Assembly (NCBI GenBank): GCA_963735925.1
Contig: CAVTMT010000003.1
Location: 1,767,463 to 1,831,462 of the forward strand
Length of the DNA: 64,000 nt
Reading direction: 5' to 3'
DNA from: an uncultured bacterium
GTDB taxonomy: Bacteria > Verrucomicrobiota > Verrucomicrobiia > Limisphaerales > J093
Part shown: piece after piece, positions 1 through 64,000 of the stretch
Layout of the letters: each line of letters starts with the position of its first letter
How positions within the stretch are numbered: position 1 is the stretch's first letter
Notes under the pieces: generated by a model
Database searches by the model: none
What the model was told of the DNA's origin: nothing
What the model saw: the letters and a program-made list of their open reading frames with translations, nothing else
Position numbers and translations under genes: made by a program

Positions 1-2
1 GG

Positions 3-89
3 ATCGAGGCCAAGGTCCTGCTCCGGGCGGTGAAACTCTATCTTGCCAGGCGTCTGGATGTGTACTGGGGAGTAGTGAAGGAAGTCTGA
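3..89 (+). CDS. possible 3' end of a CDS entering from upstream of the window (…IEAKVLLRAVKLYLARRLDVYWGVVKEV*)
   Basis: Frame 3 is open from the window edge to TGA at 87-89. Only 29 codons are visible and no family is recognisable. Confidence 0.2.
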   Translation: MEAKVLLRAVKLYLARRLDVYWGVVKEV

Positions 90-159
90 GCCGCAGTGCC
101 GGCGGCTGCAAACCTGACGCGCCGTGCTCGAAACGCCCGGTCCGGTCCGCCGGGGGAAC

Positions 160-870
160 TCAACCCGGGCGGGCGTTGCCGCGTTGGCGCGCCCGCCAGG
201 CCACCCCTGCCCCCACCAACGCCAACACACCCAAGCTGGCACCGGGCTCCGGCACAGGGGCGTAAGTCAGATCATCGAGGTTGAACGAACTGCCGTTGGG
301 CAGGACTCCCGAGCCGATGGTGGCGGTGGAAAACGGCGTGTCGGAAATGAGCCCGGCAAAAAAGAAGGTGCCAAAATCGTAAACGGGGCCGCCGGTGGTG
401 GCCGTCCCGACCGGTGTCGCCACCCTCAGGTCGCCGGTGGTGGGCGTCAGGTTCGCGTTGAAGAACACGCCGAAGGCTCGAACGGGCGTCGCAAACGTGA
501 TCGTGAGCTGGTCGCGATCGAAGAAGTAATCCGGGGTCAGGGGATCATTGTCCCGGTCCAGGGCGAGGCTCTGGGCGTCGAGCTTGTTGTAGGTGTTATC
601 GATTCGGCCCAGCGTGCCGGCGGGGAAACTGTCGTATCGGATGCCGTTGAGCACCGTCCCGGCCACAATGGTGGAGTTCGGCCCATAGGACTCGTAATTC
701 ACGACGACCTTGGGCATTGACCCGAGATCGGTACCGAAGGCCGCCGAACTTGTGTACAGGAGAACCGCCGCAGAGGCAGGCGCCGTCGCGATCAAGAGTG
801 CCGGGAAGATTCCGGCGAGCCGGGAGAAGCCCTGGCCGGGCAGTGGCGGGGTCGTGCGGTTGCTTTTCAT
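160..870 (-). CDS. PEP-CTERM sorting-domain secreted protein
   Basis: N-terminal signal peptide (MKSNRTTPPLPGQGFSRLAGIFPALLIATAPASA). The C-terminus has VPEPGASLGVLALVGAGVAWRARQRGN, i.e. a PEP motif, a TM helix and an Arg cluster, which is the PEP-CTERM exosortase signal. The body is Gly/Thr/Asn-rich. Confidence 0.8.
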   Translation of the reverse strand: MKSNRTTPPLPGQGFSRLAGIFPALLIATAPASAAVLLYTSSAAFGTDLGSMPKVVVNYESYGPNSTIVAGTVLNGIRYDSFPAGTLGRIDNTYNKLDAQSLALDRDNDPLTPDYFFDRDQLTITFATPVRAFGVFFNANLTPTTGDLRVATPVGTATTGGPVYDFGTFFFAGLISDTPFSTATIGSGVLPNGSSFNLDDLTYAPVPEPGASLGVLALVGAGVAWRARQRGNARPG

Positions 871-1028
871 GGGAAATTCGACTTACACCATTCACCCTAC
901 GTGATGGCATTGAGTACTCCGGATGGCCCGATCTGTCAACCAGCCTGTCCGCCCTGTCCGCCCGTGTCAGCCGGTATTGGGCCGCCGGTCTGGCTCGCGT
1001 CGGGCCGAAAGCCGCGGGTACGACAGGT

Positions 1029-1049
1029 CCGGAAACGGGCCGTTTTCGG
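1029..1049. promoter_or_regulatory. 8-bp-stem inverted repeat (CCGGAAAC-GGGCC-GTTTTCGG) in the divergent promoter region between the PEP-CTERM gene and the first glycosidase
   Basis: Near-perfect palindrome read directly in the 216-bp divergent intergenic region (one G·T position). No T-tract follows it, so an operator is more likely than a terminator. Confidence 0.25.
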
Positions 1050-1086
1050 TCTTGCGAGGGGGGAAAGCGGTTTCTAAGTTGCGCAG

Positions 1087-2301
1087 ATGACGCGTCCACC
1101 GCCGCTCCTGCGTGCCGCAGCCACCAGGCGCTGGGTCGCCTTCGCCACCCTCACGCTGGGCGTTTGGGTCCTCGCGACGGGAGTTCTGGCCGGGCCGGTC
1201 GGCGGCATCAGCTACACCAACGTCCATGTGGCCAGAGTGCCATGGTCGATCCACATCGTGAGATTCGACCGCCAGGATCCGACGTTCCAGCTCCATTCGG
1301 CGCACGCGGAAGGGAAGGCCGTGGGGTTGGACTCGCTGGTGGCGCAAGTCCGGCGACTCGATCCCAGACTCGGCGTGCCAATGGCCGCGATTAACGGCGA
1401 CTTTTACCAGCGCGACCGGGCGTATGCGGGCGACCCGCGCGGACTGCAGATCGTGGACGGAGAGTTGATCAGTGCCCCCGCGGGGGGCGTCGCGTTCTGG
1501 GTCGGTCGGAACGGAAGACCCAACATCGCGAACGTCGCGCCGCGGTTCCAGATTGTCTGGCCGGACAACACGACGAGCCCCTTCGAGCTCAACCGGGAGC
1601 GGCCCGTGGACGGGGCCGTGCTCTACACGCCGGCGATCGGCGAATCCACGCGCACCGGCAGCGGACGCGAGTTGATTCTCGAATCCGTCCCCGGCGCGGT
1701 CTGGCTTCCGCTTCGCATCGGAGAAACCTACCCGGCCCGCGTCCAAGTGGTGCGGGACCAGGGCGACACGCCCCTGACGCCCGACACGCTGGTGCTCTCG
1801 ATCGGCCCCGGGCTCCTGGCGACTCTACCCCGAATTGCCGTCGGAGCCGAGCTGCAAATCCGAACCGCCTGCCTGCCGGACCTGCGCGGAGCGACCACGG
1901 CCCTGGGCGGCGGACCGGTCCTGGTCCGACACGGGCGCCGGCAGCAGATCGAACCGCCCTCGCTGGATTCGTATGCCTCCAGTTCCATGCTCGAACGCCA
2001 CCCGCGCGGCGCCCTCGGCTGGAACGACCGGCAGTTCTTTCTCGTGGAAGTGGACGGCCGTCAGCCCGGTCTGTCGGTCGGCATGACCTTGGAGGAATTG
2101 GCGGCCTATCTCACGGAACTGGGGTGCGAGGAAGCGATGAATCTCGACGGCGGCGGCTCGGCAACCCTCTGGTTCGAAGGCCAGGTGCGGAACCGGCCTT
2201 GCGACGGCCAGGACCGCCCGATCGCGAACTCGTTGATCGTGGTCCGGAATGACGGCGCGCACGCACCGACCCCGACCCGCGCCGGACAGGCGGCCAGATG
2301 A
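1087..2301 (+). CDS. phosphodiester glycosidase family protein (NAGPA / 'uncovering enzyme'-like domain), secreted
   Basis: N-terminal TM/signal (WVAFATLTLGVWVLATGVLA). Family motifs AAINGDFY and NLDGGGSATLWFEG. It is a paralog of the next gene. Confidence 0.8.
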   Translation: MTRPPPLLRAAATRRWVAFATLTLGVWVLATGVLAGPVGGISYTNVHVARVPWSIHIVRFDRQDPTFQLHSAHAEGKAVGLDSLVAQVRRLDPRLGVPMAAINGDFYQRDRAYAGDPRGLQIVDGELISAPAGGVAFWVGRNGRPNIANVAPRFQIVWPDNTTSPFELNRERPVDGAVLYTPAIGESTRTGSGRELILESVPGAVWLPLRIGETYPARVQVVRDQGDTPLTPDTLVLSIGPGLLATLPRIAVGAELQIRTACLPDLRGATTALGGGPVLVRHGRRQQIEPPSLDSYASSSMLERHPRGALGWNDRQFFLVEVDGRQPGLSVGMTLEELAAYLTELGCEEAMNLDGGGSATLWFEGQVRNRPCDGQDRPIANSLIVVRNDGAHAPTPTRAGQAAR

Positions 2302-2561
2302 GACGAGTGGCCCTCCAAGCCTCTGCCGGTGACGGAACGCGGGTTGCCGAGTGCCGGTGGATTCCGGTGACCACGTCGAAACCGCATCCGCGCCCGATCC
2401 CGGATCGCGCTCCGCGGCGGGCTGCCCATGGGCCTGACCGGGCCGAGCGGCCGCTCGACCCGGATGCCAGGCCGGCGCAGCAACGCCATCCTGCCGGGTT
2501 CAGAATAGGCGGGCACGTTCGACAGCGACGTGCGGCTTTCCTATCACCGACCGGATGCCCC

Positions 2562-3734
2562 GTGTGGACGGATGGACCCACTTCAACTCCGCGTCGCCGA
2601 GCCCGCCGGTCCAGCCGGTTTCCGGTTTGGGGCTGGTTATGGCTGTTGGTGGCGTTGACCGCCACGGCGACGGCCGCGCCGAAGCGTGGCAACGGCCGCG
2701 GGTTCGACTACCTAAACGACAAGGATCCCAGCGTTCCGTGGTCGGTTCACGTGCTCAAGGTCGATCGCTCCCGCCGCGACTTCGAACTCTGCACCACGCT
2801 GGGGCGGTCGAACACATTCGGGATGGCGCTCGTGTCCGAGCAGGTGAAGGCATTGCCACCGGACAGCGGAGAGCCGATCGCCGCTGTGAACGGCGATTTC
2901 TACGGCAACAGCGAGCATTACCAGGGCCGTCCGCGCGATCTCCAAATCTCCCGCGGCGAACTGGTCACCAACCCGGGCGGTCACACCTGTTTCTGGATCG
3001 ATGCCGCCGGGAACCCCGGCATGACCAACCTCGAATCGCGGTTCCGTGTCGTCTGGCCGGACGGCAGCGCCACCCCATTCGACCTCAACGAAGAGCGCGG
3101 CCCGGAGGCCGCCGTGCTTTACACCGGGGTGGTCGGCCCTTCGACGCGGACTGCCGGCGGTTGGGAATTCGTGCTTGAACGCGGCACGAACTCCGCCTGG
3201 TTGCCGCTTCAAGTCGGACGAACCTACTCGGCCCGCGTCCGTGCGGTTCGTCACGAAGGCGACAGCCCGCTTGGCCCGGAAGTCGTGGTGCTCTCCATCG
3301 GCAGCGGCCTGACTTCCCGGCTTCCGCCGGTGAGCGTCGGAACCCTGCTCCAGCTCGTCACCGAGACCGTTCCCGACCTTGCCGGCGCCAAGATGGCGAT
3401 CGGCGGCGGCCCCCGGTTGGTGGAGAACGGCAAGCCGATGCAGTGGTCCGGCCTGCAGTTCCGCCATCCGCGCACGGCCGTCGGCTGGAACCAGGAGACG
3501 CTCTTCCTCGTCGAAGTGGACGGGCGGCAAAGCAGTCTGTCTTTGGGCATGAGCTTTCCCGAACTGGCGGCCTACCTGGTCAAGCTCGGCTGCGACCAGG
3601 CCATGAACCTGGATGGCGGCGGTTCCTCGACCTTTTGGATGCTGGGCGGAGTGGTCAACAGTCCTTCCGAAGGCCACGAACGACCCGCCGCCAACGCGCT
3701 GGTCCTGGTGGAGAAGCGGGCGCCCAAGAACTGA
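2562..3734 (+). CDS. phosphodiester glycosidase family protein (NAGPA-like), tandem paralog
   Basis: Motifs AAVNGDFYGN and MNLDGGGSSTFWMLGG, about 50 % identical to the upstream paralog over the core. The start is set at in-frame GTG 2562, which gives a signal peptide (RRRARRSSRFPVWGWLWLLVALTATATAAP). The ORF is open from 2298, so the start is uncertain. Confidence 0.72.
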   Translation: MWTDGPTSTPRRRARRSSRFPVWGWLWLLVALTATATAAPKRGNGRGFDYLNDKDPSVPWSVHVLKVDRSRRDFELCTTLGRSNTFGMALVSEQVKALPPDSGEPIAAVNGDFYGNSEHYQGRPRDLQISRGELVTNPGGHTCFWIDAAGNPGMTNLESRFRVVWPDGSATPFDLNEERGPEAAVLYTGVVGPSTRTAGGWEFVLERGTNSAWLPLQVGRTYSARVRAVRHEGDSPLGPEVVVLSIGSGLTSRLPPVSVGTLLQLVTETVPDLAGAKMAIGGGPRLVENGKPMQWSGLQFRHPRTAVGWNQETLFLVEVDGRQSSLSLGMSFPELAAYLVKLGCDQAMNLDGGGSSTFWMLGGVVNSPSEGHERPAANALVLVEKRAPKN

Positions 3735-3754
3735 TCCGGCCGCGGCCGGTCCCG

Positions 3755-5413
3755 ATGCGGTTCCCCTTGCCAAAATGCTGCGCCGGGCCGCCATTCCGTT
3801 GCGGCGCGGCCCTGTTCGCCGCCGGCCTCCTGGTCGGCTGGACGGCCCCGCCGCCGCTCCGTTCCCCTGCCTTGCCGCTTCGTCCAAACCTGCCCGGAGC
3901 AGAACTGTTCATGGACGGGGCGGTTCAGGACATCGTCATCGAGATCGCACCGCGCGAGGTCGAGTCGCTTCGCCAAAGGCCGCGGGAATATGTGTCCGTC
4001 ACGCTCCGCAGCGGGCCGCTGACGCTGCCCCGCGTGGCGCTGCGGCTCAAAGGATCGAGCGGCAGCTTTCGCGCCGTGGACGACCAACCGGCCCTGACGG
4101 TGGACTTTTCGCGATTCAGTGCCGGCCAGCGGTTCCACGGACTGCGGCGCCTTTACCTCAACAACTCGGTCGAGGACCCGGGCTACCTCAACGAGCAGCT
4201 CGGGGCCGGACTGTTCCACGAGGCCGGATTGCCCGCGCCGCGCATCAGTCACGCGCGGGTGCACTTGAACGGGCGGAATCTGGGGCTCTACGTGCTCAAA
4301 GAAGGATTCACCGAGGACTTCCTCGGCGGCAGCTTTCAGCGGACGGATGGGAACCTTTACGACAACGACTCGGGCCATGACGTGGACCAGGTCATGCACC
4401 GCAATTTGGGCCGCCATTCCCGGGGCGACCAGTCCGATGTCATCGCTTTGGCCGAGGCCGCGCGTGAGCCTGATTTCGACCAGCGCTGGCAACGGCTGGG
4501 ACAGGTGCTCGATCGCGAGCGCTTCATCACGTTCATGGCCTTGGAAGTCCTCCTGGTTCACCGGGACGGCTACTGCCTGGCACGAAATAATTTCCGCATT
4601 TACCACGACCCGGACAGCGATCGGCTGGTCTTCCTCCCTGACGGGATGGACCAGTTGCTGGGCCTGGCGAGCTTTCCTTGGAAACCGCGCTTCGCGGGCA
4701 TCGTGGCCGCGAGCCTGATGGAAACACCCGCCGGCCGGGAACAGTACGGCGAACGTTTTGCCAGCCTGCTCCGCACGGTCTTTCGACCGGAACCCCTCGG
4801 CCATCGCGTCGATCAGTGGGTGAGCGCATTGCGCCCCAACCTGTCTGCGGACGAGTTCCGCGGCTTGAACCGCGAGGCCGGCGCGCTCAAGCAACGCATC
4901 GCCGACCGACACGCCGATCTGCAGCGGCAACTGAATGCGCCCGAACCCGGACCGCTCGAGTTCACGAACGGAGCCGCCCGGGTCACTGGTTGGTTCAAAG
5001 TGGACGAGCCGGCTGGTGGCCGGTTGGACCGCGCGAGTGCTCCGGACGGCGTGCCTTCGCTGCATTTCGTGGCCGGCCCGGTGACGCGCGCATCGTGGCG
5101 GGCGAAGGTGTGGCTCCGCCCCGGGCGGTACCGCTTCGTCGGCCGCGGCACCGCGGCCGGGGTGACCCCCCTGCCCTTCGGTCGATTCCAGGGCGCCGGC
5201 CTGCGCGTCGGCGGCCGCACCCGCACCGAAACGGGGCTGCTCGGAACTTCGCACTGGCAACCGTTGGCAACGGAGTTTGAGGTCGTCGCGGCCCATGAGG
5301 AAATCGAGTTGCTCTGCGAACTGTCCGCCAACGGCGGCGAGTTCTGGGTGGACCTGGATTCGCTTCAGGTCGTGGAAGTCCAGGCGACCGCGCCCTCGAA
5401 ACCGGCCGGGTAA
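3755..5413 (+). CDS. CotH family protein (spore-coat protein H-like atypical kinase fold), secreted
   Basis: ATG at 3755 gives a signal peptide (MRFPLPKCCAGPPFRCGAALFAAGLLVGW). CotH-like blocks are present (LRLKGSSGSFR, ALTVDF, RRLYLNNSVEDPGYLNEQLG, NLYDND…). The upstream 312 nt of the ORF are treated as non-coding. Confidence 0.78.
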   Translation: MRFPLPKCCAGPPFRCGAALFAAGLLVGWTAPPPLRSPALPLRPNLPGAELFMDGAVQDIVIEIAPREVESLRQRPREYVSVTLRSGPLTLPRVALRLKGSSGSFRAVDDQPALTVDFSRFSAGQRFHGLRRLYLNNSVEDPGYLNEQLGAGLFHEAGLPAPRISHARVHLNGRNLGLYVLKEGFTEDFLGGSFQRTDGNLYDNDSGHDVDQVMHRNLGRHSRGDQSDVIALAEAAREPDFDQRWQRLGQVLDRERFITFMALEVLLVHRDGYCLARNNFRIYHDPDSDRLVFLPDGMDQLLGLASFPWKPRFAGIVAASLMETPAGREQYGERFASLLRTVFRPEPLGHRVDQWVSALRPNLSADEFRGLNREAGALKQRIADRHADLQRQLNAPEPGPLEFTNGAARVTGWFKVDEPAGGRLDRASAPDGVPSLHFVAGPVTRASWRAKVWLRPGRYRFVGRGTAAGVTPLPFGRFQGAGLRVGGRTRTETGLLGTSHWQPLATEFEVVAAHEEIELLCELSANGGEFWVDLDSLQVVEVQATAPSKPAG

Positions 5414-5863
5414 CCAACGCGCAGAACCCGGTTGCGTTCCCCCGGCCCGGAGCGGGCTTGACCGGGCGCCCACTGGATCGAGTCTGGCGCCAGGCCGCGT
5501 TTGCCGGCACGGTGGGGTTGCGGGTGGATGCTCTTCACCGACGGAGCCGGTGCCCGTAAACCGTTGATCGTCTGTTGGCTGCTTGCGGGCCGACCGGGAG
5601 ACCCGGTTTGCAGGAGTGCGCCGCCGCCGCGGTGGCGGCGCAAGGCGGTGCGACGGCGCCGCCACCACCGATACCGGACATCACCCGACCTCGGGGGCTC
5701 GCCCGGGGTCTGCCTTGTCAGGGCGGCATGGCGCGTGCTAAGCAAAGGCTGTCGTGCAGCCAAAACGGAATTCGCTCTCCTGGTCTCCAGAACCTCATCG
5801 CCGCGCCGGGCGGGATGCCGGCGGCCCAGACCGGAGGCGGAGTGGGGGATCCAGTTGCCTGTT

Positions 5864-6526
5864 ATGAAACGAATTCGAAGGTGGTCGGCCTTTACGTTGA
5901 TCGAACTGCTGGTCGTCATCGCCATCATCGCCATTCTCGCGGGATTGCTGCTTCCCGCGCTGGCACGCGCCAAGGCGCAGGCCAAAAACGTCAACTGCAT
6001 CAACAACGTCCGGCAGACCAGCCTCGGTTTCCGCCTCTGGGCGCACGACAATGCCGACAAGTATCCCTGGAACCTGAGCGTCGCGCAGGGGGGCAGCGGC
6101 GGTTCGGCCGACTGGACCGACAACTTCCGCCTGTGCTCGAACGAGTTCGCCACGCCGCTGATCCTCCATTGCCCGGCGGACCGCGCGACCAAGCCGGGCA
6201 CCAACTGGACCTTTCTCGCAGCCGACACCAGTGTGAGCTATTTCATCAGCACGAACTCCAGCGAGAACCTCCCGGAGTCGATCCTGCTGGGCGACCGAAA
6301 CGTCATCGGCGGCGGCGGCGGGCTCGATCCGTCCTGGAGTGTGTTCCTGGGCAGTTCGATCGACGCCGCGTGGGACAAGGATATCCACGTTCGCGCGGGC
6401 AATCTGGGCATGGCCGACGGCAGCACACGCTCCTGCACGACCCCGGCCTTGCGCACGTTGATCAGCGCCGAACTGGCGGCCGGGTTGACCAACGTGGTGT
6501 TCTCCAAACCGCGCGGCATTTTTTGA
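5864..6526 (+). CDS. DUF1559 (H-X9-DG) protein with prepilin-type N-terminal cleavage/methylation domain
   Basis: [51 protein letters not shown] is the canonical PVC pseudopilin-like N-terminus. The C-terminal motif is [13 protein letters not shown]. The ATG at 5864 was confirmed in sequence. Confidence 0.85.
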
Positions 6527-6791
6527 CGACCTCACGCACCCAGGTCCGAGGCGCAAGGCCCTCAACCGACGCGTTCCCGCCCATGAACAGACGGCCAGAC
6601 GTTTGAACCGAAAACCGCAGATGCACGCCAATGAACGCAGCGAAGACCGACGCAGTAAGCATTTCGAGTGACCGGACCGGGTGCATCCCCCGGGTGAACC
6701 CACCCGCGACGGCGAACCGTTTCCTCTCTGCGTTGATCCGGGCCCATCTGCGGGCCAACTGCGCGATTTGGGTTGAACCGTTAACCCCGAC

Positions 6792-7454
6792 GTGAGGAGC
6801 AGCAAACTCATCAACGCAGTCGCCGGCCTCGCCATCGTCGGGTCCGCGGCCTGGCTCTGGGTCGCCGTGAACGGGTGGCCGCCCAGTCCTGAAGCCAGGC
6901 CGGCCGAAGCCTCCGGTTGGGGGATGGCGAAGGAAGCCCTGCGGGCGCTCAAGCCCGGCGGCCGGCTCGTCGTGATCGTCCGCGACACCGAGGCCTTCAA
7001 GCACCCCGAAACCGACCTCCAGTTGCGCAGCTTCGAGCAGGCCGTACACCAGGCCGGAGTCACCATCGGCGCCACCCGGACGCTGCAAGTCGATCCGTTG
7101 CGCGCACTGGAAGTACCCGGCGGCGATTTCTACGAGTTGATCCGCCGTGCGCCGACTGGAAGCGTGATCGTGTCGTTCATGGGACCGCCGATCTTGACCG
7201 CGGATCAGCGCGCGCGATTGAGCGATCCCAAACCTCCCATCATCGCTTTCTGCCCCGGCGCCTTGCCCCAGCAGATCGATCTCCGCGTGCTCTTCGCCGA
7301 GGGCCTGTTGCGCGCGGCTGTGATCAGCCGCGGGACGCCCGCTCGCCCCGCCACCCCGCCGAAGGACTCCAACGGCTGGTTCGACCGGTATTACCGCATC
7401 ATCACGGCCGCCGACGTCGCCAACCTGTACGAGCCGACCAGCGGCTCGCCTTGA
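6792..7454 (+). CDS. hypothetical membrane-anchored protein
   Basis: N-terminal TM (LINAVAGLAIVGSAAWLWVAV) and high GC3 coding bias. It sits 10 nt upstream of the next gene and no family is recognised. Confidence 0.55.
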   Translation: MRSSKLINAVAGLAIVGSAAWLWVAVNGWPPSPEARPAEASGWGMAKEALRALKPGGRLVVIVRDTEAFKHPETDLQLRSFEQAVHQAGVTIGATRTLQVDPLRALEVPGGDFYELIRRAPTGSVIVSFMGPPILTADQRARLSDPKPPIIAFCPGALPQQIDLRVLFAEGLLRAAVISRGTPARPATPPKDSNGWFDRYYRIITAADVANLYEPTSGSP

Positions 7455-7464
7455 ATCCGGCCCC

Positions 7465-8169
7465 ATGACCTCCCGCCACCCAGCGCGCAGTTGTCCGCCA
7501 CCCACCCGGCAGGGCGGGTTCACGTTGACCGACTTGCTGGCGACGCTCGCTGTCCTGTCGGTGGTCGGCGTGCTGATCTTCACTCCCCTGCTGGCCGCGA
7601 AGCGAAAGGCGCGGCTGGCGCAATGCACCGCCAACCTCCAACGGGTCGGCCAGGCGATCCTGACGTACGCCGCCGAGAACAACCAGACCCTGCCCGATGT
7701 CTTCCCCGATCAACGCGGCGACTTGTGGTGGTGGTACAAGGAGAAGGTCAAGGCTTACGCGGGTTTGACTGGCGCCTCCTCGGCCGCCGACCAGGTGTTT
7801 GCCTGCCCCGACGACCGCGGGTACACGGACCCCAAGCCGTTTCATGCGAACGCGCGGTTCGACTTCACGAGCTACGTGCTCAATGCCGTCAATCTGCCCG
7901 GCATGCCGAACCTCGCCGGCTGGCGGGTGTCCGCTGTGAATCAGCCGGGTCGCACGCTGCTGGTGATGGAGTGGACCGCCCACGCTCCGCTTTCCTGGCA
8001 TCGGAGCCGCACCGGCAAACGCAACCTGCCCTTCTATCGCGATGCCGAAAGCGTCGTCGGTTTCGTGGACGGACACGTGAGTTTCACCAGGATCTACTAT
8101 GACGGGTTCGACGCCGCCTTCACGCGCGACCCCATCGCCGGCTATGACTACAAGTACAGTGGAAACTAG
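7465..8169 (+). CDS. prepilin-type N-terminal methylation domain protein, DUF1559-like
   Basis: GFTLTDLLATLAVLSVVGVLI follows a cleavage-site Gly, with Asp in place of Glu at position +5. The C-terminus carries FVDGHVSF (H-X9-DG-like). Confidence 0.7.
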   Translation: MTSRHPARSCPPPTRQGGFTLTDLLATLAVLSVVGVLIFTPLLAAKRKARLAQCTANLQRVGQAILTYAAENNQTLPDVFPDQRGDLWWWYKEKVKAYAGLTGASSAADQVFACPDDRGYTDPKPFHANARFDFTSYVLNAVNLPGMPNLAGWRVSAVNQPGRTLLVMEWTAHAPLSWHRSRTGKRNLPFYRDAESVVGFVDGHVSFTRIYYDGFDAAFTRDPIAGYDYKYSGN

Positions 8170-10192
8170 ACATCCCGCCGCCACCCGGATCGGCGCCCGA
8201 TCGCTCGCCCGATGGCGGTTTGGCTCAAGCGGTCTGTCTCTGGCGCGGACCTTACCCGGTCTGGCCGCGTGTGCGCTGGGTGCGCTATCGCTGGTGGCCG
8301 GCCCGCTGCCCGGTCCGTGGGTGCCTTTGTTCAAAGGAATCGAGCATGCGGTCGGCACAAATCAACCGGGCGTGGCCGGCAATTTCCCCCGGCTGCAGGT
8401 GGCCCACTGCATCCGCGTGGACCTGACCGATCCCGACGTTCGGCTCTTCACGACTCCTGCGGCCGCCAGCTACGATGTCGAGTCACGCGAAACCCTGACG
8501 CAGGCAGTGCCGGGCTTTCTCAGGCAACACCGCCTCCAGGTGGCCTGTGACGCGAATTACTACAGCGCCAACCCAGGAGGCGCGGATCCGACCAAAGAGG
8601 GCGTGTCATGCGACGTCTTTGGCCTGCAGGTTTCCACGGGAACGGTGGTTTCGCCGCAGACGACGGCCGACATCGGTGGGGATCCCCGCTTCGCGGCCCT
8701 GCTCTTCACGACCAACAATCAGCCCGCCTTCAACTTTGTGAACCGTCCGCCGGGTACCAACCTTGCGGGCATCTACACCGCCGTCACCGGCTACTACCCG
8801 ATCGTCTCCAACGGGGTGAACATCGGCGCGGCCACCATCAAGAGCTATCCGGACAACACGATTCATCAGGTCCAGCCGCGCACCGTCTTCGGTCTCTCCC
8901 AGGACAATCACTATCTGCTCCTCATGACCGTGGATGGGCGGCAGTCCGACTACAGCGATGGCGCCTTGGACACCGAAACCGCCTACTGGATGCTGCAGTT
9001 TGGCGCCTGGAACGCGATCAACATGGACGGCGGCGGCTCCACGGCGCTTTACATGGCGGACAGCACCGGGCAGCCCGTGGCCGTGAATCATTCCAGTTAC
9101 CTGGCGGCCTATGGACGGGAACGCTATGTCGGTTCCCATTTCGGCGTGTGGGCCAAACCCCTGCCCGGCTTCATCAACGAGGTCGCGGTGGCCTCCGATG
9201 ACACCTCAGCGACGGTCACCTGGAGCACGACCGCTCCCGCCACAACCCAAGTCGCCTACGGGCCGACGCCGGACCAGGGCCTCTCAACCACGCTCCAGAC
9301 GGACTTGGTGACGAATCACATCGCCGTCCTGGCGAACCTGACCCCCGCAACCGACTACTATTTGCAGGCCGTCTCCACCCGCGGAACCGACCGGTACGCG
9401 TCTTCGAACCTCACGTTCACGACCACCAATTACGTCTCGGTGAATCCGGTGTTTGACCTCACCCATACCTGGACCTACACGACGGCGGATCTCGATGGAA
9501 CGCCGTGGACCAGCCCCGCGTACGACGATTCGGGCTGGGATGGCGCGGGCCCCGGCCTGCTCTGGGTGGATGTCCGAGCCACGGGCCCGAACCCCGAGGT
9601 CCAGCCGCGGAACACCCCGATGCCGGCGGACCCAAACAACAATGGCTATCCGTACATCACCTATTATTTCCGGACGCACTTCCAGCATACCAACGGTCTG
9701 GCGGGAGTGGTCCTGAACTTCACCAACTATCTTGACGATGGCGCCGTCTTTTACCTGAACGGGGTCGAAGTTTATCGGCTACTGATGGAACCAGCCCCGG
9801 CCGCAATTGCGAACCAGACGCTCGCCGCGGGTTACGGATGCTCCGGTGACGCCACCTGCCCGCTCGCCTTCTCCATCTCTGGGGACGCCGTCACGAATCT
9901 GGTCGCCGGCGACAACGTGCTCGCCGTCGAGGTCCACAATTACAACGCCCGCAGCCCCGACATAACGTTTGGGGTCGAGCTCTCGGTCACTGAACCGGTG
10001 GTCATCAGCCCCACGCTCCAGATCGCAGCGGCGCCGGAATCCTTCACGCTCACGTGGAACCGCAGCGGTTTCACCCTGCAGACCGCAACCGCTCCGGCCG
10101 GCCCGTGGACGGATGTGCCCGGCCCCGTGGTGACCAGTCCGTATTCGGCTGCCGCCACGGGCACGGCCCAGTTCTTCCGGCTCCGGAAGTAA
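8144..10192 (+). CDS. multidomain secreted phosphodiester glycosidase (NAGPA-like) with Fn3-like and beta-sandwich C-terminal domains
   Basis: NMDGGGSTALYMADSTG motif. There is an Fn3-like block (ATVTWSTTAPATTQVAYGPTP…DYYLQAVS) and a signal peptide (SLARWRFGSSGLSLARTLPGLAACALGALSLVAG). The start is set at ATG 8144, which overlaps the upstream gene by 26 nt; ATG 8099 is the alternative. Confidence 0.78.
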   Translation: MTTSTVETRHPAATRIGARSLARWRFGSSGLSLARTLPGLAACALGALSLVAGPLPGPWVPLFKGIEHAVGTNQPGVAGNFPRLQVAHCIRVDLTDPDVRLFTTPAAASYDVESRETLTQAVPGFLRQHRLQVACDANYYSANPGGADPTKEGVSCDVFGLQVSTGTVVSPQTTADIGGDPRFAALLFTTNNQPAFNFVNRPPGTNLAGIYTAVTGYYPIVSNGVNIGAATIKSYPDNTIHQVQPRTVFGLSQDNHYLLLMTVDGRQSDYSDGALDTETAYWMLQFGAWNAINMDGGGSTALYMADSTGQPVAVNHSSYLAAYGRERYVGSHFGVWAKPLPGFINEVAVASDDTSATVTWSTTAPATTQVAYGPTPDQGLSTTLQTDLVTNHIAVLANLTPATDYYLQAVSTRGTDRYASSNLTFTTTNYVSVNPVFDLTHTWTYTTADLDGTPWTSPAYDDSGWDGAGPGLLWVDVRATGPNPEVQPRNTPMPADPNNNGYPYITYYFRTHFQHTNGLAGVVLNFTNYLDDGAVFYLNGVEVYRLLMEPAPAAIANQTLAAGYGCSGDATCPLAFSISGDAVTNLVAGDNVLAVEVHNYNARSPDITFGVELSVTEPVVISPTLQIAAAPESFTLTWNRSGFTLQTATAPAGPWTDVPGPVVTSPYSAAATGTAQFFRLRK

Positions 10193-10600
10193 TCCGCATC
10201 GAACGGACAACCTGCCCGTTCGATGCGGCAGCCGGTCCACGCCTCGAGCAGGCTTTGAACCGCTTTGGCCCGCGGGTTCCCGCACGCCGCGCTTGTCGTC
10301 GGGGCAGTGGCCGACCTTCGGATCGGCGCCGGCACAGCGGCGCCCTACCGGGTGGAGGTCGAGCTGCGGCTCGTCCAATTGGGTGCCAAGGCAGCCGCCG
10401 GGCCAGTTGCCCGACGGCACCGACCGGCGGCCCGTGCCGTCCCGTCTCGATTTCGAGCTTCGCATCGGGAGGAGTCGGCCAGTCCGGGTGTCACCGTCAC
10501 TGACCTTCCCCGGGGCTCGCCCGTTGGCAGAGCCCTCCCAAGCAAAAGGGGCGCGCGAAATCGCGCGCCCCGTGAACGAGGATTGATGGGCCGGCTCGCC

Positions 10601-13600
10601 TCAGAGCTTGACCCGATAGAACTTGGCGCCGCCGGCGGGAGTCGCCGTGTAACTCGGCGCGCTGGCGCCGGTCACCGTGGACCATGGCCCGGTAACGGCA
10701 TCCGCCGATTCCAGCGTGCCGTTCGACCACTCGATGACCACGTTGCTACCGGACTTCTGAATCTGCATGGTCACCTGTGTCGGGGCCGTGGTGTCGAAAC
10801 TGCGCCCGTAATCCTGGCCGACGATGTAGATCGCCTGCGCGTCGTAGTCGGTGAGCACGCTGCGCCAGATGCCGAGGTCGTCGATCTGCGCCGTCCCCGG
10901 TTCGGCATAGCTTCCCCCGGCCTGGCCGATGGTCCACGTCAGCGCGGTGCGAAGATCCCAACTGACGGCGGTCGCGATCGAGGTGGCGTTCACCTTGACG
11001 CCATCCAGGTAGGTGGTGCCGTCACCCGTGCGGTCGAAGATATGCACCAGGTGATGCCAGGTGCCGTCATTGAGCGTGTTTTGCACGGGGTCGTAAAGCC
11101 CGACCCCCGGCCAAGGTTGCGAGGTGATCGAGTCGTTCAGCCCCCAGGACCAGCCGCCCTGGTTGTACGACGGCGCGAGCGTGACGCCCGGGCCGCCCAT
11201 CGAACCCGTGTTGTTGGCCAGGAAGGGCAGGTCGCCCGGGCTGCCGGTGAACTTGATCCAGAAGGCCACGGAGAAGCTCTGACCCGGCCCGAAGTCCAGG
11301 TCCGACGGCGTGCCCAGCGACACGTAATTCGCCGCGGAGACGCTTCCCCCCTCGACCACGGTGCTGTATTGCAGGGCACCGGTGCCGATCTTCCCGGTCA
11401 CGATTTGCGGCGAGCCTTCGGCCGTGCCGTTGTTATTGCGGCCCGAACTGTCCAGATAATTGCCGTCGAACTTGAGGTGCAGCACGAGGTTGTCCGCCAG
11501 GTTCAGGTAACTCGGGACCGGCTTGACCGTGAGCGTCACGGGCGTGGTCGAAACCTTGGTTGCCCCTTGGGTCACGAACAACTGGTAACTGCCCGTGTCC
11601 GCGACGGTCGCGCTCGGGAACACCAGGCTGCTGCGAATCGCCCCGGGCAGATCCTGACCATCCTTCTGCCACTGGTAGGTCAACGGCAGCGTGCCGCTCG
11701 CCTTGGCGCTCAGGGTATAGCTGGACCCGGCCAGGATGGTCTGTCCCTTCGGCTGCTGCGCGATCTGAACCGGCGTGGTCACGTAGGTCCCCTTCACGCC
11801 GGCATCGTGCAGCTTCGTGATCTCCGCCTGCGACAAGGAGCGGTCATAGATCACCACGTCGTCGATCGCGCCTTTGAAGAAGCGAGACCCATTGCCGTCG
11901 GTGCCGAAACGCAGCGTGCCATCGAACTCCTCGGCGTTGTGATTGACGGTGTTGACCCCGTACTGCATCCCGAAGCCCTGACCGTCGTCGAGGTAGATCG
12001 TGGCCTGATCGGGTTCGACCACGAGCGCAACGAAGTTCCAGTTTCCGTCCGCCGGGTAGAGCCCGGAAGCCCAGCCGTAGGTGTTGGCGGCGTCATTCCA
12101 GTGGTACCCCAACTGGCCGCCGGTCTGGTAATCCAGACCCGCGACCGTGTTGCCGCCACGGCTGAACACGATCCCGTCGTAATCGTCGGGAGTCCCGTTC
12201 GGCTTGATCCAGGCCACGATCGTCAGATTCGCCTTGTTCAGGTTCAGCGGCGGAACGTCCACCTCGCCGCCGCCGCCGTTGAAGTCATACGCGGTGTTGC
12301 CCGCGTCGAAGCCCTGGAAGGCCGTCGGCACCGGACCGGCCACCCCCAGGGTGACGCCGGCATTGGCCACGCCGTCGCGACCGCCCCAGTAATCGTAGGC
12401 CGTGGTGCCCTCGGTTTCGTCCAGGCGCCAGTACCCAATCGGCCCCAGGTCGGCCGCCGCCGCGGCCAGCTTGGTGGGCGTCTTCAGCGTCAGCGTGGCG
12501 GTCACATTCGTGCTGCCGTACTGGTTGGAGACGACCACGGTGTAATCGCCGGCGTCGGCCGGTTGCAGATCGCTCACCACCAAAGTCGGTGCGGTGGCCC
12601 CGGCGATGGCGTCGGCCCCGTGTTTCCATTGATACGCGATCGGCTGGCTGCCCAGGGCGGCTGTCACGAACTGCACCGTGCCATTCAAGAACCGGACGGC
12701 CGAGGAGGGCACCTTCGTGAGGACCGGGGGCGAGGTGACGACTTCGAGGTGGTTCGCGGCGCTGGTCAGCGTCTTTCCCCCGGTGGTGGCTTCCACCGAA
12801 TAGTCTCCGCTGTCCGCCGTGGTCACGTTCGCGAGTTGCAGCGTCGCGGCGGTCTCGCCCGCGATGGGCGTTCCGCCTTTGAGCCATCGATACGTGACCG
12901 GCGCGGGGCCGGCCACGGTCGTCTGGAAGGTGACGTTCATGCCTTCGTAAACCGGGTCCGCGGTCCGCGTGAGCGACAAGATTCCCGGGATGGCGGCGTT
13001 GTAGAGCGAAGCGATTTGGTCGTAGGTCAAGGTTTTGTCGAACATCGCGAATTCATCGATGCTGCCGCGGAAGACGCGCGTCGTCTGGTAGTTATCCCAC
13101 CCGATCTCGAGGCTGGTGCCGCTGAAGTCGTGGGGAATATTCGCGAACACGTTCGTGGCGGCCTGCAGTCCGGCGGCGCTGCCCATGAAGAGGACGCCGT
13201 TGTCCGGCGAGATGGTGACGGCCACGAACGTCCAGGCCTGGTCGGGCGGCACGAAGCCGGGGTTGAAGTTGTAGGCACTGCCCTGGTCCTCCCAGTTGTA
13301 GCTCAGGCCCAGGCCGTCGTCCTGAAAGCCGAGCCCGGTGGCCTTGACTTCCGGGGCGCTCACCTTGCGGTTGTGCATGATCGCCGCGCGCGCCGGCTGC
13401 TTGCCGTCCCGCTTGATCCAGCAGACTATCGTGGCGGTGTCGGTGTTCAGGTTGAGGCCCGGAATGCTCACCGAACCGTTGGTGCCGTTGAAGCCGGCCG
13501 CGTTGTTCGTGCTCTCGAAACCGGTAACCGCCGGGCTCTGCGGCCCCGGGATCGCCGACTGGGTCCCGGCGAGGAACAGGCCGTCCGCCGCCGTCCCGTA

Positions 13601-14530
13601 GCTGCCGCTGTTCACCGCCACCGGCAGCGCGAGCGACGGCTCGCCCAGCCGCAGGTAAACCGGCGGGTTCTTCTGCAGGATCAGGTCGGCATAGGCCGTG
13701 GTGCGCGCGGCATTGGTGCCGTTGGCGTAATGCGACTGCACCTCCGCCGGCGTCAACGCGGTGGTGTAGATGGCGACCTCATCCACCAAGCCGTTGTAGT
13801 CCCAGCCGGTGTACCCGCGGTCGCCGAGAATCAAGGGCGCACCCGTATTGCGGAGCATCGGGAATTGCGCGGGCGGGACGTCCGAGGCCACCTCGTTCCC
13901 GTTCAAATACAGCTTCACCGTTGCACCGTCATACACGGCTACCACGTGTTGCCAGACCCCGGGGGTGACCGTGGTCGCGGCGGTGAGGGTCGTGCCGTAG
14001 TAGGTCGCGCCGTCGGAATGGTCGTACCCGAGAATGAACTGCCAGTCGGTGCCATTGTGCCGCAGGAGCCAGCCGCTGCGATCGTCCCCGTTCGCGGGGT
14101 TCTGCCCGTTGACCATCGCGCTCGCGGCCGTGTGGTTGCCGGAGGCGTCGTTGGCCGGGTTGGCCCAGAGTTCGACCGTGAACGGCCCGGCCGGATTGTA
14201 GTCCGGCGAATAGGGCACCACCACCTGGGCTCCCGTGCTGCCGTCGATGAACACCGACGTGTCCGCATCGCCCGCGATGGCGCCGGGCCGACTGCGCGCG
14301 GCGGCCATCGCCTGATACTCGCCGTTGAAAGCGGCGCCCAACGTGCCGCGGTTCACCGCCGGCACTTCGGCCGGCACCGGGTTGGTATTGCTGAACCGAT
14401 AGTAGGCAACCGGGTTCAACGACTGCACCGCGGCGGCATAGTCGGCCATCGCCGGCGGCGGGCTGAACACCGCCGCGCCGAGCAGTCCGGCCAGCAGGGT
14501 CGAGGAGCCAAGGGTTTGGATTTTCATCAT
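10601..14530 (-). CDS. giant secreted protein with about 4 LamG/concanavalin-A-like (Laminin_G_3) and about 3 Ig-like domains (1309 aa)
   Basis: Signal peptide MMKIQTLGSSTLLAGLLGAAVFSPPPAMA. The start is ATGATG at 14530/14527, confirmed on the reverse strand. LamG_3 blocks recur (FTVELWANP…WQHVVAVYDGATVKLYLNGNEV; NWNFVALVVEPDQATIYLDDG; GTWHHLVHIFDRTGDGTTYLDG). Ig-like motifs are present (GDYSVEATTGG, GDYTVVVSNQYGS, GSYQLFVTQGA). The upstream 45 codons of the ORF are treated as non-coding. Confidence 0.85.
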   Translation of the reverse strand: MMKIQTLGSSTLLAGLLGAAVFSPPPAMADYAAAVQSLNPVAYYRFSNTNPVPAEVPAVNRGTLGAAFNGEYQAMAAARSRPGAIAGDADTSVFIDGSTGAQVVVPYSPDYNPAGPFTVELWANPANDASGNHTAASAMVNGQNPANGDDRSGWLLRHNGTDWQFILGYDHSDGATYYGTTLTAATTVTPGVWQHVVAVYDGATVKLYLNGNEVASDVPPAQFPMLRNTGAPLILGDRGYTGWDYNGLVDEVAIYTTALTPAEVQSHYANGTNAARTTAYADLILQKNPPVYLRLGEPSLALPVAVNSGSYGTAADGLFLAGTQSAIPGPQSPAVTGFESTNNAAGFNGTNGSVSIPGLNLNTDTATIVCWIKRDGKQPARAAIMHNRKVSAPEVKATGLGFQDDGLGLSYNWEDQGSAYNFNPGFVPPDQAWTFVAVTISPDNGVLFMGSAAGLQAATNVFANIPHDFSGTSLEIGWDNYQTTRVFRGSIDEFAMFDKTLTYDQIASLYNAAIPGILSLTRTADPVYEGMNVTFQTTVAGPAPVTYRWLKGGTPIAGETAATLQLANVTTADSGDYSVEATTGGKTLTSAANHLEVVTSPPVLTKVPSSAVRFLNGTVQFVTAALGSQPIAYQWKHGADAIAGATAPTLVVSDLQPADAGDYTVVVSNQYGSTNVTATLTLKTPTKLAAAAADLGPIGYWRLDETEGTTAYDYWGGRDGVANAGVTLGVAGPVPTAFQGFDAGNTAYDFNGGGGEVDVPPLNLNKANLTIVAWIKPNGTPDDYDGIVFSRGGNTVAGLDYQTGGQLGYHWNDAANTYGWASGLYPADGNWNFVALVVEPDQATIYLDDGQGFGMQYGVNTVNHNAEEFDGTLRFGTDGNGSRFFKGAIDDVVIYDRSLSQAEITKLHDAGVKGTYVTTPVQIAQQPKGQTILAGSSYTLSAKASGTLPLTYQWQKDGQDLPGAIRSSLVFPSATVADTGSYQLFVTQGATKVSTTPVTLTVKPVPSYLNLADNLVLHLKFDGNYLDSSGRNNNGTAEGSPQIVTGKIGTGALQYSTVVEGGSVSAANYVSLGTPSDLDFGPGQSFSVAFWIKFTGSPGDLPFLANNTGSMGGPGVTLAPSYNQGGWSWGLNDSITSQPWPGVGLYDPVQNTLNDGTWHHLVHIFDRTGDGTTYLDGVKVNATSIATAVSWDLRTALTWTIGQAGGSYAEPGTAQIDDLGIWRSVLTDYDAQAIYIVGQDYGRSFDTTAPTQVTMQIQKSGSNVVIEWSNGTLESADAVTGPWSTVTGASAPSYTATPAGGAKFYRVKL

Positions 14531-14802
14531 GGACTGTTGAGTTTCTGTTCTGGTTTGTATTCCGAGGATCACGCTGGCGTTCGCGCCGCCGGCCGCCGGC
14601 CTGCGCCCGAGAACTTCCCGAAATCCGTTGCCCGGTCTGGGCCGTCGTCGCCCCGCCACCATCATCCCGCCCGGCCGCCGAAGCCCTCGCCCCGGCGCCT
14701 CACGCAGTCAAGCTACGCTTCCCGCCAACTGTGGGGCAACCCCGAAAACCACCCGGCGTGGGACGCGGTTGCTTTGCGCGGGCGCTGCCGCCATCCTCCG
14801 GC

Positions 14803-15621
14803 ATGGCCGTTGCCGCCCCCAGCCTGCTGCTGCTCATCCCGGCCTACAATGAGGAGCAGCGGATCGGACCGGTGTTGCGCGAGTACGCGCAGCACTTTCG
14901 GCAGCATTACGCCGGCGCGGCGCGCATCGTGGTCATTCTCAATGGCTGCCGCGACAACACCCTGGGCGTCGTCCAGTCCGTCGCGCTGGATTTCCCGGAG
15001 ATTTCGCACCGCAACTTTCCCGGCCGGATCGGCAAAGGCGGCGCCTTGATCGAGGGCCTCAAGCTCGCGCCGGAGGCCGACCTGATCGGTTATGTGGATG
15101 CCGACGGCGCCACCGGGCCGGCCGCCTTGCTGGGATTGGTCAGCCAGTTGCCGGGCGCCGATTGCGTCATCGGCTCCCGGTGGCTGCCGGGGTCGGTGTT
15201 GCACCAGAGCCAGCCGTGGACACGACGCCTGTTCAGCCGCGCCTTCCACGCGATTGTCGAAGCGCTGTTCTGGATGCACATCCGCGACACGCAATGCCCG
15301 GCCAAACTGCTGCGCCGCGCCGCGGTGGAGCGGGTCCACGACGCGCTGCAAATCGCCGACCTGGCCTTCGACGTGAACCTCCTCTACGTGCTCAAGCGAC
15401 AGGGATTCACCGTGCGCGAAGTGCCGATCGAGTGGACCGACAAGCTGGGCTCGACGGTCACGCGGAGCCTCGTGCGCTCCTCGCTCGTGATGTTCCTCTC
15501 GGTGGTCCGGCTGCGATTGGTGTACTCGCCGCTCTATCAGTGGCTGGGCCCCTTGCGGCCGCTCGAACTCTGGCTCTACCGCAAACTGGGTTCCCCTCCG
15601 CCGCGAGATACGAGGAATTGA
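14803..15621 (+). CDS. family 2 glycosyltransferase, DPM1-like (polyprenyl-phosphate mannose/glucose synthase-like)
   Basis: LLLIPAYNEEQRIGPVLREYAQHF, VVILNGCRDNT, DADGATGP and GSRWLPGS. The ATG at 14803 was confirmed. Confidence 0.8.
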   Translation: MAVAAPSLLLLIPAYNEEQRIGPVLREYAQHFRQHYAGAARIVVILNGCRDNTLGVVQSVALDFPEISHRNFPGRIGKGGALIEGLKLAPEADLIGYVDADGATGPAALLGLVSQLPGADCVIGSRWLPGSVLHQSQPWTRRLFSRAFHAIVEALFWMHIRDTQCPAKLLRRAAVERVHDALQIADLAFDVNLLYVLKRQGFTVREVPIEWTDKLGSTVTRSLVRSSLVMFLSVVRLRLVYSPLYQWLGPLRPLELWLYRKLGSPPPRDTRN

Positions 15622-15645
15622 ACGCCGCCGGCCAACGACCCGCGC

Positions 15646-16715
15646 ATGACCCCGGAGAAATGGAAGCTCATCGAGCGCTGCGCACGCGGCGAAGATCCCG
15701 GCACGGTGCCGGTGGCGTTGATCATCGACAGCCCGTGGATTCCCGGTTACCTTGGCCTCTCGACGCTGGATTACCTGACCGTCCCGGAGGTCTGGCTGGA
15801 GGCGAACCTGCGCGTCGAGCGCGCCTTCCCCGACGCCATCTTCCTGCCCGGCTTCTGGGCCGAGATTGGCATGACCGCCGAGCCGAGCGCCTTCGGCTGC
15901 AAGGTGAGTTTGTTTCCCGACCGGACCCCGATCGCCCACCCGCTCATCAGCGGCATCGAGGAACTGGATCGGCTCACCGCGCCGAACCCGCTCACGGACG
16001 GCTGGCTGCCGGTGATCCTTAACCAGTATACCGCCGGCTCGAACCGCGCGTGAAGGACGGCGGCCACGCCATCAAGATGGTCGCCGCGCGCGGGCCGTTG
16101 ACCGTCGCCACGCATCTGATGGGCGTGACCCAGTTCCTGCTCGCGCTGAAGTTGAACCCGGCCGAGACGCACCGACTGCTGCGGACGACCACGACGCTGG
16201 TGCGCGACTGGCTGGCGGCGCAGGCCGGCGCGCTGAGCGAAGTGGCCGGCATCCTGATATTGGATGACATCGCGGGCATGATGTCGGCGCGGGATTACCG
16301 GGAGTTCGCCCACCCATATCTCCGCGAAATCTTCGACGCCTTTCCCGGCGCGGTGAAAGTCTTCCACAACGACACCGACAACCCGGTTTCCTATCCGTAC
16401 CTGCGCGAGTTGGGCATTCACCTTTTCAACTTCACGCACCTCCAACCGATCGCGAAGGTGCGCGCGCTGGTGGGCCCGGAATTGTGTCTGATGGGCAACG
16501 TCCCGCCGCTCGACGTGCTCGCTCAGGGCACGCCGGAATCGGTCCGGCAACACGCCTGCGAATGCCTGCGGGCGCACGGTGCCACGCGCGGGCTGCTGCT
16601 CTCCGCGGGGGGCGGAGTCTCGCCCGGCACCCCGGGCGAGAACCTGGCGGCGTTGGTCCACGCGCCGGGACGGTTCGCCGCCGCGGCGGCGGGCGATGGA
16701 GCTCCCGCAGGATGA
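15646..16715 (+). pseudogene. uroporphyrinogen decarboxylase (URO-D)/MtaA-family protein interrupted by a 1-nt frameshift (ORFs 15646..16053 and 16050..16715)
   Basis: Two adjacent ORFs in different frames form the N-terminal part (…LIIDSPWIPGYLGLS…) and the C-terminal part (…GGHAIKMVAARGPLTVATHLMG…HNDTDN…) of one URO-D family protein of about 350 aa. The frame changes between 16023 and 16050. This is either a real pseudogene or a sequence error. Confidence 0.55.
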
Positions 16716-16935
16716 TCGACCGGGCATGCGCGCGCCTCCCGGTCCCCAAAGTCACTTTCCGGGCGAGCAGGTCCGCCGCGAAACCGGCCATCGCGCACGC
16801 ATTGGCCAGGCCCGGCGCCAGTCCGTCGGCGCGACGCCGACGGGAGCGACCGTGACGGTCGCGCTCCCCTGGTCGGCTGCGAATACGCTTGGCCCAGCCG
16901 GAAATCTGGCTACAAAACGAGCCGTGAGCGAGGCC

Positions 16936-17499
16936 ATGCCCACCACTCCGCGCCGCGTTGCGGTGCTGGTCATCGATGTCCAGACGGGACTGTTTCGCGC
17001 GACGCCGCTGCCATTCGATGCGGCAGGAACACTCGCCCGCATCAATGAAACGACAGCCAAGGCGCGCGCGGCCGGCCTCCCGGTCATCTTCGTCCAACAC
17101 GACGGCGATCCGGCGGAGGACTGCTGCGTGCCCTTCAGCGAAGGCTGGCGATTCCATCCCGACCTCTGCGTGAAGCCGGGCGATGTGACGCTCCGCAAGC
17201 AGACGTGCGACGCTTTTCACGGCACGGCCCTGGAATCGGAGTTGCGCCGGCGCGCGATCAACACCGTGGTTCTGACGGGATACGCCACGGAATTCTGCGT
17301 CGATTCGACGCTGCGGGTCGCCGTGAGCAAGGGTTTCCGCGTCATCGTTGTCGCCGACGCGCACACCACCTCCGACAGTCCGGTCCTGGGAGCCGAAAAG
17401 ATCCGCGACCACCACAACTGGGCCTGGGCCAACTTGCTGCCGGTCGCCGCCGTACGGGTCATCCCCGCGGCGGACCTGGCGTTTTCCGCACCTCGCTGA
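16936..17499 (+). CDS. isochorismatase-family cysteine hydrolase
   Basis: RVAVLVIDVQTGLF, PVIFVQHDG and VVLTGYATEFCVDSTLRVA. The ATG at 16936 was confirmed, and the upstream part of ORF 16579.. is treated as non-coding. Confidence 0.75.
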   Translation: MPTTPRRVAVLVIDVQTGLFRATPLPFDAAGTLARINETTAKARAAGLPVIFVQHDGDPAEDCCVPFSEGWRFHPDLCVKPGDVTLRKQTCDAFHGTALESELRRRAINTVVLTGYATEFCVDSTLRVAVSKGFRVIVVADAHTTSDSPVLGAEKIRDHHNWAWANLLPVAAVRVIPAADLAFSAPR

Positions 17500-17582
17500 A
17501 GCCGCTCGTCGGCTCGGCCCCGATCTGCAGCGCTTATTTTTTGCTTTCCGGCGGGGCGGGGTTCCCGTTGGCTAGCCGGCCC

Positions 17583-18764
17583 ATGAACGGTCCGGAACCG
17601 TCCCCCGACTTCGTTGCCCGGCACGTGCGCGAGCTGCCGCGTTCGGGCATCCGCGCGTTTTTCGACCTGGTTCAAGGCCTGCCCGACGTGATCTCGCTGG
17701 GGGTGGGCGAACCGGATTTCGTCACCCCCTGGCACATTCGCGAGGCGGCCATCTATGCCCTGGAACGGGGCAAGACCAGTTACACCTCGAACCTGGGTTT
17801 GCTGCGGCTGCGCGAGGCCATCAGCGCGTGGGTGGGCCGCCGTTTCGGCGTGCGCTACGAGCCGGCGTGCGAAGTGTTGGTGACGGTGGGGGTAAGCGAG
17901 GCGCTGGACCTGGCCTTGCGGGCGGTGTTGAACCCGGGCGACGAGGTGCTCTATCACGAGCCTTGTTACGTGAGTTACTCGCCCAGCGTGACGCTGGCCC
18001 ACGGGGTGCCGGTGGCCGTGCCCTGTCGCGCGGCGGACGGCTTTGCAGTGCGGGCCGAGGCGATCGCCGCGCGACTGACCCCGCGTAGCAAGGTGCTCTT
18101 GCTCAATTTCCCGACCAACCCGACCGGGGGCACGATGGAGCGGGCGGAGCTGCTGCGTATCGCCGAGCTGGCGGTGCGGCACGATCTGCTGGTGATCACC
18201 GACGAGATTTACGCCGAGCTCACCTTCGAGGGCGAGCACGTGAGTGTGGCCTCGCTGCCCGGGATGCGGGCGCGGACGATCTTTCTGCACGGCTTCTCGA
18301 AGGCGTACGCGATGACGGGCTTTCGGATCGGATACGCCTGCGGGCCGGCGGCGCTGGTGGAGGCGATGATGAAAATCCACCAGTACTCGATGTTGTGCGC
18401 GAGCATCGTGAGCCAGGAGGCGGCGGTGGAGGCGCTCGTGCACGGGGACGGGGACATGGTGGAGATGCGGGAGGCGTACCGGGCGCGGCGCAACGTGATC
18501 GTGGGGGCGCTCAACGCGATGGGCTTGAGCTGCCACCGGCCGCGGGGTTCGTTCTACGCGTTTCCGAGCGTGGCGGCGACGGGTCTGAGCGCGCAGGAAT
18601 TCGCGGGGCGGCTCTTGCGGGAGGAGCGGGTGGCGTGCGTGCCCGGGGACGCGTTCGGGCCGGGGGGCGAGGGCTACGTGCGGTGTTGCTTTGCGACGGC
18701 GCTGGACCGGATCGAGGAGGCGATGGCGCGGATGGCGCGCTTTGTGGCGCGAGTGCGGGGTTGA
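17583..18764 (+). CDS. pyridoxal-phosphate-dependent aminotransferase, class I/II (aspartate/aromatic aminotransferase family)
   Basis: ISLGVGEPDF, NPTGG, SKAYAMTGFRIGY and the whole fold-type I pattern. The ATG at 17583 was confirmed. Confidence 0.9.
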   Translation: MNGPEPSPDFVARHVRELPRSGIRAFFDLVQGLPDVISLGVGEPDFVTPWHIREAAIYALERGKTSYTSNLGLLRLREAISAWVGRRFGVRYEPACEVLVTVGVSEALDLALRAVLNPGDEVLYHEPCYVSYSPSVTLAHGVPVAVPCRAADGFAVRAEAIAARLTPRSKVLLLNFPTNPTGGTMERAELLRIAELAVRHDLLVITDEIYAELTFEGEHVSVASLPGMRARTIFLHGFSKAYAMTGFRIGYACGPAALVEAMMKIHQYSMLCASIVSQEAAVEALVHGDGDMVEMREAYRARRNVIVGALNAMGLSCHRPRGSFYAFPSVAATGLSAQEFAGRLLREERVACVPGDAFGPGGEGYVRCCFATALDRIEEAMARMARFVARVRG

Positions 18765-18851
18765 GCCGGGCGAGCGGCCGCAAACCTCGCGAACCGAGCT
18801 CCGGGAGGGCCTGGCGCTCCGCCGGGGGCAATGGACTTGGGGTGGGGGAGT

Positions 18852-18883
<32 letters not shown>

Positions 18884-18979
18884 CCGGGGCTGGGGCTGAG
18901 GACGGGAGGGTTCGGCGGCGGTCCGGTTTTGGCCTTTGCGGCGGGCGGAGGGGCGGCTAGGGTACGGGCGGGGCGGGAC

Positions 18980-19053
18980 TGTCCGATGGTGTAATGGCAG
19001 CACAGGGGTCTTTGGAGCCCTTAGTCCAGGTTCGAATCCTGGTCGGACAGCCA
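18980..19053 (+). tRNA. tRNA-Gln (anticodon UUG), CCA encoded
   Basis: Cloverleaf folded by hand. The acceptor pairs TGTCCGA with TCGGACA (the U1:A72 pair typical of bacterial tRNA-Gln), with discriminator G. The anticodon stem is GGGGT/GCCCT and the loop is CTTTGGA, giving UUG. The T-arm is CCAGG-TTCGAAT-CCTGG. Confidence 0.8.
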
Positions 19054-19225
19054 ACACTTCAAGCCTGGACATCCACTTCGCCGGACGCACTCGGGAAACC
19101 GCATCCGGGATTCACGCAATTCCCAGAATCAGGAGCGGGCTTCGCGGGAGTCGGACTTCAGCGTTATGCCAAATCCGATGTCCGACCAATCCTCGCGGGC
19201 CACCGGGGACGAGTCCCCTCAATCT

Positions 19226-20248
19226 CTACCGCTGCGCTGGCAGGATGGCGGCGCGCAGTCGCAAGCCACCGGTCACAGCCAGGCACGCCATGTGGTTTGA
19301 ATCCAGGGCGTAAAGGGCCGGCCAGGTGAAGCGAAATCCAGGCAACCACGGCGGCGGGTCCGCGCGCTGCCACGACTGGCCACGGTCTTCCGAATAGGAG
19401 AGCACGTTCTGGCAGGACGTGACCCAGAGTCGGCCATCCGGCATCGCCACCACGAACGGGCCGGCGTGGTGTCCGGGAATGCGCGTTCCCAAGCCGGCCG
19501 GCCAGTTCGTGCCATCGGCGGAGGATTTGGCATAGACGTCGGCGTTCCCCGAGCCAACGACCTCGTAAATCATGAAGTAACCGCCTCCTGGCAAGGTCGT
19601 GACGACCGGCATGCCGGGACGCAGGCTGCCACCGCCCGGTTGAGCCACCGCCCTAATCTCCGGCCCCCACGTCGTCCCGGCATCAGGCGAAACGCGCACG
19701 GAGATGATCTGGCTGAATCCGGCGTGTTTCTCGTTCGCGTACGCGACTGCCACCGCGCCATTACTCAGCAGGTAAAGGTGCGGCTCCCACAATCCGCGGT
19801 TTTTCAGGCTGCCCGGCGCGCCTTCGTTGGCGTCGATGTTGCCGGTTAGCTCCCAGGTCAGCCCGCGATCGGCACTGCGATAGACGGGCAACCGGTACGA
19901 CTGCTCGTCGATCAGCGAGCGCCCGGTCAGCAGCAATGTCCCGTCGGGCAGGCGCGCCAGGTTGCCGTTGTCGAGCTTGCGGCCGGGTGCGCTGACGACG
20001 CCAACCGCCGACCAAGACGCACAGCGGTCGGTGCTCCGATACAGCCCAAGCTGACTGGGCTGACCGGCAGGAAACAACGTTGAGACGCACAGCCACTCGT
20101 CCGCGCCCAACTTCGCCATTCGCCCCCAGCCGCCCTGGCTGATTTGAACGACGGCACCCCAGTCGGGGCTCCAGCCCGCCGCAGCTACGGAGAGCGCCGC
20201 AATCGTCGGCGCAAGCCAGAGCAAGCACTCGCCCCGTCGTTTCGCCAT
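19226..20248 (-). CDS. BNR/Asp-box repeat glycoside hydrolase (sialidase/exo-alpha-sialidase-like), secreted
   Basis: Four Asp-boxes are present (STDRCASW, SADRGLTW, SPDAGTTW, SEDRGQSW). The start is set at MAKRRGECLLWLAPTIAALSVAAAG (signal peptide), with the ATG confirmed at 20248. Confidence 0.72.
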   Translation of the reverse strand: MAKRRGECLLWLAPTIAALSVAAAGWSPDWGAVVQISQGGWGRMAKLGADEWLCVSTLFPAGQPSQLGLYRSTDRCASWSAVGVVSAPGRKLDNGNLARLPDGTLLLTGRSLIDEQSYRLPVYRSADRGLTWELTGNIDANEGAPGSLKNRGLWEPHLYLLSNGAVAVAYANEKHAGFSQIISVRVSPDAGTTWGPEIRAVAQPGGGSLRPGMPVVTTLPGGGYFMIYEVVGSGNADVYAKSSADGTNWPAGLGTRIPGHHAGPFVVAMPDGRLWVTSCQNVLSYSEDRGQSWQRADPPPWLPGFRFTWPALYALDSNHMACLAVTGGLRLRAAILPAQR

Positions 20249-20274
20249 TCGGGCCACGCCACGACCGCTTGCCG

Positions 20275-23200
20275 TCACGCCGCCGGCAGGTTCGCCAGCG
20301 CGGCGAGAACTTGCTGTTCCTTCGTCTGCCATTCCACCAGACGTTTCTGGTGCTCGGCCAGCACGTGCGGCGGGACCTTCTGGGTGAACTGCGGATTATC
20401 CAGTTTGGCGCGGGCCTTCTCCACTTCGGAGCGGGCTTTGTCCAATTCCTTGCTCAACCGCGCGCGTTCGGCGGCGACATCGATCAGGCCGGCCAGCGGC
20501 AGCAGCAATTCGCCCAGCGCATTCGCGACGACCGGCGTGCCTTTTTCGGGCACGAAAGCCGGTTTGACCTCGACGGCTTCCGCGTTGAGCAAGAGCCGGA
20601 TGACTTCGACCTCGCCGGCGGCCAGGTTGCCGGCCGGTTTGAGGATGTAATGGAGCTTTTTGTTCGCCGGCAGGTTGAACTCGCGGCGCAGATTCCGCCC
20701 CAGGCCCACCAATTCGTATTTGGCGGACGCCAGTTTCTCGGCCGATTCGTCCAGGCCGTAATGCTCCTTGAAATCCGCTTCGAGCGGCTGGGGCCAGCGG
20801 GCAAACATGATCGTCTTGCCGCCCTGGCCGTCGGGCAAATCCTGGTTGAAGGCCATGCCCTGCCAAAGCTCCTCGGTGATGAACGGGAGGAACGGGTGAA
20901 AGAGCCGCAGCGTGTGGCTCAAAACAAAGTCGATCACGGCCAATTTGTTCGTCTTGAGCGCGGCGTCGCTGCCCTGCAAGGCCGCCTTGCTCGCCTCGAC
21001 GTACCAGTCGCAATACTCGCTCCAAAAAAAGCGGTAGAGCGTGGCGGTGGCGTCGCTGAACTTGTAGTCGGCGAAGGCGGTGTCGATCTCGCGAATCGCC
21101 TGGTCAAGGCGGAGGAGAATCCACTTGTCGTCGCTGGTCAGGAGCGCGGGGTCGATCTCGCCCTCCGCGGCGCCGCCCTGCATCTGGCGGAAGCGACAGG
21201 CGTTCCAGAGTTTGTTGCAGAAGTTGCGGCCCAACTCGACGTCCTTTTCGTCAAAGAGCACGTCCTGGCCGAGCGGCGCGCTGCGCATGGTGCCGAAGCG
21301 GAGAGCGTCCGCGCCGTACTGGGCGATGAGTTCGAGCGGGTCGGGCGAATTGCCGAGACTCTTGGACATCTTGCGGCCCAGCTTGTCGCGGATGATGCCG
21401 GTGAAATAGACATTGCGGAACGGCAGGGCATCCGCGAGGCCGAACTTCGGCTCGCCCATGAACTCGTAGCCCGCCATGATCATGCGCGCGACCCAGAAGA
21501 AAATGATGTCCGGACCGGTGACGAGGTCGGTGGTGGGATAAAACTTTTTAAGCGTGGGCGTCTGCTCCGGCCAACCCATCGTGGCGAATGGCCAGAGCCA
21601 GGAACTGAACCAGGTGTCGAGGACGTCGGGGTCTTGGGTGAAGTGGTGTTCCTCAAGCCACTTGGCTTCTTGGTCGGTGCAGATGGTGCAAAGCTGCAAC
21701 TCAAACTCATCGCCGGCGAGTGTTGCCGCATTTAGAGTGAAGTGCTGCGGATCGAATTCCTGCTGGTCGTCTAGACGAATAATTCGCCAAATGCCAGGAA
21801 ACTTGTCGTATGCCGGCTTAAAGACAGCGGCGGCTGACGCGGCGCCGTGTTTTGTGCGTAGATACCAGACAGGGATTCGATGTCCCCACCAAAGTTGGCG
21901 GCTGATGCACCAGTCTTTGATGTTGGTCATCCAGTGCGTGTAGGTCTTGGCCCAGCGATCCGGATGAAAACGAAGTGGGGGGAGCGCGGGCGTCTCGCCC
22001 GCCGGCTTCGGCGTCGCGCCGAAGCCTTTTCCAGACGATGCGTCGGGCGTGACGCCCGCCGCGGCGACCGCGACGGTCGCGCTCCCCGTCACACACGCGA
22101 GCGCCTGCTCCACGCTCGGATACTTCAAAAACCACTGCTCGCTCAAACGCGGCTCTATCGGCACATCTGCGCGCTGACTGAAACCGACGTTGTTTTCGTA
22201 AGGTTTTTCCTCCACGAAGGCGCCAAGTTCCTTGAGCTTCTCCACGGCGACTTTGCGAGCGGTGAAACGATCCAACCCTTTCAAATCCACACCCGCCAAT
22301 AGGTTCATAGAGCCGTCGGGGTTAAGGATTTCGATCGGTTCCATTTTGGCCAACTCGGCATTGTTTTGGGCGATACCTCTGAGAACTATAGTCTGCCAAA
22401 TGTCGAAGTCCGCCTTGTCGTGCGCCGGCGTCACCTTGAGCACGCCAGTGCCGAACTCGAAATCCACCCGCTCGTCGCCGACTATCGGGATGAGCTTTTG
22501 TTCGCGCGGCAATTCCGGAGGCAGAGGGCGTACAATGTGCTTGCCGATGAGATGCGCATAACGAGTGTCCTTCGGATTCACAGCCACGGCAGTGTCTCCG
22601 GGAATGGTTTCCGGTCGCGTTGTGGCGATCGTGAGCCACATTCCTTGCGCCTCGGCCACCTCGACTTTGAAATGATACATGAAACCCTTCTGCGGTTTCA
22701 TTTCCACTTCCTCGTCGGAGAGCGCTGTCTGCGTGGCGGGACACCAGTTCACCATTCGCTTTCCACGGTAGATATGGTGTTTGTGGTAAAGCTGGACGAA
22801 CACATGTTGCACACAGGTCGAATACTCCGGATCCATCGTGAACCGCAGGCGCGACCAATCGCACGAGCAACCGAGTTTCTTCAACTGCTGGATGATGATG
22901 CCGCCGTGCTTTTCCTTCCAGGCCCAGACATGTTCGAGGAACTTCTCGCGGCCGAGGTCGTCGCGGTGCTTCATCTTGCCCTCCTTGCGGAGCGCTTTCT
23001 CCACAACCGCCTGCGTGGCGATGCCGGCGTGGTCCGTGCCCGGCAGCCAGAGCACCTCCTTGCCGTCCATGCGCGCCTTGCGGCTGAGAATGTCCTGGAT
23101 GGTGTTGTTCAGGACGTGCCCCATGTGGAGCATTCCCGTGACGTTCGGCGGCGGGATGACGATGGAATACGCCGGTTTGGACGACGCGGGATCGGCCGTG

Positions 23201-23322
23201 AAACAGCCCTGGTCGCACCAGAACTGGTACCATCTGGCTTCCACCGCCTGGGGCTCGTAGGCTTTGGGAATCCCGCCCTGGCCGCCCGCGGAAGGCAGGT
23301 CTTTCAACGCGATTTCGCTCAT
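20275..23322 (-). CDS. valS: valine--tRNA ligase
   Basis: HMGH and KMSKS motifs (PNVTGMLHMGHVLNNT; KMSKSLGN), WCISRQLWWGHRIP, and a C-terminal coiled-coil. The start MSEIALKD… is confirmed at 23322. Confidence 0.92.
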   Translation of the reverse strand: MSEIALKDLPSAGGQGGIPKAYEPQAVEARWYQFWCDQGCFTADPASSKPAYSIVIPPPNVTGMLHMGHVLNNTIQDILSRKARMDGKEVLWLPGTDHAGIATQAVVEKALRKEGKMKHRDDLGREKFLEHVWAWKEKHGGIIIQQLKKLGCSCDWSRLRFTMDPEYSTCVQHVFVQLYHKHHIYRGKRMVNWCPATQTALSDEEVEMKPQKGFMYHFKVEVAEAQGMWLTIATTRPETIPGDTAVAVNPKDTRYAHLIGKHIVRPLPPELPREQKLIPIVGDERVDFEFGTGVLKVTPAHDKADFDIWQTIVLRGIAQNNAELAKMEPIEILNPDGSMNLLAGVDLKGLDRFTARKVAVEKLKELGAFVEEKPYENNVGFSQRADVPIEPRLSEQWFLKYPSVEQALACVTGSATVAVAAAGVTPDASSGKGFGATPKPAGETPALPPLRFHPDRWAKTYTHWMTNIKDWCISRQLWWGHRIPVWYLRTKHGAASAAAVFKPAYDKFPGIWRIIRLDDQQEFDPQHFTLNAATLAGDEFELQLCTICTDQEAKWLEEHHFTQDPDVLDTWFSSWLWPFATMGWPEQTPTLKKFYPTTDLVTGPDIIFFWVARMIMAGYEFMGEPKFGLADALPFRNVYFTGIIRDKLGRKMSKSLGNSPDPLELIAQYGADALRFGTMRSAPLGQDVLFDEKDVELGRNFCNKLWNACRFRQMQGGAAEGEIDPALLTSDDKWILLRLDQAIREIDTAFADYKFSDATATLYRFFWSEYCDWYVEASKAALQGSDAALKTNKLAVIDFVLSHTLRLFHPFLPFITEELWQGMAFNQDLPDGQGGKTIMFARWPQPLEADFKEHYGLDESAEKLASAKYELVGLGRNLRREFNLPANKKLHYILKPAGNLAAGEVEVIRLLLNAEAVEVKPAFVPEKGTPVVANALGELLLPLAGLIDVAAERARLSKELDKARSEVEKARAKLDNPQFTQKVPPHVLAEHQKRLVEWQTKEQQVLAALANLPAA

Positions 23323-23420
23323 GTCAATGGGCGCGCAGCCTAGCGAAACCGCCGCGCCTTTGGCAACAAGCGCCCGTCCGACCGAGCTTTTCCGCCCTGC
23401 CAAATCCGCCCAGGCAGGTT

Positions 23421-23448
23421 GGAACTGGTGGCTCGACCGGTCACCGTC
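23421..23448 (+). promoter_or_regulatory. candidate ECF-type promoter (GGAAC … CGTC) about 80 nt upstream of the ECF sigma gene
   Basis: GGAAC at 23421-25 and CGTC at 23445-48. The spacer is 19 nt, longer than the canonical 16-17 nt, so this is weak. Confidence 0.2.
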
Positions 23449-23526
23449 CGCGCATTCCGAGCGTGCGTTGGAGCAGATTCTTTTGTCCAATCGACCGTTG
23501 TCTTGCGACTAAATCCCAGACAGGCC

Positions 23527-24105
23527 ATGAACGCAGATGAAACCCAGCTGGTCGAGGCGGCGAAGCGCGGAGAGTTGCGCGCGGCGACGGAACTCGTGGA
23601 TCGTTTCTACGAAGCACTGTTCGCCTTCCTGCGCCGGCTCGCCGGCAACGAGAGCGACGCCGCGGACCTGACCCAAAAGACCTTCGCCCGCGTGTGGCCG
23701 GCCTTGCCGCGCTTCGCCGGGCGGTCGTCGGTCAGTTCCTGGCTGCACGGCATCGCCTACCACGTTTATCAGGACTGGCTCCGGGCGAATCATCGCCTCG
23801 AGTCGCGTTCCGACGAATGGTGGGCGGATTGCCCCGATCCGCGCCATGCCCCCGACCGGTTGGCTGCCGAGGCCGATCTGGCCGCGACGCTTTACGCCGC
23901 GGTGGACCGGCTCGAGCCCGACCTGCGGAGCACCGTACATCTGCACCATTACCAAGGCCTGACGCTGGAGGAGACTGCCGAGGCCCTCGGCATCGCCGCC
24001 AGCACCGTGAAGTACCGGTTGCGCAACGCCGTGCAGCAATTGCAGGCGCGCCTGGCCGAGAAAACCAGTCCCAGTCCCACCCTCAACCTCAGTCGCAAGC
24101 CATGA
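23527..24105 (+). CDS. RNA polymerase sigma-70 factor, ECF subfamily
   Basis: Region 2 (DLTQKTFARVWPALPRFAGRSSVSSWLHGIAYHVYQDWLR) and region 4 (LTLEETAEALGIAASTVKYRLRNA). The ATG at 23527 was confirmed. Confidence 0.88.
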   Translation: MNADETQLVEAAKRGELRAATELVDRFYEALFAFLRRLAGNESDAADLTQKTFARVWPALPRFAGRSSVSSWLHGIAYHVYQDWLRANHRLESRSDEWWADCPDPRHAPDRLAAEADLAATLYAAVDRLEPDLRSTVHLHHYQGLTLEETAEALGIAASTVKYRLRNAVQQLQARLAEKTSPSPTLNLSRKP

Positions 24106-25121
24106 ATCCTTCCGAAGAACAGATCGAGCAAACGCTCCGCCAGGCGCCGCGTCCGCGCCCCGACCCAGGTCTGCGGCGGCAGCTCGTGGATCAAATCAAC
24201 TTTCCGCCCAGCGGCCCGACCGGCGTCCGCGCCGGCGGCTTCAGCGGCGGCTGGTTCAGTCGCTGGTGGCCCGCCCTGGCCACCTGCGCCCTGGCGATTG
24301 CCGCGGCGGTCGTGTATGCGGTGCAACAGGGCGAGATCAAACAACTGCGCCAGACGGTCGAGACTCTTCGACAACAAGCCGCCGCCCAGGCCCAGGCCGT
24401 GCCGACCGCAACCACTCACGAACCTTCCCGTGTGCCCATGCCGGACGGGGCAGCCGAGCTCGCCAATCTGCGCGCCGCAGCCGGGAAATTGTCGGCCGAC
24501 GTTGCGAGCCTCGAGGCCATCCGCGATGAAAACGCCCGCTTGAAAACCCAGACCGCCGCCGCCTTGGGCGTCTCGCAAGAGGCGCTCGAACAACTGGCCA
24601 ATGCCAAGGAGAAAGCCCAGAGCATCGCGTGCGTGAACAACCTGAAGCAACTCGGCCTCGCCTCGCGTATCTGGGCCACCGATAATGGCGACGTGCTGCC
24701 GCCCAGCATCGTGGCCATGACGAACGAAATGGGATCGCCCAAGATCCTGGTCTGTCCGGCCGACACGGCGCGGCAGCCGGCGGCCGACTGGGCGTCGTTA
24801 ACGATGGCCAACGTGAGCTATGAGTTCCTCGCGCCGTCCGGCTCGGAAACGGAGCCGCAGCGCGTGCTCTTCCGCTGTCCCATCCACGGCCATGTCTGCC
24901 TCGTGGACGGCAGCGTTCAGTCGAGCGTGGCCAAGACGCACCCAGAGTGGTTTGTCCAACGAGACGGCAAGCTCATGTTGGAGCAGCCACAGCCGCCCGC
25001 CCAACCGGCGCCGACTGGAGCCGTCCAACCGGGCCGGATGGATCCGGAGATGATGAAACGCTATGGCCTGGTGCCGCCTCCAGCCCAACCCGACGCGGCA
25101 CCCGCCGAACCAGCCGAATGA
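24102..25121 (+). CDS. anti-sigma factor (single TM) fused to a C-terminal DUF1559 (H-X9-DG) pseudopilin-like extracytoplasmic domain
   Basis: Its ATG overlaps the sigma stop (ATGA at 24102-24105). TM helix WWPALATCALAIAAAVVYAV. The C-terminus has SIACVNNLKQLGLASRIWATDNGDVLPP…CPIHGHVCLVDGSVQ, the same family signature as the 5864 and 47223 genes but without the prepilin leader. Confidence 0.7.
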   Translation: MNPSEEQIEQTLRQAPRPRPDPGLRRQLVDQINFPPSGPTGVRAGGFSGGWFSRWWPALATCALAIAAAVVYAVQQGEIKQLRQTVETLRQQAAAQAQAVPTATTHEPSRVPMPDGAAELANLRAAAGKLSADVASLEAIRDENARLKTQTAAALGVSQEALEQLANAKEKAQSIACVNNLKQLGLASRIWATDNGDVLPPSIVAMTNEMGSPKILVCPADTARQPAADWASLTMANVSYEFLAPSGSETEPQRVLFRCPIHGHVCLVDGSVQSSVAKTHPEWFVQRDGKLMLEQPQPPAQPAPTGAVQPGRMDPEMMKRYGLVPPPAQPDAAPAEPAE

Positions 25122-25804
25122 ACACCCGTAACCTTGTTGCCTACATCGCCGGCGTGGCTGCCGTTTCGGGCGGCCTCGCCGCGTTTCGTCAACACTCCCA
25201 TCTCACGGAACTCGATCGTGAACACGCCGACCTCGCCCGTTCGCACGTCGTCGCCGCCACGCAGTCAGTGGCGATCGCCAGGCCAGCTTCCGCGCCGGGT
25301 CAATTGAGCGAAGCCGACAAACTCGAGCTCCTGAAGCTACGCGGTGAAGTCACCCGTTTGCGCGAGCGTCAGCGCGAACTTGCCGGCGTTAAGGCCGAGA
25401 ACCAGGCCTTGCGGGCGCGCGCCGGCGTGAAAGGCACCAACGCCGTCGGGCCGCAGGTTGCTTTGCCGCCCGGTTACGTGCGCCGCCAAGACGCGCAGTT
25501 CCTCGGACAAGCCACGCCCGAAGCGGCGCTGCAATCGTTCTTCTGGGCCATACAAAACCGCGACACCAACACGTTGGTTCGTCTGCTCCCTGACGAAGGC
25601 GTTCAGGACATGCTGCGGGAAATGGAGAAGCAGGGCGAAGCGGAGTTTTGGGAGGCCATCGGCATCATTCCTGGTTTCCGGCTGGTTGGTTCCGAGCGGC
25701 GCTCCGACACCGAAACGGTGTTGAAGGTCCAAATCATGCCGGGCGACAACGCTCAGAGCATGACTGCCCGGCTGGTTGGTAACGAGTGGAAGCTCCAGCC
25801 GTGA
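25118..25804 (+). CDS. hypothetical membrane-anchored protein, third gene of the sigma/anti-sigma operon
   Basis: Its ATG overlaps the upstream stop (ATGA at 25118-25121). N-terminal TM (LVAYIAGVAAVSGGLAAF). A coiled-coil segment is followed by an alpha/beta C-terminal part. Confidence 0.6.
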   Translation: MNTRNLVAYIAGVAAVSGGLAAFRQHSHLTELDREHADLARSHVVAATQSVAIARPASAPGQLSEADKLELLKLRGEVTRLRERQRELAGVKAENQALRARAGVKGTNAVGPQVALPPGYVRRQDAQFLGQATPEAALQSFFWAIQNRDTNTLVRLLPDEGVQDMLREMEKQGEAEFWEAIGIIPGFRLVGSERRSDTETVLKVQIMPGDNAQSMTARLVGNEWKLQP

Positions 25805-25855
25805 GCGGCCGGACCGGAGCGCCGGCGGGCGGGGACAGGCTCGATCGGGGTGTGA

Positions 25856-27697
25856 TCAAACCGCCAACTTGGCCGCTGCGTTCTGGAACTGCAGTTCGTA
25901 CAGGCGCCGGTAGTGGCCGTTGAGCTGGAGCAGTTCGTCGTGCCGGCCGACCTCCACGATCCGCCCTTCGGCCAGCACCACGATGCGATCCGCGTTCACG
26001 ATCGTGGACAGCCGGTGGGCGACGCAGATGGTGGTGCGCCCTTGCATGAGTTCATCCAGTGCCGCCTGCACGAGCCGCTCGGATTCGGTGTCGAGCGCGC
26101 TGGTCGCTTCGTCCAGGACCAAAATGGGGGCGTCCCGCAGGATCGCGCGGGCGATGGCAAGGCGCTGGCGTTGACCGCCGGACAAGTTCACGCCGCGCTC
26201 GCCGATCACGGTGTCGTAGCCGGCCGGCTTTTCCATGATGAAGCCGTGCGCGTGGGCGTGGCGGGCTGCGGCCTCGATTTCCGCCGCACTCGCGCCTGGC
26301 CGGCCCAGCTCGATGTTTCGCCGGATGGTGTCGTTGAACAGGATCGTCTCCTGCGTCACGACCGCGATCTGACGGCGCAGTTCCTTGGACGAGACTTCGC
26401 GCAAGTCCCGGCTGCCGATGCGGATGCTCCCGTTTTTCGGGTCGTAGAAGCGCAACAGCAGGTTGGTGATCGTGGTTTTGCCCGAGCCGCTGGCCCCGAC
26501 GAGGGCGACCAGTTGGCCGGCCTTCACCGTAAGGTTGATGCCGCGCAACACCGGTTTGTCGCCGTAGTCGAAGTCCAGATGCTCGAAGTGAATGTCCTGC
26601 CCGGCGGCTTGCAATGGCAGCGGCTGGGCCGGCTCGGGAATCTCAGAGACGGTGTCGAGCAGTTCGAATACGCGCAGGCTGGCCGCCCGCGCCTGCACGA
26701 GGCGGTTCGAGACGCGGATGACGGACTTGATCCGCGCGTACATGAGCATGATGGCGGACAGGAAGGCCATGAACGCCGCGGCGCTGGTGCCTTGCTTCGG
26801 GTCCATGGCGATGAAGCCGAGCAGGACCGCCGCGCCCACCATGCCGAAGAACTCGATCATCGGTCCGGGCAATTCGCTGGCGCGGCAGATGCGCATGAAC
26901 TGGCTGATGTAACGATTCGTGCTGCGCCGGTACTGCTCGGCCACCACCGGATCGAGGTTGTAAGCCTTCACGATGCGTACGCCGCTCAGCGCCTCCTGGA
27001 TGCCTTGAAACACCGCCGCGTTCTCGTTCTGGATCGCCTCGGACGATTTCCGAATCTTGCGAGCATAGACAATCACCGGCACCAGGCAGACGGGAAACAC
27101 CAGGAGCGATAGCAGGGTCAGCCGGGGCTGTTGCGTGATCTGATAAATCGCGAAGGCGACCAGCGCCACCGGGTCCTTGATCAACGACACCAGCGAATCC
27201 GCCAGCGCGCTGTGCAGCGTGGACACGTCGTTTGCGAGCCGGGACATCATCTCGCCGGTACTGGTCTTGCTGTGGAAACTCAGCGGCAGGTGGATCAGGT
27301 GTTCGAGCAATTTGCCGCGGAAATCCGCCACCGTCCGCACGGCGACCCATTGCAGCAGATAAACGTGCAGGTAGTTGACGATCCCGCGCAGTGCCATCAC
27401 GGCGGGGATGATCGACACGACCAGGACCACCGTGCCGAGCCGCGGCGTCACGGCCAGCTCATGCACGCGGTCGCCAAGGAAGCGGGCCAGGTCTGGCAGG
27501 TACGCCGCCAGACGATCGAGCGCGTGTTGGATTTCCTGGGCGCCGGTCTGCGGAAAGATGACGGCGAAAACGAAATAGACCGCGAGGACGAGCAGCGCCT
27601 CGTTCACCCCCGCCACCACCCCCAGAAGAATGCCCAGCGCGAGCCGGAGCCGGTAGGGCCGCGCCCAGTGGAGCAGTTTGAACAGGAATGAAACCAT
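25856..27697 (-). CDS. ABC transporter permease/ATP-binding protein (MsbA/lipid-A-exporter-like)
   Basis: Six-TM N-terminal domain followed by Walker A (GASGSGKTT), the ABC signature (LSGGQRQRLAIARA) and Walker B (ILVLDEATSALD). The start is set at MVSFLFKLLHWARPYR (27697); an alternative start lies at 27727. Confidence 0.88.
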   Translation of the reverse strand: MVSFLFKLLHWARPYRLRLALGILLGVVAGVNEALLVLAVYFVFAVIFPQTGAQEIQHALDRLAAYLPDLARFLGDRVHELAVTPRLGTVVLVVSIIPAVMALRGIVNYLHVYLLQWVAVRTVADFRGKLLEHLIHLPLSFHSKTSTGEMMSRLANDVSTLHSALADSLVSLIKDPVALVAFAIYQITQQPRLTLLSLLVFPVCLVPVIVYARKIRKSSEAIQNENAAVFQGIQEALSGVRIVKAYNLDPVVAEQYRRSTNRYISQFMRICRASELPGPMIEFFGMVGAAVLLGFIAMDPKQGTSAAAFMAFLSAIMLMYARIKSVIRVSNRLVQARAASLRVFELLDTVSEIPEPAQPLPLQAAGQDIHFEHLDFDYGDKPVLRGINLTVKAGQLVALVGASGSGKTTITNLLLRFYDPKNGSIRIGSRDLREVSSKELRRQIAVVTQETILFNDTIRRNIELGRPGASAAEIEAAARHAHAHGFIMEKPAGYDTVIGERGVNLSGGQRQRLAIARAILRDAPILVLDEATSALDTESERLVQAALDELMQGRTTICVAHRLSTIVNADRIVVLAEGRIVEVGRHDELLQLNGHYRRLYELQFQNAAAKLAV

Positions 27698-27766
27698 GCC
27701 GCGGGACGGAGTATGCGAAGCCGTCACCGCGGGGCGAGTGCAAACTCCACCGCGGCCGGCCGCGGC

Positions 27767-28504
27767 TCAAAGCGCGCCGAACCGCCGGTGCCGGCGCGTG
27801 TATTCCTCGAGCGCCTCGAACAGTTGCGGTTTGCGAAAGTCCGGCCAGCAGGTCGGCGTGACCACAAACTCGGCGTAAGAAATCTGCCAGAGCAGGAAGT
27901 TGCTCACGCGCAGCTCGCCGCTGGTGCGGATGAGCAGGTCGGGGTCCGGGTAAGGATGCGTGTACAAATGCTGGGCGACCGCGAGCTCGTTGATCTCCTC
28001 GGGCTCGATCAGGCCCGCCTTGACCTTCCGGGAGATGTCCCGGACCGCCTCGACGATTTCAGTGCGTCCGCCGTAACTGAGCGCCAGGATGAGGGTCAGG
28101 CCGTTGTTCTTCGCCAACGCGGCCTGGGTCTTCCGCAATTGCTCCTGCACGAATTCCGGCAGGCGGTAAATCTGGCCGATGGCCTCCAGCCGGACGTTGT
28201 TGCGGTTCAGCTCCCCGATCTCGTTTTTCAGGTACCGCGCCAGATACTTCATCAGCGTGTCCACCTCGGCCTGCGGCCGGCTCCAGTTCTCGACCGAGAA
28301 AGCATAAAGCGTCAGATACTTGATCCCCAGTTCGCCGGCGGCCCGCACGATCGCCCGCACCGATTCGGCGCCGACGCGGTGGCCTTCGACGCGCGGCAGG
28401 TGGCGCTGCTTGGCCCAGCGGCCGTTGCCATCCATGATGATGGCCACGTGCGTGGGCAGGTTCGCCAACGCGGCCGGACTCAAATGGGAACTGGAAGCGC
28501 TCAT
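27767..28504 (-). CDS. uppS: isoprenyl transferase (undecaprenyl-diphosphate synthase)
   Basis: HVAIIMDGNGRWA, LTLYAFSVENWSRP and RTSGELRVSNFLLWQ. The start MSASSSHL… is confirmed at 28504. Confidence 0.9.
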   Translation of the reverse strand: MSASSSHLSPAALANLPTHVAIIMDGNGRWAKQRHLPRVEGHRVGAESVRAIVRAAGELGIKYLTLYAFSVENWSRPQAEVDTLMKYLARYLKNEIGELNRNNVRLEAIGQIYRLPEFVQEQLRKTQAALAKNNGLTLILALSYGGRTEIVEAVRDISRKVKAGLIEPEEINELAVAQHLYTHPYPDPDLLIRTSGELRVSNFLLWQISYAEFVVTPTCWPDFRKPQLFEALEEYTRRHRRFGAL

Positions 28505-28542
28505 GACACGACCGGGTTGGCGGACACGCCGCCAGCACCGGG

Positions 28543-29895
<1,353 letters not shown>

Positions 29896-30026
29896 TCAAC
29901 GCCGCAGCCCGGACCGGGCGGGTCCCGGCTTCCAAGCGGTGGCTGCGCCGCGGCCGCCGTGCACGGCGGTGCCGCAACCGCGCAGCCGATGAATTGGGAC
30001 GCTGCCGCCCGATCGGCCGGAGGCCG

Positions 30027-30060
30027 AAAAAAAGGGGAGCGCGACCGTCGCGGTCGCCCC
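30027..30060 (-). terminator. orphan rho-independent terminator-like element on the minus strand (GC-rich 7-bp stem GCGACCG-TCG-CGGTCGC followed by U7), about 220 nt upstream of purA
   Basis: The plus strand reads aaaaaaa-ggggagcGCGACCGtcgCGGTCGCccc. On the minus strand this is a hairpin followed by TTTTTTT, and no annotated minus-strand gene lies upstream of it. Confidence 0.4.
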
Positions 30061-30341
30061 GGCGGGCGTCGCGCCGACCGACCCGCAACCGGCACTGACC
30101 AGGTGGACCGGCCGGCAGGCAAAGGCGCGGACTTTTTCGGCCGGAGGTCGCAGGCGCGCTGGGCGGAGGAGGCCGAGGTGACCGCTCCCGCAGCGGTACA
30201 ACCCAACGACGGTCCGGGACCGGACGCTGCTGGGTCCCGACCGCGGCACGCTACAAACCCATCAGGACGGTGTAATTGTCCGCCGGGGCGCATTCGCGTT
30301 TGCTGGCCGCGGTTACGAAACCGCAACGGATCAAGACGACT

Positions 30342-30578
30342 ATGAACACTGCCTGCTTTGGTTTTCTGGAACTGCTCGTCGCTCTGCCGTTCATGGCCCT
30401 GGGCCTGCTCGGCTTCGCCTTCTGGGTGTGGATGCTCGTCGATTGCGCCGTGAACGAGCCCAGCCAGGGCAGCGACAAGATCGTGTGGGTTCTCGTGGTC
30501 CTCTTCGCAAACTTCATCGGCGCGCTGATCTACTTCTTCGTGCGCCGGCCGCAACGCCGCGCCGCGCTGGGCCGGTGA
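30342..30578 (+). CDS. PLDc_N-domain small membrane protein (78 aa)
   Basis: WVWMLVDCAVNEPSQGSDKIVWVLVVLFANFIGALIYFFVRR matches the PLD-nuclease N-terminal domain mini-protein pattern (WML.D…K..W.LVI.F…G…Y). The ATG at 30342 was confirmed. Confidence 0.7.
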   Translation: MNTACFGFLELLVALPFMALGLLGFAFWVWMLVDCAVNEPSQGSDKIVWVLVVLFANFIGALIYFFVRRPQRRAALGR

Positions 30579-30647
30579 GCGGCTTTCGCGCTTCCCGGTC
30601 GGGCCCACGGATGGTACGATGCGCGGCGAAACAACCCCGGAGCTGCC

Positions 30648-31199
30648 ATGACATTTTACGCCTTCTGCCTGGTTGGTGGTCTGCTCTTCACGATCTTCAG
30701 TGTCGCGCTCAGCCATTTCCTGGGCGGCCACAACACGGACCTGGACGCGGGCAACCATCCCGATGCGGGCGCCAACGACGCCGGCCTGCCGACGATGTCG
30801 TTTTCGAGCCCCACCGTGCTGGCGTCCTTTGTGACGGCGTTTGGGGCGTTTGGCCTGATCTTCAGCAAAATCGAACTGACGAGCAGTCCCTGGATCAGCG
30901 CCCCGCTGTCGGCTTTGGGAGGTCTGGCCATCGCGCTGGCCACGCTTTGGTTCTTCACGAGGCTCTTCCAGGAAACGCAGAGTTCCAGCGAATCGCGCGT
31001 GGGCAGCCTGACCGGCATCACCGCAACGGTCATCACGCCGATCCCGGAGCAGAGCGTCGGTGAAATCGCCTACGTCCAGGCCGGCTCGCGCTACACCGCG
31101 CCGGCCCGAGCCGAGCAGAATGTCGCCCTCGCCGCGGGTGTATCGGTGATTATCACCCGCGTAGTGGGCACCCAGTTTTACGTCAAAGCGGCCCCGTGA
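30648..31199 (+). CDS. NfeD-family membrane protein (flotillin-associated, OB-fold C-terminus)
   Basis: N-terminal multi-TM segment followed by a C-terminal beta domain (GSLTGITATVITPIPEQSVGEIAYVQAGSRYTAPARAE…VIITRVVGTQFYVK). It lies immediately upstream of the flotillin gene. Confidence 0.75.
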   Translation: MTFYAFCLVGGLLFTIFSVALSHFLGGHNTDLDAGNHPDAGANDAGLPTMSFSSPTVLASFVTAFGAFGLIFSKIELTSSPWISAPLSALGGLAIALATLWFFTRLFQETQSSSESRVGSLTGITATVITPIPEQSVGEIAYVQAGSRYTAPARAEQNVALAAGVSVIITRVVGTQFYVKAAP

Positions 31200-31235
31200 C
31201 CGCATGCTCAAACCGCAGCCAAACCAATCCAATCC

Positions 31236-32765
31236 ATGAACGTCTGCTCTTCGCTGCTCGCCGCCGTGCCCTGGTCATCCGTCACCGCCAGCGCGGCCAC
31301 CGTCCTGGTCGTCTTCTTCCTTTTCGTGGTCCTCTGGGCCAGCCGCTATCGAAAGGTCGGTCCGAACGAGGTCCTGGTGATCTCCGGCCGCAAACGCCAA
31401 CTCACCGAGGCCGACGGCACGAGCCGCGACGTCGGTTACCGCATCGTCAAAGGCGGCGGTGTCTTCGTCTGGCCGGTGCTCGAGAAGGTGGACGTGCTGC
31501 GGCTCGAGTTGATGACCATCGACGTACAGACGCCAGAGGTCTATACCAGCAAAGGCGTGCCGGTGAAGGTGGACGGCGTCGCGCAGATCAAGGTCAAGGG
31601 CGACGATGTTTCCATTGCCACCGCTGCCGAGCAGTTTCTGAGCAAGGGCGTCGAGGAGATCAAGAACATCGCCATGCAGACGCTCGAAGGGCATCTGCGG
31701 GCCATTCTTGGCACCATGACCGTCGAGGAGATCTACCAGAATCGCGACGCCTTCGCCTCGAAGGTGCAGGAAGTCGCGGCGGGCGACATGGCCAACATGG
31801 GCCTGGGCATCGTCAGCTTCACCATCCGCGACATCCGCGACAGCCAGGGGTACCTCGACGCGCTGGGCAAGCCGCGCATCGCCCAGGTCAAACGCGACGC
31901 CGTCATCGCCCAGGCCGAGGCGGATCGCGATTCGACGATCCGCTCGGCCCAGGCGCAGCAGGCGGGCCAGGAAGCCAAGCTTGCCGCGGACAGCAAGATT
32001 GCCGAGGCCCAACGTGACTACCAATCGAACGTCGCCCAATACCAGGCGGTGGTGAACCAGAGGAAGGCCGAGGCCGACCTTGCTTACGACTTGCAGAAGT
32101 TCAAGACCGGCCAGCTCGTGAAGGCCGAGGAAGTCCAGGTCGCGATCGTCGAGAAGCAGAAGCAAATCGAGTTGCAGCAACAGGAAATCCTGCGCCGGCA
32201 GCGCGAGCTCGAAGCGACGGTTCAGAAGCCCGCCGACGCCGAACGGTACAAGGTCGAAACCCTTGCCAACGCGCGGAAGTTCCAGCTCGAAACTGAGGCG
32301 GCCGGCACCGCGTCCGCGGCGAAAGCGACGGGCTTCGCCAGCGCAGACGTAGCCAAGGCCACGGGCATCGCCGAGGCCGAAGCCAACCAGGCACGGGGTC
32401 TGGCCGAAGCCGCGGTCATCGAAGCGCAAGGCAAGGCCACCGCCGAAGCCATGCGCGTCAAGGCCGAATCGTTCAAGCAATACAACGAGGCGGCGGTGAT
32501 CGAGATGATTGTCCGCATCCTGCCCGAAGTGGCGGGCAAGGTGAGCGAGCCGTTGGCGAAGACCGAGAAGATGGTCATCATCAACAGCGGCAGCGGCCCG
32601 GGCGGCGGAGCGAGCAAGCTCACGGGCGACGTCATGCAGATCATTTCCCAGCTCCCGCCCGTGGTGGAAAGCCTGACCGGCATCAAGTTCGAGAAACTGC
32701 TCGAACAGGTGCCCGCCCTCCGCCAGGCTATGGGTAAATCCAACGATCAACCCCCCATTCCCTAA
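31236..32765 (+). CDS. flotillin family protein (SPFH/Band-7 domain, FloT-like)
   Basis: N-terminal membrane anchor, SPFH core (YRKVGPNEVLVISGRK…VDVQTPEVYTSKGVPVKVDGVAQIKV), then a long Ala/Glu/Gln-rich coiled-coil (the flotillin EA repeats). Confidence 0.88.
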   Translation: MNVCSSLLAAVPWSSVTASAATVLVVFFLFVVLWASRYRKVGPNEVLVISGRKRQLTEADGTSRDVGYRIVKGGGVFVWPVLEKVDVLRLELMTIDVQTPEVYTSKGVPVKVDGVAQIKVKGDDVSIATAAEQFLSKGVEEIKNIAMQTLEGHLRAILGTMTVEEIYQNRDAFASKVQEVAAGDMANMGLGIVSFTIRDIRDSQGYLDALGKPRIAQVKRDAVIAQAEADRDSTIRSAQAQQAGQEAKLAADSKIAEAQRDYQSNVAQYQAVVNQRKAEADLAYDLQKFKTGQLVKAEEVQVAIVEKQKQIELQQQEILRRQRELEATVQKPADAERYKVETLANARKFQLETEAAGTASAAKATGFASADVAKATGIAEAEANQARGLAEAAVIEAQGKATAEAMRVKAESFKQYNEAAVIEMIVRILPEVAGKVSEPLAKTEKMVIINSGSGPGGGASKLTGDVMQIISQLPPVVESLTGIKFEKLLEQVPALRQAMGKSNDQPPIP

Positions 32766-32770
32766 CCGGC

Positions 32771-33007
32771 ATGGTCCACCACATGGATACTTCCTGGGCG
32801 CTCGGCGGCCTCATTGCATCCGCCTTCGGCGCGGTGTTCGCGCTGGCCGCCTTCGCGTTCTGGCTGTGGATGCTCATCCACGCCATTCAGAATCGCGGCC
32901 TCACGGATTCGGAGCGCATCGTCTGGGTGCTGGTGATCATCTTCCTCAACCTCCTTGGCGCCTTGCTTTACCTGATCGTGGGCAAACCCAAGGCACCGGG
33001 GGGTTAG
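32771..33007 (+). CDS. PLDc_N-domain small membrane protein (78 aa)
   Basis: FAFWLWMLIHAIQNRGLTDSERIVWVLVIIFLNLLGALLYLIVGKPK. It starts 6 nt after the flotillin stop. Confidence 0.7.
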   Translation: MVHHMDTSWALGGLIASAFGAVFALAAFAFWLWMLIHAIQNRGLTDSERIVWVLVIIFLNLLGALLYLIVGKPKAPGG

Positions 33008-33032
33008 GCTCGCGATCACGGCCGAGACCCTC

Positions 33033-33299
33033 ATGATCACTACCATGACTCCACTCTTTGGATTCCTCTTCGGCGGTTTCGAACTGCTCCTGCTGCTGTT
33101 CCTCTTTCCCTTCACCCTCGCGCTCTTCGCGTTCTGGATCTGGATGCTCATCCATGCGATCCAGAACCGGGGTCTCACCGACTCCGAGCGCATCGTCTGG
33201 GTGCTCGTCATCATCTTCCTGCACGCCCTGGGTGCCCTGCTCTACCTGCTGATCGGCCGGCCCAAGGCAAACAACCTCCTGACGCCACCGAGGACTTGA
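33033..33299 (+). CDS. PLDc_N-domain small membrane protein (88 aa), recent tandem duplicate of 32771..33007
   Basis: FAFWIWMLIHAIQNRGLTDSERIVWVLVIIFLHALGALLYLLIGRPK. The 27-aa core is identical to that of the preceding gene. Confidence 0.7.
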   Translation: MITTMTPLFGFLFGGFELLLLLFLFPFTLALFAFWIWMLIHAIQNRGLTDSERIVWVLVIIFLHALGALLYLLIGRPKANNLLTPPRT

Positions 33300-33451
33300 T
33301 TCCACCCCGCCGGGCCAGCAGCCTCGTTCCACCGAAGGTGGCCAGACTCCGCTGGCCTGCAGACGCCGCACCCCGTCCCGCCTTGCGCCCGCCCTCCGCC
33401 GGCATACTGTTCGCTTGCGCCGCGCGGTCCCGCGGGACGAACGGCGCAGCC

Positions 33452-34681
33452 ATGAACGAGCGCCGCTTTTGCTATTTCGATCATAACGCCACGACTGCAG
33501 TCGCCCAGGAAGTCCTGGATGCCATGCTGCCCTTCTTCCGCGAGCACTGGGGCAACCCCTCGAGCGCGTACGCCTTCGGTCACGACGTCGCCCGCCACCT
33601 GGAGACCGCCCGCGCCCAAGTGGCGGCGCTGATCGGCGCGGAACCGCGCGAGGTTTTGTTCACCAGTTGTGGCACCGAAAGCAACAACGCCGCCTGGAAC
33701 AGCGCGTTGACGACCCAGCCGGACCGGCGCCACGTCGTCACCACGGCAGTCGAGCATTCCGCCAACCTCAAGTTCGCCCAGACCCTGCAGCGTCGGGGCT
33801 GCGAGGTGACCTCCCTGCCGGTGAACCCGGACGGCCAACTCGATCTGCACCAGCTCGAACAGGCGATCCGGCCGGATACCGCACTGGTTTCGGTGATGTG
33901 GGCGAACAACGAAACCGGGGTCCTGTTCCCGATCCCGGAGGTGGCGGCCATTTGCCGAAGCAAGGGGGTGCTGTGCCATACGGACGCCGTGCAAGTGGCC
34001 GGCAAGGTTCCCCTCGATGTCCGGGAAGCGGGGGTGGATTTCCTGTCGCTCAGCGGGCACAAGCTCCATGCCCCGAAGGGCATTGGCGCCCTATACGTGC
34101 GACGGCGAACGCGGTTCGCGCCTTACCTGGTCGGGGGCCACCAGGAGCGCGGCCGGCGTGGCGGCACCGAGAACGTACCGTACATCGTGGGTTTCGGTCG
34201 GGCGGCGGACCTGGCGGTGGCGCTTCTGGGTCCGGAAACCCATCGGGTGCGGGCGCTGCGCGACCGGCTGGAGTCCGGCCTGCTGGCAACGATTCCTCAA
34301 GCCGCCCGCAACGGCGCCCGCGAGCCGCGCCTGCCGAACACCAGCAACCTCGCCTTCCCGGCGGTGGAAGCGGAAGCGATGCTGATGCTGCTCGACCAGT
34401 TGGGCATCTGCGCTTCCGGCGGTTCGGCCTGCATGACGGGTTCGCTGGACCCCTCTCACGTGCTGACCGCAATGGGCTTCAGCGCGACGCGGGCACGGGG
34501 CAGCCTCCGCTTCAGCCTCGGTCGGGACACGCACGCGGGCGACGTGGATTACCTGCTCGCCACCCTGCCCGGCGTCGTCAGCAAGCTGCAAGCCATCGCG
34601 CCCGCGGGTCCGGCGCCACGGGCGCCACGCGCACCGGTGGGCGCAGCCGCGGAGTTGTCGGGCGTTCAGAACGTGAACTGA
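33452..34681 (+). CDS. cysteine desulfurase family aminotransferase class V (NifS/IscS-like)
   Basis: FDHNATT, SGHKLHAPKGIGALYVRR (PLP lysine) and the active-site loop ASGGSACMTGS. The ATG at 33452 was confirmed. The 3' end overlaps the convergent porin gene by 16 nt. Confidence 0.85.
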   Translation: MNERRFCYFDHNATTAVAQEVLDAMLPFFREHWGNPSSAYAFGHDVARHLETARAQVAALIGAEPREVLFTSCGTESNNAAWNSALTTQPDRRHVVTTAVEHSANLKFAQTLQRRGCEVTSLPVNPDGQLDLHQLEQAIRPDTALVSVMWANNETGVLFPIPEVAAICRSKGVLCHTDAVQVAGKVPLDVREAGVDFLSLSGHKLHAPKGIGALYVRRRTRFAPYLVGGHQERGRRGGTENVPYIVGFGRAADLAVALLGPETHRVRALRDRLESGLLATIPQAARNGAREPRLPNTSNLAFPAVEAEAMLMLLDQLGICASGGSACMTGSLDPSHVLTAMGFSATRARGSLRFSLGRDTHAGDVDYLLATLPGVVSKLQAIAPAGPAPRAPRAPVGAAAELSGVQNVN

Positions 34682-36150
34682 ACCTCGGCGCGCAGGAAAC
34701 TCTCCACGTCGCGCTGGCTGTAGTAATCTCCCTGCCAGACCCATTCGCCCCAGAGATGGCCGGCGATCTGTTTGCTGAACTGGTGCTTGAGGACCAGTTG
34801 CAGGTAGTGACCGCGGAAGTTGCCCTCGTCGGTGAACCGGGAGGCATTGAGCGTGCGGGTGGGATCGGACTGCGGTGCAAAGAGGGCGTTGTAATAGGCG
34901 CCCACCGTCATGTCCTTCATCGGGTTGAGGGTCCAGCCGGCGCCGAGGCGCTGGATATTGTTCAACTGGGCCACCTTCCCCCCCGTTTCCTGGACATAGG
35001 AGTAAATGTACAATTCACTCCACCGCGGCCACCGGCCCCAGAGGATGTCGAACATCTCGTCCTTGCCCGGCGTGCTCCCGTCGTCGCCCGAGAGGTACTC
35101 GAAGATAAGATGCGCCTGGTTGTTGAGCGGGTCGCGCAACAGATAGTTCAGGCTGGCGTTCGCGCCGAACGCGTCCATGTCCCGCATCTGGGTCGCGGCC
35201 ACCGGGTATTTCACCGTGGGGTCTTCCTTGCGTCCGAACTGATACGCTCCTTCGAGGGAGTAGCTCCAGTGCATCGCGGGCGTGCCGGTGAGTTTGCCGC
35301 CCACGGTATAAATGTCCGCATTGTCGCCATTGGCCAGTTCGCGGTCGTCGTGTTTGTAGATGAAGTAGCCGTCGAGCTGGGTGTTCTTGATGGACTTGTT
35401 CGAGGCATAGAAGATGCCCCCCTGCTCGTTCTGTTCCGTGAGGGCGACGTGCTGGTTGTTGATCGTCGGAATCCACTCGTCGGCATACGCGTTCTGATAG
35501 ATGCCGATGAAGTCGAGTTTGGTCTTCGCGGCCTTCAGATCGTAGGTCACCCGCGCACTGTCGAGGAAGTAGGTCCAGGAACCGTCCAGCGGTGTGCCGT
35601 CGGCGACGAGCCACCAGTTCCAGAAATCGCCCAGGACAATGTCTTGGCGGCCGGCGGCGACCGTCAGCGGTTGGTCCAGCACATTGGCCCACTTCACGTT
35701 CAGGCTGTCGGCCATGCCGTAGCGCCACTCCATGCCGGTTTGATTCTTGTAGGTCCCGACGAAGGCGGGCTCGAGCCATTCCCGCGGTTCGGCGGCAAGC
35801 CGGGCATTGACGGTCACATTCGTCACCGGCGTGACGGCCGTCCACAATCGCGCCCGAAAACGGATGACGTCCTGGGCGTGGTTGGGCAGGTCGTTACCCA
35901 GGGTGATGAGGTTGTCGTAGTACTCGTTGCGAATCCGCAGGTCGGCCCCCCACGAGAGCCAGGGCGTGGGATTCTTCACGTCCTTGATCCACTGCTGCGT
36001 GGCGCTGAGTTTGGGGGCGGCCGGCGCCCCCGCGGCGGGGGTTGCGGGCATTGCGGGTGAGGAAATGGAGGCCGACTGACTGTGGCCGGGAAGCAGCCCG
36101 GCGGTCAGTGCCAGGCCGGTGAGGAGCGAGCGTTGCGGAGTTTTTTTCAT
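34666..36150 (-). CDS. outer-membrane beta-barrel protein, alginate-export (AlgE-like) family
   Basis: Signal peptide MKKTPQRSLLTGLALTAGLLPGHS. There are alternating amphipathic beta-strands with aromatic girdles and a C-terminal …AEVQFTF ending in Phe. Confidence 0.7.
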   Translation of the reverse strand: MKKTPQRSLLTGLALTAGLLPGHSQSASISSPAMPATPAAGAPAAPKLSATQQWIKDVKNPTPWLSWGADLRIRNEYYDNLITLGNDLPNHAQDVIRFRARLWTAVTPVTNVTVNARLAAEPREWLEPAFVGTYKNQTGMEWRYGMADSLNVKWANVLDQPLTVAAGRQDIVLGDFWNWWLVADGTPLDGSWTYFLDSARVTYDLKAAKTKLDFIGIYQNAYADEWIPTINNQHVALTEQNEQGGIFYASNKSIKNTQLDGYFIYKHDDRELANGDNADIYTVGGKLTGTPAMHWSYSLEGAYQFGRKEDPTVKYPVAATQMRDMDAFGANASLNYLLRDPLNNQAHLIFEYLSGDDGSTPGKDEMFDILWGRWPRWSELYIYSYVQETGGKVAQLNNIQRLGAGWTLNPMKDMTVGAYYNALFAPQSDPTRTLNASRFTDEGNFRGHYLQLVLKHQFSKQIAGHLWGEWVWQGDYYSQRDVESFLRAEVQFTF

Positions 36151-36182
36151 GGAGGTTAGGGGGCTGAACCGTCACGGGAAAG

Positions 36183-38126
36183 TCAGGCCTTGCCTTCGAC
36201 TTTGGCTCGATCAAAGCAGGTCGCCAGGTGTTGCGCGTCGTTGGGGCGGGTAAAGGCGCTGACCAGCACCGCCGTGAGCAGCGAGAGCGGCAGTCCGATG
36301 AACAGCGGATCGACCACCGGCCAGTTGGGAGATTGCGCCAGCAGGCTGGCCTTGACCACGCCGATCACCGTGCACTCCGGCGTCTTCACGAACACCAACC
36401 AGACCGTGCTGGCGATGAAACCGACGAGCATCGAGGCGATGGCCGCCGGCCGGGTCATGCGACGCGTGAAGATGCCGCCGAAGAACGCCGGGAGAAACGT
36501 CGAGGCGCACAGACCAAAGAAGATGGCGGTCGCCCGGGCGATGATGCTCACGACGAACTGCTCCTTCTTGGCGTAATAGCCGATCAGCACCGCCAGGACC
36601 AAACCGATCAGGATGGCGAAGCGGACGATGTAGATGGTCCGGTCCGGGGCGCCTTTGGCTTGGGCGCCAGTGAGGGTCCCAAAGACGTCGCGCCCGGCCG
36701 CGGTGCCAAGGGTGTGGAACTGGCTGGAAAGCGTGCTCATCGCCGCGGCCAGCAGCGTGAGCAGAAAGACCAACCCGAACCATTTCGGCATCGCCGTGGT
36801 GATGTACAGCGGGATGATCTGGTCCGAAGCGCCCTTGGCATTGACGATGGCCAGCGAACGGCCTTGCGCCACCTGGTTCGGTGCCGCGACTCCGGACAGG
36901 TAGGGTTGGTTCTGGTCGAGGACGGCCGGCACGAGACTGCCTTCATGAATGACGCCCAGGCTGTTGGTTTCCTTGACCACCGGGAGCCATTTGCCGTCGG
37001 CGCCGAGCTTTACGGGTTGCGTGCCGGCCACGGTCTTGCCGTCCTTGGCCGTGTCCTTGACCAGGTCCACCCAGTTGCCGTCATCGCCCTTCCGCATCAA
37101 TTGCAGGATCGCGTGGCCTTTGTCGGCATTGACGGTCTTGAGCACGCGCCCCTGGAAGAGCGGACCGTGCTGCGTGAAGTAGGCGTTCGAGAGCGCGCCG
37201 GTGGTGAACGCCACGCCCGTCATGGCCAGGATGAACACGCCGCCCACGCCGACCGCGCGGTTCAACTCGCGCTTGCTCTTCACCGTCATGAACCGCACCG
37301 CCAGTTGCGGTTGGGCCAGCACGCCGATCCCGACGCCCATGACGATGGTCGAAACGACGATCCACCAGAGGTTGTACTTGGTCGCGCCGAAGCCGAACTC
37401 CGGCATCGCCGTCCAGCCGCGATGGCCAATCGCCGTGAGCGTGGCGGGGGTCAGATCCGCCAGGTCAGTCAGCGCTTGGTGTCCCGCCGTCACGCCGCCA
37501 ACGCTCGCGTAGGTGTACACGAGCAGGACTGCCATGCCGACGAACATGATCACGCCCTGCAAGGCGTCGGTGTACATCACACCTTTAAGGCCGCCAAAGA
37601 AGACATAGGCCGCCACGATCGTCGCGAAGAGCAGCAGCGCGGCGTTGTAGTCCATCTGGAACGTGGTGGCGATGAACTCGGTGCCGCCGATCAGCACGGC
37701 CGCGCCATACAACGGCATGAACAACACAATGACCGCACCGCAAAAGACCTGGATAAACCGGCTTTGGTACCGCCGGCCGAGCAACTCAGGGAACGTGTGC
37801 GCGTCCAGCCGGTGCCCGAGCGCGCGGGTCGGTCCGCCGATGAAGATGAACGCGATGAAGATCCCGATGAAGATGTTGCAGAACGTGAGCCAGAGCAGGC
37901 TCAGGCCGAACGTGCCGGCCACGCCGCCGAAACCCACGATGGCGCTGGTGGAGATGAAGGTCGCGCCGTAGCTGAGCGACATGACGAACGGATGCACCTT
38001 GCGCCCTGCCACCAAGTAATCCGTGGCGGTCTTCGTCCCGCGGTACCCCAGCCAGCCCAGGTACGCGGTCACGAACAGGTAGAGCAGGACGACGAGGATG
38101 TCGAGGAGCGCGACTTCGGCAAACAT
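36183..38126 (-). CDS. sodium:solute symporter (SSS) family transporter with about 130-aa hydrophilic insertion (paralog 2 of 2)
   Basis: SSS hallmarks (DYLVAGRKVHPFVMSLSYGATFISTSAIVGFGG; GLKGVMYTDALQGVIMF). A K/D/G-rich soluble insertion (HGPLFQGRVLK…SDQIIPLY) lies between TM blocks. The gene is 647 aa. Confidence 0.85.
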   Translation of the reverse strand: MFAEVALLDILVVLLYLFVTAYLGWLGYRGTKTATDYLVAGRKVHPFVMSLSYGATFISTSAIVGFGGVAGTFGLSLLWLTFCNIFIGIFIAFIFIGGPTRALGHRLDAHTFPELLGRRYQSRFIQVFCGAVIVLFMPLYGAAVLIGGTEFIATTFQMDYNAALLLFATIVAAYVFFGGLKGVMYTDALQGVIMFVGMAVLLVYTYASVGGVTAGHQALTDLADLTPATLTAIGHRGWTAMPEFGFGATKYNLWWIVVSTIVMGVGIGVLAQPQLAVRFMTVKSKRELNRAVGVGGVFILAMTGVAFTTGALSNAYFTQHGPLFQGRVLKTVNADKGHAILQLMRKGDDGNWVDLVKDTAKDGKTVAGTQPVKLGADGKWLPVVKETNSLGVIHEGSLVPAVLDQNQPYLSGVAAPNQVAQGRSLAIVNAKGASDQIIPLYITTAMPKWFGLVFLLTLLAAAMSTLSSQFHTLGTAAGRDVFGTLTGAQAKGAPDRTIYIVRFAILIGLVLAVLIGYYAKKEQFVVSIIARATAIFFGLCASTFLPAFFGGIFTRRMTRPAAIASMLVGFIASTVWLVFVKTPECTVIGVVKASLLAQSPNWPVVDPLFIGLPLSLLTAVLVSAFTRPNDAQHLATCFDRAKVEGKA

Positions 38127-38129
38127 GGT

Positions 38130-40049
38130 TCAGGAGGGTTGGGGGTTGAAGCACCGGGCCAGGTGAGCGGAAGCCGGCGGGCGAGTGGCCAGACTCACCA
38201 ACACGGCTGTCAGGGCAGAAAGCGGCAAGGCAATGAGCACCGGGTCCACGACCGGCCAGTTGGGATGCGCTTCGAGCAGGCTGGCCTTGACCAGGCCGAT
38301 GGCGCCGCACTCCGGGGTCTTGACCAGCGCGACCCACGCCAGGGTCGCGCCGAAGCCGACCAGCATCGAAACGGTCGCACCCGCCTTGGTCATCCGCGGC
38401 CAGTACAGGCCGCCGATGAGCGCCGGCAGAAACGCCGCGGCGCACATGCCGAAGAAAATGGCCGTGGCCCGGGCGATGATGTACTCGCCCCGCGCATAGT
38501 GGCCGATGCCCACCGCCACCACCAACCCGATCAGGATCGCGGTGCGCACAATGAGTATCGTCCGGTCGGGCCCGCCGCCACCACCCATCCGACCGAACAA
38601 CTGTTGGTAGATATCGCGTCCGGCCGCCGTGCCCAGGGTGTGGAACTGGCTCGACAACGTGCTCATCGCCGCCGCCAGCAGCGTCAGCAGGAAGACCAGG
38701 CCGAACCATCTGGGCATCGCCGCGCCGATGTAGGTGGGAATGATCTGGTCCGAGTTGCCCTTGGCCGCGACGATCGAAATGCTCCGGCCGCTCACGACTT
38801 CGTTCGGCCCAACGCGCACCGGAAGGCGGCCCGCGTCCAGCAACGCAGGAATTACCGCACCTTCGCGCACGACTCCCAGATGGTTGGTCTCCCTGGCCAC
38901 GGGCAGCCAATGTCCGGCGGCGTCCACCAGCGGCTCTTGGAGCACGTTGGTCGTGCTGGCGCCGACGGTTTCCTTGACAACGTCGAGCCACTCGCCGGCG
39001 GCGTTGCGGCGCATCAACTGGAGCAACGCGTGCGGGCGCTGATCGCCGAGTTTCTGCAATACCCGCCCCTCGAACACCGGGCCGTGCAGTGCGAAGAAGA
39101 CGTTCGAGAGCGCGCCGGTGGTGTACGCCACTCCCACCATCGCCAGGATGAACACCGCGCCGACGCCGACGGCTCGGTTCAGCTCGCGCCGGCTCTTCAC
39201 GGTCATGAAGCGGACGACCAGTTGCGGCTGCGCCAGCACTCCGATGCCCACGCCCAGCACGATGGTCGAAACGACGATCCACCAAAGGTTGTACTGTCGG
39301 TCGCCGAAGCCGAACTGCGGCATCGCCGTCCAGCCCCGGTGCCCGATGGCCGCCAGGTTCGCCGGCACCAGGTCGGCGAGCCCGGTCAGTTGTCGGTGGC
39401 CTTCGACCACCCCGCCGACGCGCGAGTAGGTGGTGACTAGCAGCACGGCCATTCCCGCGAACATGATGACCCCCTGCAACGCGTCGGTGTACATCACACC
39501 CTTCAGACCGCCGAAGAACACATAGGCGGCCACGATGCCGGCCAGCGTCAGGAGCGCCGCGTCGTACGGGATCTGAAGGGCGGTCGTGATGAATTCGGTG
39601 CCGCCGATCAGCACCGCGGCCCCGTACAGCGGCATGAACACGGCGATCACCAGCGCCGTGAACACCTGGAGAAACCGGCTTTGGAAGCGCCGCCCCAGCA
39701 ATTCGGGAAACGTGTGCGCGTCCAAGGCGTGCCCCAACCGACGGACGCGGGCGCCCAGAAACACGAAGGCGATAAGGATGCCGACGAAGATGTTGAACAC
39801 CACCAACCAGAGCAGGCTCATCCCGAACAGACCGGCCACGCCGCCGAACCCCACGATGGCGCTGGTGGAAATGAAGGTTGCGCCATAGCTGAGCGACATC
39901 ACGAACGGATGCGCTTTGCGTCCGGCCAGCAAATAGTCCGACGTGGTCTGTGTGCCGCGGTAGCCCAGCCAGCCGAGGTAGGCCGTTGCCGCGAGATAAA
40001 GCAGCACGACGGCGACATCGAGGAGCGGGACTTGAGCCAGGCAGGGCAT
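38130..40049 (-). CDS. sodium:solute symporter (SSS) family transporter with about 130-aa hydrophilic insertion (paralog 1 of 2)
   Basis: About 70 % identical to the downstream paralog. Only 3 nt separate its stop from the next start, and it has the same inserted domain (HGPVFEGRVLQ…SDQIIPTY). Confidence 0.85.
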   Translation of the reverse strand: MPCLAQVPLLDVAVVLLYLAATAYLGWLGYRGTQTTSDYLLAGRKAHPFVMSLSYGATFISTSAIVGFGGVAGLFGMSLLWLVVFNIFVGILIAFVFLGARVRRLGHALDAHTFPELLGRRFQSRFLQVFTALVIAVFMPLYGAAVLIGGTEFITTALQIPYDAALLTLAGIVAAYVFFGGLKGVMYTDALQGVIMFAGMAVLLVTTYSRVGGVVEGHRQLTGLADLVPANLAAIGHRGWTAMPQFGFGDRQYNLWWIVVSTIVLGVGIGVLAQPQLVVRFMTVKSRRELNRAVGVGAVFILAMVGVAYTTGALSNVFFALHGPVFEGRVLQKLGDQRPHALLQLMRRNAAGEWLDVVKETVGASTTNVLQEPLVDAAGHWLPVARETNHLGVVREGAVIPALLDAGRLPVRVGPNEVVSGRSISIVAAKGNSDQIIPTYIGAAMPRWFGLVFLLTLLAAAMSTLSSQFHTLGTAAGRDIYQQLFGRMGGGGGPDRTILIVRTAILIGLVVAVGIGHYARGEYIIARATAIFFGMCAAAFLPALIGGLYWPRMTKAGATVSMLVGFGATLAWVALVKTPECGAIGLVKASLLEAHPNWPVVDPVLIALPLSALTAVLVSLATRPPASAHLARCFNPQPS

Positions 40050-40106
40050 AATCGTGGCCGACGCCGTCGGCGAACGGAGTCGGGCGGGCCGGCGGACCGG
40101 GCCGGC

Positions 40107-40277
40107 CTAAAGTTTCTCCTCGAGTTTGTCCTCGACCTTGGCCCAGCGGACATCGTCCGCCCGGACTGAATCGTCCCCCCGGTTCCAATTGCGCCAGCTA
40201 TAAATGACGCAGGCCAGAGCGCTCACGAGGCAGAGCACGTAAGCCAGCCACACCCACGGATCAGGAATTCCCAACAT
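40107..40277 (-). CDS. small single-TM membrane protein (56 aa) preceding the SSS transporters; possible SSS accessory subunit (DUF3311/DUF4212-like)
   Basis: MLGIPDPWVWLAYVLCLVSALACVIYSWRNWNRGDD…. An AAAGGA Shine-Dalgarno-like motif lies 9 nt upstream of the ATG at 40277. The family assignment is tentative. Confidence 0.5.
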   Translation of the reverse strand: MLGIPDPWVWLAYVLCLVSALACVIYSWRNWNRGDDSVRADDVRWAKVEDKLEEKL

Positions 40278-40291
40278 CACAGAGTCCTTTC

Positions 40292-40732
40292 TCAGGCTGC
40301 CAGGCGCCGGAACAACTCGACTTCTCCCACCACGTTGACGCCGGCCTGGCGGAGCGCCTCCACCGCCGGGTCGGGCCGATCGAACCGAAAAACCAGCAGG
40401 CCTTTGTCGCCCTGCTTCAGCGTGAAGGCGTACATGTACTCGACGTTCACGCCGGCCCGCTCGAACACCTCGAGCAGTTCGGCCAGGCCGCCGGGCTTGT
40501 CCGCGACCTCCACCGCCACCACCTCGGTGACCTTGACCACGCACCCCTTCGCCTCGAGCAGTTGCTTGGCCTGCGCCCAGTCGCGCACCACCACCCGCAG
40601 GATGCCGAACTGCTGGGTGTCGGCCAGCGACAGCGTGATGAGGTTGATGCCGGCCGCGCCCAGCCAACGGCACGGCGCGCTGAGCGTGCCCGGACGGTTT
40701 TCGAGGAAGATGGAGAGTTGCTTGAGTTTCAT
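40292..40732 (-). CDS. ACT-domain protein (tandem ACT)
   Basis: MKLKQLSIFLENRPGTLSAPCRWLGAAGINLITLSLAD… and a second ACT-like half. This is the typical partner of ior/paaK gene sets. Confidence 0.75.
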   Translation of the reverse strand: MKLKQLSIFLENRPGTLSAPCRWLGAAGINLITLSLADTQQFGILRVVVRDWAQAKQLLEAKGCVVKVTEVVAVEVADKPGGLAELLEVFERAGVNVEYMYAFTLKQGDKGLLVFRFDRPDPAVEALRQAGVNVVGEVELFRRLAA

Positions 40733-40757
40733 GGCGCCGGCTCCGGGTTAACCCCGT

Positions 40758-42086
40758 TCACAGTTTCCGCTTGTCGATCACGCGCTTGGCCTTGCCCTCG
40801 CTCCGCTGGAGGGTATGCGGCTCCACCAGGCGCACCTGGGCCCGCAGGCCGGTGATGCGCTCGATGGCCTGCGAGAGCCGTTGCTGGAGTTTCTCCAAGG
40901 CGCCCACCGTGTCGCTGAAGAACTCCTCGGTGACCTCGACCTGGACCTCCATTTCGTCGAGCCCCTTCACGCGATCGACGATGATCTGGTAATGCGGCAG
41001 CGTGCCTTCCACGGCCAGCAACGCCGCCTCGATCTGCGACGGAAACACGTTCACGCCGCGGATGATCATCATGTCGTCGGTCCGGCGGGCGATGCGCTTG
41101 ATGCGGCGCAGCGTCCGGCCGCAGGCGCAGGGCTCCTCGTTCAAGGCGCTGATGTCCCGCGTGCGGTAACGGATCATCGGCATGGCGCGTTTGCAGAGCG
41201 TGGTGAGCACCAACTCGCCCTCGGTGCCGTCCGGCACCGGTTGGCCGGTTTCGGGCTCGATGACCTCCGGATAAAACATGTCTTCGAAAATGTGCGGCCC
41301 CGCCTGGTGCGGACACTCCATCGCCACGCCCGGCCCGATGATCTCGCTCAGGCCGTAGATGTCGTACGCCTTGAGGTTGGTCTCCGCCTCGATGCGCCGC
41401 CGCATCGCTTCGGTCCAGGGTTCGGCGCCGAACACGCCGGCCCGCAGCGGGAGTTGCTTCAGGTCCACGCCCAGTTCGCCGGCGCGTTCGGTGAGGTGGA
41501 TGAAATAGCTCGGCGTGCAACAGATCGCGGTCACGCCAAAATCCTTCATGATCATGATCTGGCGGTCGGTGTTGCCGCCGGAGATTGGAATCACGCTGGC
41601 GCCCAACGCCTCAGCCCCGTAATGCGCGCCCAGGCCGCCGGTAAACAAGCCGTAACCGTACGCGTTCTGGATGATGTCGCCGCGGTGCAGCCCGCAGGCC
41701 AGGAAGCTGCGCTTCATCACCGTCGCCCAGTCATCGACGTCCGCCTGCGTGTACGCCACCACGATCGGCTTCCCGGTGGTGCCGCTCGAAGCGTGGAACC
41801 GGACGATTTCCTCCGTGGGGCTGGCGAACAGCCCGAACGGGTAGGTGTCGCGCAGATCCGTCTTGGTCGTGAACGGCAGCCGCGCCAGGTCGTCCAGCGA
41901 TTGGAGATCGGCCGGCCCGAGGCCGCGCTCCTCCAGGCGCCGGCGGAACAAGGGGACGCGGTCGTACGCGCGCTGGACGATCGTCCGGAGCCGGTGCAGT
42001 TGGAGCGCGCGCAATTGCGGCAGCGGCAGAAAGTCCACCGCGCTGGCGGGATCGAACGGGCCGGTGCAATTCGTCTTCGAATTCAT
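40758..42086 (-). CDS. phenylacetate--CoA ligase family protein (PaaK-like arylacetate/acyl-CoA ligase)
   Basis: AMP-binding motif [19 protein letters not shown], and a PaaK-family C-terminus. The start MNSKTN… is confirmed at 42086. Confidence 0.88.
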
Positions 42087-42094
42087 GGCGGAAA

Positions 42095-42589
42095 TCAGGC
42101 GGGGGGCTGGCCACCGCTGCCGAGGGCGAAGGCCTTCAAGTTCGCGGCCAGGAGCGCGGGGCCGAAACTCGCCGCCAGGGCGGCACGCCAGCATTCCGCG
42201 GGGACGCCTTCCAGGTGGCGGCTCAGCAGGCCGATCATGGCGACGTTGAAACTGCGTTTGTTCTCGAGCTGGCCCACATCAATCATCGACGGTTCGAGCA
42301 ACACGCCGCCCGGCCGCAGGTAACCGCGGTTGTTCTCGAGTTGGTCCGGCGCGAGCACGACCAGGTAATCCGCTTCGCCGAAAGGCACCATCGGGCTGAA
42401 CACCTTTTCCCCGAAGCGCACGTCGCTGTTCACCGAACCGCCGCGCTGGCTCATGCCGTGGACTTCGGCCTTCTTGACGTCGAACCCGGCCCGGAACACC
42501 GCGTTGGCCAGAATGTCCGACGCTTTCAGCACGCCCTGGCCTCCCAGGCCGGCCACTACGACACTGGTAACGCTGTTTCGCATGCGCAC
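42095..42589 (-). CDS. iorB: indolepyruvate/2-oxoacid:ferredoxin oxidoreductase subunit beta (IorB, POR-gamma-like)
   Basis: [21 protein letters not shown]…, a POR gamma-domain signature. Confidence 0.85.
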
Positions 42590-44208
42590 TCGCTCTCCGC
42601 CTCGACGGCCTGGCGTTCGTACTCCTTGAGTTGTTTGGCGATCAGAATGCAGGGCCGGCGAACGATGATCACCGCCAGTTCGCCGCTGTTCAGGCAGTCG
42701 GTCAAAACCCGCCCGAATTCGTCGGAGCCCAGCCGCGGCTCCACGACCTCCACCCGGCGAATGCCCAGGCCGCGGGCCAGGTCTTCGAACCGTACGCGCC
42801 CGGTCGCCTGATGGTCCAACGTGCGGCCGGTGCCGGGATGCTCCTGGTGCCCGGTCATCGCGGTGGTCGAATTGTCTAGGATGATCAGCACGTGGCCGCC
42901 CGGCGGCGGGTTATAGACCATCTCCACCAGGCCGCTGATGCCGCTGTGCACGAACGTGCTGTCGCCGATGATGCTCACCACCCGCTTCGCCTGGTCGGGC
43001 GGCAGGACGTGCCGCAGTCCGAGTCCGACGCCGAGGCTCGCCCCCATGCACACGCAGGTGTCCATCGCCTCGAACGGGGCCAGTGCCCCCAGCGTGTAAC
43101 AGCCGATGTCGCCCGCGACAATCGCCTGCATTTCGTGCAGCGTGCTGAACACCTGGCGGTACGAGCACGCGTCACAGAGCTGCGGCGGCTTGCCCGGCGG
43201 CCGGACCGGCTCGGCCGAAGTGTCGCCCGCGAGGATGCGGCGCACCCGTGCCACGTCGAATTCGCCGTACCGGTACATCTCCGCCTTGCCTTCCACGGCG
43301 ATGCCCGCGGCGCGGATGGCGTCCAGCAGGTACGGGTCGCCTTCCTCAAGCACGAAGCAACGTTGTACGAAGCCCGCGAACGACCGGATCAACTCCAGCG
43401 GCAACGGGTGGGTCATGCCGAGCTTGAGCACGCTGGCGGCCGGGGCGGCGTCGCGGGCATGGGCGTAAGCCACGCCGGAGGCGATGATGCCCAGTTCCCG
43501 GCCCGCCTCGAAAACCCGGTTGAGCGGAGCGGTCTCGTTCCAGGCCGCGATCTCGGTCAGCTTCCGGCGTAATCGCCGGTGGGCCGCGCGCGCATAGGCG
43601 GGGATCATCACCCGGCCACGCACATCGCGCACGAACGACGCCGGTTTCAAGCCTTCCACCGGCGGTCCCGGCCGCACCACGCTTTGGCTGTGGCAAACCC
43701 GCGTCGTGACCCGGAACAGGACCGGGATCTGCCACTTCTCGGAAATCTCGACCGCCTGCAAAAAGAAATCGTACGCCTCCTGCGAATCGCCCGGCTCAAG
43801 CATCGGCACCCCCGCCGCGACCGCGTAACGGCGGTTGTCCTGTTCGTTCTGGCTCGAGGCCATGCCCGGGTCGTCCGCGGAGATCACGATCAGCGCGCCG
43901 GTCACGCCCGTGTAGGCCACGGTGAAAAACGGATCGGCGGCGACGTTGAGTCCGACGTGTTTCATCGTGGCCAGCGCCCGCGCCCCCCCGTAGGCCGCGC
44001 CAATGCAAACCTCCAAGGCAACCTTCTCGTTCGGGGACCATTGGGCGTGTCCGCCCACGCGCGCGAAGTTCTCCAGGATTTCCGTGGACGGCGTGCCGGG
44101 ATAGCCGGCGCCGAGCGCCACGCCGGCGTGTTTCGCCGCCAGGGCGATGGCCTCGTTGCCACTGAGCAAACGCCGCTCTCCGTCTTGGTCTGCCGGACTC
44201 ATGGACAT
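42556..44208 (-). CDS. iorA: indolepyruvate:ferredoxin oxidoreductase subunit alpha (IorA), apparently lacking the C-terminal 2x[4Fe-4S] ferredoxin domain
   Basis: LSGNEAIALAAKHAGVALGAGYPGTPSTEI and the TPP motif IIGDSTFVHSGISGLVEMV. The start MSMSP… is confirmed at 44208. The protein ends …[34 protein letters not shown] with no CxxCxxCxxxCP pairs. The 3' end overlaps iorB by 34 nt. Confidence 0.85.
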   Translation of the reverse strand: MSMSPADQDGERRLLSGNEAIALAAKHAGVALGAGYPGTPSTEILENFARVGGHAQWSPNEKVALEVCIGAAYGGARALATMKHVGLNVAADPFFTVAYTGVTGALIVISADDPGMASSQNEQDNRRYAVAAGVPMLEPGDSQEAYDFFLQAVEISEKWQIPVLFRVTTRVCHSQSVVRPGPPVEGLKPASFVRDVRGRVMIPAYARAAHRRLRRKLTEIAAWNETAPLNRVFEAGRELGIIASGVAYAHARDAAPAASVLKLGMTHPLPLELIRSFAGFVQRCFVLEEGDPYLLDAIRAAGIAVEGKAEMYRYGEFDVARVRRILAGDTSAEPVRPPGKPPQLCDACSYRQVFSTLHEMQAIVAGDIGCYTLGALAPFEAMDTCVCMGASLGVGLGLRHVLPPDQAKRVVSIIGDSTFVHSGISGLVEMVYNPPPGGHVLIILDNSTTAMTGHQEHPGTGRTLDHQATGRVRFEDLARGLGIRRVEVVEPRLGSDEFGRVLTDCLNSGELAVIIVRRPCILIAKQLKEYERQAVEAESECACETALPVS

Positions 44209-44221
44209 CGTTGGACTCGTA

Positions 44222-44698
44222 TCATTGCCTTGCCTTGAGCGCCCTCGGGAGCGCGGCGAACCGTTCCCGAAACCACGCCGGTGGCCGGATCGCCCGCCCG
44301 TCACGGTCGGCAAAGGCGTGAATCGTGCATCCGCGCACCACGCCCTTGCGGGTCTCGACCTGCAGAATCTCGACGTCGGTCCGCACGCGCGCCCGGCCGG
44401 CGAAACCGAGCGTCGTCGTCATCTCCAGCCAGTCGTCGTACCGCGCCCGACCGAGGTACTCGACCTTGGCTTCGACCAAAGGGAGGAACAGCCCCCGCTC
44501 CTCGAGTTGAGCGTACGGCAGATCGAGGCTGCGCAGCAGTTCAGTGCGCCCCATCTCGAACCATTCCAGCGGGCGCGAGTTGTAGAACGTCCCCATCTGA
44601 TCGGTCTCGCTGTAGCGCACCCGGAATCGGAGACTGTGCCGGGGCGACGCCACACCGGGACGCAACGCGTCGGTCGGGGCAGGCGTCGTGCTTGACAT
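44222..44698 (-). CDS. acyl-CoA thioesterase, 4HBT/YbgC-like hotdog fold
   Basis: …RFRVRYSETDQMGTFYNSRPLEWFEMGRTELLRSL… is the YbgC-type N-terminal signature. It is the first gene of the ior operon. Confidence 0.78.
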   Translation of the reverse strand: MSSTTPAPTDALRPGVASPRHSLRFRVRYSETDQMGTFYNSRPLEWFEMGRTELLRSLDLPYAQLEERGLFLPLVEAKVEYLGRARYDDWLEMTTTLGFAGRARVRTDVEILQVETRKGVVRGCTIHAFADRDGRAIRPPAWFRERFAALPRALKARQ

Positions 44699-44933
44699 GC
44701 ACGAAATTGAGCCCTCTCCAGGCGACGGCGACTACCACGGGCTTGGCCATTTCTTAGCAGATTTTGCCGTGTGAACGGCGCCGCTTGACGCCGCCGCGCA
44801 GTCCATTCCGTCGGCCAGGAGGCGGGGGGCGTTCGGCCCGGCCGGGTCCGGGCTAGGCGACGGTGGTTTTCATTTCGCGAAATCGTCATTGCAATTGCCC
44901 GGGCCCCACGGCAACGTCTGCCCCGCGAATCGT

Positions 44934-45011
44934 CGGGGCGTAGCGTAGCCTGGCTAGCGCGCTTGTTTCGGGTACAAGAGGTCGTGAGTTCGAATCTCAC
45001 CGCCCCGACCA
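44934..45011 (+). tRNA. tRNA-Pro (anticodon CGG), CCA encoded
   Basis: Hand fold: acceptor CGGGGCG/CGCCCCG with discriminator A and CCA. D-stem GCGT/GCGC. Anticodon stem CTTGT/ACAAG with loop TTCGGGT, giving CGG with G37. T-arm AGGTC? GTGAG-TTCGAAT-CTCAC. Total length 78 nt. Confidence 0.85.
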
Positions 45012-45149
45012 TTCTCCGCCGGGGCAGACCGGCAGGCCCGGCTGCAGCGGTGCATCCCACCTTTGGCGGGCGGGCGGCGACAAGAAGTTGAACCGCGACC
45101 CGGCCAGCCTGGCACACGGACGCAATGGCGATTTCCAGACGTGGCGAGC

Positions 45150-45710
45150 ATGAACAAGCTGATCCTGAATCTGTCCGTGGTGCTTTCGTTCGCGCTGTGC
45201 GGGCTGTGCCTGGTACAGTGGAAGCGGGAGGCCAATCTCACCCACGACAAATCCAAGCTCACCGAGGACGTGTACACGAACAAGGTGGTCATTCAGCAAT
45301 TGGAGATCACCCTGAAGCGCACCCAGGATGAGGTTAAGCGTCTGGAGGGGATCCGCACCGGGCTCGAACAGACCGTCGAGACCAACACGGCCAAGATCAA
45401 GGCGCTCTCGGAGGAACTCGCCGACACAATCCAGGACCGGGACGAAAAGCGTAACCAGGTGGAGCAGTTCAAGACCGCGTTCGAGCAGGCCAACGAGAAT
45501 ATCAAGACGCAGAACGAGGCGATCCTCAAACAAAACGAGATGCTGAAGACCGTCGCCGAACAACGCGACCAGCAGATCGAGGAGTACAAGAAGCTGCTCG
45601 AGAAGTACAACCAGGTGGTCGGCGAGTACAATAAACTCGTCGATGAGGTCAAGAAGGCGAACGAAGCCATCGAAGCGGCCGCGCAGAAATCGCCGGGCTC
45701 CAAGAAATGA
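45150..45710 (+). CDS. membrane-anchored coiled-coil protein (186 aa)
   Basis: N-terminal TM (LILNLSVVLSFALCGLCLV) followed by about 150 aa of K/E/Q-rich heptad-like sequence. Local GC is about 57 %, lower than the surroundings, which tracks the amino-acid bias. Confidence 0.6.
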   Translation: MNKLILNLSVVLSFALCGLCLVQWKREANLTHDKSKLTEDVYTNKVVIQQLEITLKRTQDEVKRLEGIRTGLEQTVETNTAKIKALSEELADTIQDRDEKRNQVEQFKTAFEQANENIKTQNEAILKQNEMLKTVAEQRDQQIEEYKKLLEKYNQVVGEYNKLVDEVKKANEAIEAAAQKSPGSKK

Positions 45711-45856
45711 TCCCCGGCGGCCGCCGGCGACATTGGCCATTCGCCGGGCGCCCGACCGGATGGCAAGGCATCGGGGGAGACCGCGTTGGCGGGCCGAGAA
45801 TTCGCCGGACTTCGGGTTTGACGCTCCGGTGCTTCCGGGTTAGAGATGCGGAGTCA

Positions 45857-47017
45857 ATGTTCGAACAGGCTGCATATCTTTACCGATGGGGACTCGCCGG
45901 CCTCGCGCTCGCCGGGTTGGGGAGTCAGGGCCCCGCGGCTCTCGCCGGCGAAAAGGTCACGTTCTCCGATTCCGCCAGCAAGCCGAGTTTTCGCGACGAT
46001 GCCAAGCGCAACCCCGGACGCTCGGTCAGTTTCGATAATCCGTTCGAGAGTTTTGGCGCGCGCGGCAGCAGTTCGTTGCAGGGCGTGACCGCGCGTCCCT
46101 TTGCCCCAAGCTCCGCCGCGGCGCAGCCGGAAGCCGCCCCGCTCACCAAACGCGAGCTCGACCTCTTTAACGAGCGGCGCAACTGGATCTTGCAGGCCCC
46201 GGATGGGGGCCGGTTGGGGGAAACCGACGCCAACAAGGCCTTCGGTGTGGAGGGTTTTCAAAGCCGGCCTTCAGTCGGTGCAGGTTCCGGTTTGGACAGT
46301 CGCAAGGGTGACTTGGTGAATTATTACGAGCACCTCGAATCCACCTCCGGCACCGGTTCCGCCGCGCACTCGCCCGCAGCCCAGCGCAATGAGGCGAATC
46401 GATTCTCGGATTCCAATCTGCCGGCCGGCGACTCGGGCGGGGCCCCGGCCAATCCGTTCGCCGGTTCCAGCGGATTCTCAGCCCTCACTCCGTTGGGTGA
46501 CAGTCCGTATGGAAGAAGCCCGTTTGCGATTCCTCCGACGCGTACCGGGGAGCAGCCGAACAACTGGCTGCAGAACGCACTGCGTCAGATCACCCAGTCG
46601 ATCAGCAAGAAAGCCGCCAGCCAGCAGGATGCCGGCAATCTTGGCGGCGGCGCGCAACCCACCGACCTGAGCGGCATGGCAATGGTCTTGGGCCAACAAC
46701 CCATTTCCAGTCCGATCGCGGCCTCACCCATTACCTCGTTGGATCCGGTGTCGTCCTACCCGGACTCGACGCGCGAGGCCCTGAATCCGGTGGTGGGACA
46801 AACCACGACTCCCAAAGCCTCCCCGCTGGATCCGAACTTCGCGTCAGAGAAGATGGACAAGCAATTGCAGTTTCCGACCTCGGCCGCGCTGCAAGGTCTG
46901 GGCGCCAACACCTTCCTCGCTCCATCGCCCGCGAAGACGCTGGATTCCCCGTTGGTCGAGCGCCGCTCGCTCCAGTCCATCAAGGTCCAATTCGACCTGC
47001 CCAAGCGTTCGTTCTGA
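45857..47017 (+). CDS. low-complexity Ser/Gly/Pro/Ala-rich secreted protein
   Basis: Signal peptide MFEQAAYLYRWGLAGLALAGLGSQGPAALA, with the ATG confirmed at 45857. No domain is recognisable. Confidence 0.5.
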   Translation: MFEQAAYLYRWGLAGLALAGLGSQGPAALAGEKVTFSDSASKPSFRDDAKRNPGRSVSFDNPFESFGARGSSSLQGVTARPFAPSSAAAQPEAAPLTKRELDLFNERRNWILQAPDGGRLGETDANKAFGVEGFQSRPSVGAGSGLDSRKGDLVNYYEHLESTSGTGSAAHSPAAQRNEANRFSDSNLPAGDSGGAPANPFAGSSGFSALTPLGDSPYGRSPFAIPPTRTGEQPNNWLQNALRQITQSISKKAASQQDAGNLGGGAQPTDLSGMAMVLGQQPISSPIAASPITSLDPVSSYPDSTREALNPVVGQTTTPKASPLDPNFASEKMDKQLQFPTSAALQGLGANTFLAPSPAKTLDSPLVERRSLQSIKVQFDLPKRSF

Positions 47018-47111
47018 CCCCCCCCGAGGCGTTTCGCTCTTCCGCTTTCGCCCTTCCGCGCGGATTTCGAGAAGCATCCGTTCGCCGGATTATCCGCCGC
47101 GGTCCAAATGG

Positions 47112-47148
47112 AAAACGCCCGATCCCTCTTCGGGACCGGGCGTTTCTG
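47112..47148. terminator. bidirectional rho-independent terminator between convergent genes
   Basis: aaaaCGCCCGATCCC-tctt-GGGACCGGGCGttttct: an 11-bp stem with one mismatch, flanked by an A-run and a T-run. It lies between the stops at 47017 (+) and 47223 (-). Confidence 0.55.
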
Positions 47149-47222
47149 AAACGTTGTGAAACGGTTTCCTGCTGATTGTGGAAGCGAACGGAACTGAAAC
47201 CGGGCTCAGGGCGGATCCGCAG

Positions 47223-48071
47223 CTACTTCCAGGCAACGGCATATTGGAGTTTGACCAGATCCGGCGTGGTATCCACGCCGCCAATTTTGACCGCCGCATC
47301 GAGGTCCTGGTCCTTGTTGAGGAAGCGCCAACGCCAGATCTCGGCGTGCCCGTCGGCGAAGGCAAATTCGCATGCGTTGCCGTGACGGACCGTGGGCGAG
47401 TTCTGCCAGGTCAGCACCCCGGGCGCCTTCACGGCAAAGTAACCGTCGTCAATGGTGAGATAGCTTTCCTCCAGGAAGACGAACGCCTGGGTCGGCCCCG
47501 GCGCGTTGATGTCGGTCATCTTCTTGAACATCGGATAATTGTTGCCCAGCACCCACGTGGTGGAGGAAACCCCGAACCGGGAAGCGTCGCCGTCATCCGC
47601 GCCGCCCATGCGGCCGTTCATCGAATAGCTCCGGACCCGCGCTTTGCCCTTGAGCGCGCCCCGGATCGCGGTCGGAACCTGCACATCCACCGGGCACTTG
47701 TACACGTCCAGCGACGTGTTGTACGCGAACAGTTTGCCGTTCTGGATGTAAGCCACGTTCGTGGCGTCGGGCATCGCGCTGATGTTCCCGTTGATCCAGG
47801 AACCAGCATAGCCGAGCCAGTTCTTCGTCAGGCTATCCAAGTTGTCATCCGCGTACATGTGCCAGGAAAGCGCCAGTTGCTTCATGTTGTTCATGCAACG
47901 GACAGCGTTGGCCTTCGCTTTGGCCTTTGCCAGGGCCGGCAGCAGCATCCCCGCCAGGATGGCAATAATCGCGATCACGACCAGCAGTTCGATCAACGTG
48001 AAACCGCGAACGGCCGCGGACCGCACCCTGTGGTACAATGGTGCTTCTTCAGATGTGACAGGAGTTCTCAT
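47223..48071 (-). CDS. DUF1559 (H-X9-DG) protein with prepilin-type N-terminal cleavage/methylation domain
   Basis: [45 protein letters not shown] plus the C-terminal [17 protein letters not shown]. Confidence 0.85.
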
Positions 48072-48174
48072 GGATTCGCTTGCCGCAAGGTATCCCGGAG
48101 CCGACGGGCGTCAATCATCCATTTCGCCGCACAGGGGCGCCCCCCCAGTGCGGCGGCGCAGCCGCCCCGAGGTT

Positions 48175-48474
48175 TCACTCGAAATCATAGACCACCACGC
48201 GCTCGCAGACCCGTTTGAAGACCTGCTCCACGAACTCGAGATGGAGCGGGTGCACCTGGTAGGCATCCTGCGTTTGCTTGTCCGGGAAGACGAGGTTGAG
48301 CGCCACCTGGTAGGTCTGATCCACCACCGCGCGACGGCTGCGGGTCATCCGACCCGCGTGGAAGTTGAGCACGCCGGGGATCGGCTTCAAGTAACGCTCC
48401 ATGCCGGCCAGCAAGTCGTCCGCGGCGTTCGCGAGACCCGGCTTGGTCCAGAAAATCACGATATGCGAAAACAC
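48175..48474 (-). CDS. Dabb-family stress-responsive dimeric alpha/beta-barrel protein
   Basis: MFSHIVIFWTKPG…YQVHPLHLEFVEQ. The length (99 aa) and pattern fit the Dabb family. Confidence 0.7.
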   Translation of the reverse strand: MFSHIVIFWTKPGLANAADDLLAGMERYLKPIPGVLNFHAGRMTRSRRAVVDQTYQVALNLVFPDKQTQDAYQVHPLHLEFVEQVFKRVCERVVVYDFE

Positions 48475-48562
48475 GGCCCCAGCTAAGGCGAAGGCCGGAT
48501 GGCCGGCAATGCGTTTCTCCGCGTTCCCGTGCGTTTCTACTCTCGGAACTGCTCCGCGAGGA

Positions 48563-49318
48563 TCAGCGGATCATTCGATCCAGCTGCGGATCGCCGACCG
48601 ACGGCCCACCTGCAGGCTCCGGCCCGGCTCCAACCGGCTCGGGCAAGGATGCAAGCAAGCCGCGGGCACGGTCGCGCAAGCCGGGATCGCTCTCGGCGCC
48701 GGCCAGTCCGGCCAACGTATCCCGCACCGCGGCGGCTTCCGGCGTGAACGCCTCCAAACATCGCCAGGCGAATTCGCGAACCGGCCCGCTTTCGTCGCGG
48801 AGCAGGCCGGCGCAAAGCCAGGCCAGAGCTCCAGGGTCCGTCGTTGCTTCCCGCGTCAGGCGCACAATCTCCGTCGCCGGGAGCCCGGCGTTGGCCAAAA
48901 CGCGAAACGCGAAGCCCCGGACCTCGACGGCCGGATCGGTCAACGCCCCGACCAGCACCACGGTTGCCGGGCCCAGATTCGTTCCCGCGGCGATCAGACT
49001 TTGATAAGCCTCCAGGCGCCGGCGCTCGACCGGTTCGCGTCCCGAGATCCGTTCCGCAAGTCGAGGCGACAGGTGCCCTGCCAGGTCCGCCGCGGAGGAC
49101 CGCAGGAAGGACGGCTGGGCGCGCAGTTGGCGGAGCCACCCGGCCACCTCGGACGAAACACCCGGCGGCGGCGCGGCCGGCCGGGCAAGCCAAAAGCCGA
49201 GCGCAGCCACGCCCGCCAAACCCAATGCCACCCACCGATCACGGCGCCAGGAGAAAGTCCGGCTGAGCGGGACGGGTAAAGCCGGCCTGGGCGATTCCCC
49301 GGTTCCTGGGTTGCTCAT
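48563..49318 (-). CDS. membrane-anchored HEAT/PBS-lyase-like repeat protein
   Basis: TM helix WVALGLAGVAALGFWLA followed by repeated …VR.FA.R.L… helical units. It starts 8 nt downstream of the GGT gene on the same strand. Confidence 0.55.
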   Translation of the reverse strand: MSNPGTGESPRPALPVPLSRTFSWRRDRWVALGLAGVAALGFWLARPAAPPPGVSSEVAGWLRQLRAQPSFLRSSAADLAGHLSPRLAERISGREPVERRRLEAYQSLIAAGTNLGPATVVLVGALTDPAVEVRGFAFRVLANAGLPATEIVRLTREATTDPGALAWLCAGLLRDESGPVREFAWRCLEAFTPEAAAVRDTLAGLAGAESDPGLRDRARGLLASLPEPVGAGPEPAGGPSVGDPQLDRMIR

Positions 49319-49328
49319 GGCGCGATCT

Positions 49329-51014
49329 TCACTTCACCGGTTCCGGCACGGCCGCGCCGTCCTTGCGGGGATCGGACGCGCCGAAGTTGATGCCCCGCGC
49401 GAAATCGCGCATCACCGCCTGGCCGCCGCCGACATCCTGCGCGAACGGAGCGATCACCTTCAAATCGTGTCCCTTCGCCGCCAAACCCACGCGCACGGCC
49501 GCCGGCACCCGCGACTCGATCTCCACGTCGGCGCCTTCAAAGGTCAGCTTGGTAAACCGCGGGGCTTCGAGCGCCGCCTGGAGGTTCAAGCCGAAGTCCA
49601 CCAGATCCGCCACGAATTGCGCGTGCGCCTGCGCCTGGTTCCAGCCGCCCATGATGCCGAACGCGATCCGCACGTCGCCCTTGGTCATGAAGCCGGGAAT
49701 GATGGTGTGCAACGGCCGCTTGTGCGGCGCCAAGGCATTCGGGTGGGCCGGGTCCAGGCTGAAGAGACCGCCGCGATTCTGCAGGCCGAAGCCGGTGCCG
49801 TCCGCCACCAGACCGGAGCCGAACCCGCCGTAGTTGCTTTGAATCAACGAGACCATGTTGCCCGCGCCATCCACCGCGCAGAGGTAGGTCGTGTCGGTGC
49901 CACCGGCCGGCGGTTGGCCGGGCGGCACGACACTGGCAGCCCGGTCCGGATCGATGAGCCGGGCGCGCTCGCGGGCATAGGCCTTCGACAAGATTCCGCC
50001 CACCGGCACCGCGGCAAAACGCGGGTCCGCGACGTACCGCAGCAGGTCTGCATAAGCGAGTTTCTTGGCCTCGATCAGAGTGTGCCAAGTCGCCGCCGAA
50101 TCACGACCCCAGTCAGCCAGCGGGAACCGTTCCATCAGGTTCAACATCGCCAGGGCGGCGATCCCCTGCCCTGGCGGCGGCATCTCATAAACACTCCAGC
50201 CGTGGTAAGTCGTCGAGATCGGCTCGACCCATTGCGGCCGAAAGTCGCGCAAATCAGCCGCCGTCCAGGTTCCGCCGTGCTTCCGCGAATTGGCCAGGAG
50301 CAATTGGGCGATGGCGCCTTCGTAGCAGGCCTTGCGACCGCCGCGGGCCACCTGGCGCAGGGCCCAGGCCAGGTCGCGATTGCGAAAAATCTCGCCCATC
50401 CGCGGTGCCCGACCGCCGGGCAGAAACGTCTTCGCCGCCGCGGGGTCGGCACTCATGAGCGGCTCGCTTGCCTTCCAGTATCCCGCCACGATTTCGCTCA
50501 CCGGAAACCCCTCGTCGGCGATCCGGATCGCGGGTGCCAGCAGGCGCGCGAGCGGCTTGCGACCGAACCTCGCCTGCAACGCGTCCCAGCCCGCCACCGC
50601 CCCCGGAATCGTGACCGAGTAGATCCCGCGTTGCGGCATGTTGGTCAATCCGTGACCGTGCAGGAAATCGATGGTCAGGCCGGACGGCGCCCAGCCACTC
50701 GAATTCAACCCGTACAGCTTGCCGGTCTTCGCCTCATAGACGATCGCGAACAGGTCGCCGCCCAGGCCGGAGGTCATCGGCGCCACCACCCCCATGACGG
50801 CGTTGGCCGCGATGGCCGCATCGACGGCATTGCCCCCTTCGGCCAACACCTGCGCGCCGGCCTGCGCGGCGAGCGGGTGTTCGCTCGCGACGATGCCGTG
50901 CCGGGAAATCACCATCGACCGGCCTTGAACCCGCTCGGCGGCCCGCCCCCAACCGGCGAGGCCAATCAGCAGCAGCATTCCCAGGCTCAAACGAATGGAC
51001 GGGTGGGCGTTCAT
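49329..51014 (-). CDS. ggt: gamma-glutamyltransferase
   Basis: Signal peptide, then …GGNAVDAAIAANAVMGVVAPMTSGLGGDLFA… and the catalytic TTYLCAVDGAGNMVSLIQSNYGGFGSG. The start MNAHPSIRL… is confirmed at 51014. Confidence 0.9.
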   Translation of the reverse strand: MNAHPSIRLSLGMLLLIGLAGWGRAAERVQGRSMVISRHGIVASEHPLAAQAGAQVLAEGGNAVDAAIAANAVMGVVAPMTSGLGGDLFAIVYEAKTGKLYGLNSSGWAPSGLTIDFLHGHGLTNMPQRGIYSVTIPGAVAGWDALQARFGRKPLARLLAPAIRIADEGFPVSEIVAGYWKASEPLMSADPAAAKTFLPGGRAPRMGEIFRNRDLAWALRQVARGGRKACYEGAIAQLLLANSRKHGGTWTAADLRDFRPQWVEPISTTYHGWSVYEMPPPGQGIAALAMLNLMERFPLADWGRDSAATWHTLIEAKKLAYADLLRYVADPRFAAVPVGGILSKAYARERARLIDPDRAASVVPPGQPPAGGTDTTYLCAVDGAGNMVSLIQSNYGGFGSGLVADGTGFGLQNRGGLFSLDPAHPNALAPHKRPLHTIIPGFMTKGDVRIAFGIMGGWNQAQAHAQFVADLVDFGLNLQAALEAPRFTKLTFEGADVEIESRVPAAVRVGLAAKGHDLKVIAPFAQDVGGGQAVMRDFARGINFGASDPRKDGAAVPEPVK

Positions 51015-51097
51015 GGTGCTGACAGTGTAAACCAGTCCGGCGGGTTTTTGCCAGTCTGCCGGTTGCTCGAGCGCCGGCGCCGACCGCGTGGCCGGAA

Positions 51098-51943
51098 CTA
51101 CGACGCCCGGCGATGCCAAATCCGGCCCATCTGGGCGATGCGTTCGGCCGGTGTGGGGTGGGAGCTGAAATACTGGCCGAGGGGCGTCTGGTCCTGGTGC
51201 AGGGCCTGGAGGCGCTGGAACAACCGGACACTCGCCAGCGGGTGATGCCCGGCCGCCTCGGCGAGCCGCGAGCCGAGTTCGTCCGCCTCAAATTCGCAAT
51301 CCTGCGAATAGGCGCTCGCCAGCATCTGCAGCCCGGTTCCCCGCAGCCAGGTGCCGAGCGGCCCGGCGCGGCCGGCGACTCGTGCCGCCAGATTCAATGC
51401 CGAGTCGTGCAACATCCGGTCCGCGGCGTGCCCGCGGATGACGTGCGCCATTTCGTGCCCGAGAACAAATGCCAACTCGTCCGGGTACCGATGGCACAAG
51501 TCCAGCAGCGGCAGGCTCACGAAGATGAAGCCGCCCGGTAGTGCCAGGGCCGTCGGTTCGGGCAGGACCACGACTTCCGCACTGAAGGCCAGCAGCGGGT
51601 TCCTGACCCGCGCACCCAGTTGCTGACAGAGGCCGCCGACCAACGCGGCGTCCGCCGGATTGCGGTGCGCCCCCGCCTTGGCCCGGAACTCCGTGGCGAG
51701 CGTCCGCCCCATGGATTTCTCGGCGCGAATGCGGTCGTCTTCCGAACCCAGGGCAGCGTTCCACCCCCAGCGGGCCTTTTGGACCGCGGGCATGGCGGCC
51801 CGGCCCAGGCCGCGTCCAAGATTGTAAAACCAATTGCTCACAAACGGGCGCGCTCGCAGGATCGTCCGGATCGCTCCGGCGCGTTCTGGCCTCACTATTC
51901 GGAGGCCGGCAGCGCGGGCCAAGCAAAATTCGCCACGCGCCAC
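51098..51943 (-). CDS. M48-family zinc metallopeptidase
   Basis: HEMAHVIRGH (HExxH) with …FEADELG… downstream. The start is uncertain, and an in-frame Met 50 codons downstream is an alternative. Confidence 0.7.
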   Translation of the reverse strand: MARGEFCLARAAGLRIVRPERAGAIRTILRARPFVSNWFYNLGRGLGRAAMPAVQKARWGWNAALGSEDDRIRAEKSMGRTLATEFRAKAGAHRNPADAALVGGLCQQLGARVRNPLLAFSAEVVVLPEPTALALPGGFIFVSLPLLDLCHRYPDELAFVLGHEMAHVIRGHAADRMLHDSALNLAARVAGRAGPLGTWLRGTGLQMLASAYSQDCEFEADELGSRLAEAAGHHPLASVRLFQRLQALHQDQTPLGQYFSSHPTPAERIAQMGRIWHRRAS

Positions 51944-52005
51944 TCCTCGTCGGCCGGCGCATAACGGCTTGCCTGCCCGACAAAATCCCCAGCATTCTCC
52001 CCGTC

Positions 52006-52698
52006 ATGCTTGAAGCGCTCAAACGGGAAGTCTGCGAAGCCAATCTCCAACTCGTCCGCGAAGGTCTCGTCATCCAGACCTTCGGCAACGTCAGCGGCGT
52101 GGACCGCGCGAGCGGTTGCCTGGTGATCAAACCTTCGGGCGTCGGCTACGACGGCCTGAAACCGGAGCAGATGGTGGTGCTCTCGCTCAAGACCGGCCAG
52201 GTGGTCGAGGGCACGTTCAATCCCAGCTCCGACACCCCCACGCACCTCGTGCTCTACCGAGCGTTCCCGGAGTTGGGCGGCATTGTCCACACTCACAGCG
52301 CGCAGGCCACCGCCTGGGCGCAAGCCCGCCGCGAAATCCCCCCGCTCGGCACCACGCACGCCGATTTCTTCGGCGGCGCGGTGCCCTGCACCCGCGCCTT
52401 GAAGCCGGCCGAAATCAAGGGGGAATACGAAGCCAACACCGGCAACGTGATCGTGGCCCGGTTCCGGGGCCTCGACCCGCTCACGCGGCCCGGCGTCCTG
52501 GTGGCCAGCCACGGACCGTTCGCCTGGGGACGCAGCGTCAAGGAAGCGGTGAAGCACGCCGTGGCACTGGAGTTCATCGCGCGGCTCGCGAGCGAGACGT
52601 ACCAAATCAACCCGGCGGCCAGGCCGATGCCTGCCGTCCTGCTGGAGAAACACTTTTCCCGCAAACACGGTCCGGGCGCGTACTATGGCCAACGGTGA
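52006..52698 (+). CDS. class II aldolase/adducin-family protein (L-ribulose-5-phosphate 4-epimerase-like)
   Basis: FGNVSGVDR, IKPSGVGYD, HTHS and GGAVPCT motifs. The ATG at 52006 was confirmed. Confidence 0.85.
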   Translation: MLEALKREVCEANLQLVREGLVIQTFGNVSGVDRASGCLVIKPSGVGYDGLKPEQMVVLSLKTGQVVEGTFNPSSDTPTHLVLYRAFPELGGIVHTHSAQATAWAQARREIPPLGTTHADFFGGAVPCTRALKPAEIKGEYEANTGNVIVARFRGLDPLTRPGVLVASHGPFAWGRSVKEAVKHAVALEFIARLASETYQINPAARPMPAVLLEKHFSRKHGPGAYYGQR

Positions 52699-54466
52699 TC
52701 CGATGCCGGGAACCCCGCCGCGACCAACCCCTGCGTGCCCGCCGCTCGTCGCGCGCGGCCGGCAAACCGTAAACCGCCGGGACTTTCTGCGAGCGACGGC
52801 CGCCACGCTGCCATTCCTGGCTTGCGGCGTGTCCGGGGGGAGTCCGGCCGAACCGGACGCCCGCGAACGGGCCGCCGACCTGGTCATCGTGGGCGGCGGC
52901 TTCGGGGGCTGCGCCGCGGCGCTCGCGGCCTGCCGGGCCGGACTGCGGGTCGTAATGACCGAGGAAACGGATTGGATCGGCGGCCAGGCCACCACCCAGG
53001 CGGTGCCGCCCGATGAACATCCGTGGATCGAATCCTTCGGTTGCACCCGCGCCTATCGCGCGTACCGCGACGCCATCCGCCGGTTCTACCGCGACCGCTA
53101 CCCGCTCACGCCCGAAGCGAGGGCGAATCCCCACTTCAACCCCGGCAACGGCTGGGTCTCACGCCTCTGCCACGAGCCGCGGATCAGCCTCTCGGTCTTG
53201 AACCAGTTCTTGGCGCCGCATGTCAGCGCCGGCCGATTGCGGCTGCTGCTCGAGCACAAGGTCGTGGCCGCCGAGGTTGACGGCGACCGCGTCCGGGCGG
53301 TGACGGTTCGCGATTTGAAGGGAGGGCAGAACCGCACGTTGCGGGCACCCTATTTCGTCGATGCGACCGAGCTGGGCGACTTGTTGCCGCTCACCCGGAC
53401 CGAGTACGTGGTGGGCGCTGAAGCGCAGGCGACCACCGGCGAACCGCATGCGACGGCCGAGGCGATACCGGGCGATCAGCAAGGGATCACCTTCTGCTTC
53501 GCGATGGACTACCTGCCGGACGAAGACCACACCATCCCAAAACCGGCCGGGTACGGTTTCTGGCAGGCGTATGTTCCGCGGATGACGCCGCCGTGGCCGG
53601 GCCGGCTGTTGAGTTGGCAGGTGGGCGACCCGGTTACAGAGAAGCCGCGGCGAATCGGATTCGATCCGACGTTGAAGCTTGCTGATCTCAACCTTTGGAC
53701 CTATCGCCGGATCGCCGATCCCGCCAACTACGCGCCGGGTGCGCTGCGGAGCGCGATCTCGCTGGTGAACTGGCCGCAGAACGACTACTGGGGCGGCCCC
53801 ATCGTCGAGGTGTCGGAGGCCGAGCAGTACCGCCACCTCGCCCAAGCCAAGCAACTCAGCCTCTCGTTGCTTTACTGGATGCAGACCGAGGCGCCGCGCC
53901 CGGACGGCGGTGTGGGCTGGAAAGGCCTTCGCCTGCGGCCGGATGTCGTGGGCACGGAAGATGGCCTGGCGAAATACCCGTACATCCGCGAGGCGCGACG
54001 GATTCGCGCCGAGTTCACGATGCGGGAACAGCACGTGGGCACCGACGCGCGGATGGCCCTCACCGGTCGATCGCGCGAAACGGTGACGGCCGAGCGGTTC
54101 GCCGACTCGGTGGGAGTAGGCGCCTACCGGATCGATCTTCACCCCAGTACGAGCGGGCGGAACTACGTCGATTTGAGCAGTCTCCCGTTCCAGATTCCGC
54201 TGGGCGCCTTGCTTCCCCAACGGGTCGAGAACCTCTTGCCCGCCGGCAAGAACATCGGCACCACGCACATCACCAACGGCTGCTTTCGCCTGCACCCGGT
54301 CGAATGGAACATCGGCGAAGCGGCGGGCGCGCTGGTAGCGTTCTGCAAGACGCACCAGACTCTGCCCCGCCAGGTGCGGAATGATCCCAAGCGCCTGGCC
54401 GATTTCCAAGAAGCCCTGCGCGGCCAGGGCTTCGAACTGGAATGGCCGGCAGTCCATCCGCTCTAA
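52685..54466 (+). CDS. FAD-dependent oxidoreductase (FAD_oxidored family), TAT-exported
   Basis: Twin-arginine signal NRRDFLRATAATLPFLACG and the dinucleotide-binding motif DLVIVGGGFGGCAAALAA. It overlaps the upstream gene by 14 nt, and the start could instead be Met7. Confidence 0.75.
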   Translation: MANGDPMPGTPPRPTPACPPLVARGRQTVNRRDFLRATAATLPFLACGVSGGSPAEPDARERAADLVIVGGGFGGCAAALAACRAGLRVVMTEETDWIGGQATTQAVPPDEHPWIESFGCTRAYRAYRDAIRRFYRDRYPLTPEARANPHFNPGNGWVSRLCHEPRISLSVLNQFLAPHVSAGRLRLLLEHKVVAAEVDGDRVRAVTVRDLKGGQNRTLRAPYFVDATELGDLLPLTRTEYVVGAEAQATTGEPHATAEAIPGDQQGITFCFAMDYLPDEDHTIPKPAGYGFWQAYVPRMTPPWPGRLLSWQVGDPVTEKPRRIGFDPTLKLADLNLWTYRRIADPANYAPGALRSAISLVNWPQNDYWGGPIVEVSEAEQYRHLAQAKQLSLSLLYWMQTEAPRPDGGVGWKGLRLRPDVVGTEDGLAKYPYIREARRIRAEFTMREQHVGTDARMALTGRSRETVTAERFADSVGVGAYRIDLHPSTSGRNYVDLSSLPFQIPLGALLPQRVENLLPAGKNIGTTHITNGCFRLHPVEWNIGEAAGALVAFCKTHQTLPRQVRNDPKRLADFQEALRGQGFELEWPAVHPL

Positions 54467-54505
54467 ACCGGGCACGCAACGAAGGCTGTGCGGACCGGCC
54501 GGCGG

Positions 54506-55528
54506 TCAGCGCCGGTTGCCCCCTTCGGGCACGACCGTCAGCGGTCCCAGACCCGGACTGTCCAGCAACTGGCGCCGGCTCCGCGTGGTGACGGCGTACT
54601 GGAACGACTGGCCGGCGGAGGCGGACCCGAAGCGGCCGTGCCGGTCCAAGGCCACGAAGCTCACACTCAGGGCCGTGCCTTTCGGATCCTGTCGGGCCAT
54701 TCGGCGCAAGGCCTCCATGCAAGCCGCAGCCGGATGCAAGCCCTGGCGCATCAACTCCACCACCAGAAACGAACCGCAGTAGCGCATGATGTTTTCGCCC
54801 AGACCGGTGGCCCCGGCGGCGCCGACCTCATTATCGACGTAAAGGCCGCTGCCGACGATGGGCGAATCGCCCACGCGCCCCGGCAATTTGCCCGCCCAAC
54901 CGCTGGTGGAGCAACCGCCGGCGATTTCGCCGCCCGCCGCCAGCACGAGCAGCGCGATGGTGTCGTGATTGTCCGCGGCCTTTTTGGTTTCGCCCGCCGC
55001 CTGCCTTTCCGCCATCCGCTTCCGATGCCAGGCCTCGTTGCGCGCGGCGGAATCGATCGGGACGGACTCGAGGCCCTCTTCGAGGGCGAACAACCGGGCG
55101 CCTTCGCCGGCCAGCATGACATGCGGCGTCCTTTCCATCACCCGCCTCGCGGCCGAGATCGGATGCCGGATGCCTTCGAGGGCCGCCACGCTGCCCGCCC
55201 GGTGGCCCGGACCGGCCATGATGCACGAGTCCAGTTGCACGACGCCCGCGGCGTTGGGCAGCCCGCTGAGACCGACCGACCGGTTGTCGGACGATTCCAC
55301 TGCGCGGATGCCTTGTTCGACGGCGTCGAGCGGCGACCCGCCGGCGAGGAGCGTCTTGAGCGCCTCATCGTTGGCGGCCTGGCCGAACGGCCAGGTGGAA
55401 ACGATCAGCGGTTGCTCGCCGGCGCCCGCATCCGTTGCCGATTCCGCGCCCCGGAGGGCGGTCCAGGTGGAGGTTCCGGCGGTGACGAGGGCGGTCCGCA
55501 TGACGAAGGTGCGTCGATTTGTCTTCAT
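54506..55528 (-). CDS. isoaspartyl peptidase/L-asparaginase (Ntn-hydrolase, plant-type asparaginase family), TAT/periplasmic
   Basis: NRRTFVMRTALVTAG signal, then …HDTIALLVL… and GTGLGENIMRY, the autoproteolytic Thr-nucleophile family pattern. Confidence 0.85.
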   Translation of the reverse strand: MKTNRRTFVMRTALVTAGTSTWTALRGAESATDAGAGEQPLIVSTWPFGQAANDEALKTLLAGGSPLDAVEQGIRAVESSDNRSVGLSGLPNAAGVVQLDSCIMAGPGHRAGSVAALEGIRHPISAARRVMERTPHVMLAGEGARLFALEEGLESVPIDSAARNEAWHRKRMAERQAAGETKKAADNHDTIALLVLAAGGEIAGGCSTSGWAGKLPGRVGDSPIVGSGLYVDNEVGAAGATGLGENIMRYCGSFLVVELMRQGLHPAAACMEALRRMARQDPKGTALSVSFVALDRHGRFGSASAGQSFQYAVTTRSRRQLLDSPGLGPLTVVPEGGNRR

Positions 55529-55531
55529 CGC

Positions 55532-56767
55532 CTATTTGAGGCTCCAGAGCGTCAGCGAATCCTGGTCCCGGATGAACAAGCGACGGTCGGAGACGACGGG
55601 TTGCGCATAGGTGTCGGAGTTCGCCACCTTGTAAGCCGCCAGTTTCTTGAACTCCTTTTCGTCGGGAGCGAACACGGTCAGTTCCTGCTGTGGCGTCAGG
55701 GCCATCAGCACCGGACCCGCCGCCACGATGGACCCAAAGTCGCGTCCGCCCAGCGGCGAGGTCCAGAGCGTCTTGCCGTCCTGCGCATTCAAGCAGAAGA
55801 GCGTGCCGTTCTGCGCCAGACCGTACAGCGCGCCCCCAACCCGCACCGGCGTGTTGAACTGAACGGCGTTGTCCGGATTGCTCCAGAGCTCCCGGACCGT
55901 GAAGCCATCGCCGGTCTTCTCGATCTTGATCGCCTTGGTGCCGCGACCCGAACCGGCGCAGACGATCGTGTCGCCGTCCACGATGGGCGTGGCGGCGTTG
56001 TAGGCCCGGCCGGGGGGCGCGAACGCCGACTCCCAAAGCAGCTTGCCGTCCGCGAGACCCAGCCCGACGACCTTGTTGGCGGTCAGGGCCACTACCATCT
56101 TGGTCCCGGCGATGGTGGCCGGCACCGGGGAGGCGTAAGCGGTGCCGTCATCGGTCCATTGCCACTTGGTATCGCCGGTGGCCAGATCGTAAGCGACGAC
56201 CCCGCCCTTCTTCTCTCCGCCGAGTTGCGCGATGCACCGGCCTTCGGCAACCATCGGCGAGGAGGACGTAAAGAAGCGCGGCCAGTTGTCCTTAAAGTCA
56301 TCCTTCCGCCAGACCACCTTGCCGGTGGCGGCATCCAGGCACGACAACGTCCCGCGCACGCCGTACGTCAGCACCTTGCCGTCAAGGACGGCCGGCGAAC
56401 TCCGCGGCCCCGGATGACGCCCCATGGGTTCGGCCGCGGGCAACGCGTCGTACGAGTCGCGCCAGACTTGCTTGCCCGTCGCCGCGTCGAGACAAAGCGT
56501 GATCTCGCCCGCATCGTCCCGGGAAAAGACGTAGATTCGGTCGCCTACCAGGGCGGGCGTGGCGTCGCCTCGGCCCACGGGGACCTTCCATTTCTGGGTG
56601 AGTTCCTTCGGCCAGGTGGCGGGTGCTTCAAAACCCGCGGCTTGGTCATCCCGGTTGGGGCCGCGCCACTGGGGCCAGTCGCCGGCGACCAGTTGGGTGG
56701 CAACGGACAGCAGCAGGGCGGCCGCGGACATGGCGAGCGCGCGGGGAAACAGGGCGATTCGTTTCAT
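55532..56767 (-). CDS. PQQ-like beta-propeller repeat protein (BamB/PQQ-enzyme-repeat family), secreted
   Basis: Signal peptide, then repeated …G.V.A.DA.TGK..W… blades (LCLDAATGKQVWR; SCLDAATGKVVWR; AYDLATGDTKWQW; GLGLADGKLLWE; FCLNAQDGKTLWT). Confidence 0.8.
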   Translation of the reverse strand: MKRIALFPRALAMSAAALLLSVATQLVAGDWPQWRGPNRDDQAAGFEAPATWPKELTQKWKVPVGRGDATPALVGDRIYVFSRDDAGEITLCLDAATGKQVWRDSYDALPAAEPMGRHPGPRSSPAVLDGKVLTYGVRGTLSCLDAATGKVVWRKDDFKDNWPRFFTSSSPMVAEGRCIAQLGGEKKGGVVAYDLATGDTKWQWTDDGTAYASPVPATIAGTKMVVALTANKVVGLGLADGKLLWESAFAPPGRAYNAATPIVDGDTIVCAGSGRGTKAIKIEKTGDGFTVRELWSNPDNAVQFNTPVRVGGALYGLAQNGTLFCLNAQDGKTLWTSPLGGRDFGSIVAAGPVLMALTPQQELTVFAPDEKEFKKLAAYKVANSDTYAQPVVSDRRLFIRDQDSLTLWSLK

Positions 56768-56969
56768 GGCATCAACGAGTTGGAATTCTGATCACGGTCA
56801 TGGACCCGAGTTTCGGTGACGGTGGGAAGTATGGCACGCTTGCGGGCGCGCGTCGAGCACGCCAATGCAAACCGTTTCGAGGCAGCTACTCGAGCCGCCC
56901 CGGCTGCGGACCGGGCCGGCCGCCGCCGGCGATAGTGACCGCCCGGCGCGTGGCGGCTTGAATCCCGCC

Positions 56970-57537
56970 ATGACACCAAAGCCATTCCAGATTTCGCGAC
57001 GCTCGTTCCTCCGAGACTGCACCCTCACCGCCGCGGCCACGGGCCTGCCGCTCTGGTTCGTGGAACGTGAACTCGCCGCGGCCACGCCCGCCGCCGGGCC
57101 CTCGGGGCCGAACGACCGCCCGGGCATCGGTCTCGTCGGCCGCATCGGCAGGCTGGAACAGATCACCGTCTTCCCGCCGGCGGGGTTGCACGGTGGTCCC
57201 TTTCCCAGCCGGCCGGTCCCGTATGGGCTGAACTGAGATTACTGGCTCGGCCAAGGCTCTCCGGGTCGATTACGTGAAGGAGCGCTGTCACACGTCGTTT
57301 CGCTGTTGGCTCGCTTACTCCGGCGGCACGATGACCGACTGGGGCGCGCACCATAATGACATCGCCCGCTGGGCGCTCGGTCAGGAAGGACCGACGGCCT
57401 TCGAACCCAGGGTGCTGGTCGAGCCCATCCCCGGCGGCTACACCGCGATCAGCGAATACGAAGCGACTTTCTCCTGGACCTGCGGTGTGCCGCTTGTCGC
57501 CAGAACCACCCGGGACGACAACATTTTCGGCGCGTGA
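56970..57537 (+). pseudogene. Gfo/Idh/MocA-family oxidoreductase remnant (TAT-signal N-terminus plus an internal fragment; most of the gene deleted)
   Basis: ORF 56970..57236 has MTPKPFQISRRSFLRDCTLTAAATGLP…GIGLVG (twin-arginine signal plus the start of a Rossmann fold). ORF 57274..57537 has TDWGAHHNDIARWALG (Gfo/Idh/MocA C-domain motif). Together they give about 190 aa against roughly 400 aa for an intact member. Confidence 0.5.
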
Positions 57538-57688
57538 GCCACCCGGTCGCGATGCGGTGGTTCAGGCCCTCCGCTTCCGAGCGGATTCCCACTCGTCCAA
57601 CACGGAGAAGAAGCCCGGGGCCGCCGCGTCGTTCGGGTAGGCGTGAGGCGAAGGTCTTCGCGACCTCCGCCTCACGAGTGCCGGACAA

Positions 57689-58225
57689 TCAGGCCTTGGG
57701 AATCAACACGGTGTCGATGACGTGAATGACCCCGTTCCCAGCCGTCACGTCAGTCTTCACCACTTTGGCGTTGTCCACCGTGACGCCCGCAGCCGAGACC
57801 ACCAGTTGCAGGCTCTGCCCCTGAACGGTCTTGACGTCCATCGTCTTGACATCCGCCGCCATGACTTTACCGGCCAGGACGTGGTACTTGAGGATGGCCA
57901 CCAGCTTGTCGTGGTTCTCCGGCCTGAGCAGGTCCTCCACGATGCCGGCAGGCAGCTTGGCGAAGGCCGCATCGGTAGGGGCGAACACCGTGAACGGTCC
58001 CTGGCCCTGGAGCAAATCCACCAGACCCGCCGCCTTGACGGCCGCGACGAGGGTCTTGAAGTTGTCCGCGCCGGCGGCGACGGCGACGATGTCCTTGCCC
58101 GCCGGACAGGTGGCGGCGGTGGCGTCCTGGCCGGCGCTGCACGCACCCGCGATGAGGCCGGGGGTGAGGGTGAGGGTGAGGGCCGCGGCGAGGGCGGCCA
58201 CCGGGAGGAGACGGTTCCTTTTCAT
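57689..58225 (-). CDS. fasciclin (FAS1) domain protein, secreted/lipoprotein
   Basis: Signal peptide with a Cys ([10 protein letters not shown]). FAS1 motifs [28 protein letters not shown] and [11 protein letters not shown]. Confidence 0.85.
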
Positions 58226-58418
58226 GCTCGAGTTCTTGGTTTCGGGTTTTCGTTTTCTCGCTTCAACTGCCGGTCGTCGGCGGCCGAACGTGTCGAACAG
58301 TTGTCTAAGAATCGTGCAACGTCAAATGCCGGTCGAAAATATTCCCGACCGTTGCCCCAGCGGCTCTTTGCCCGACATGCCTGGCGACTGCGATTTGGGG
58401 CTTGTGCGCCGGGTCCGA

Positions 58419-58436
58419 TTGTGTAGGACTTGTGTA
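58419..58436. promoter_or_regulatory. two 11-bp-phased direct repeats (TTGTGTA-N4-TTGTGTA) 5-22 nt upstream of the MerR/B12 regulator start; candidate operator
   Basis: gaTTGTGTAggacTTGTGTAagtaATG read directly. CarH-type regulators are known to bind tandem 11-bp direct repeats. Confidence 0.3.
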
Positions 58437-58440
58437 AGTA

Positions 58441-59385
58441 ATGCCTGACGCGCAATACCCCATTCAGTTGGTGGCCCGCTTCACCGGCTTGAGCGCCCAT
58501 GTCATCCGGATCTGGGAGCAGCGCTACCGCGCCGTCCAGCCGAGCCGGACCGCGGGCAATCGTCGCCTTTATTCGCCGCGCGACCTCGAACGGCTCAACC
58601 TGCTGCGGGACCTGACCCGCGCCGGCCACAGCATCGGCCAGGTCGCCCCGTTGCCGACCGACCGACTGCGCAGGCTCGTCACCGCAGCCCCCCACATTCC
58701 GGACGGCGCCGCGCGCTCGGCGACCGGGGCGTCGGCCACCGGCTCCCTTCTCGACGCGTGCGTGGCGGCCGTCAAATCGCTCGACGCCCCCGCCTTGGAC
58801 GGGGCACTCCAGCGCGGCGCGACCGCGCTGGGCTCCCTGGGATTGCTGCAACGCGTCGTCGCGCCACTGGCGCAAACCGTCGGCGACTTGTGGCGCGAGG
58901 GCACGCTCACGGCCGCCCACGAACACTTCGCCAGCGCGGCGATTCGGGTCTTTCTCGGGCAGGCGGCCAGACCGTTCGGTGCGGTGGACACGGCGCCCAT
59001 CCTGGTGGTGGCCACGCCGGCGGGGCAGGTGCATGAACTGGGCGCGCTGCTGGTCGGAGCCATGGCGGCGAACCTGGGCTGGCAGGTCACCTACCTGGGC
59101 GCGAGTCTGCCGGCCGCGGAAATTGCGGGGGCGGCGCGACAGGCGCGGGCGCGGGCCGTCGCCTTGAGTCTGGTGTATCCGGAAGACGACCCCCATACGG
59201 CAATCGAATTGACACGGCTGCGCGGGTTGCTGCCCGCGGAGATGGCGCTGCTGGTCGGCGGGCGCGCCATGCCGGCGTACCGCGAGGCGCTGGAGAAGTC
59301 CGGCGCGGTTCCCCTGGCCGACCTTGTGCAACTGGGCTCCACCCTGGACCATCTCCGCCGGCCCGCCGGCAAGGCCAGACGATGA
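58441..59385 (+). CDS. MerR-family transcriptional regulator with C-terminal cobalamin (B12)-binding domain (CarH/LitR-like)
   Basis: N-terminal MerR HTH (IQLVARFTGLSAHVIRIWEQRY…RLYSPRDLERLNLL). C-terminal Rossmann B12-binding region with ILVVATPAGQVHELGALLV (xHxxG) and …SLVYPED…. Confidence 0.8.
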   Translation: MPDAQYPIQLVARFTGLSAHVIRIWEQRYRAVQPSRTAGNRRLYSPRDLERLNLLRDLTRAGHSIGQVAPLPTDRLRRLVTAAPHIPDGAARSATGASATGSLLDACVAAVKSLDAPALDGALQRGATALGSLGLLQRVVAPLAQTVGDLWREGTLTAAHEHFASAAIRVFLGQAARPFGAVDTAPILVVATPAGQVHELGALLVGAMAANLGWQVTYLGASLPAAEIAGAARQARARAVALSLVYPEDDPHTAIELTRLRGLLPAEMALLVGGRAMPAYREALEKSGAVPLADLVQLGSTLDHLRRPAGKARR

Positions 59386-59591
59386 AACCTCGCTTTACGC
59401 GCAATCTGGACAACCGGGGCCGGCTCTTCCGCGGCCTGGGGGCGCTGGGACTGTTGGTGGGTGCGGGATTCGGCTTCTGCGAGTCCGTATGGCTGGGGGC
59501 GGGGTTGGCGGCGGCGGGGGGATTCGTGTTGTTCGAAGCTCTGCGCGGTTGGTGCGTGCTGCGCGCCTGCGGCATCAAGACCCGGCTCTGA
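59382..59591 (+). CDS. DUF2892 (YgaP-like) small membrane protein
   Basis: NLDNRGRLFRGLGALGLLVGAG…LFEALRGWCVLRACGIKTR fits the DUF2892 pattern (..DR..R…G…GW CP …G). Its ATG overlaps the regulator stop (ATGA at 59382-59385). Confidence 0.6.
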   Translation: MKPRFTRNLDNRGRLFRGLGALGLLVGAGFGFCESVWLGAGLAAAGGFVLFEALRGWCVLRACGIKTRL

Positions 59592-59603
59592 GCCATCTCC
59601 CCG

Positions 59604-60110
59604 ATGCGCGAATTCACATTCCAGACCGAGCTTTGGCTGCCCCGCCCCCGCGGCGACGTGTTCCCCTTCTTTGCCGAAGCGCGGAACCTCGAGACGATCA
59701 CGCCCCCCTGGTTGAATTTTGAGGTATTGACGCCCGCGCCCATTGCCCTACGCCCCGGGGCGCTCATTGACTACCGGATCCGGGTCCACGGATGGCCGCT
59801 CCGCTGGCGCACGGAAATCACCGCGTGGGAACCGCCCCATCGCTTCGTTGACGTCCAGCTTCGCGGCCCCTACACGCTGTGGCATCACGCGCACACCTTC
59901 GAGGACCGCGACGGCGGCACCCTCTGCCGGGACGACGTGCGCTATCGCCCGCGCGGTGGGGCGTTGGTCCACTGGCTCTTTGTGCGGCGCGACGTCCAAC
60001 GCATATTCGCCTATCGACAGCGGCGGCTGAGGGAGCTTTTCGGCCCCACGCCAAACGGGCGTCGCGCGCCTCCCGGAGCGGAATCTGCGGATCCCAGGAG
60101 CCGCCCTTGA
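59604..60110 (+). CDS. SRPBCC-family protein (polyketide cyclase/dehydrase / START-like ligand-binding fold)
   Basis: MREFTFQTELWLPRPRGDVFPFFAEARNLETITPPW…YRIRVHGWPLRWRTEITAWEPPHRFVDVQLRGPYTLWHHAHTFE is the typical SRPBCC pattern. Confidence 0.7.
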   Translation: MREFTFQTELWLPRPRGDVFPFFAEARNLETITPPWLNFEVLTPAPIALRPGALIDYRIRVHGWPLRWRTEITAWEPPHRFVDVQLRGPYTLWHHAHTFEDRDGGTLCRDDVRYRPRGGALVHWLFVRRDVQRIFAYRQRRLRELFGPTPNGRRAPPGAESADPRSRP

Positions 60111-60173
60111 GGGTGGCGTCGGGGCTGAATCGCGCGGGCTTCCGGGCGCTCGCAGCCGCGCCGGCATCCCCGG

Positions 60174-60884
60174 TCAGCCGGCGAAATACCCCAGCTCGCG
60201 CAACGACGCGAAGTCCTTGTCGCGGGCCTGCGTCCGGCGTCCCAGGATGACGTGGTCGAGCACGTCGATGCGGAGCAACTGCCCGGCGCGGATCAGATCG
60301 CGGGTGACCTTGATGTCGGCCTCACTGGGCGTGGGATCGCCCGAGGGGTGGTTGTGGACGAGCACGATAGCGGCGGCGTTCGCGGCGATGGCGGCTTTGA
60401 ACACCTCCCGGGGGTGGACCAGGATCGAGTCAAGTGTGCCTTGGGAAACCGGCTCCACGCGGATCAAGCGCCGGCGGGTGTTGAGCAGGATCACACGGAA
60501 CTGTTCCACCTCGTGGAAGCGGCAGTCTTCCCGCAGGTAGTTCGCCACCTGCTCGGGGGTTTCCATGGGGGGCGATTCGCCGTGGATTTCGCGGGCCATG
60601 CGCTGGGCGAGGGTGAAGGCGGCCTTGAGCATGACCGCCTTGTCCGGGCCCAGGCCCCGCACGGCGCCCAGTTCTTCCGGCTTGGCCCGGGCCAGCGCGT
60701 CGATGCTGCCGTATTGCTTCAACAACTGCCGCGCGGCGTCGAGCGCCGAGACGCCCCGGGTGCCGCTGCGCAGGAGAATGGCGATCAACTCGTCGGTCCC
60801 GAGCGCGTCGGCGCCTTTGGCCAGCAAGCGCTCGCGGGGACGATCACCGGGCGGCAGGTCCTTGATCCGAACCGTCTCGGGCAT
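60174..60884 (-). CDS. radC: RadC-family JAB/MPN-domain protein (UPF0758)
   Basis: N-terminal HhH (LLAKGADALGTDELIAILLRSGTRGVSALDAARQLL) and JAMM motif HNHPSGDPTPSEAD. The start MPETVRIK… is confirmed at 60884. The upstream 243 codons of ORF 60174..61613 are treated as non-coding. Confidence 0.88.
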   Translation of the reverse strand: MPETVRIKDLPPGDRPRERLLAKGADALGTDELIAILLRSGTRGVSALDAARQLLKQYGSIDALARAKPEELGAVRGLGPDKAVMLKAAFTLAQRMAREIHGESPPMETPEQVANYLREDCRFHEVEQFRVILLNTRRRLIRVEPVSQGTLDSILVHPREVFKAAIAANAAAIVLVHNHPSGDPTPSEADIKVTRDLIRAGQLLRIDVLDHVILGRRTQARDKDFASLRELGYFAG

Positions 60885-60996
60885 GCGGCGAGAATGCCGC
60901 AAACGGCCGCCGGATTCAAACCGAAAGACCGGCCGGGCGCCGGAGCGCGAGCGCCGGGGATTGCCGCGCGCGGTCGCGCCGCCTACCTTTCGCGCC

Positions 60997-63678
60997 ATGC
61001 ACAACTCCTCGAAGTTGCCCCGCTGGGCGACGCTGTTGACGATGGTCGCGTGGCTCGCCCTTGCGGCGCGCGGGGACAAAGCAGTGGCTGCAACCAGCCT
61101 CGGACGGCTGACCTCGCGGGCCCCGACCGACTCGCCTGAACACCGCAAGTACGCACCGGTCCGCGAGGTGGACATCCGGCACATTGCCATCGACCTCACC
61201 CCGGATTTCAAGGCCCGCAGCCTCGCGGCCACGACGGAGGTGAAGTTCAAGCCGCTCGCCGATGGACTGCGCGAATTGAAGCTCGACGCGGTGGCGCTCC
61301 GCGTCGTCTCGGTCACCGGCACCGAACCCATCCAGGCCTGGCAGAACACGGACGACCGGATCATTGTGACCTTCGCGCAAGCGCTCCCGGTGGACCGCGA
61401 GACCGCCGTCACCGTGCAGTACACGGCCGAGCCCACCGCCGGCCTGTACTTCCGCACGCCGGAGATGGGGTATCGCGACGGCGACACCCACCTGTTCACG
61501 CAGGGCGAGTCGATCACCGCACGAAACTGGTTTCCGTGCTTCGACGCGCCGAACGACAAGTTCACTTCCGAAGTCACCTGCCACGTTCCCGAGGGCATGA
61601 CGGCCATCGCCAACGGCAGACTTGCTTCCGAGTCCCAGGATGTGGCCAGCGGCCTGGTCGCCTTTCGCTGGGTCCAGGAACAGCCGCACAGCAGTTACCT
61701 GATCGCGCTGGCGGCGGGCTATTTCCGGAAGCTGGAGGACGCTTACCGGGGCATTCCGCTGACATTCTACACGCCGCCGTCGGAGTTCGCGCACGCGCAG
61801 AGTTCGTTCGCGGGCACCAAGGACATGCTGGCGTACTTCGAGGAGGAGACGGGCACGCCTTACCCGTGGGCCAAGTACGCCCAGGTCTGCGTGAACGATT
61901 TCGTGGCCGGCGGCATGGAAAACACGTCGCTCACCATCCTTACGGACAACACCCTGTTTCCGCCCGAGACGCAGAACCTGCGCAGCAGTGAAGGCCTGGT
62001 GTCGCACGAACTGGCGCACCAGTGGTTCGGCGACCTGGTCACCTGCAAGGATTGGACGCACCTTTGGCTGAACGAAGGTTTTGCCAGTTACTACGAGGCG
62101 CTTTACGACGGCCACCGGCATGGGCGCGACGCGTTCCTCTACAATTTGTGGCACAAAGCCCGGAACGTGCTCGATCAGGCCAACGACATCCGGCCCATCG
62201 CCTGGCGCGGATTCGACCAGCCCGACGAGCAGTTCAGCTATCTTGCCTATCCGAAAGGCGCCTGGGTCCTGCACATGCTCCGCTGCCAGCTCGGCGAAGC
62301 GCTGTACCGCCGCTGCATCCAGACCTACCTCGCGCGCCACGCCTACGGCAACGTGGTGACCGATGATCTGAACGCGGTCGTCTCGGAGCTCTCCGGCCGC
62401 TCGTTCGACCAGTTCTTCGACCAGTGGGTGTACCACGCGCACCACCCCGAGTTGGAGGTCGGCTACTCCTGGGACGAGCAAACCCGGCTGGCGAAACTCA
62501 ACGTCAAGCAGGTCCAATTGCTCAGCGAAAACGTCCTGCTCTTCAACTTCCCGCTGCCCGTTCGCTTCAAGACCAAGGCCGGCCTCGTGGACCGCACCTT
62601 GACCGTGAAGGCCAAGGACGAGGACTTCTACGTCGCGTTGCCCGCGGCGCCGGAAACCGTGCGGATCGACCCGGACCTGACCGTGCTGGCGAAGATCCGG
62701 TTCTCGCCGCCGCAGGACCTGCTCCTCGCGCAACTCGCGGACGCGACCGACATGCCCGGCCGCCTGCTCGCCGTGGAGGCGCTGAGCGGTCGCCAAGACA
62801 ACGAGTCCATCGCGAAGCTCAAGCAGGTTCTGAACCGGGACGCGTTTTACGGCGTACGGATCGAAGCCGCGAAGGCGCTCCGCGCCAGCCACACCGACGA
62901 AGCCCTCGACGCACTGCTGGCTTCAACCAACCAGCCCGACGCCCGCGTTCGCCAGCAAGTCTGCGCCGACGTGGCCGGCTTCTACCGAGCAACCGCGCTG
63001 GAGACCGCGCGCGCCACGCTCGCCTCGGAGAGAAACCCGGACGTGCTGGTCGAAGCGATTCGGGCGTTGGGGCCGTACGGCTCCGCCGACACCCGCGAAA
63101 CGTTGCTCCGCTTCCTCGCGACCGATTCGTTCCGCAATGTGCTCGCCGATGCCGCCATCGGGGCGATGCGCGCCCAGGACGATCCGGTCTTCATCCAGCC
63201 GTTGCTGGCGGCGCTGCAGGAGCGGGAGACCGCGTTCACCAGCGGCGACTTTGGCCAGGCCCTCGGCGCCCTCGCCTACCTGGCGCGAAACGAGGAGAAG
63301 AAGGAAACGGTGCGCGAATTCCTGGTGCGCCAGACCGGTTCGCCCCGGCGGCGCGTCCAGCGGGCGGCCATCGCCGCGCTCGGGAGCTTGGGCGATCCAA
63401 AGGCCATCGCCGTCCTCCGGACTTTCGCCAGCGCGGCCAAGGACAGCCCGGAACGCAAGGCCGCCGAGAAGGCGATCGCCGATCTTCGCGCCGACAGGAA
63501 GCCGTCCGACGACCTGCGCGATTTGCGTGACGAGGTCGCCGGACTTCAAAGGGAAAACCGCGAACTTCGCCGGAGCGTGGACGACTTGAAGAAGCAGTTC
63601 ACGGCGGTGACGGTGAACTCCAGCCCGGAGAAAGCGGCCAAAACGAAGAAGCGGGCGAAGAAGAGCCGGAAGCACTGA
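60997..63678 (+). CDS. M1-family aminopeptidase N-like protein with C-terminal HEAT repeats and Lys-rich tail (893 aa)
   Basis: GGMENT exopeptidase motif and HELAHQWFGDLVTCKDWTHLWLNEGFASY (HExxH-x18-E), with a signal/anchor (WATLLTMVAWLALAA). The C-terminal HEAT-like repeats end …KAAKTKKRAKKSRKH. The ATG at 60997 was confirmed. Confidence 0.9.
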   Translation: MHNSSKLPRWATLLTMVAWLALAARGDKAVAATSLGRLTSRAPTDSPEHRKYAPVREVDIRHIAIDLTPDFKARSLAATTEVKFKPLADGLRELKLDAVALRVVSVTGTEPIQAWQNTDDRIIVTFAQALPVDRETAVTVQYTAEPTAGLYFRTPEMGYRDGDTHLFTQGESITARNWFPCFDAPNDKFTSEVTCHVPEGMTAIANGRLASESQDVASGLVAFRWVQEQPHSSYLIALAAGYFRKLEDAYRGIPLTFYTPPSEFAHAQSSFAGTKDMLAYFEEETGTPYPWAKYAQVCVNDFVAGGMENTSLTILTDNTLFPPETQNLRSSEGLVSHELAHQWFGDLVTCKDWTHLWLNEGFASYYEALYDGHRHGRDAFLYNLWHKARNVLDQANDIRPIAWRGFDQPDEQFSYLAYPKGAWVLHMLRCQLGEALYRRCIQTYLARHAYGNVVTDDLNAVVSELSGRSFDQFFDQWVYHAHHPELEVGYSWDEQTRLAKLNVKQVQLLSENVLLFNFPLPVRFKTKAGLVDRTLTVKAKDEDFYVALPAAPETVRIDPDLTVLAKIRFSPPQDLLLAQLADATDMPGRLLAVEALSGRQDNESIAKLKQVLNRDAFYGVRIEAAKALRASHTDEALDALLASTNQPDARVRQQVCADVAGFYRATALETARATLASERNPDVLVEAIRALGPYGSADTRETLLRFLATDSFRNVLADAAIGAMRAQDDPVFIQPLLAALQERETAFTSGDFGQALGALAYLARNEEKKETVREFLVRQTGSPRRRVQRAAIAALGSLGDPKAIAVLRTFASAAKDSPERKAAEKAIADLRADRKPSDDLRDLRDEVAGLQRENRELRRSVDDLKKQFTAVTVNSSPEKAAKTKKRAKKSRKH

Positions 63679-63786
63679 CGGCGCCGCCGCCCCACTGGAC
63701 CGCCGGCGTTGGGGCTGGCGCCGCGACTCCGCCTGTGGTTGTCGCATCGGCCTGGTCGCAGCCGGGGCGAATGGGGCCAGCTTCAG

Positions 63787-64000
63787 CCGCGCGGCCAGAA
63801 GCGCATCCAGCTTGGGAGCGGCATTTGCGCCAGCAGGCTGCGCAGCAGGGACTCGACTCTTCCGGCCTGCGGTTCTTCGAGCTTCCCCGCCAGGCCGAGG
63901 GTCAAGGCCATGACCGCCGAAACCAACAGGAAGAAGAGGCTGTAACGATTGAGTTCGAAGCCGCCCAGGGCAAGGCGCCGCCGGCCAAACGCGTCGATGA
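63787..64000 (-). CDS. possible 3' end of a minus-strand CDS entering from beyond the window (…FELNRYSLFFLLVSAVMALTLGLAGKLEE…WMRFWPRG*)
   Basis: The minus-strand frame is open from the window edge to a TGA at about 63787 and contains a TM-like stretch. Only about 71 codons are visible. Confidence 0.25.

Follow-up and report, generated by a model that had tools for sequence, protein, structure and literature searches.

A nine-gene arylacetate operon of a soil or peat Verrucomicrobium, most likely for phenylacetate import, CoA attachment and return to a phenylalanine precursor

In which direction are aromatic acids carried by an operon that encodes an indolepyruvate/phenylpyruvate:ferredoxin oxidoreductase (IOR), an arylacetate-CoA ligase, a thioesterase and two transporters side by side? 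The preliminary description of this locus, which lies in the 64-kb stretch of DNA analysed here (the window), regarded it as a complete unit for the import, oxidation and release of acids derived from aromatic amino acids. The gene identities, the existence of one unit, the ties between its modules and the type of the oxidoreductase were borne out, while the direction was not. With a probability of roughly 0.55, the operon, which comprises nine genes, scavenges arylacetate, most likely phenylacetate, into the matching aromatic amino acid.

According to the ORF coordinates, the eight genes described first form a block on the minus strand that spans exactly positions 36183-44698 (Table 1). Their distances, given before as 3-58 nt, were measured as 13 nt (thioesterase to IorA), -34 nt (iorA/iorB), 8 nt (iorB to ligase), 25 nt (ligase to ACT), 14 nt (ACT to accessory), 57 nt (accessory to SSS1) and 3 nt (SSS1 to SSS2). 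The packing is as tight and co-directional as had been stated, and it extends to a ninth gene that had been overlooked, an outer-membrane channel gene of the Alginate_exp type located 32 nt 3' of SSS2. The unit ends with this porin gene, because the neighbouring gene (positions 33296-34681, Aminotran_5) is convergent. The GC content at the third codon position is 0.81-0.89 in each larger ORF, which marks these ORFs as coding. Family assignments with NCBIfam and Pfam profiles backed the gene identities proposed before.

Table 1. Features of the operon, listed in the direction of transcription.
Feature	Coordinates	Strand	Length	Family, model or remark
Candidate promoter/operator	44729..44768	-	~40 nt	conserved motif GGCAAAATCTGCTAAGAAATGGCCAAGCCCGTGGTAGTCG, 31-70 nt 5' of the thioesterase ATG
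YbgC/4HBT_2-type hotdog-fold acyl-CoA thioesterase	44222..44698	-	158 aa	Pfam 4HBT_2
IorA, fused alpha/beta subunit of indolepyruvate/phenylpyruvate:ferredoxin oxidoreductase	42556..44208	-	550 aa	TIGR03336; ATG at 44208
IorB, gamma-type subunit	42095..42589	-	164 aa	NF005322, Pfam POR; GTG start
AMP-forming phenylacetate-CoA ligase, PaaK type	40758..42086	-	442 aa	TIGR02155, PDB 2Y27
Stand-alone ACT-domain-pair protein	40292..40732	-	146 aa	Pfam ACT_8
Symporter small accessory protein	40107..40277	-	56 aa	NF045580
SSS1, sodium:solute symporter, diverged paralogue	38130..40049	-	639 aa	Pfam SSF, 175.6 bits
SSS2, sodium:solute symporter	36183..38126	-	647 aa	Pfam SSF, 168.3 bits
Outer-membrane beta-barrel channel (porin), Alginate_exp family	34666..36150	-	494 aa	Pfam PF13372

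Two further loci, L001 (a relative with about 80% protein identity) and L084, have this gene set in identical order, and the 34-nt overlap between the start of iorB and the end of iorA, mentioned already in the preliminary description, recurs with 34-35 nt in L001, L003 and L004; the arrangement is therefore not due to chance. The nine genes are apparently transcribed together. Terminator-like hairpins are not in excess in the region (8 versus a mean of 10.1 in shuffled sequence), and the only two with minus-strand orientation are weak and fall within genes. When the upstream regions of the window operon, L001 and L084 were aligned, the motif listed in Table 1 was the sole well-conserved block. 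It matched neither the sigma-70 consensus nor any Rfam family and may serve the operon as promoter or operator.

The IorA subunit aligned with positions 2-556 of the 595-position profile TIGR03336 at an E-value of 1.2e-160, its score of 535.7 bits falling short of the cut-off (650.9). The protein has only the Pfam domains POR_N and TPP_enzyme_C. It is a short form that lacks the C-terminal 2x[4Fe-4S] ferredoxin domain, and a Fer4 domain was found neither in this protein nor in any of its best 120 database homologues. All 23 sequences compared share Cys345, 348, 370, 385 and 387, and 22 of them also have Cys520; 20 of the 22 symporter-linked IorA homologues end directly after this last cysteine. 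The protein thus has the cysteine set for one [4Fe-4S] cluster. IorB matched NF005322 (E 5e-42, 143.8 bits, cut-off 237) and Pfam POR (109.6 bits). The IOR_alpha model gave an E-value of 1e-160 and other models of 2-oxoacid:ferredoxin oxidoreductases (OFOR) gave values of 1e-8 to 1e-21, which identifies the enzyme as IOR-type, in line with the preliminary description, and not as a generic 2-oxoglutarate OFOR. In the whole window, it is the sole encoded enzyme able to use arylacetyl-CoA; neither a transaminase nor a ferredoxin is encoded in the operon or elsewhere in the window.

The ligase is, on the basis of profile, identity and pocket residues, very close to phenylacetate-specific PaaK. It was recognized by TIGR02155 with an E-value of 3e-171 (569.5 bits, cut-off 646.3), is 51% identical to PaaK1 of Burkholderia (PDB 2Y27, E 5e-139) and shares with PaaK1 the aryl-pocket signature YFAAIP at six positions, which we take to be those of Law & Boulanger 2011. 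An AMP-forming ligase makes arylacetyl-CoA from free arylacetate and has no role in release, which is at odds with the direction assumed at first. It would gain a role in an oxidative pathway if it ran in reverse for energy, converting arylacetyl-CoA from the IOR, AMP and PPi to arylacetate, CoA and ATP; in Syntrophus aciditrophicus, the AMP-forming acetyl-CoA synthetase reportedly works in this way. The gap of only 8 nt between the IOR and ligase genes fits this idea, but it requires a high-PPi physiology without support here, makes the thioesterase counter-productive and leaves the link of the ligase to importers and porin unexplained; we regard it as extremely unlikely.

The ACT-pair protein matched ACT_8 (98.5 bits) as well as the ACT and ACT_AHAS_ss models and is related to PDB 2F06 (E 8e-20). 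A same-strand ACT gene is located directly 3' of 35 out of 44 PaaK genes, and the ACT class changes with the class of the ligase, one diverged ACT class accompanying each ligase class. We propose that the protein acts as an amino-acid-sensing regulatory partner of the ligase.

The mini membrane protein of the preliminary description proved to be real, with a single N-terminal transmembrane helix, a charged tail and membership in the curated family NF045580 (69.4 bits, cut-off 35, full profile 1-33); its counterpart in L001 was called as PF28215 Symport_access. The two symporters are 69.5% identical to each other, and closer Verrucomicrobiota relatives are nearer to SSS2 (80% for L001) than to SSS1. 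In SSS2, residues ~321-425 form an all-beta insert roughly 100 aa long, which is a beta-sheet flanked by helices in the AlphaFold model (pLDDT 74.7); the top Foldseek matches of this model are SGLT2-MAP17, NIS, SiaT and SMCT1. Proteins of the SSS family are Na+-coupled importers, and the pair, left before as uptake or export transporters, is thus to be taken as uptake systems. The best models for the symporters were PutP and PanF (E 1e-50 and 1e-39), while the ActP and MctC monocarboxylate models scored 1e-13 to 1e-19; an arylacetate substrate thus does not follow from homology alone, and an amino-acid substrate is conceivable. The porin (PF13372, 48 bits, cut-off 25.2) has a signal-peptide-like N-terminus and a C-terminus (...EVQFTF) with a terminal Phe.

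Which enzymes belong to the symporter was assessed in Verrucomicrobiota and Planctomycetota, where 79 species-level genomes with the symporter subfamily and 80 metagenome loci were compared; at 36 genome loci at least 6 kb was available on either side of the symporter (full-flank loci). Near the symporter at the 79 genome loci, the accessory protein was encoded in 71 cases, usually directly upstream, the porin in 36, usually directly downstream, PaaK in 31, ACT in 29 and IorA in 23. At the full-flank loci, PaaK and ACT were present in 19 of 36 each and IorAB in 14 of 36, in agreement with the tie between transporters and ior-paaK-ACT genes assumed before. IorA without PaaK was found at none of these loci, PaaK without IorAB at five. 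The steadiest enzyme partner of the symporter is the ligase-ACT pair rather than the IOR or the thioesterase, which speaks against the oxidative direction. About half of the symporter homologues, chiefly distant ones, have no ligase nearby. At some loci the symporter is replaced by another transporter (MFS in L003, a second SSS type in L101, L111 and L145), so the conserved logic is transport of the ligase substrate. The modules travel together across phyla.

Apart from components of the system itself, the only neighbour families that recurred at the 79 loci were an Amidohydro_2 protein and an ABC ATPase; genes for arylacetyl-CoA degradation were not among them. This bears on the idea that the ligase and the IOR both feed a pool of arylacetyl-CoA, from imported arylacetate and from arylpyruvate, respectively, which is then broken down for carbon and energy by enzymes whose genes are located elsewhere. 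Porin, SSS permease and PaaK together form the entry to phenylacetate catabolism (paa/pha catabolon) in denitrifiers and Pseudomonas, and convergence on phenylacetyl-CoA is known from anaerobic Phe degradation. However, paaABCDE, padBCD, padEFGHI and benzoyl-CoA reductase genes are all missing from the window, and ACT-type sensors are typical of biosynthetic, not catabolic, control, which together with the neighbour families makes a catabolic use very unlikely.

The thioesterase, encoded first in the operon, exceeded the Pfam 4HBT_2 cut-off (51.4 bits, cut-off 25.5) and remained slightly below that of TIGR00051 (64.9, cut-off 68.7). Among PDB entries it is closest to YbgC and 4-hydroxybenzoyl-CoA thioesterases, and Asp33 (in RVRYSETDQMG) is invariant across 17 homologues. 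The subfamily adjoins IorA, PaaK, the symporter or the porin at 25 of 51 metagenome loci, in line with its presumed tie to the module, and the next gene 3' encodes IorA at 15 and PaaK at 6 of these 51 loci. Around the symporter it is the least conserved part (3 of 36 full-flank loci), and it is missing from most loci that hold the other parts. Where the IOR is not adjacent, the thioesterase keeps company with the ligase: both genes overlap by 4 nt in L003, the order thioesterase-PaaK-ACT is found in L104 and L142, and thioesterase, PaaK, ACT, accessory protein, SSS and porin follow each other without an IOR between them in L107 and L109. Its assignment as the committed last step is not sustained by this distribution; we propose a role as arylacetyl-CoA or CoA-rescue hydrolase. 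Together with the ligase, it would set up a futile ATP-consuming cycle unless its specificity or Km prevents this.

The release model nevertheless remains a live, if unlikely, rival, since Bacteroides is reported to use this route. The symporters would import aromatic amino acids or arylpyruvates, the IOR would form arylacetyl-CoA and reduced ferredoxin by oxidative decarboxylation of the arylpyruvate, and the thioesterase would free arylacetate, which leaves the cell as fermentation end product or in the production of auxin (phenylacetate, indoleacetate). The head-to-tail order of thioesterase, IorA and IorB, the frequent position of IorA directly after the thioesterase and the nearness of the symporters to PutP, a proline importer, rather than to acetate/monocarboxylate models are consistent with it. 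According to the review PMC10809373, the PPFOR of B. thetaiotaomicron is the main contributor to phenylacetate production, and the route proposed for gut Bacteroides leads from PPFOR via phenylacetyl-CoA and an acyl-CoA thioesterase to phenylacetate; by analogy, the head of the operon exactly resembles this route, which counts against the salvage reading. On the other hand, release leaves no role for ligase and ACT protein, does not account for the operons of L107 and L109, finds neither an exporter, SSS proteins being importers, nor a transaminase in the operon, and relies on a thioesterase that is rare near the symporter. Furthermore, thioester hydrolysis loses the energy that fermenters save by phosphotransacylase/kinase or ADP-forming ligases (PMC13285125).

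Both directions might also be used in turn, with IOR and thioesterase working oxidatively and the ligase switched off by the ACT protein in an excess of aromatic amino acids, and uptake, ligase and IOR working reductively in scarcity, the ACT protein being the switch against the ligase/thioesterase futile cycle. Acyl-CoA-forming and acyl-CoA-hydrolysing enzymes are encoded in one operon with a sensor-type ACT protein paired with the ligase, and IOR-type enzymes are reversible, anabolic as well as catabolic uses being on record (PMC13285125, PMC4162585 and PMC10809373). The single apparent transcript would make the switching purely allosteric, though, and the binding of the ACT protein to ligase or amino acid that this calls for is hypothetical. 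As the thioesterase is mostly absent elsewhere, the oxidative branch is not general. We consider such a bidirectional use rather doubtful.

A flux toward the amino acid, the reverse of the preliminary description, is likely because an uptake-type transporter is combined with an AMP-forming ligase. In this salvage reading, what the symporters transport, which way the flux runs, how the ACT protein regulates the ligase and what the thioesterase does are inferred as follows. Arylacetate would cross the outer membrane via the Alginate_exp-type barrel and be imported into the cytoplasm, coupled to Na+, by SSS1, SSS2 or both, assisted by the single-helix accessory subunit. The PaaK1-like ligase would convert phenylacetate and ATP to phenylacetyl-CoA, from which the short two-subunit IOR would form phenylpyruvate by reductive carboxylation with CO2 and reduced ferredoxin. 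A transaminase encoded outside the operon would then yield phenylalanine. The ACT-pair protein would halt activation of the acid by the ligase when the amino acid is abundant, and the YbgC-type thioesterase would be a safety valve that frees CoA from surplus or dead-end aryl-CoA esters; PaaI plays this role in the aerobic phenylacetate pathway. In support of the direction, the IOR-linked AMP-forming ligase of Bacteroides was assayed as arylacetate-CoA ligase in PMC13285125 (2026), where it is argued that such ligases favour acyl-CoA synthesis and that the IOR is therefore probably anabolic, as in methanogens. PMC4162585, citing Porat et al., states that M. maripaludis converts aryl acids to aromatic amino acids through IOR (MMP0713/0714). 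The operon gives a first testable function for a so far uncharacterised transporter family.

Among known systems, the Bacteroides iorAB-paaK cluster shares with the window operon the fused alpha/beta IorA, the small IorB, a PaaK-family AMP-forming ligase (structure 4R1L, E 8e-115 with the window ligase) and an ACT-pair protein, that of B. thetaiotaomicron being 2F06. The direction of its IOR, anabolic according to PMC13285125 and catabolic according to PMC10809373, is a question common to both. In contrast to Bacteroides, the window trio is joined in one operon with porin, two symporters, accessory subunit and thioesterase, and the ligase pocket reads YFAAIP, as in proteobacterial PaaK1, instead of SFFASP. 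The IorA of the archaeal prototypes has a 2x[4Fe-4S] domain at its C-terminus, whereas the window IorA stops at profile position 556 of 595 without a Fer4 motif. The anabolic IOR of methanogens (M. maripaludis, Methanobacterium thermoautotrophicum) resembles the proposal in leading from aryl acid to aryl-CoA, by reductive carboxylation to arylpyruvate and on to the aromatic amino acid (PMC4162585, citing Porat et al., and PMC13285125). A dedicated uptake system is not described for the archaeal pathway, while the window operon has one.

The pha/paa catabolon of Pseudomonas putida includes the SSS permease PhaJ/PaaL, the porin PhaK/PaaM, the ligase PhaE/PaaK and the thioesterase PaaI. As in the window, outer-membrane channel, SSS permease, PaaK ligase and hotdog thioesterase are co-encoded, and the ligases are truly homologous. 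The window symporters, in contrast, are not orthologous (E 1e-13 to 1e-14 against ActP-type models), the porin is Alginate_exp-type instead of OprD-type, the thioesterase is YbgC/4HBT_2-type instead of PaaI-type, and an O2-sensitive-type IOR takes the place of the PaaABCDE oxygenase as the enzyme that follows. A small single-pass partner as in the window is found in human SGLT2-MAP17, whose complexes the SSS2 model matches best in structure, in E. coli ActP-YjcH and in VC_2705-type SSS with DUF4212. The 56-aa protein had no Pfam match to MAP17, YjcH or DUF4212 and belongs to a separate family (NF045580/PF28215) with a putative symporter association by analogy, and the window symporter differs from these systems by its extra all-beta insert.

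The nine genes from the thioesterase to the porin are all encoded on the minus strand and are predicted to form a single operon, for which uptake and salvage of arylacetates is the favored function (probability roughly 0.55). The preliminary description had listed eight of these genes at coordinates that proved exact, while its extent fell short, since a ninth gene, encoding the porin, follows SSS2. The gaps from the thioesterase (TE) to SSS2, calculated from the most plausible start codons, are 13, -34, 8, 25, 14, 57 and 3 nt, and a 34-35-nt overlap of iorA and iorB is also present in relatives. Third-position GC is 0.81 to 0.89 in the larger ORFs of the first eight genes (genome GC 64-68%). 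The next gene, encoding a class V aminotransferase (Aminotran_5), is convergent and overlaps the end of the porin gene by 16 nt, so that the unit comprises nine genes. The genes are co-directional with short gaps, a conserved order and no internal terminators. A horizontally transferred island was rejected because the GC content (0.645-0.675) is the same as in the surroundings and the flanks encode housekeeping proteins (ValRS, PurA, GGT).

The control region between the TE start and the divergent tRNA-Pro(CGG) spans 235 nt. No sigma-70-like promoter was detected in the promoter scan of the region, and terminator-like hairpins were not enriched (8 found versus 10.1 expected from shuffled sequence); the nine-gene operon is neither delimited nor interrupted by these results. 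A riboswitch or leader RNA was discarded, as an Rfam scan of positions 33000-46500 (E up to 1) returned only tRNA-Pro and one chance match. No regulator gene is located inside the operon. Upstream of TE, a block of approximately 40 nt is conserved in the window and the related loci L001 and L084, unlike the remaining intergenic sequence; the block is a candidate promoter or operator.

Besides the housekeeping genes, which also include an ABC exporter, the surroundings encode N_methyl/DUF1559 proteins, which are characteristic of Planctomycetota, Verrucomicrobiota and their relatives (the PVC superphylum). Three paralogous NAGPA domain proteins are encoded within 10 kb, beside a large Laminin_G_3/Ig-repeat protein. 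A match to uroporphyrinogen decarboxylase (URO-D) covers profile positions 140-342 only, and the ORF overlapping it upstream has no Pfam match; the gene could be truncated or frameshifted, or its start wrongly assigned. A MerR-type regulator with B12-binding domains, found here in presumably a soil or peat Verrucomicrobium, has an architecture resembling that of the light-responsive repressor CarH.

Coordinates of the predicted operon and of other features in the window
Feature	Position (nt)	Strand	Remarks
NAGPA (phosphodiester glycosidase) protein, first	1078-2301	+	
NAGPA protein, second	2253-3734	+	
NAGPA protein, third	8081-10192	+	
Laminin_G_3/Ig-repeat protein	10601-14707	-	1368 aa
ORF upstream of URO-D ORF	15622-16053	+	affected region 15622-16715
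URO-D ORF	16023-16715	+	
tRNA-Gln(TTG)	18980-19053		second tRNA in the window
Aminotran_5 gene	33296-34681	+	
Porin gene	34666-36150	-	494 aa, 32 nt after SSS2
Eight genes, TE to SSS2	36183-44698	-	
SSS2	36183-38126	-	
Beta insert of SSS2	about 36852-37166	-	residues ~321-425
SSS1	38130-40049	-	
Conserved block upstream of TE	44729-44768		
tRNA-Pro(CGG)	44934-45011	+	divergent, 235 nt from TE start
MerR-type regulator	58438-59385	+	

As proposed in the preliminary description, the oxidoreductase appears by profile score to be an indolepyruvate:ferredoxin oxidoreductase (IOR). The IOR_alpha model (TIGR03336) matches IorA with an E-value of 1e-160, approximately 140 orders of magnitude better than models of other 2-oxoacid:ferredoxin oxidoreductases (OFOR); a generic 2-oxoglutarate or pyruvate OFOR was rejected, with E-values of 1e-8 to 1e-15 for the KorA, OorA and PorA models. 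IorA (550 aa) is a fused alpha/beta subunit with Pfam matches to POR_N (N-terminal, pyrimidine binding) and TPP_enzyme_C (C-terminal) only, and IorB (164 aa) is a separate small gamma-type subunit with a POR match (PF01558). Both miss the NCBIfam equivalog cut-offs (535.7 versus 650.9 bits for IorA and 143.8 versus 237 bits for IorB), and close IorA homologues are labeled by NCBI merely as ‘thiamine pyrophosphate-dependent enzyme’. The best PDB matches of IorA are other OFOR alpha subunits (E 1e-14 or weaker); to our knowledge, no IOR structure has been solved.

The archaeal IorA prototypes carry a C-terminal ferredoxin-type 2x[4Fe-4S] domain. In the window IorA no Fer4 Pfam match was found, the profile match ends at position 556 of 595, the CxxCxxCxxxCP motif is absent and the protein stops approximately 30 residues past the last conserved cysteine. 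Fer4 is likewise missing from all of the best 120 database homologues, and the ferredoxin-type domain from 20 out of 22 symporter-linked IorA proteins, being kept only in L061:2345-4102 and L082:1925-3655, one in a Brocadiaceae MAG and the other in an unclassified MAG. The short IorA devoid of this domain is the rule in this clade. All 23 sequences compared share Cys345, 348, 370, 385 and 387, and 22 of them also have Cys520, a set that fits a predicted TPP-proximal [4Fe-4S] cluster. The window holds no ferredoxin gene and no second ior or paaK gene, and the two symporters were the only paralogous pair in this search.

The ligase contains the domains of PaaK (PF00501, 60.7 bits; PF14535, AMP-binding_C_2, 117 bits) and matches the PaaK profile TIGR02155 with an E-value of 3e-171, at 569.5 bits below the equivalog cut-off of 646.3. 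It aligns over its full length to PDB entries 2Y27 (E 5e-139), 2Y4O and 4R1L. The first of these is PaaK1 of Burkholderia, with an aryl pocket presumably made up of Y136, F141, A147, A214, I236 and P245; these residues fit the 2Y27 sequence when a constant offset of +5 is applied. The window ligase has identical residues (Y143, F148, A154, A221, I243 and P252; YFAAIP), whereas the pocket of the Bacteroides ligase 4R1L reads SFFASP. Two PaaK paralogues are encoded in many related loci (L015, L018, L021, L024, L031, L035, L043, L050, L077 and others), one with a YF(A/V/F/L)A(I/V)P pocket and the other with either MF(L/M)A(S/C)P or FFLGNP. These distinct signatures suggest different arylacetate specificities, and relatives that possess more than one ligase class (two or three) are likely to handle other arylacetates as well.

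The ACT protein is of the ACT_8 domain-pair type and homologous to PDB 2F06. An ACT gene follows 35 of 44 PaaK genes, and its type goes with that of the ligase: proteins paired with YF-type ligases are 42-67% identical to the window ACT protein, those paired with MF(L/M)A(S/C)P-type ligases belong to a diverged class (27-36%), and FFLGNP ligases are the sole class without a downstream ACT gene. The structure of a stand-alone ACT pair of the kind located next to PaaK has been solved (2F06); for its role, the locus suggests feedback control of the ligase.

Both symporters belong to the sodium:solute symporter (SSS) family (Pfam SSF, PF00474; 175.6 bits for SSS1 and 168.3 bits for SSS2) and are 69.5% identical to each other. 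They are not assignable to the ActP/PhaJ/MctC monocarboxylate subfamily, as the ActP and MctC models gave 31-69 bits against cut-offs of 670-1099; the PutP and PanF models scored higher, yet also below their own cut-offs. The AlphaFold model of SSS2 (pLDDT 74.7) shows the SSS helix bundle with its LeuT-type fold and matches SGLT, NIS, SiaT, SMCT1 and vSGLT with a Foldseek probability of 1.00. An all-beta insert of approximately 100 residues (pLDDT up to ~90) is placed between two transmembrane helices; since the loops of the flanking helices obey the positive-inside rule, it is probably periplasmic. SSS1 and SSS2 are old tandem paralogues preceded by one accessory gene. Closer relatives among the Verrucomicrobiota mostly have a single, SSS2-like copy, and duplicated or tandem symporters are also found in L023 (Kuenenia), L031, L032 and L043.

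The 56-aa protein encoded 57 nt upstream of SSS1 is a ‘symporter small accessory protein’ (NF045580/PF28215; 69.4 bits versus a cut-off of 35, whole profile covered). The top structural matches of the SSS2 model are human SGLT2-MAP17 complexes, in which MAP17 is a single-helix accessory subunit and thus offers a helpful parallel to the 56-aa protein. Its 90%-identity cluster includes 475-aa tetratricopeptide proteins of Parabacteroides, one of them as representative; this is apparently an artefact of how the database was clustered and not biological. The porin exceeds the gathering score of Alginate_exp (PF13372; 48 versus 25.2 bits), from which it is predicted to be an outer-membrane beta-barrel; its N-terminus (MKKTPQRSLLTGLALTAGLL...) is signal-peptide-like and its C-terminus (...EVQFTF) ends with an aromatic residue. 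A sequence search against solved structures gave no meaningful match for it.

A genome scan with the symporter alignment yielded 79 loci from 79 species, which were searched with the nine window proteins; in 36 loci the symporter had 6 kb or more of sequence on either side (full-flank set). The accessory protein was found near the symporter, typically encoded just upstream, in 71 of the 79 loci (34 of 36 in the full-flank set), the porin in 36 (20), PaaK in 31 (19), ACT in 29 (19), IorA in 23 (14, with IorB) and the thioesterase in 3 (3). Every full-flank locus with IorA also has PaaK, and five have PaaK but no IorAB. The best homologues stem from Verrucomicrobiota MAGs annotated as Limisphaerales or Pedosphaerales, and the isolate names of several refer to peat or palsa. 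The usual order in planctomycetes is accessory-SSS-porin-IorA-IorB-PaaK-ACT-PaaK2-ACT2. Among the variants, L107 and L109 have TE-PaaK-ACT-accessory-SSS-porin uninterrupted by IOR genes, L101 and L111 have TE-SSS'-porin-PaaK2-ACT2-IorA-IorB, where SSS' is of another SSS type, and in L003 an MFS transporter replaces SSS. Since the five modules (TE; IorAB; ligase-ACT; inner-membrane transporter; porin) are shuffled yet kept together, their arrangement is strong evidence for one predicted common function.

In several Verrucomicrobiota, a shorter SSS of a second type, with 28-33% identity and seemingly no beta insert, is encoded beside porin, ligase and ACT genes (L006:17768-18706, L007:9041-10552, L009:7840-9345, L101:2689-4146, L111:5566-7020, L145:1557-3065); together with the MFS variant, this indicates that the system has recruited two or more SSS lineages as well as one MFS. 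Unbiased ORF clustering of the 79 loci gave only two further recurrent neighbors, Amidohydro_2 in 13 loci and an ABC ATPase in five. The Amidohydro_2 protein (PF04909, ~270 aa) is encoded near the accessory-SSS pair, mostly in Planctomycetota and in most of the 13 loci just upstream of the accessory gene (L015:263-988, L016:8659-9462, L017:7752-8564, L021:8357-9160, L023:4307-5119 and eight further loci), and is absent from the window. Reversible decarboxylases of aromatic acids are among the members of this family.

SSS proteins are ion-coupled importers, and since the ligase is the most consistent enzyme partner of the transporter, its substrate is the simplest candidate for the solute carried. 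The symporter would thus bring in arylacetate, which the AMP-forming ligase would convert to arylacetyl-CoA. IOR is the sole enzyme able to use arylacetyl-CoA in the operon, the window and the recurrent neighborhood, and would turn it into arylpyruvate, one transamination short of an amino acid; a catabolic funnel at this point is a weaker alternative and improbable. ACT proteins are typical amino-acid sensors in biosynthetic pathways. A bidirectional node, switched by the ACT protein, is also among the weaker alternatives and rather unlikely, and a ligase running in reverse is very improbable. With a single ligase and a PaaK1-type pocket in the window, the predicted flow is most likely from phenylacetate to phenylalanine. 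In Bacteroides, an IOR-linked ligase was assayed as arylacetate-CoA ligase (PMC13285125), in agreement with the logic of salvage, and PMC4162585 attributes aryl-acid-dependent aromatic amino-acid synthesis through IOR to M. maripaludis, citing Porat et al. Caveats on the salvage model are the symporters, which are nearer to the PutP/PanF than to the ActP/MctC models, and the pathway genes, as neither a transaminase nor a ferredoxin for it is encoded nearby. The Aminotran_5 protein is not supported as the missing transaminase, its gene being on the opposite strand and not conserved beside the cluster in L001.

The thioesterase is a YbgC/4HBT-type hotdog protein (PF13279, 4HBT_2, 51.4 bits; TIGR00051 64.9 bits, just under the cut-off of 68.7). 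All 17 sequences compared share Asp33 near the N-terminus, presumably the catalytic residue. With the TE subfamily as anchor, 80 metagenome loci were retrieved, 52 of them with at least one other component. In the 51 metagenome loci with at least 600 nt of downstream sequence, the gene after TE encodes IorA (15), PaaK (6), a symporter (3) or the porin (1). The TE-IorA-IorB head of the operon fits a flow in which IOR, like its Bacteroides homologue PPFOR, forms phenylacetyl-CoA and the thioesterase releases phenylacetate, the route reported for B. thetaiotaomicron (review, PMC10809373). In this case, the locus would be an ordinary aromatic amino-acid fermentation module. The importer family, the ligase consuming free arylacetate and tied to the transporter, and the biosynthetic-type ACT protein argue against it, and it is considered unlikely. 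The same features, with IOR as the lone user of arylacetyl-CoA, favor the reverse of the import-oxidise-release direction assumed in the preliminary description. In the salvage reading, the thioesterase would most likely act as a CoA-rescue or overflow valve; such a role agrees with its scattered occurrence near the symporter and with its retention beside the ligase when IOR is not adjacent. No PaaI model was among the NCBIfam matches to TE and its PDB relatives are of YbgC and 4HBT types; the PaaI-like role is therefore an analogy between non-homologous proteins.

If the salvage direction is right, it provides a testable function for the NF045580-linked symporter clade, its 56-aa partner and the Alginate_exp-like porin clade. 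Abundant, poorly cultured Verrucomicrobiota and Planctomycetota of peat and wetlands would recycle phenylacetate into amino acids, and those relatives that have additional ligase classes would probably do the same with indoleacetate or hydroxyphenylacetate. Phenylacetate and indole-3-acetate are fermentation end products and plant auxins; salvage would tie such waste and auxins to anabolism and ferredoxin-dependent CO2 fixation. A broader reading is tentative and rather doubtful as a whole: peat, wetland and sediment members of both phyla might share a dedicated, previously undescribed arylacetate-salvage system. Its parts would be a new family of substrate-specific outer-membrane channels, an SSS importer that has a beta-domain in the periplasm and a MAP17-like single-helix subunit, class-specific arylacetate-CoA ligases that are individually controlled by their own ACT-pair amino-acid sensors, and an IOR without ferredoxin domain as CO2-fixing arylpyruvate synthase. 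Carriers in anoxic soil would then make aromatic amino acids from the waste of others or from auxins instead of via the shikimate pathway.

Literature searches returned nothing coupling the symporter/accessory/porin set to ior-paaK or on the accessory protein, and nothing relevant describing ior/paaK/ACT together or the system in Verrucomicrobia or Planctomycetes. The locus does not overturn existing knowledge; it bears on the debated direction of IOR/PPFOR in Bacteroides, where phenylacetate is medically relevant. The enzyme core corresponds to the known ior-paaK(-ACT) cluster, in line with the preliminary description. Archaeal IorA has a ferredoxin domain, in contrast to the window protein; given this difference and the missed equivalog cut-offs, IorA, IorB and PaaK are, as judged from their sequences, family relatives and not certified equivalogs. 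The PhaJ/PhaK/PaaK/PaaI set of Pseudomonas follows the same uptake logic as the window operon, with non-orthologous parts.

Follow-up and report, generated by a model that had tools for sequence, protein, structure and literature searches.

Two 11-bp direct-repeat arrays accompany a CarH-type regulator and a divergent fasciclin gene in Verrucomicrobiota

The window analyzed here, a stretch of 64 kb, possesses a gene for a CarH-type regulator together with two arrays of 11-bp direct repeats. By comparison with characterised proteins, the regulator is a predicted B12-dependent light-sensing repressor of the known CarH family in Verrucomicrobiota. It is likely that it works as a class I LitR/CarH photoreceptor-repressor on two operators, repressing both flanking transcription units in the dark with adenosylcobalamin (AdoCbl) and releasing them in light. 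The arrays probably switch on in light a fasciclin gene and the genes of a membrane-protein/lipid-binding-protein pair, a target gene set undescribed before for this known system. The locus documents a large and coherent Verrucomicrobiota CarH clade with a clean, predictable two-operator control region and variable cargo. CarH proteins are the B12-based photoreceptor class and have found use as tools in optogenetics and material science. If light control is true, the locus would be a compact natural bidirectional light switch and would give a physiological context, light stress of the envelope in non-phototrophic freshwater and soil bacteria, to families of uncharacterised role.

Organization and conservation of the locus

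The genes and the intergenic region of the locus are as follows.

57642-57676, minus strand: strong hairpin located 13 nt past the stop codon of the fasciclin gene, where its transcript probably ends
57689-58225, minus strand: fasciclin gene, ORF of 178 aa
58226-58440: intergenic region of 215 bp between the fasciclin gene and carH
58441-59385, plus strand: carH-like regulator gene, ORF of 314 aa with the class I LitR/CarH modules (MerR winged-helix, four-helix bundle with Wx9EH, Rossmann B12-binding domain)
59382-59591, plus strand: ORF of 69 aa, DUF2892/YgaP-like two-helix membrane protein
59604-60110, plus strand: ORF of 168 aa, SRPBCC protein

The ORFs, the divergent region and the ATGA in which the carH TGA and the ATG of the DUF2892 ORF share bases were all found where the earlier note had placed them. 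Orthologous loci show conserved synteny in the ATGA overlap, in the SRPBCC gene and in the divergent fasciclin gene, and carH-DUF2892-SRPBCC with a divergent fasciclin gene is a recurrent cassette. In 43 of the 80 orthologous loci, carH has the fasciclin gene as its divergent neighbour; in 44-48 of them the DUF2892 gene comes after carH in the same overlapping or adjacent arrangement, and in 32-38 the SRPBCC gene follows carH/DUF2892. The relatives of the regulator belong to Verrucomicrobiota (Limisphaerales/Pedosphaera-like), where its clade comprises 372 loci in the species-representative genome set. The SRPBCC gene is the final gene of the carH unit and the next gene, radC, is convergent; no significant terminator-like structure was found 3' of the SRPBCC gene. 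The hairpin following the fasciclin gene is very stable (-36.2 kcal/mol, z -5.07, 0/200 shuffles as stable) and has no U-tract. Rfam detected no cobalamin riboswitch in the 64 kb, its matches being two tRNAs only, and no B12 uptake or synthesis genes were visible there. The small leader ORF of relatives is absent from the window.

Domain architecture and motifs of the regulator

A MerR helix-turn-helix and a B12-binding Rossmann domain had been proposed for the regulator, and Pfam profile search confirmed both. MerR_1 was found at residues 6-69 (1.3e-14), followed by B12-binding_2 (3.2e-07) and B12-binding (PF02310) at residues 188-288 (4.7e-12), with GQVHELG at residues 195-201. The regulator aligned over its full length with Thermus thermophilus CarH (TtCarH, 5c8d/3whp; E 2e-24). 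Its AF2 model has a pLDDT of 80, and in a Foldseek search against PDB the best 48 matches were all TtCarH/LitR, at 28% identity, the cobalamin-binding domain superposing on that of TtCarH with a TM of ~0.8 and an rmsd of ~3 A.

The Wx9EH motif, defined as the motif capping the adenosyl group in CarH (PMC9304148, PMC8156234) and described as a signature of photoreceptor CarH proteins (PMC8156234), is intact as W151-x9-E161-H162, aligned with Thermus W131/E141/H142. In the Rossmann domain, the motif D/ExHx2G/Px41SxT/Vx22-27GG was compared with H198-x2-G201-x41-S243-x-V245-x27-G273G274 of the regulator, in which H198 aligns with Thermus H177. The His, Gly, SxV and GG are correctly spaced, and the acidic D/E position is occupied by Gln196; this Gln in place of the acidic residue of D/ExHxxG is invariant throughout the clade of the regulator. 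The earlier note had regarded a lack of B12-binding residues as evidence against its reading. Apart from the Gln, these residues align with Thermus CarH, and they are invariant, as are those of the cap, across 20 orthologues. The recognition helix R23-I-W-E-Q-R-Y29 differs from the published RxWERRY (PMC9304148) by one Arg to Gln change. Two residue features of the Thermus protein are not conserved: the dimer salt bridge R176-D201 is replaced by V197/S222 and His132 of the light-state bis-His adduct by R152, so the oligomeric state and photoproduct of the regulator may differ from those of Thermus. Oligomeric states vary among CarH proteins (PMC9304148), and neither R176-D201 nor His132 is family-defining.

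The regulator scored 106.8 bits against the NCBIfam CarH equivalog NF052513, below the trusted cut-off of 400 bits. Judged from its sequence, it is a distant CarH member outside this curated orthologous group. Among 8000 candidates scored, 2988 homologues were found at E<=1e-10, and 120 homologues among the matches listed are 68-100% identical to it. The intact Trp and spacing of Wx9EH set the regulator apart from CarA, the B12-independent paralogue, and the Rossmann B12-binding domain (PF02310) at residues 188-288 sets it apart from class II LitR.

Direct-repeat operators in the intergenic region

Upstream of carH and over its start codon, the following elements were recognized.

58402-58407, plus strand: -35-like box TTGTGC (orthologue consensus cTTGCa) of the putative carH promoter, within a conserved block
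58419-58440, plus strand: proximal operator, tandem 11-bp direct repeats DR1 TTGTGTAGGAC and DR2 TTGTGTAAGTA, ending 1 nt before the carH ATG
58441-58451, plus strand: candidate degenerate third repeat ATGCCTGACGC, placed over the start codon of carH

The TTGTGTA pair with 11-bp spacing reported at 5-22 nt before the ATG is present. The two copies, at 58419-58425 and 58430-58436, lie at -22 to -5 from the carH ATG in 11-bp register, and only one further TTGTGTA occurs in the 64 kb. The 18-bp pattern of the pair, allowing <=2 mismatches, has 1 occurrence where 0.01 is expected. An equivalent proximal pair is kept at the same place in 75/78 orthologous Verrucomicrobiota loci. The reported fit to the 11-bp-phased direct repeats of CarH also holds: the reverse complement of the proximal repeats matches the published operator unit nnnnTnnACAn (PMC9304148), and the match is phylogenetically conserved. 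With a position weight matrix (PWM) built without the window, the proximal operator scored 17.8 bits, the best score in the window.

The repeat observation was real but incomplete, as a second array at 58290-58340 had been missed.

58290-58311, plus strand: strong half of the distal operator, DRa GTGTCGAACAG and DRb TTGTCTAAGAA, oriented like the proximal repeats
58312-58340, plus strand: degenerate half of the distal operator, pseudo-repeats TCGTGCAA, CGTCAAATGCC and GGTCGAAAATA

The distal operator is situated 65 bp upstream of the fasciclin ATG. DRa/DRb scored 17.6 bits with a PWM derived from the proximal sites of other genomes only, the second-best score in 128 kb, where the expectation is 0.025 matches >=15 bits per window. 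The next-best score in the window after both operators is 10.7 bits; a third-best PWM match at 13024 (10.8 bits) was set aside as chance, being inside an ORF of >1300 aa. The distal array was found in 68/75 orthologous loci, always on the carH-sense strand and often at ~-157 from the carH ATG. In 795 kb of orthologous loci, all 203 PWM matches >=14 bits are on the carH-sense strand and <=900 bp upstream of carH, and there are none elsewhere in these 795 kb. By sequence matching, arrays of the type found twice in the window appear confined to the region upstream of carH in the 80 loci. The repeats are absent in one locus (L081) whose B12-binding homologue has no DNA-binding domain. An A is conserved at the 6th position of the repeats (TGTnnA, equal to TnnACA), as in CarH sites.

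In the putative carH promoter, DR1 and DR2 lie where the -10 element and the transcription start would be expected. The sequence hints at a degenerate third repeat over the carH start codon: its TG is in 11-bp register in 42/78 sequences, those with an anchoring offset of -21, and codon 2 of carH is NCT in 41/76 orthologues though the amino acids vary. A strict scan of 57500-60300 found no sigma-70 consensus promoter, the promoter hexamers of the window being poor, and both the carH and the fasciclin promoter were assigned from comparative conservation only.

Divergent promoter and stem-loop of the fasciclin gene

On the fasciclin-sense strand, TTGACG (58325-58320) lies inside the degenerate half of the distal operator. 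It is the counterpart of a TTGACA -35-like box which is near-invariant across orthologues, and GTCAA is invariant in a 12-sequence intergenic alignment. At 17 nt downstream follows nAnnnT, AACTGT (58302-58297) in the window. On the basis of a distal-region consensus drawn from 62 loci, the distal array appears to overlie a conserved TTGAC(A/G) -35-like box of a putative divergent promoter. The proximal repeats are placed at the putative promoter and the start codon of carH, ~195 bp away from the fasciclin ATG. Control of the fasciclin gene is better explained by the distal array at 58290-58340. Where the intergenic region is expanded (L027, L007, L008), the distal array keeps its place beside the divergent gene. 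In L027, distal-type matches were found directly upstream of the fasciclin gene, at ~750-780 bp from carH, with no other non-proximal match >=10 bits, and L007 and L008 have extra arrays nearer the fasciclin gene. Where crtI replaces the fasciclin gene, the distal array precedes crtI.

A stem-loop directly follows the distal operator.

58261-58289, minus strand: conserved stem-loop GUUCGGCC...GGCAGUUGAA, predicted 5' end of the fasciclin transcript

In a manual structure for one hairpin class, 79% of cells were paired in 11 orthologues compared to 20-44% in slid controls, and 8/13 pairs were changed on both sides (1/500 shuffles). G.U pairs occur on the fasciclin-sense strand only. The stem-loop is present in most loci with differing inner-stem sequence. 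RNAalifold gave no consensus structure for 29 hairpin sequences because the inner helix register shifts between classes, and the folding energy of the 5'-UTR of the window itself is unexceptional (z -0.17).

Carotenoid and LOV-like genes in orthologous loci

The locus had been described as lacking the carotenoid genes usually associated with CarH. This is true for the window, where tblastn of the 64 kb with crtI, aldehyde dehydrogenase, SDR and NmrA+DUF2867 of related loci gave no match and no photolyase gene was found, but it does not extend to the family: crtI-like genes lie <=6 kb away in 24/80 orthologous loci, and in 10 of those 24 crtI is the nearest mapped gene family on the divergent side of the control region. 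In sister lineages the same control region is predicted to drive carotenoid-type crtI-aldh-crtI genes, so the family would not be separate from carotenogenesis. In four related loci, crtI-aldh lies downstream of the fasciclin gene in the same orientation.

In 7 orthologous loci, the cluster also includes Cys-less short-LOV genes; the LOV-like proteins of related loci carry Pro where the photoactive Cys would be. In the window, the LOV-like gene is a 22-codon relic. The variable cargo comprises fasciclin, DUF2892, SRPBCC, Cys-less LOV-like, NmrA+DUF2867, a small basic peptide and crtI-aldh-crtI. In L081, the homologue without DNA-binding domain is still linked to DUF2892 and SRPBCC.

Proposed mechanism and alternatives

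The proposed mechanism builds on the observed domain architecture, motifs and fold, on both arrays with their conservation, orientation and exclusivity, and on synteny; from characterised CarH proteins we infer that the regulator binds AdoCbl, responds to light and represses by occluding promoters, and also where exactly these promoters lie. In the dark, the regulator would bind AdoCbl with His198 as lower axial ligand and the W151-x9-E161-H162 cap holding the adenosyl group. The AdoCbl-bound form would oligomerise and place its MerR-type heads on the tandem 11-bp repeats (TGTnnA on the plus strand, TnnACA on the minus strand). At the proximal operator (58419-58440), perhaps extending over the ATG, it would cover the -10 and start region of a carH-DUF2892-SRPBCC transcript with almost no leader, resulting in autorepression. 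At the distal operator, it would lie across the divergent promoter from the -35-like TTGACG over the spacer to the -10-like AACTGT, and this promoter would give rise to a fasciclin mRNA with the conserved 5' stem-loop. Near-UV to green light would cleave the Co-C bond, the oligomer would dissociate and both units would be transcribed. The periplasmic FAS1 protein, the Cys-containing two-helix membrane protein and the His-rich SRPBCC protein most likely serve in light-stress response or photoprotection of envelope and lipids.

A B12-independent or partner-dependent regulator similar to CarA or class II LitR, binding constitutively and released by an antirepressor or by a photoactivated partner such as a short LOV-like protein, is quite unlikely. 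The Gln at the acidic motif position, the lost Thermus interface residues and the Cys-less short-LOV genes of 7 loci with their relic in the window would fit such a protein, and a short LOV is the partner of class II LitR (PMC9758184). However, the Wx9EH Trp, absent in CarA, and the Rossmann module, absent in class II LitR, are both intact and invariant, the window lost the LOV-like gene and kept the regulator and both operators, and the LOV-like proteins have no photoactive Cys. The B12 motifs, all present, could serve a sensor of B12 status with AdoCbl as corepressor and targets in corrinoid or lipid handling. Such a sensor would suit a window with no photolyase or carotenoid gene, and the linkage in L081 hints at a B12-centred function of the trio, but we regard it as very unlikely: the Wx9EH cap is described as the photoreceptor signature (PMC8156234), AdoCbl bound in this manner is inherently photolabile, and crtI-type and LOV-like genes are under or beside the same control region in orthologous loci.

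The two remaining alternatives concern the arrays. Both could serve the carH promoter alone through cooperativity or looping and leave the fasciclin promoter unregulated, as the often similar distance of the distal array from the carH ATG (~-157), the weak fasciclin -10-like hexamer and the lack of a called consensus promoter would allow. This is made highly improbable by the distal-type arrays lying near the fasciclin gene in L027, L007 and L008, by the fasciclin-sense TTGACA within the array with its 17-nt spacer, nAnnnT and a stem-loop with strand-specific G.U, and by the same array heading crtI operons, classical CarH targets. Pho-box-like sites are also 11-bp-phased TGTCA repeats, and the TGT repeats might in principle be sites of another direct-repeat regulator (OmpR/PhoB-type), placed beside carH by coincidence. 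The chance of this is minimal, as the repeats accompany carH, regardless of the flanking genes, in all but a few of the 80 loci and occur nowhere else there, disappear where the DNA-binding domain is absent and carry the conserved A at the 6th position of CarH sites; moreover, with only 4 nt between the proximal pair and the ATG, an activator site at -35 does not fit.

Comparison with known CarH and LitR systems

The preferred reading, a class I photoreceptor-repressor acting on two operators, was compared with known systems. In the literature covered, the CarH proteins characterised in detail are from Thermus, Bacillus and myxobacteria and control carotenoid genes. Thermus thermophilus CarH/LitR (5C8D, 5C8E, 3WHP) shares the three-module architecture, the fold, Wx9EH, the His-on ligand and the SxV...GG spacing, and its tandem nnnnTnnACAn repeats lie over a promoter element in a divergent intergenic region, as is predicted for the window. 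It differs in having Glu before the ligand His where the regulator has Gln, one operator of three repeats instead of two operators with two strong repeats plus pseudo-repeats each, and crtB and ldrP as neighbours instead of fasciclin, DUF2892 and SRPBCC. The CarH proteins of B. megaterium and myxobacteria (M. xanthus, Cystobacter, Sorangium) are AdoCbl-dependent, with DR + dr operators covering -35 or -10 (PMC9304148). The B. megaterium operator has four repeats, compared to two strong repeats in each operator of the window, and in M. xanthus Pcrt TTGACA is within a repeat (PMC9304148), as is the TTGAC(A/G) box in the distal operator. These proteins control carotenoid operons directly, whereas in the clade of the window carotenoid-type genes are divergent in sister lineages only. 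In L. luteola, autoregulatory sites upstream of carH consist of two DRs and one dr (PMC9304148). Class II LitR with short LOV (Pseudomonas PmlR2/PmSB-LOV) is a LitR-family repressor of a light regulon of non-carotenoid genes (PMC9758184), and a short LOV-type gene is also encoded nearby in loci related to the window. Class II LitR is without the Rossmann B12 module which the regulator of the window keeps. The literature search found nothing on CarH with Verrucomicrobia, and for DUF2892 it gave four papers with a single mention each.

Proteins encoded by the cassette

The fasciclin gene product is a secreted protein with a signal peptide, a conserved Cys pair in the mature N-terminus and a single full-length FAS1 domain (Pfam 4.9e-39, 133.8 bits), a layout shared with AstaP and R. 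sphaeroides Fdp. Its closest bacterial structure in PDB is Fdp (1w7d, E 5.5e-40), and Fdp/TGFBIp is closer in sequence than the AstaP structures (9wm8, 9e-16; 8c18, 3e-11). This ranking gives no support to a specifically AstaP-like fasciclin. Photo-oxidative stress induces algal AstaP, a carotenoid-binding protein (PMC10147662). A cyanobacterial homologue of AstaP lacks this binding, and according to the authors carotenoid binding by FAS1 is not yet predictable from sequence (PMC10147662).

For the DUF2892 label, the sequence evidence is mixed. The 69-aa protein has the two-helix layout typical of the family and a C-terminal RGWCxxRACGIKT conserved in 44 orthologues, which was compared with the family motif GxC...G..T. 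An orthologue carries a precomputed weak family match, but the Pfam score of the 69-aa protein for DUF2892/YgaP-like_TM (PF11127) is a weak 18.2 bits, below the cut-off of 25.3. It is an unlikely, speculative possibility that the fasciclin, DUF2892 and SRPBCC proteins are themselves working parts of the light response, the periplasmic FAS1 protein being the bacterial counterpart of AstaP, which would bind or shuttle C30-type carotenoids from the crtI-aldh-crtI genes under the same promoter in sister lineages, and the B12 domain, DUF2892 and SRPBCC forming a trio that persists without the DNA-binding domain as in L081. If true, DUF2892 and the SRPBCC subfamily of the window would receive their first functions, and FAS1 carotenoid binding would extend beyond green algae.

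The proposed SRPBCC protein was recovered above the Pfam cut-off as Polyketide_cyc (6e-07, 30.2 bits against 23.4), and its AF2 model (pLDDT 87) has a generic Bet v 1-type fold. The literature search revealed no paper joining LitR and SRPBCC among the matches listed. The fold search gave 330 PDB matches at E<=0.001, 50 among the matches listed being Bet v 1/START-type. The protein is 73-83% identical to 24 aligned orthologues, in which W93-x-H95-x-H97, C108 and D110 are invariant. Its only PDB sequence match is the N-terminal domain of Corynebacterium 3OH8, where an SRPBCC domain with a common W-x-H-x-H-x-F motif is fused to a YfcH-type epimerase. In contrast, the SRPBCC protein of the window is stand-alone with 168 aa, and its model matches only generic Bet v 1/PYL/START proteins. 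NmrA+DUF2867 oxidoreductases were observed to recur in related loci.

Gene organization of the CarH-like module

All four ORFs described in the earlier note were found at the same positions.

Genes of the module (ORF calls)
57689-58225, minus strand: fasciclin gene
58441-59385, plus strand: regulator gene (carH), 314 aa
59382-59591, plus strand: DUF2892 ORF, 69 aa, the ATG of which overlaps the regulator stop as ATGA
59604-60110, plus strand: SRPBCC ORF, 168 aa

The regulator was claimed to join a MerR HTH to a B12-binding domain, and Pfam indeed identified MerR_1, B12-binding_2 and B12-binding. The fasciclin protein matched Fasciclin with 133.8 bits and the 168-aa protein matched Polyketide_cyc/SRPBCC above the cut-off with 30.2 bits, while the match of the 69-aa protein to YgaP-like_TM/DUF2892 was sub-threshold (18.2 vs cut-off 25.3 bits).

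The regulator is related to class I LitR/CarH

The regulator aligned over its full length with Thermus thermophilus CarH/LitR (3whp, 5c8d; phmmer against PDB sequences, E 2e-24). In the phmmer alignment, W151-x9-E161-H162 falls on the Wx9EH cap (Thermus W131, E141, H142) and H198 on the lower axial ligand H177. The B12-binding residues, the lack of which was named in the earlier note as a refuting result, are present. H198 is followed by G201, 41 residues, S243-L-V245, 27 residues and G273-G274, in keeping with the published CarH Rossmann spacing D/ExHx2Gx41SxT/Vx22-27GG (PMC9304148; PMC8156234); the sole deviation from D/ExHx2G is Gln196 at the acidic position. The recognition helix reads R-I-W-E-Q-R-Y in comparison to the published RxWERRY. 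Each of these cap, B12-motif and recognition-helix residues, Gln196 among them, is the same in all of 20 orthologues compared (68-81% identity). In an AlphaFold model built from the alignment of these 20 orthologues (pLDDT 80), the first 48 Foldseek matches were all TtCarH/LitR chains with 28% identity, and the cobalamin-binding domain gave a TM of about 0.8. Two Thermus features are not conserved: the dimer salt bridge R176-D201 is replaced by V197/S222, and His132 of the light-state adduct by R152. The NCBIfam CarH equivalog model scored 106.8 bits, under its 400-bit cut-off. Judged by its sequence, the regulator is a distant class I LitR/CarH, because it retains both the Trp of Wx9EH, which is missing in CarA (PMC9304148), and the Rossmann module, which is missing in class II LitR (PMC9758184).

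A protein database search found 2988 regulator homologues at E<=1e-10 among 8000 candidates scored. Scanning one genome per species gave 372 loci encoding regulator relatives, and the best 80 of these are nearly all labelled Verrucomicrobiota, Limisphaerales or Pedosphaera.

Two arrays of CarH-type repeats in the intergenic region

The two TTGTGTA repeats reported before the regulator ATG were located at 58419-58425 and 58430-58436 (-22 to -5). Only one further copy of TTGTGTA exists in the 64 kb, and the 18-bp repeat-pair pattern with two mismatches permitted occurs once against 0.01 expected. Almost all orthologues carry upstream of carH a cTTGCa, about 12-15 nt and then tTGTnnA-N4-tTGTcTA, whose end is 4-6 nt from the ATG. 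TGT recurs at the exact 11-bp period in 74-77 of 78 orthologous upstream sequences, and an A is conserved three bases past each TGT in the proximal repeats. The reverse complement is therefore TnnACA. This is the core of the CarH operator unit published as 5'-nnnnTnnACAn-3' (11 bp; PMC9304148) and bears out the earlier assignment of CarH-like 11-bp direct repeats.

All sequences were scanned with a position matrix derived from these proximal sites. Of 75 loci, 68 proved to have a second repeat array, oriented like the first and usually located 130-190 bp upstream of carH; this distal array had been missed in the earlier note. Matches of at least 14 bits numbered 203 in 795 kb of orthologous DNA scanned on both strands (73 proximal and 130 within 900 bp upstream of carH), all on the carH-sense strand and none elsewhere. 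With a matrix made without the window, the proximal site at 58419 (17.8 bits) and the distal site at 58290 (17.6 bits; GTGTCGAACAG TTGTCTAAGAA) were the best and second-best scores in 128 kb, and the third-best match in the window reached 10.7 bits within a large ORF. By Markov shuffles, chance yields 0.025 matches per window at 15 bits or more. The typical distal array of the orthologues consists of three repeats, an 8-bp step and two further repeats.

Predicted promoters and a conserved stem-loop

A strict sigma-70 scan called no promoter in 57500-60300, and the promoter roles are therefore inferred from conservation. The proximal repeats appear to fill the place of the carH -10 element and transcription start, ending 4 nt before the ATG, which would imply a nearly leaderless carH mRNA. 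The second codon of carH reads NCT in 41 of 76 sequences; a degenerate third repeat overlapping the start codon is at most suggested. In orthologues, a near-invariant TTGACA lies within the fourth distal repeat on the fasciclin-sense strand, followed by 17 nt and an nAnnnT hexamer. Fasciclin transcription is predicted to start near 58290, 65 nt ahead of the ATG.

Elements of the predicted fasciclin promoter region (hexamers by orthologue comparison)
58325-58320, fasciclin-sense: TTGACG, equivalent of TTGACA
58302-58297, fasciclin-sense: AACTGT, equivalent of nAnnnT
58261-58289, minus strand: stem-loop directly past the predicted fasciclin transcription start

The outer stem GUUCA/UGAAC of the stem-loop is conserved while the inner stem varies by lineage. 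Across 11 sequences, 79% of cells were paired compared to 20-44% in slid controls, and both sides were changed in 8 of 13 pairs (1 of 500 shuffles). G.U pairs occur on the fasciclin-sense strand only. Past the other end of the gene, 13 nt after the fasciclin stop, is a very stable 15-bp hairpin without U-tract (57642-57676, minus strand; -36.2 kcal/mol, z -5.07), probably a transcript end or 3' stabiliser.

Proposed mode of regulation

We consider it rather likely that in the dark AdoCbl-bound CarH sits on both arrays, blocking the start codon and promoter of carH as well as the divergent fasciclin promoter, and that light would photolyse AdoCbl and free both promoters. The proposed steps are those of the established CarH mechanism (PMC9304148; PMC8156234). 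Other readings of the protein, as a sensor of B12 status or as a repressor dependent on a partner, are unlikely. The arrays could also serve carH autoregulation only, which is improbable; in the spacer-expanded loci L027, L007 and L008 the distal array keeps with the divergent gene, away from carH. Nor are the repeats likely to be the sites of a different repeat-binding regulator. The regulator type, repeat unit and logic are already known. Literature searches gave no paper dealing with CarH in Verrucomicrobia and no report of the present two-operator layout or of fasciclin/DUF2892/SRPBCC cargo.

Gene neighbourhood across related loci

Gene neighbourhoods were compared in the 80 loci; short contigs are frequent, so all counts are lower bounds. 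DUF2892 comes after carH in at least 44-48 loci, usually with the 4-bp overlap seen in the window, and SRPBCC in at least 32-38. The divergent neighbour is a fasciclin gene in at least 43 loci. In at least 10, the nearest mapped divergent-side family is a crtI-like flavin amine oxidase in the order crtI-aldehyde dehydrogenase-crtI, and the order fas-crtI-aldh occurs in at least 4. The earlier statement that the module is not linked to carotenoid genes holds within the 64-kb window, where tblastn with crtI representatives of related loci gave no match, but not across the clade, where a crtI-like gene lies within 6 kb in at least 24 of 80 loci. Other recurrent genes on the two divergent strands encode an NmrA+DUF2867 oxidoreductase, SDR, PQQ-type beta-propeller and a 160-aa short LOV-like protein. 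Families exchange between the two transcription units across genomes (e.g. L060, L069, L071, L072), suggesting one functional guild.

Short LOV-type proteins of 160-170 aa are encoded in the CarH-linked cluster of L003, L007, L008, L042 (3936-4421, minus strand), L065, L067 and L069. In PDB they match B. subtilis YtvA-LOV best (E 5.5e-17), and all 5 that matched the motif have Pro in the position of the photoactive Cys (GKTPRILQG vs GKNCRFLQG). In related loci this gene is downstream of the fasciclin gene. The window retains at 57571-57636 (minus strand) a 22-codon relic, PNDAAAPGFFSVLDEWESARKR followed by a stop, with 73-77% identity to the short LOV-like C-terminus; no intact ORF is left there, so the gene was lost in this lineage.

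In an SRPBCC-anchored comparison, L084 showed the arrangement SDR | carH-SRPBCC and both repeat arrays, and two loci had SRPBCC alone without repeats. L081 (5164-6456) encodes a 204-aa CarH homologue with B12-binding_2 and B12-binding only and no DNA-binding domain, then DUF2892 and SRPBCC; this trio follows a LysR gene, adjoins TspO, CIA30 and CrtO genes, and has no CarH-type repeats. The CIA30 gene (Pfam match) adjoins SRPBCC at 6476-7075. In L022, L046, L051 and L062, a secreted protein bearing a CIA30-like motif (VNDGVMGGVSK) replaces fasciclin as first divergent gene (upstream of carH, minus strand).

Possible role of the cargo proteins

The fasciclin protein possesses a signal peptide and a conserved Cys pair. 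It is nearest to R. sphaeroides Fdp and TGFBIp FAS1 domains, with a weaker match to AstaP. AstaP is a case of a FAS1 domain that can bind carotenoids in photo-oxidative stress; the authors of the AstaP work see carotenoid binding as an algal innovation and observed none in a cyanobacterial homologue (PMC10147662). The SRPBCC protein is 73-83% identical to 24 aligned orthologues, in which W93-x-H95-x-H97, C108 and D110 are invariant. Its model is a generic Bet v 1 fold, and its only PDB sequence match is the N-terminal domain of 3oh8. For DUF2892, the literature search gave only four papers, with a single mention in each. The regulation and neighbours of the cargo genes suggest that fasciclin, DUF2892 and SRPBCC may act in a response of the envelope or lipids to light stress.

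Additional features of the loci

A basic 40-50-aa ORF (MKTKREHRKTNASVAQHRLIECRFAKPTHFAVVIQVH...; core C-R-F-x-x-P-x-x-F-x-V-x-V) without Pfam family is conserved in 29 of 80 related loci, e.g. L030 (5783-5640, minus strand) and L056 (5782-5630, minus strand), and absent from the window. It is the first ORF past the distal array and hairpin, ahead of the fasciclin gene or crtI, and in four loci it shares the reading frame of the fasciclin gene.

Two short ORFs at 56865-57537 (plus strand) resemble broken halves of one gene, one with a twin-arginine-like signal (RRSFLRDC...) and the other with weak GFO_IDH_MocA C-terminal matches; together they probably represent a Gfo/Idh/MocA oxidoreductase pseudogene, which lies between the genes for fasciclin and the PQQ beta-propeller. 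The flanks at 54506-56767 (minus strand) and 60174-63678 appear unrelated to the carH module. The flanking genes encode asparaginase_2, a PQQ/BamB-like beta-propeller, a RadC-like JAB protein (convergent gene) and an M1 aminopeptidase that carries HEAT repeats; the beta-propeller gene is also present in about 11 related loci, where it lies downstream of the fasciclin gene. Because of its high GC content, the window contains numerous long but spurious antisense ORFs.
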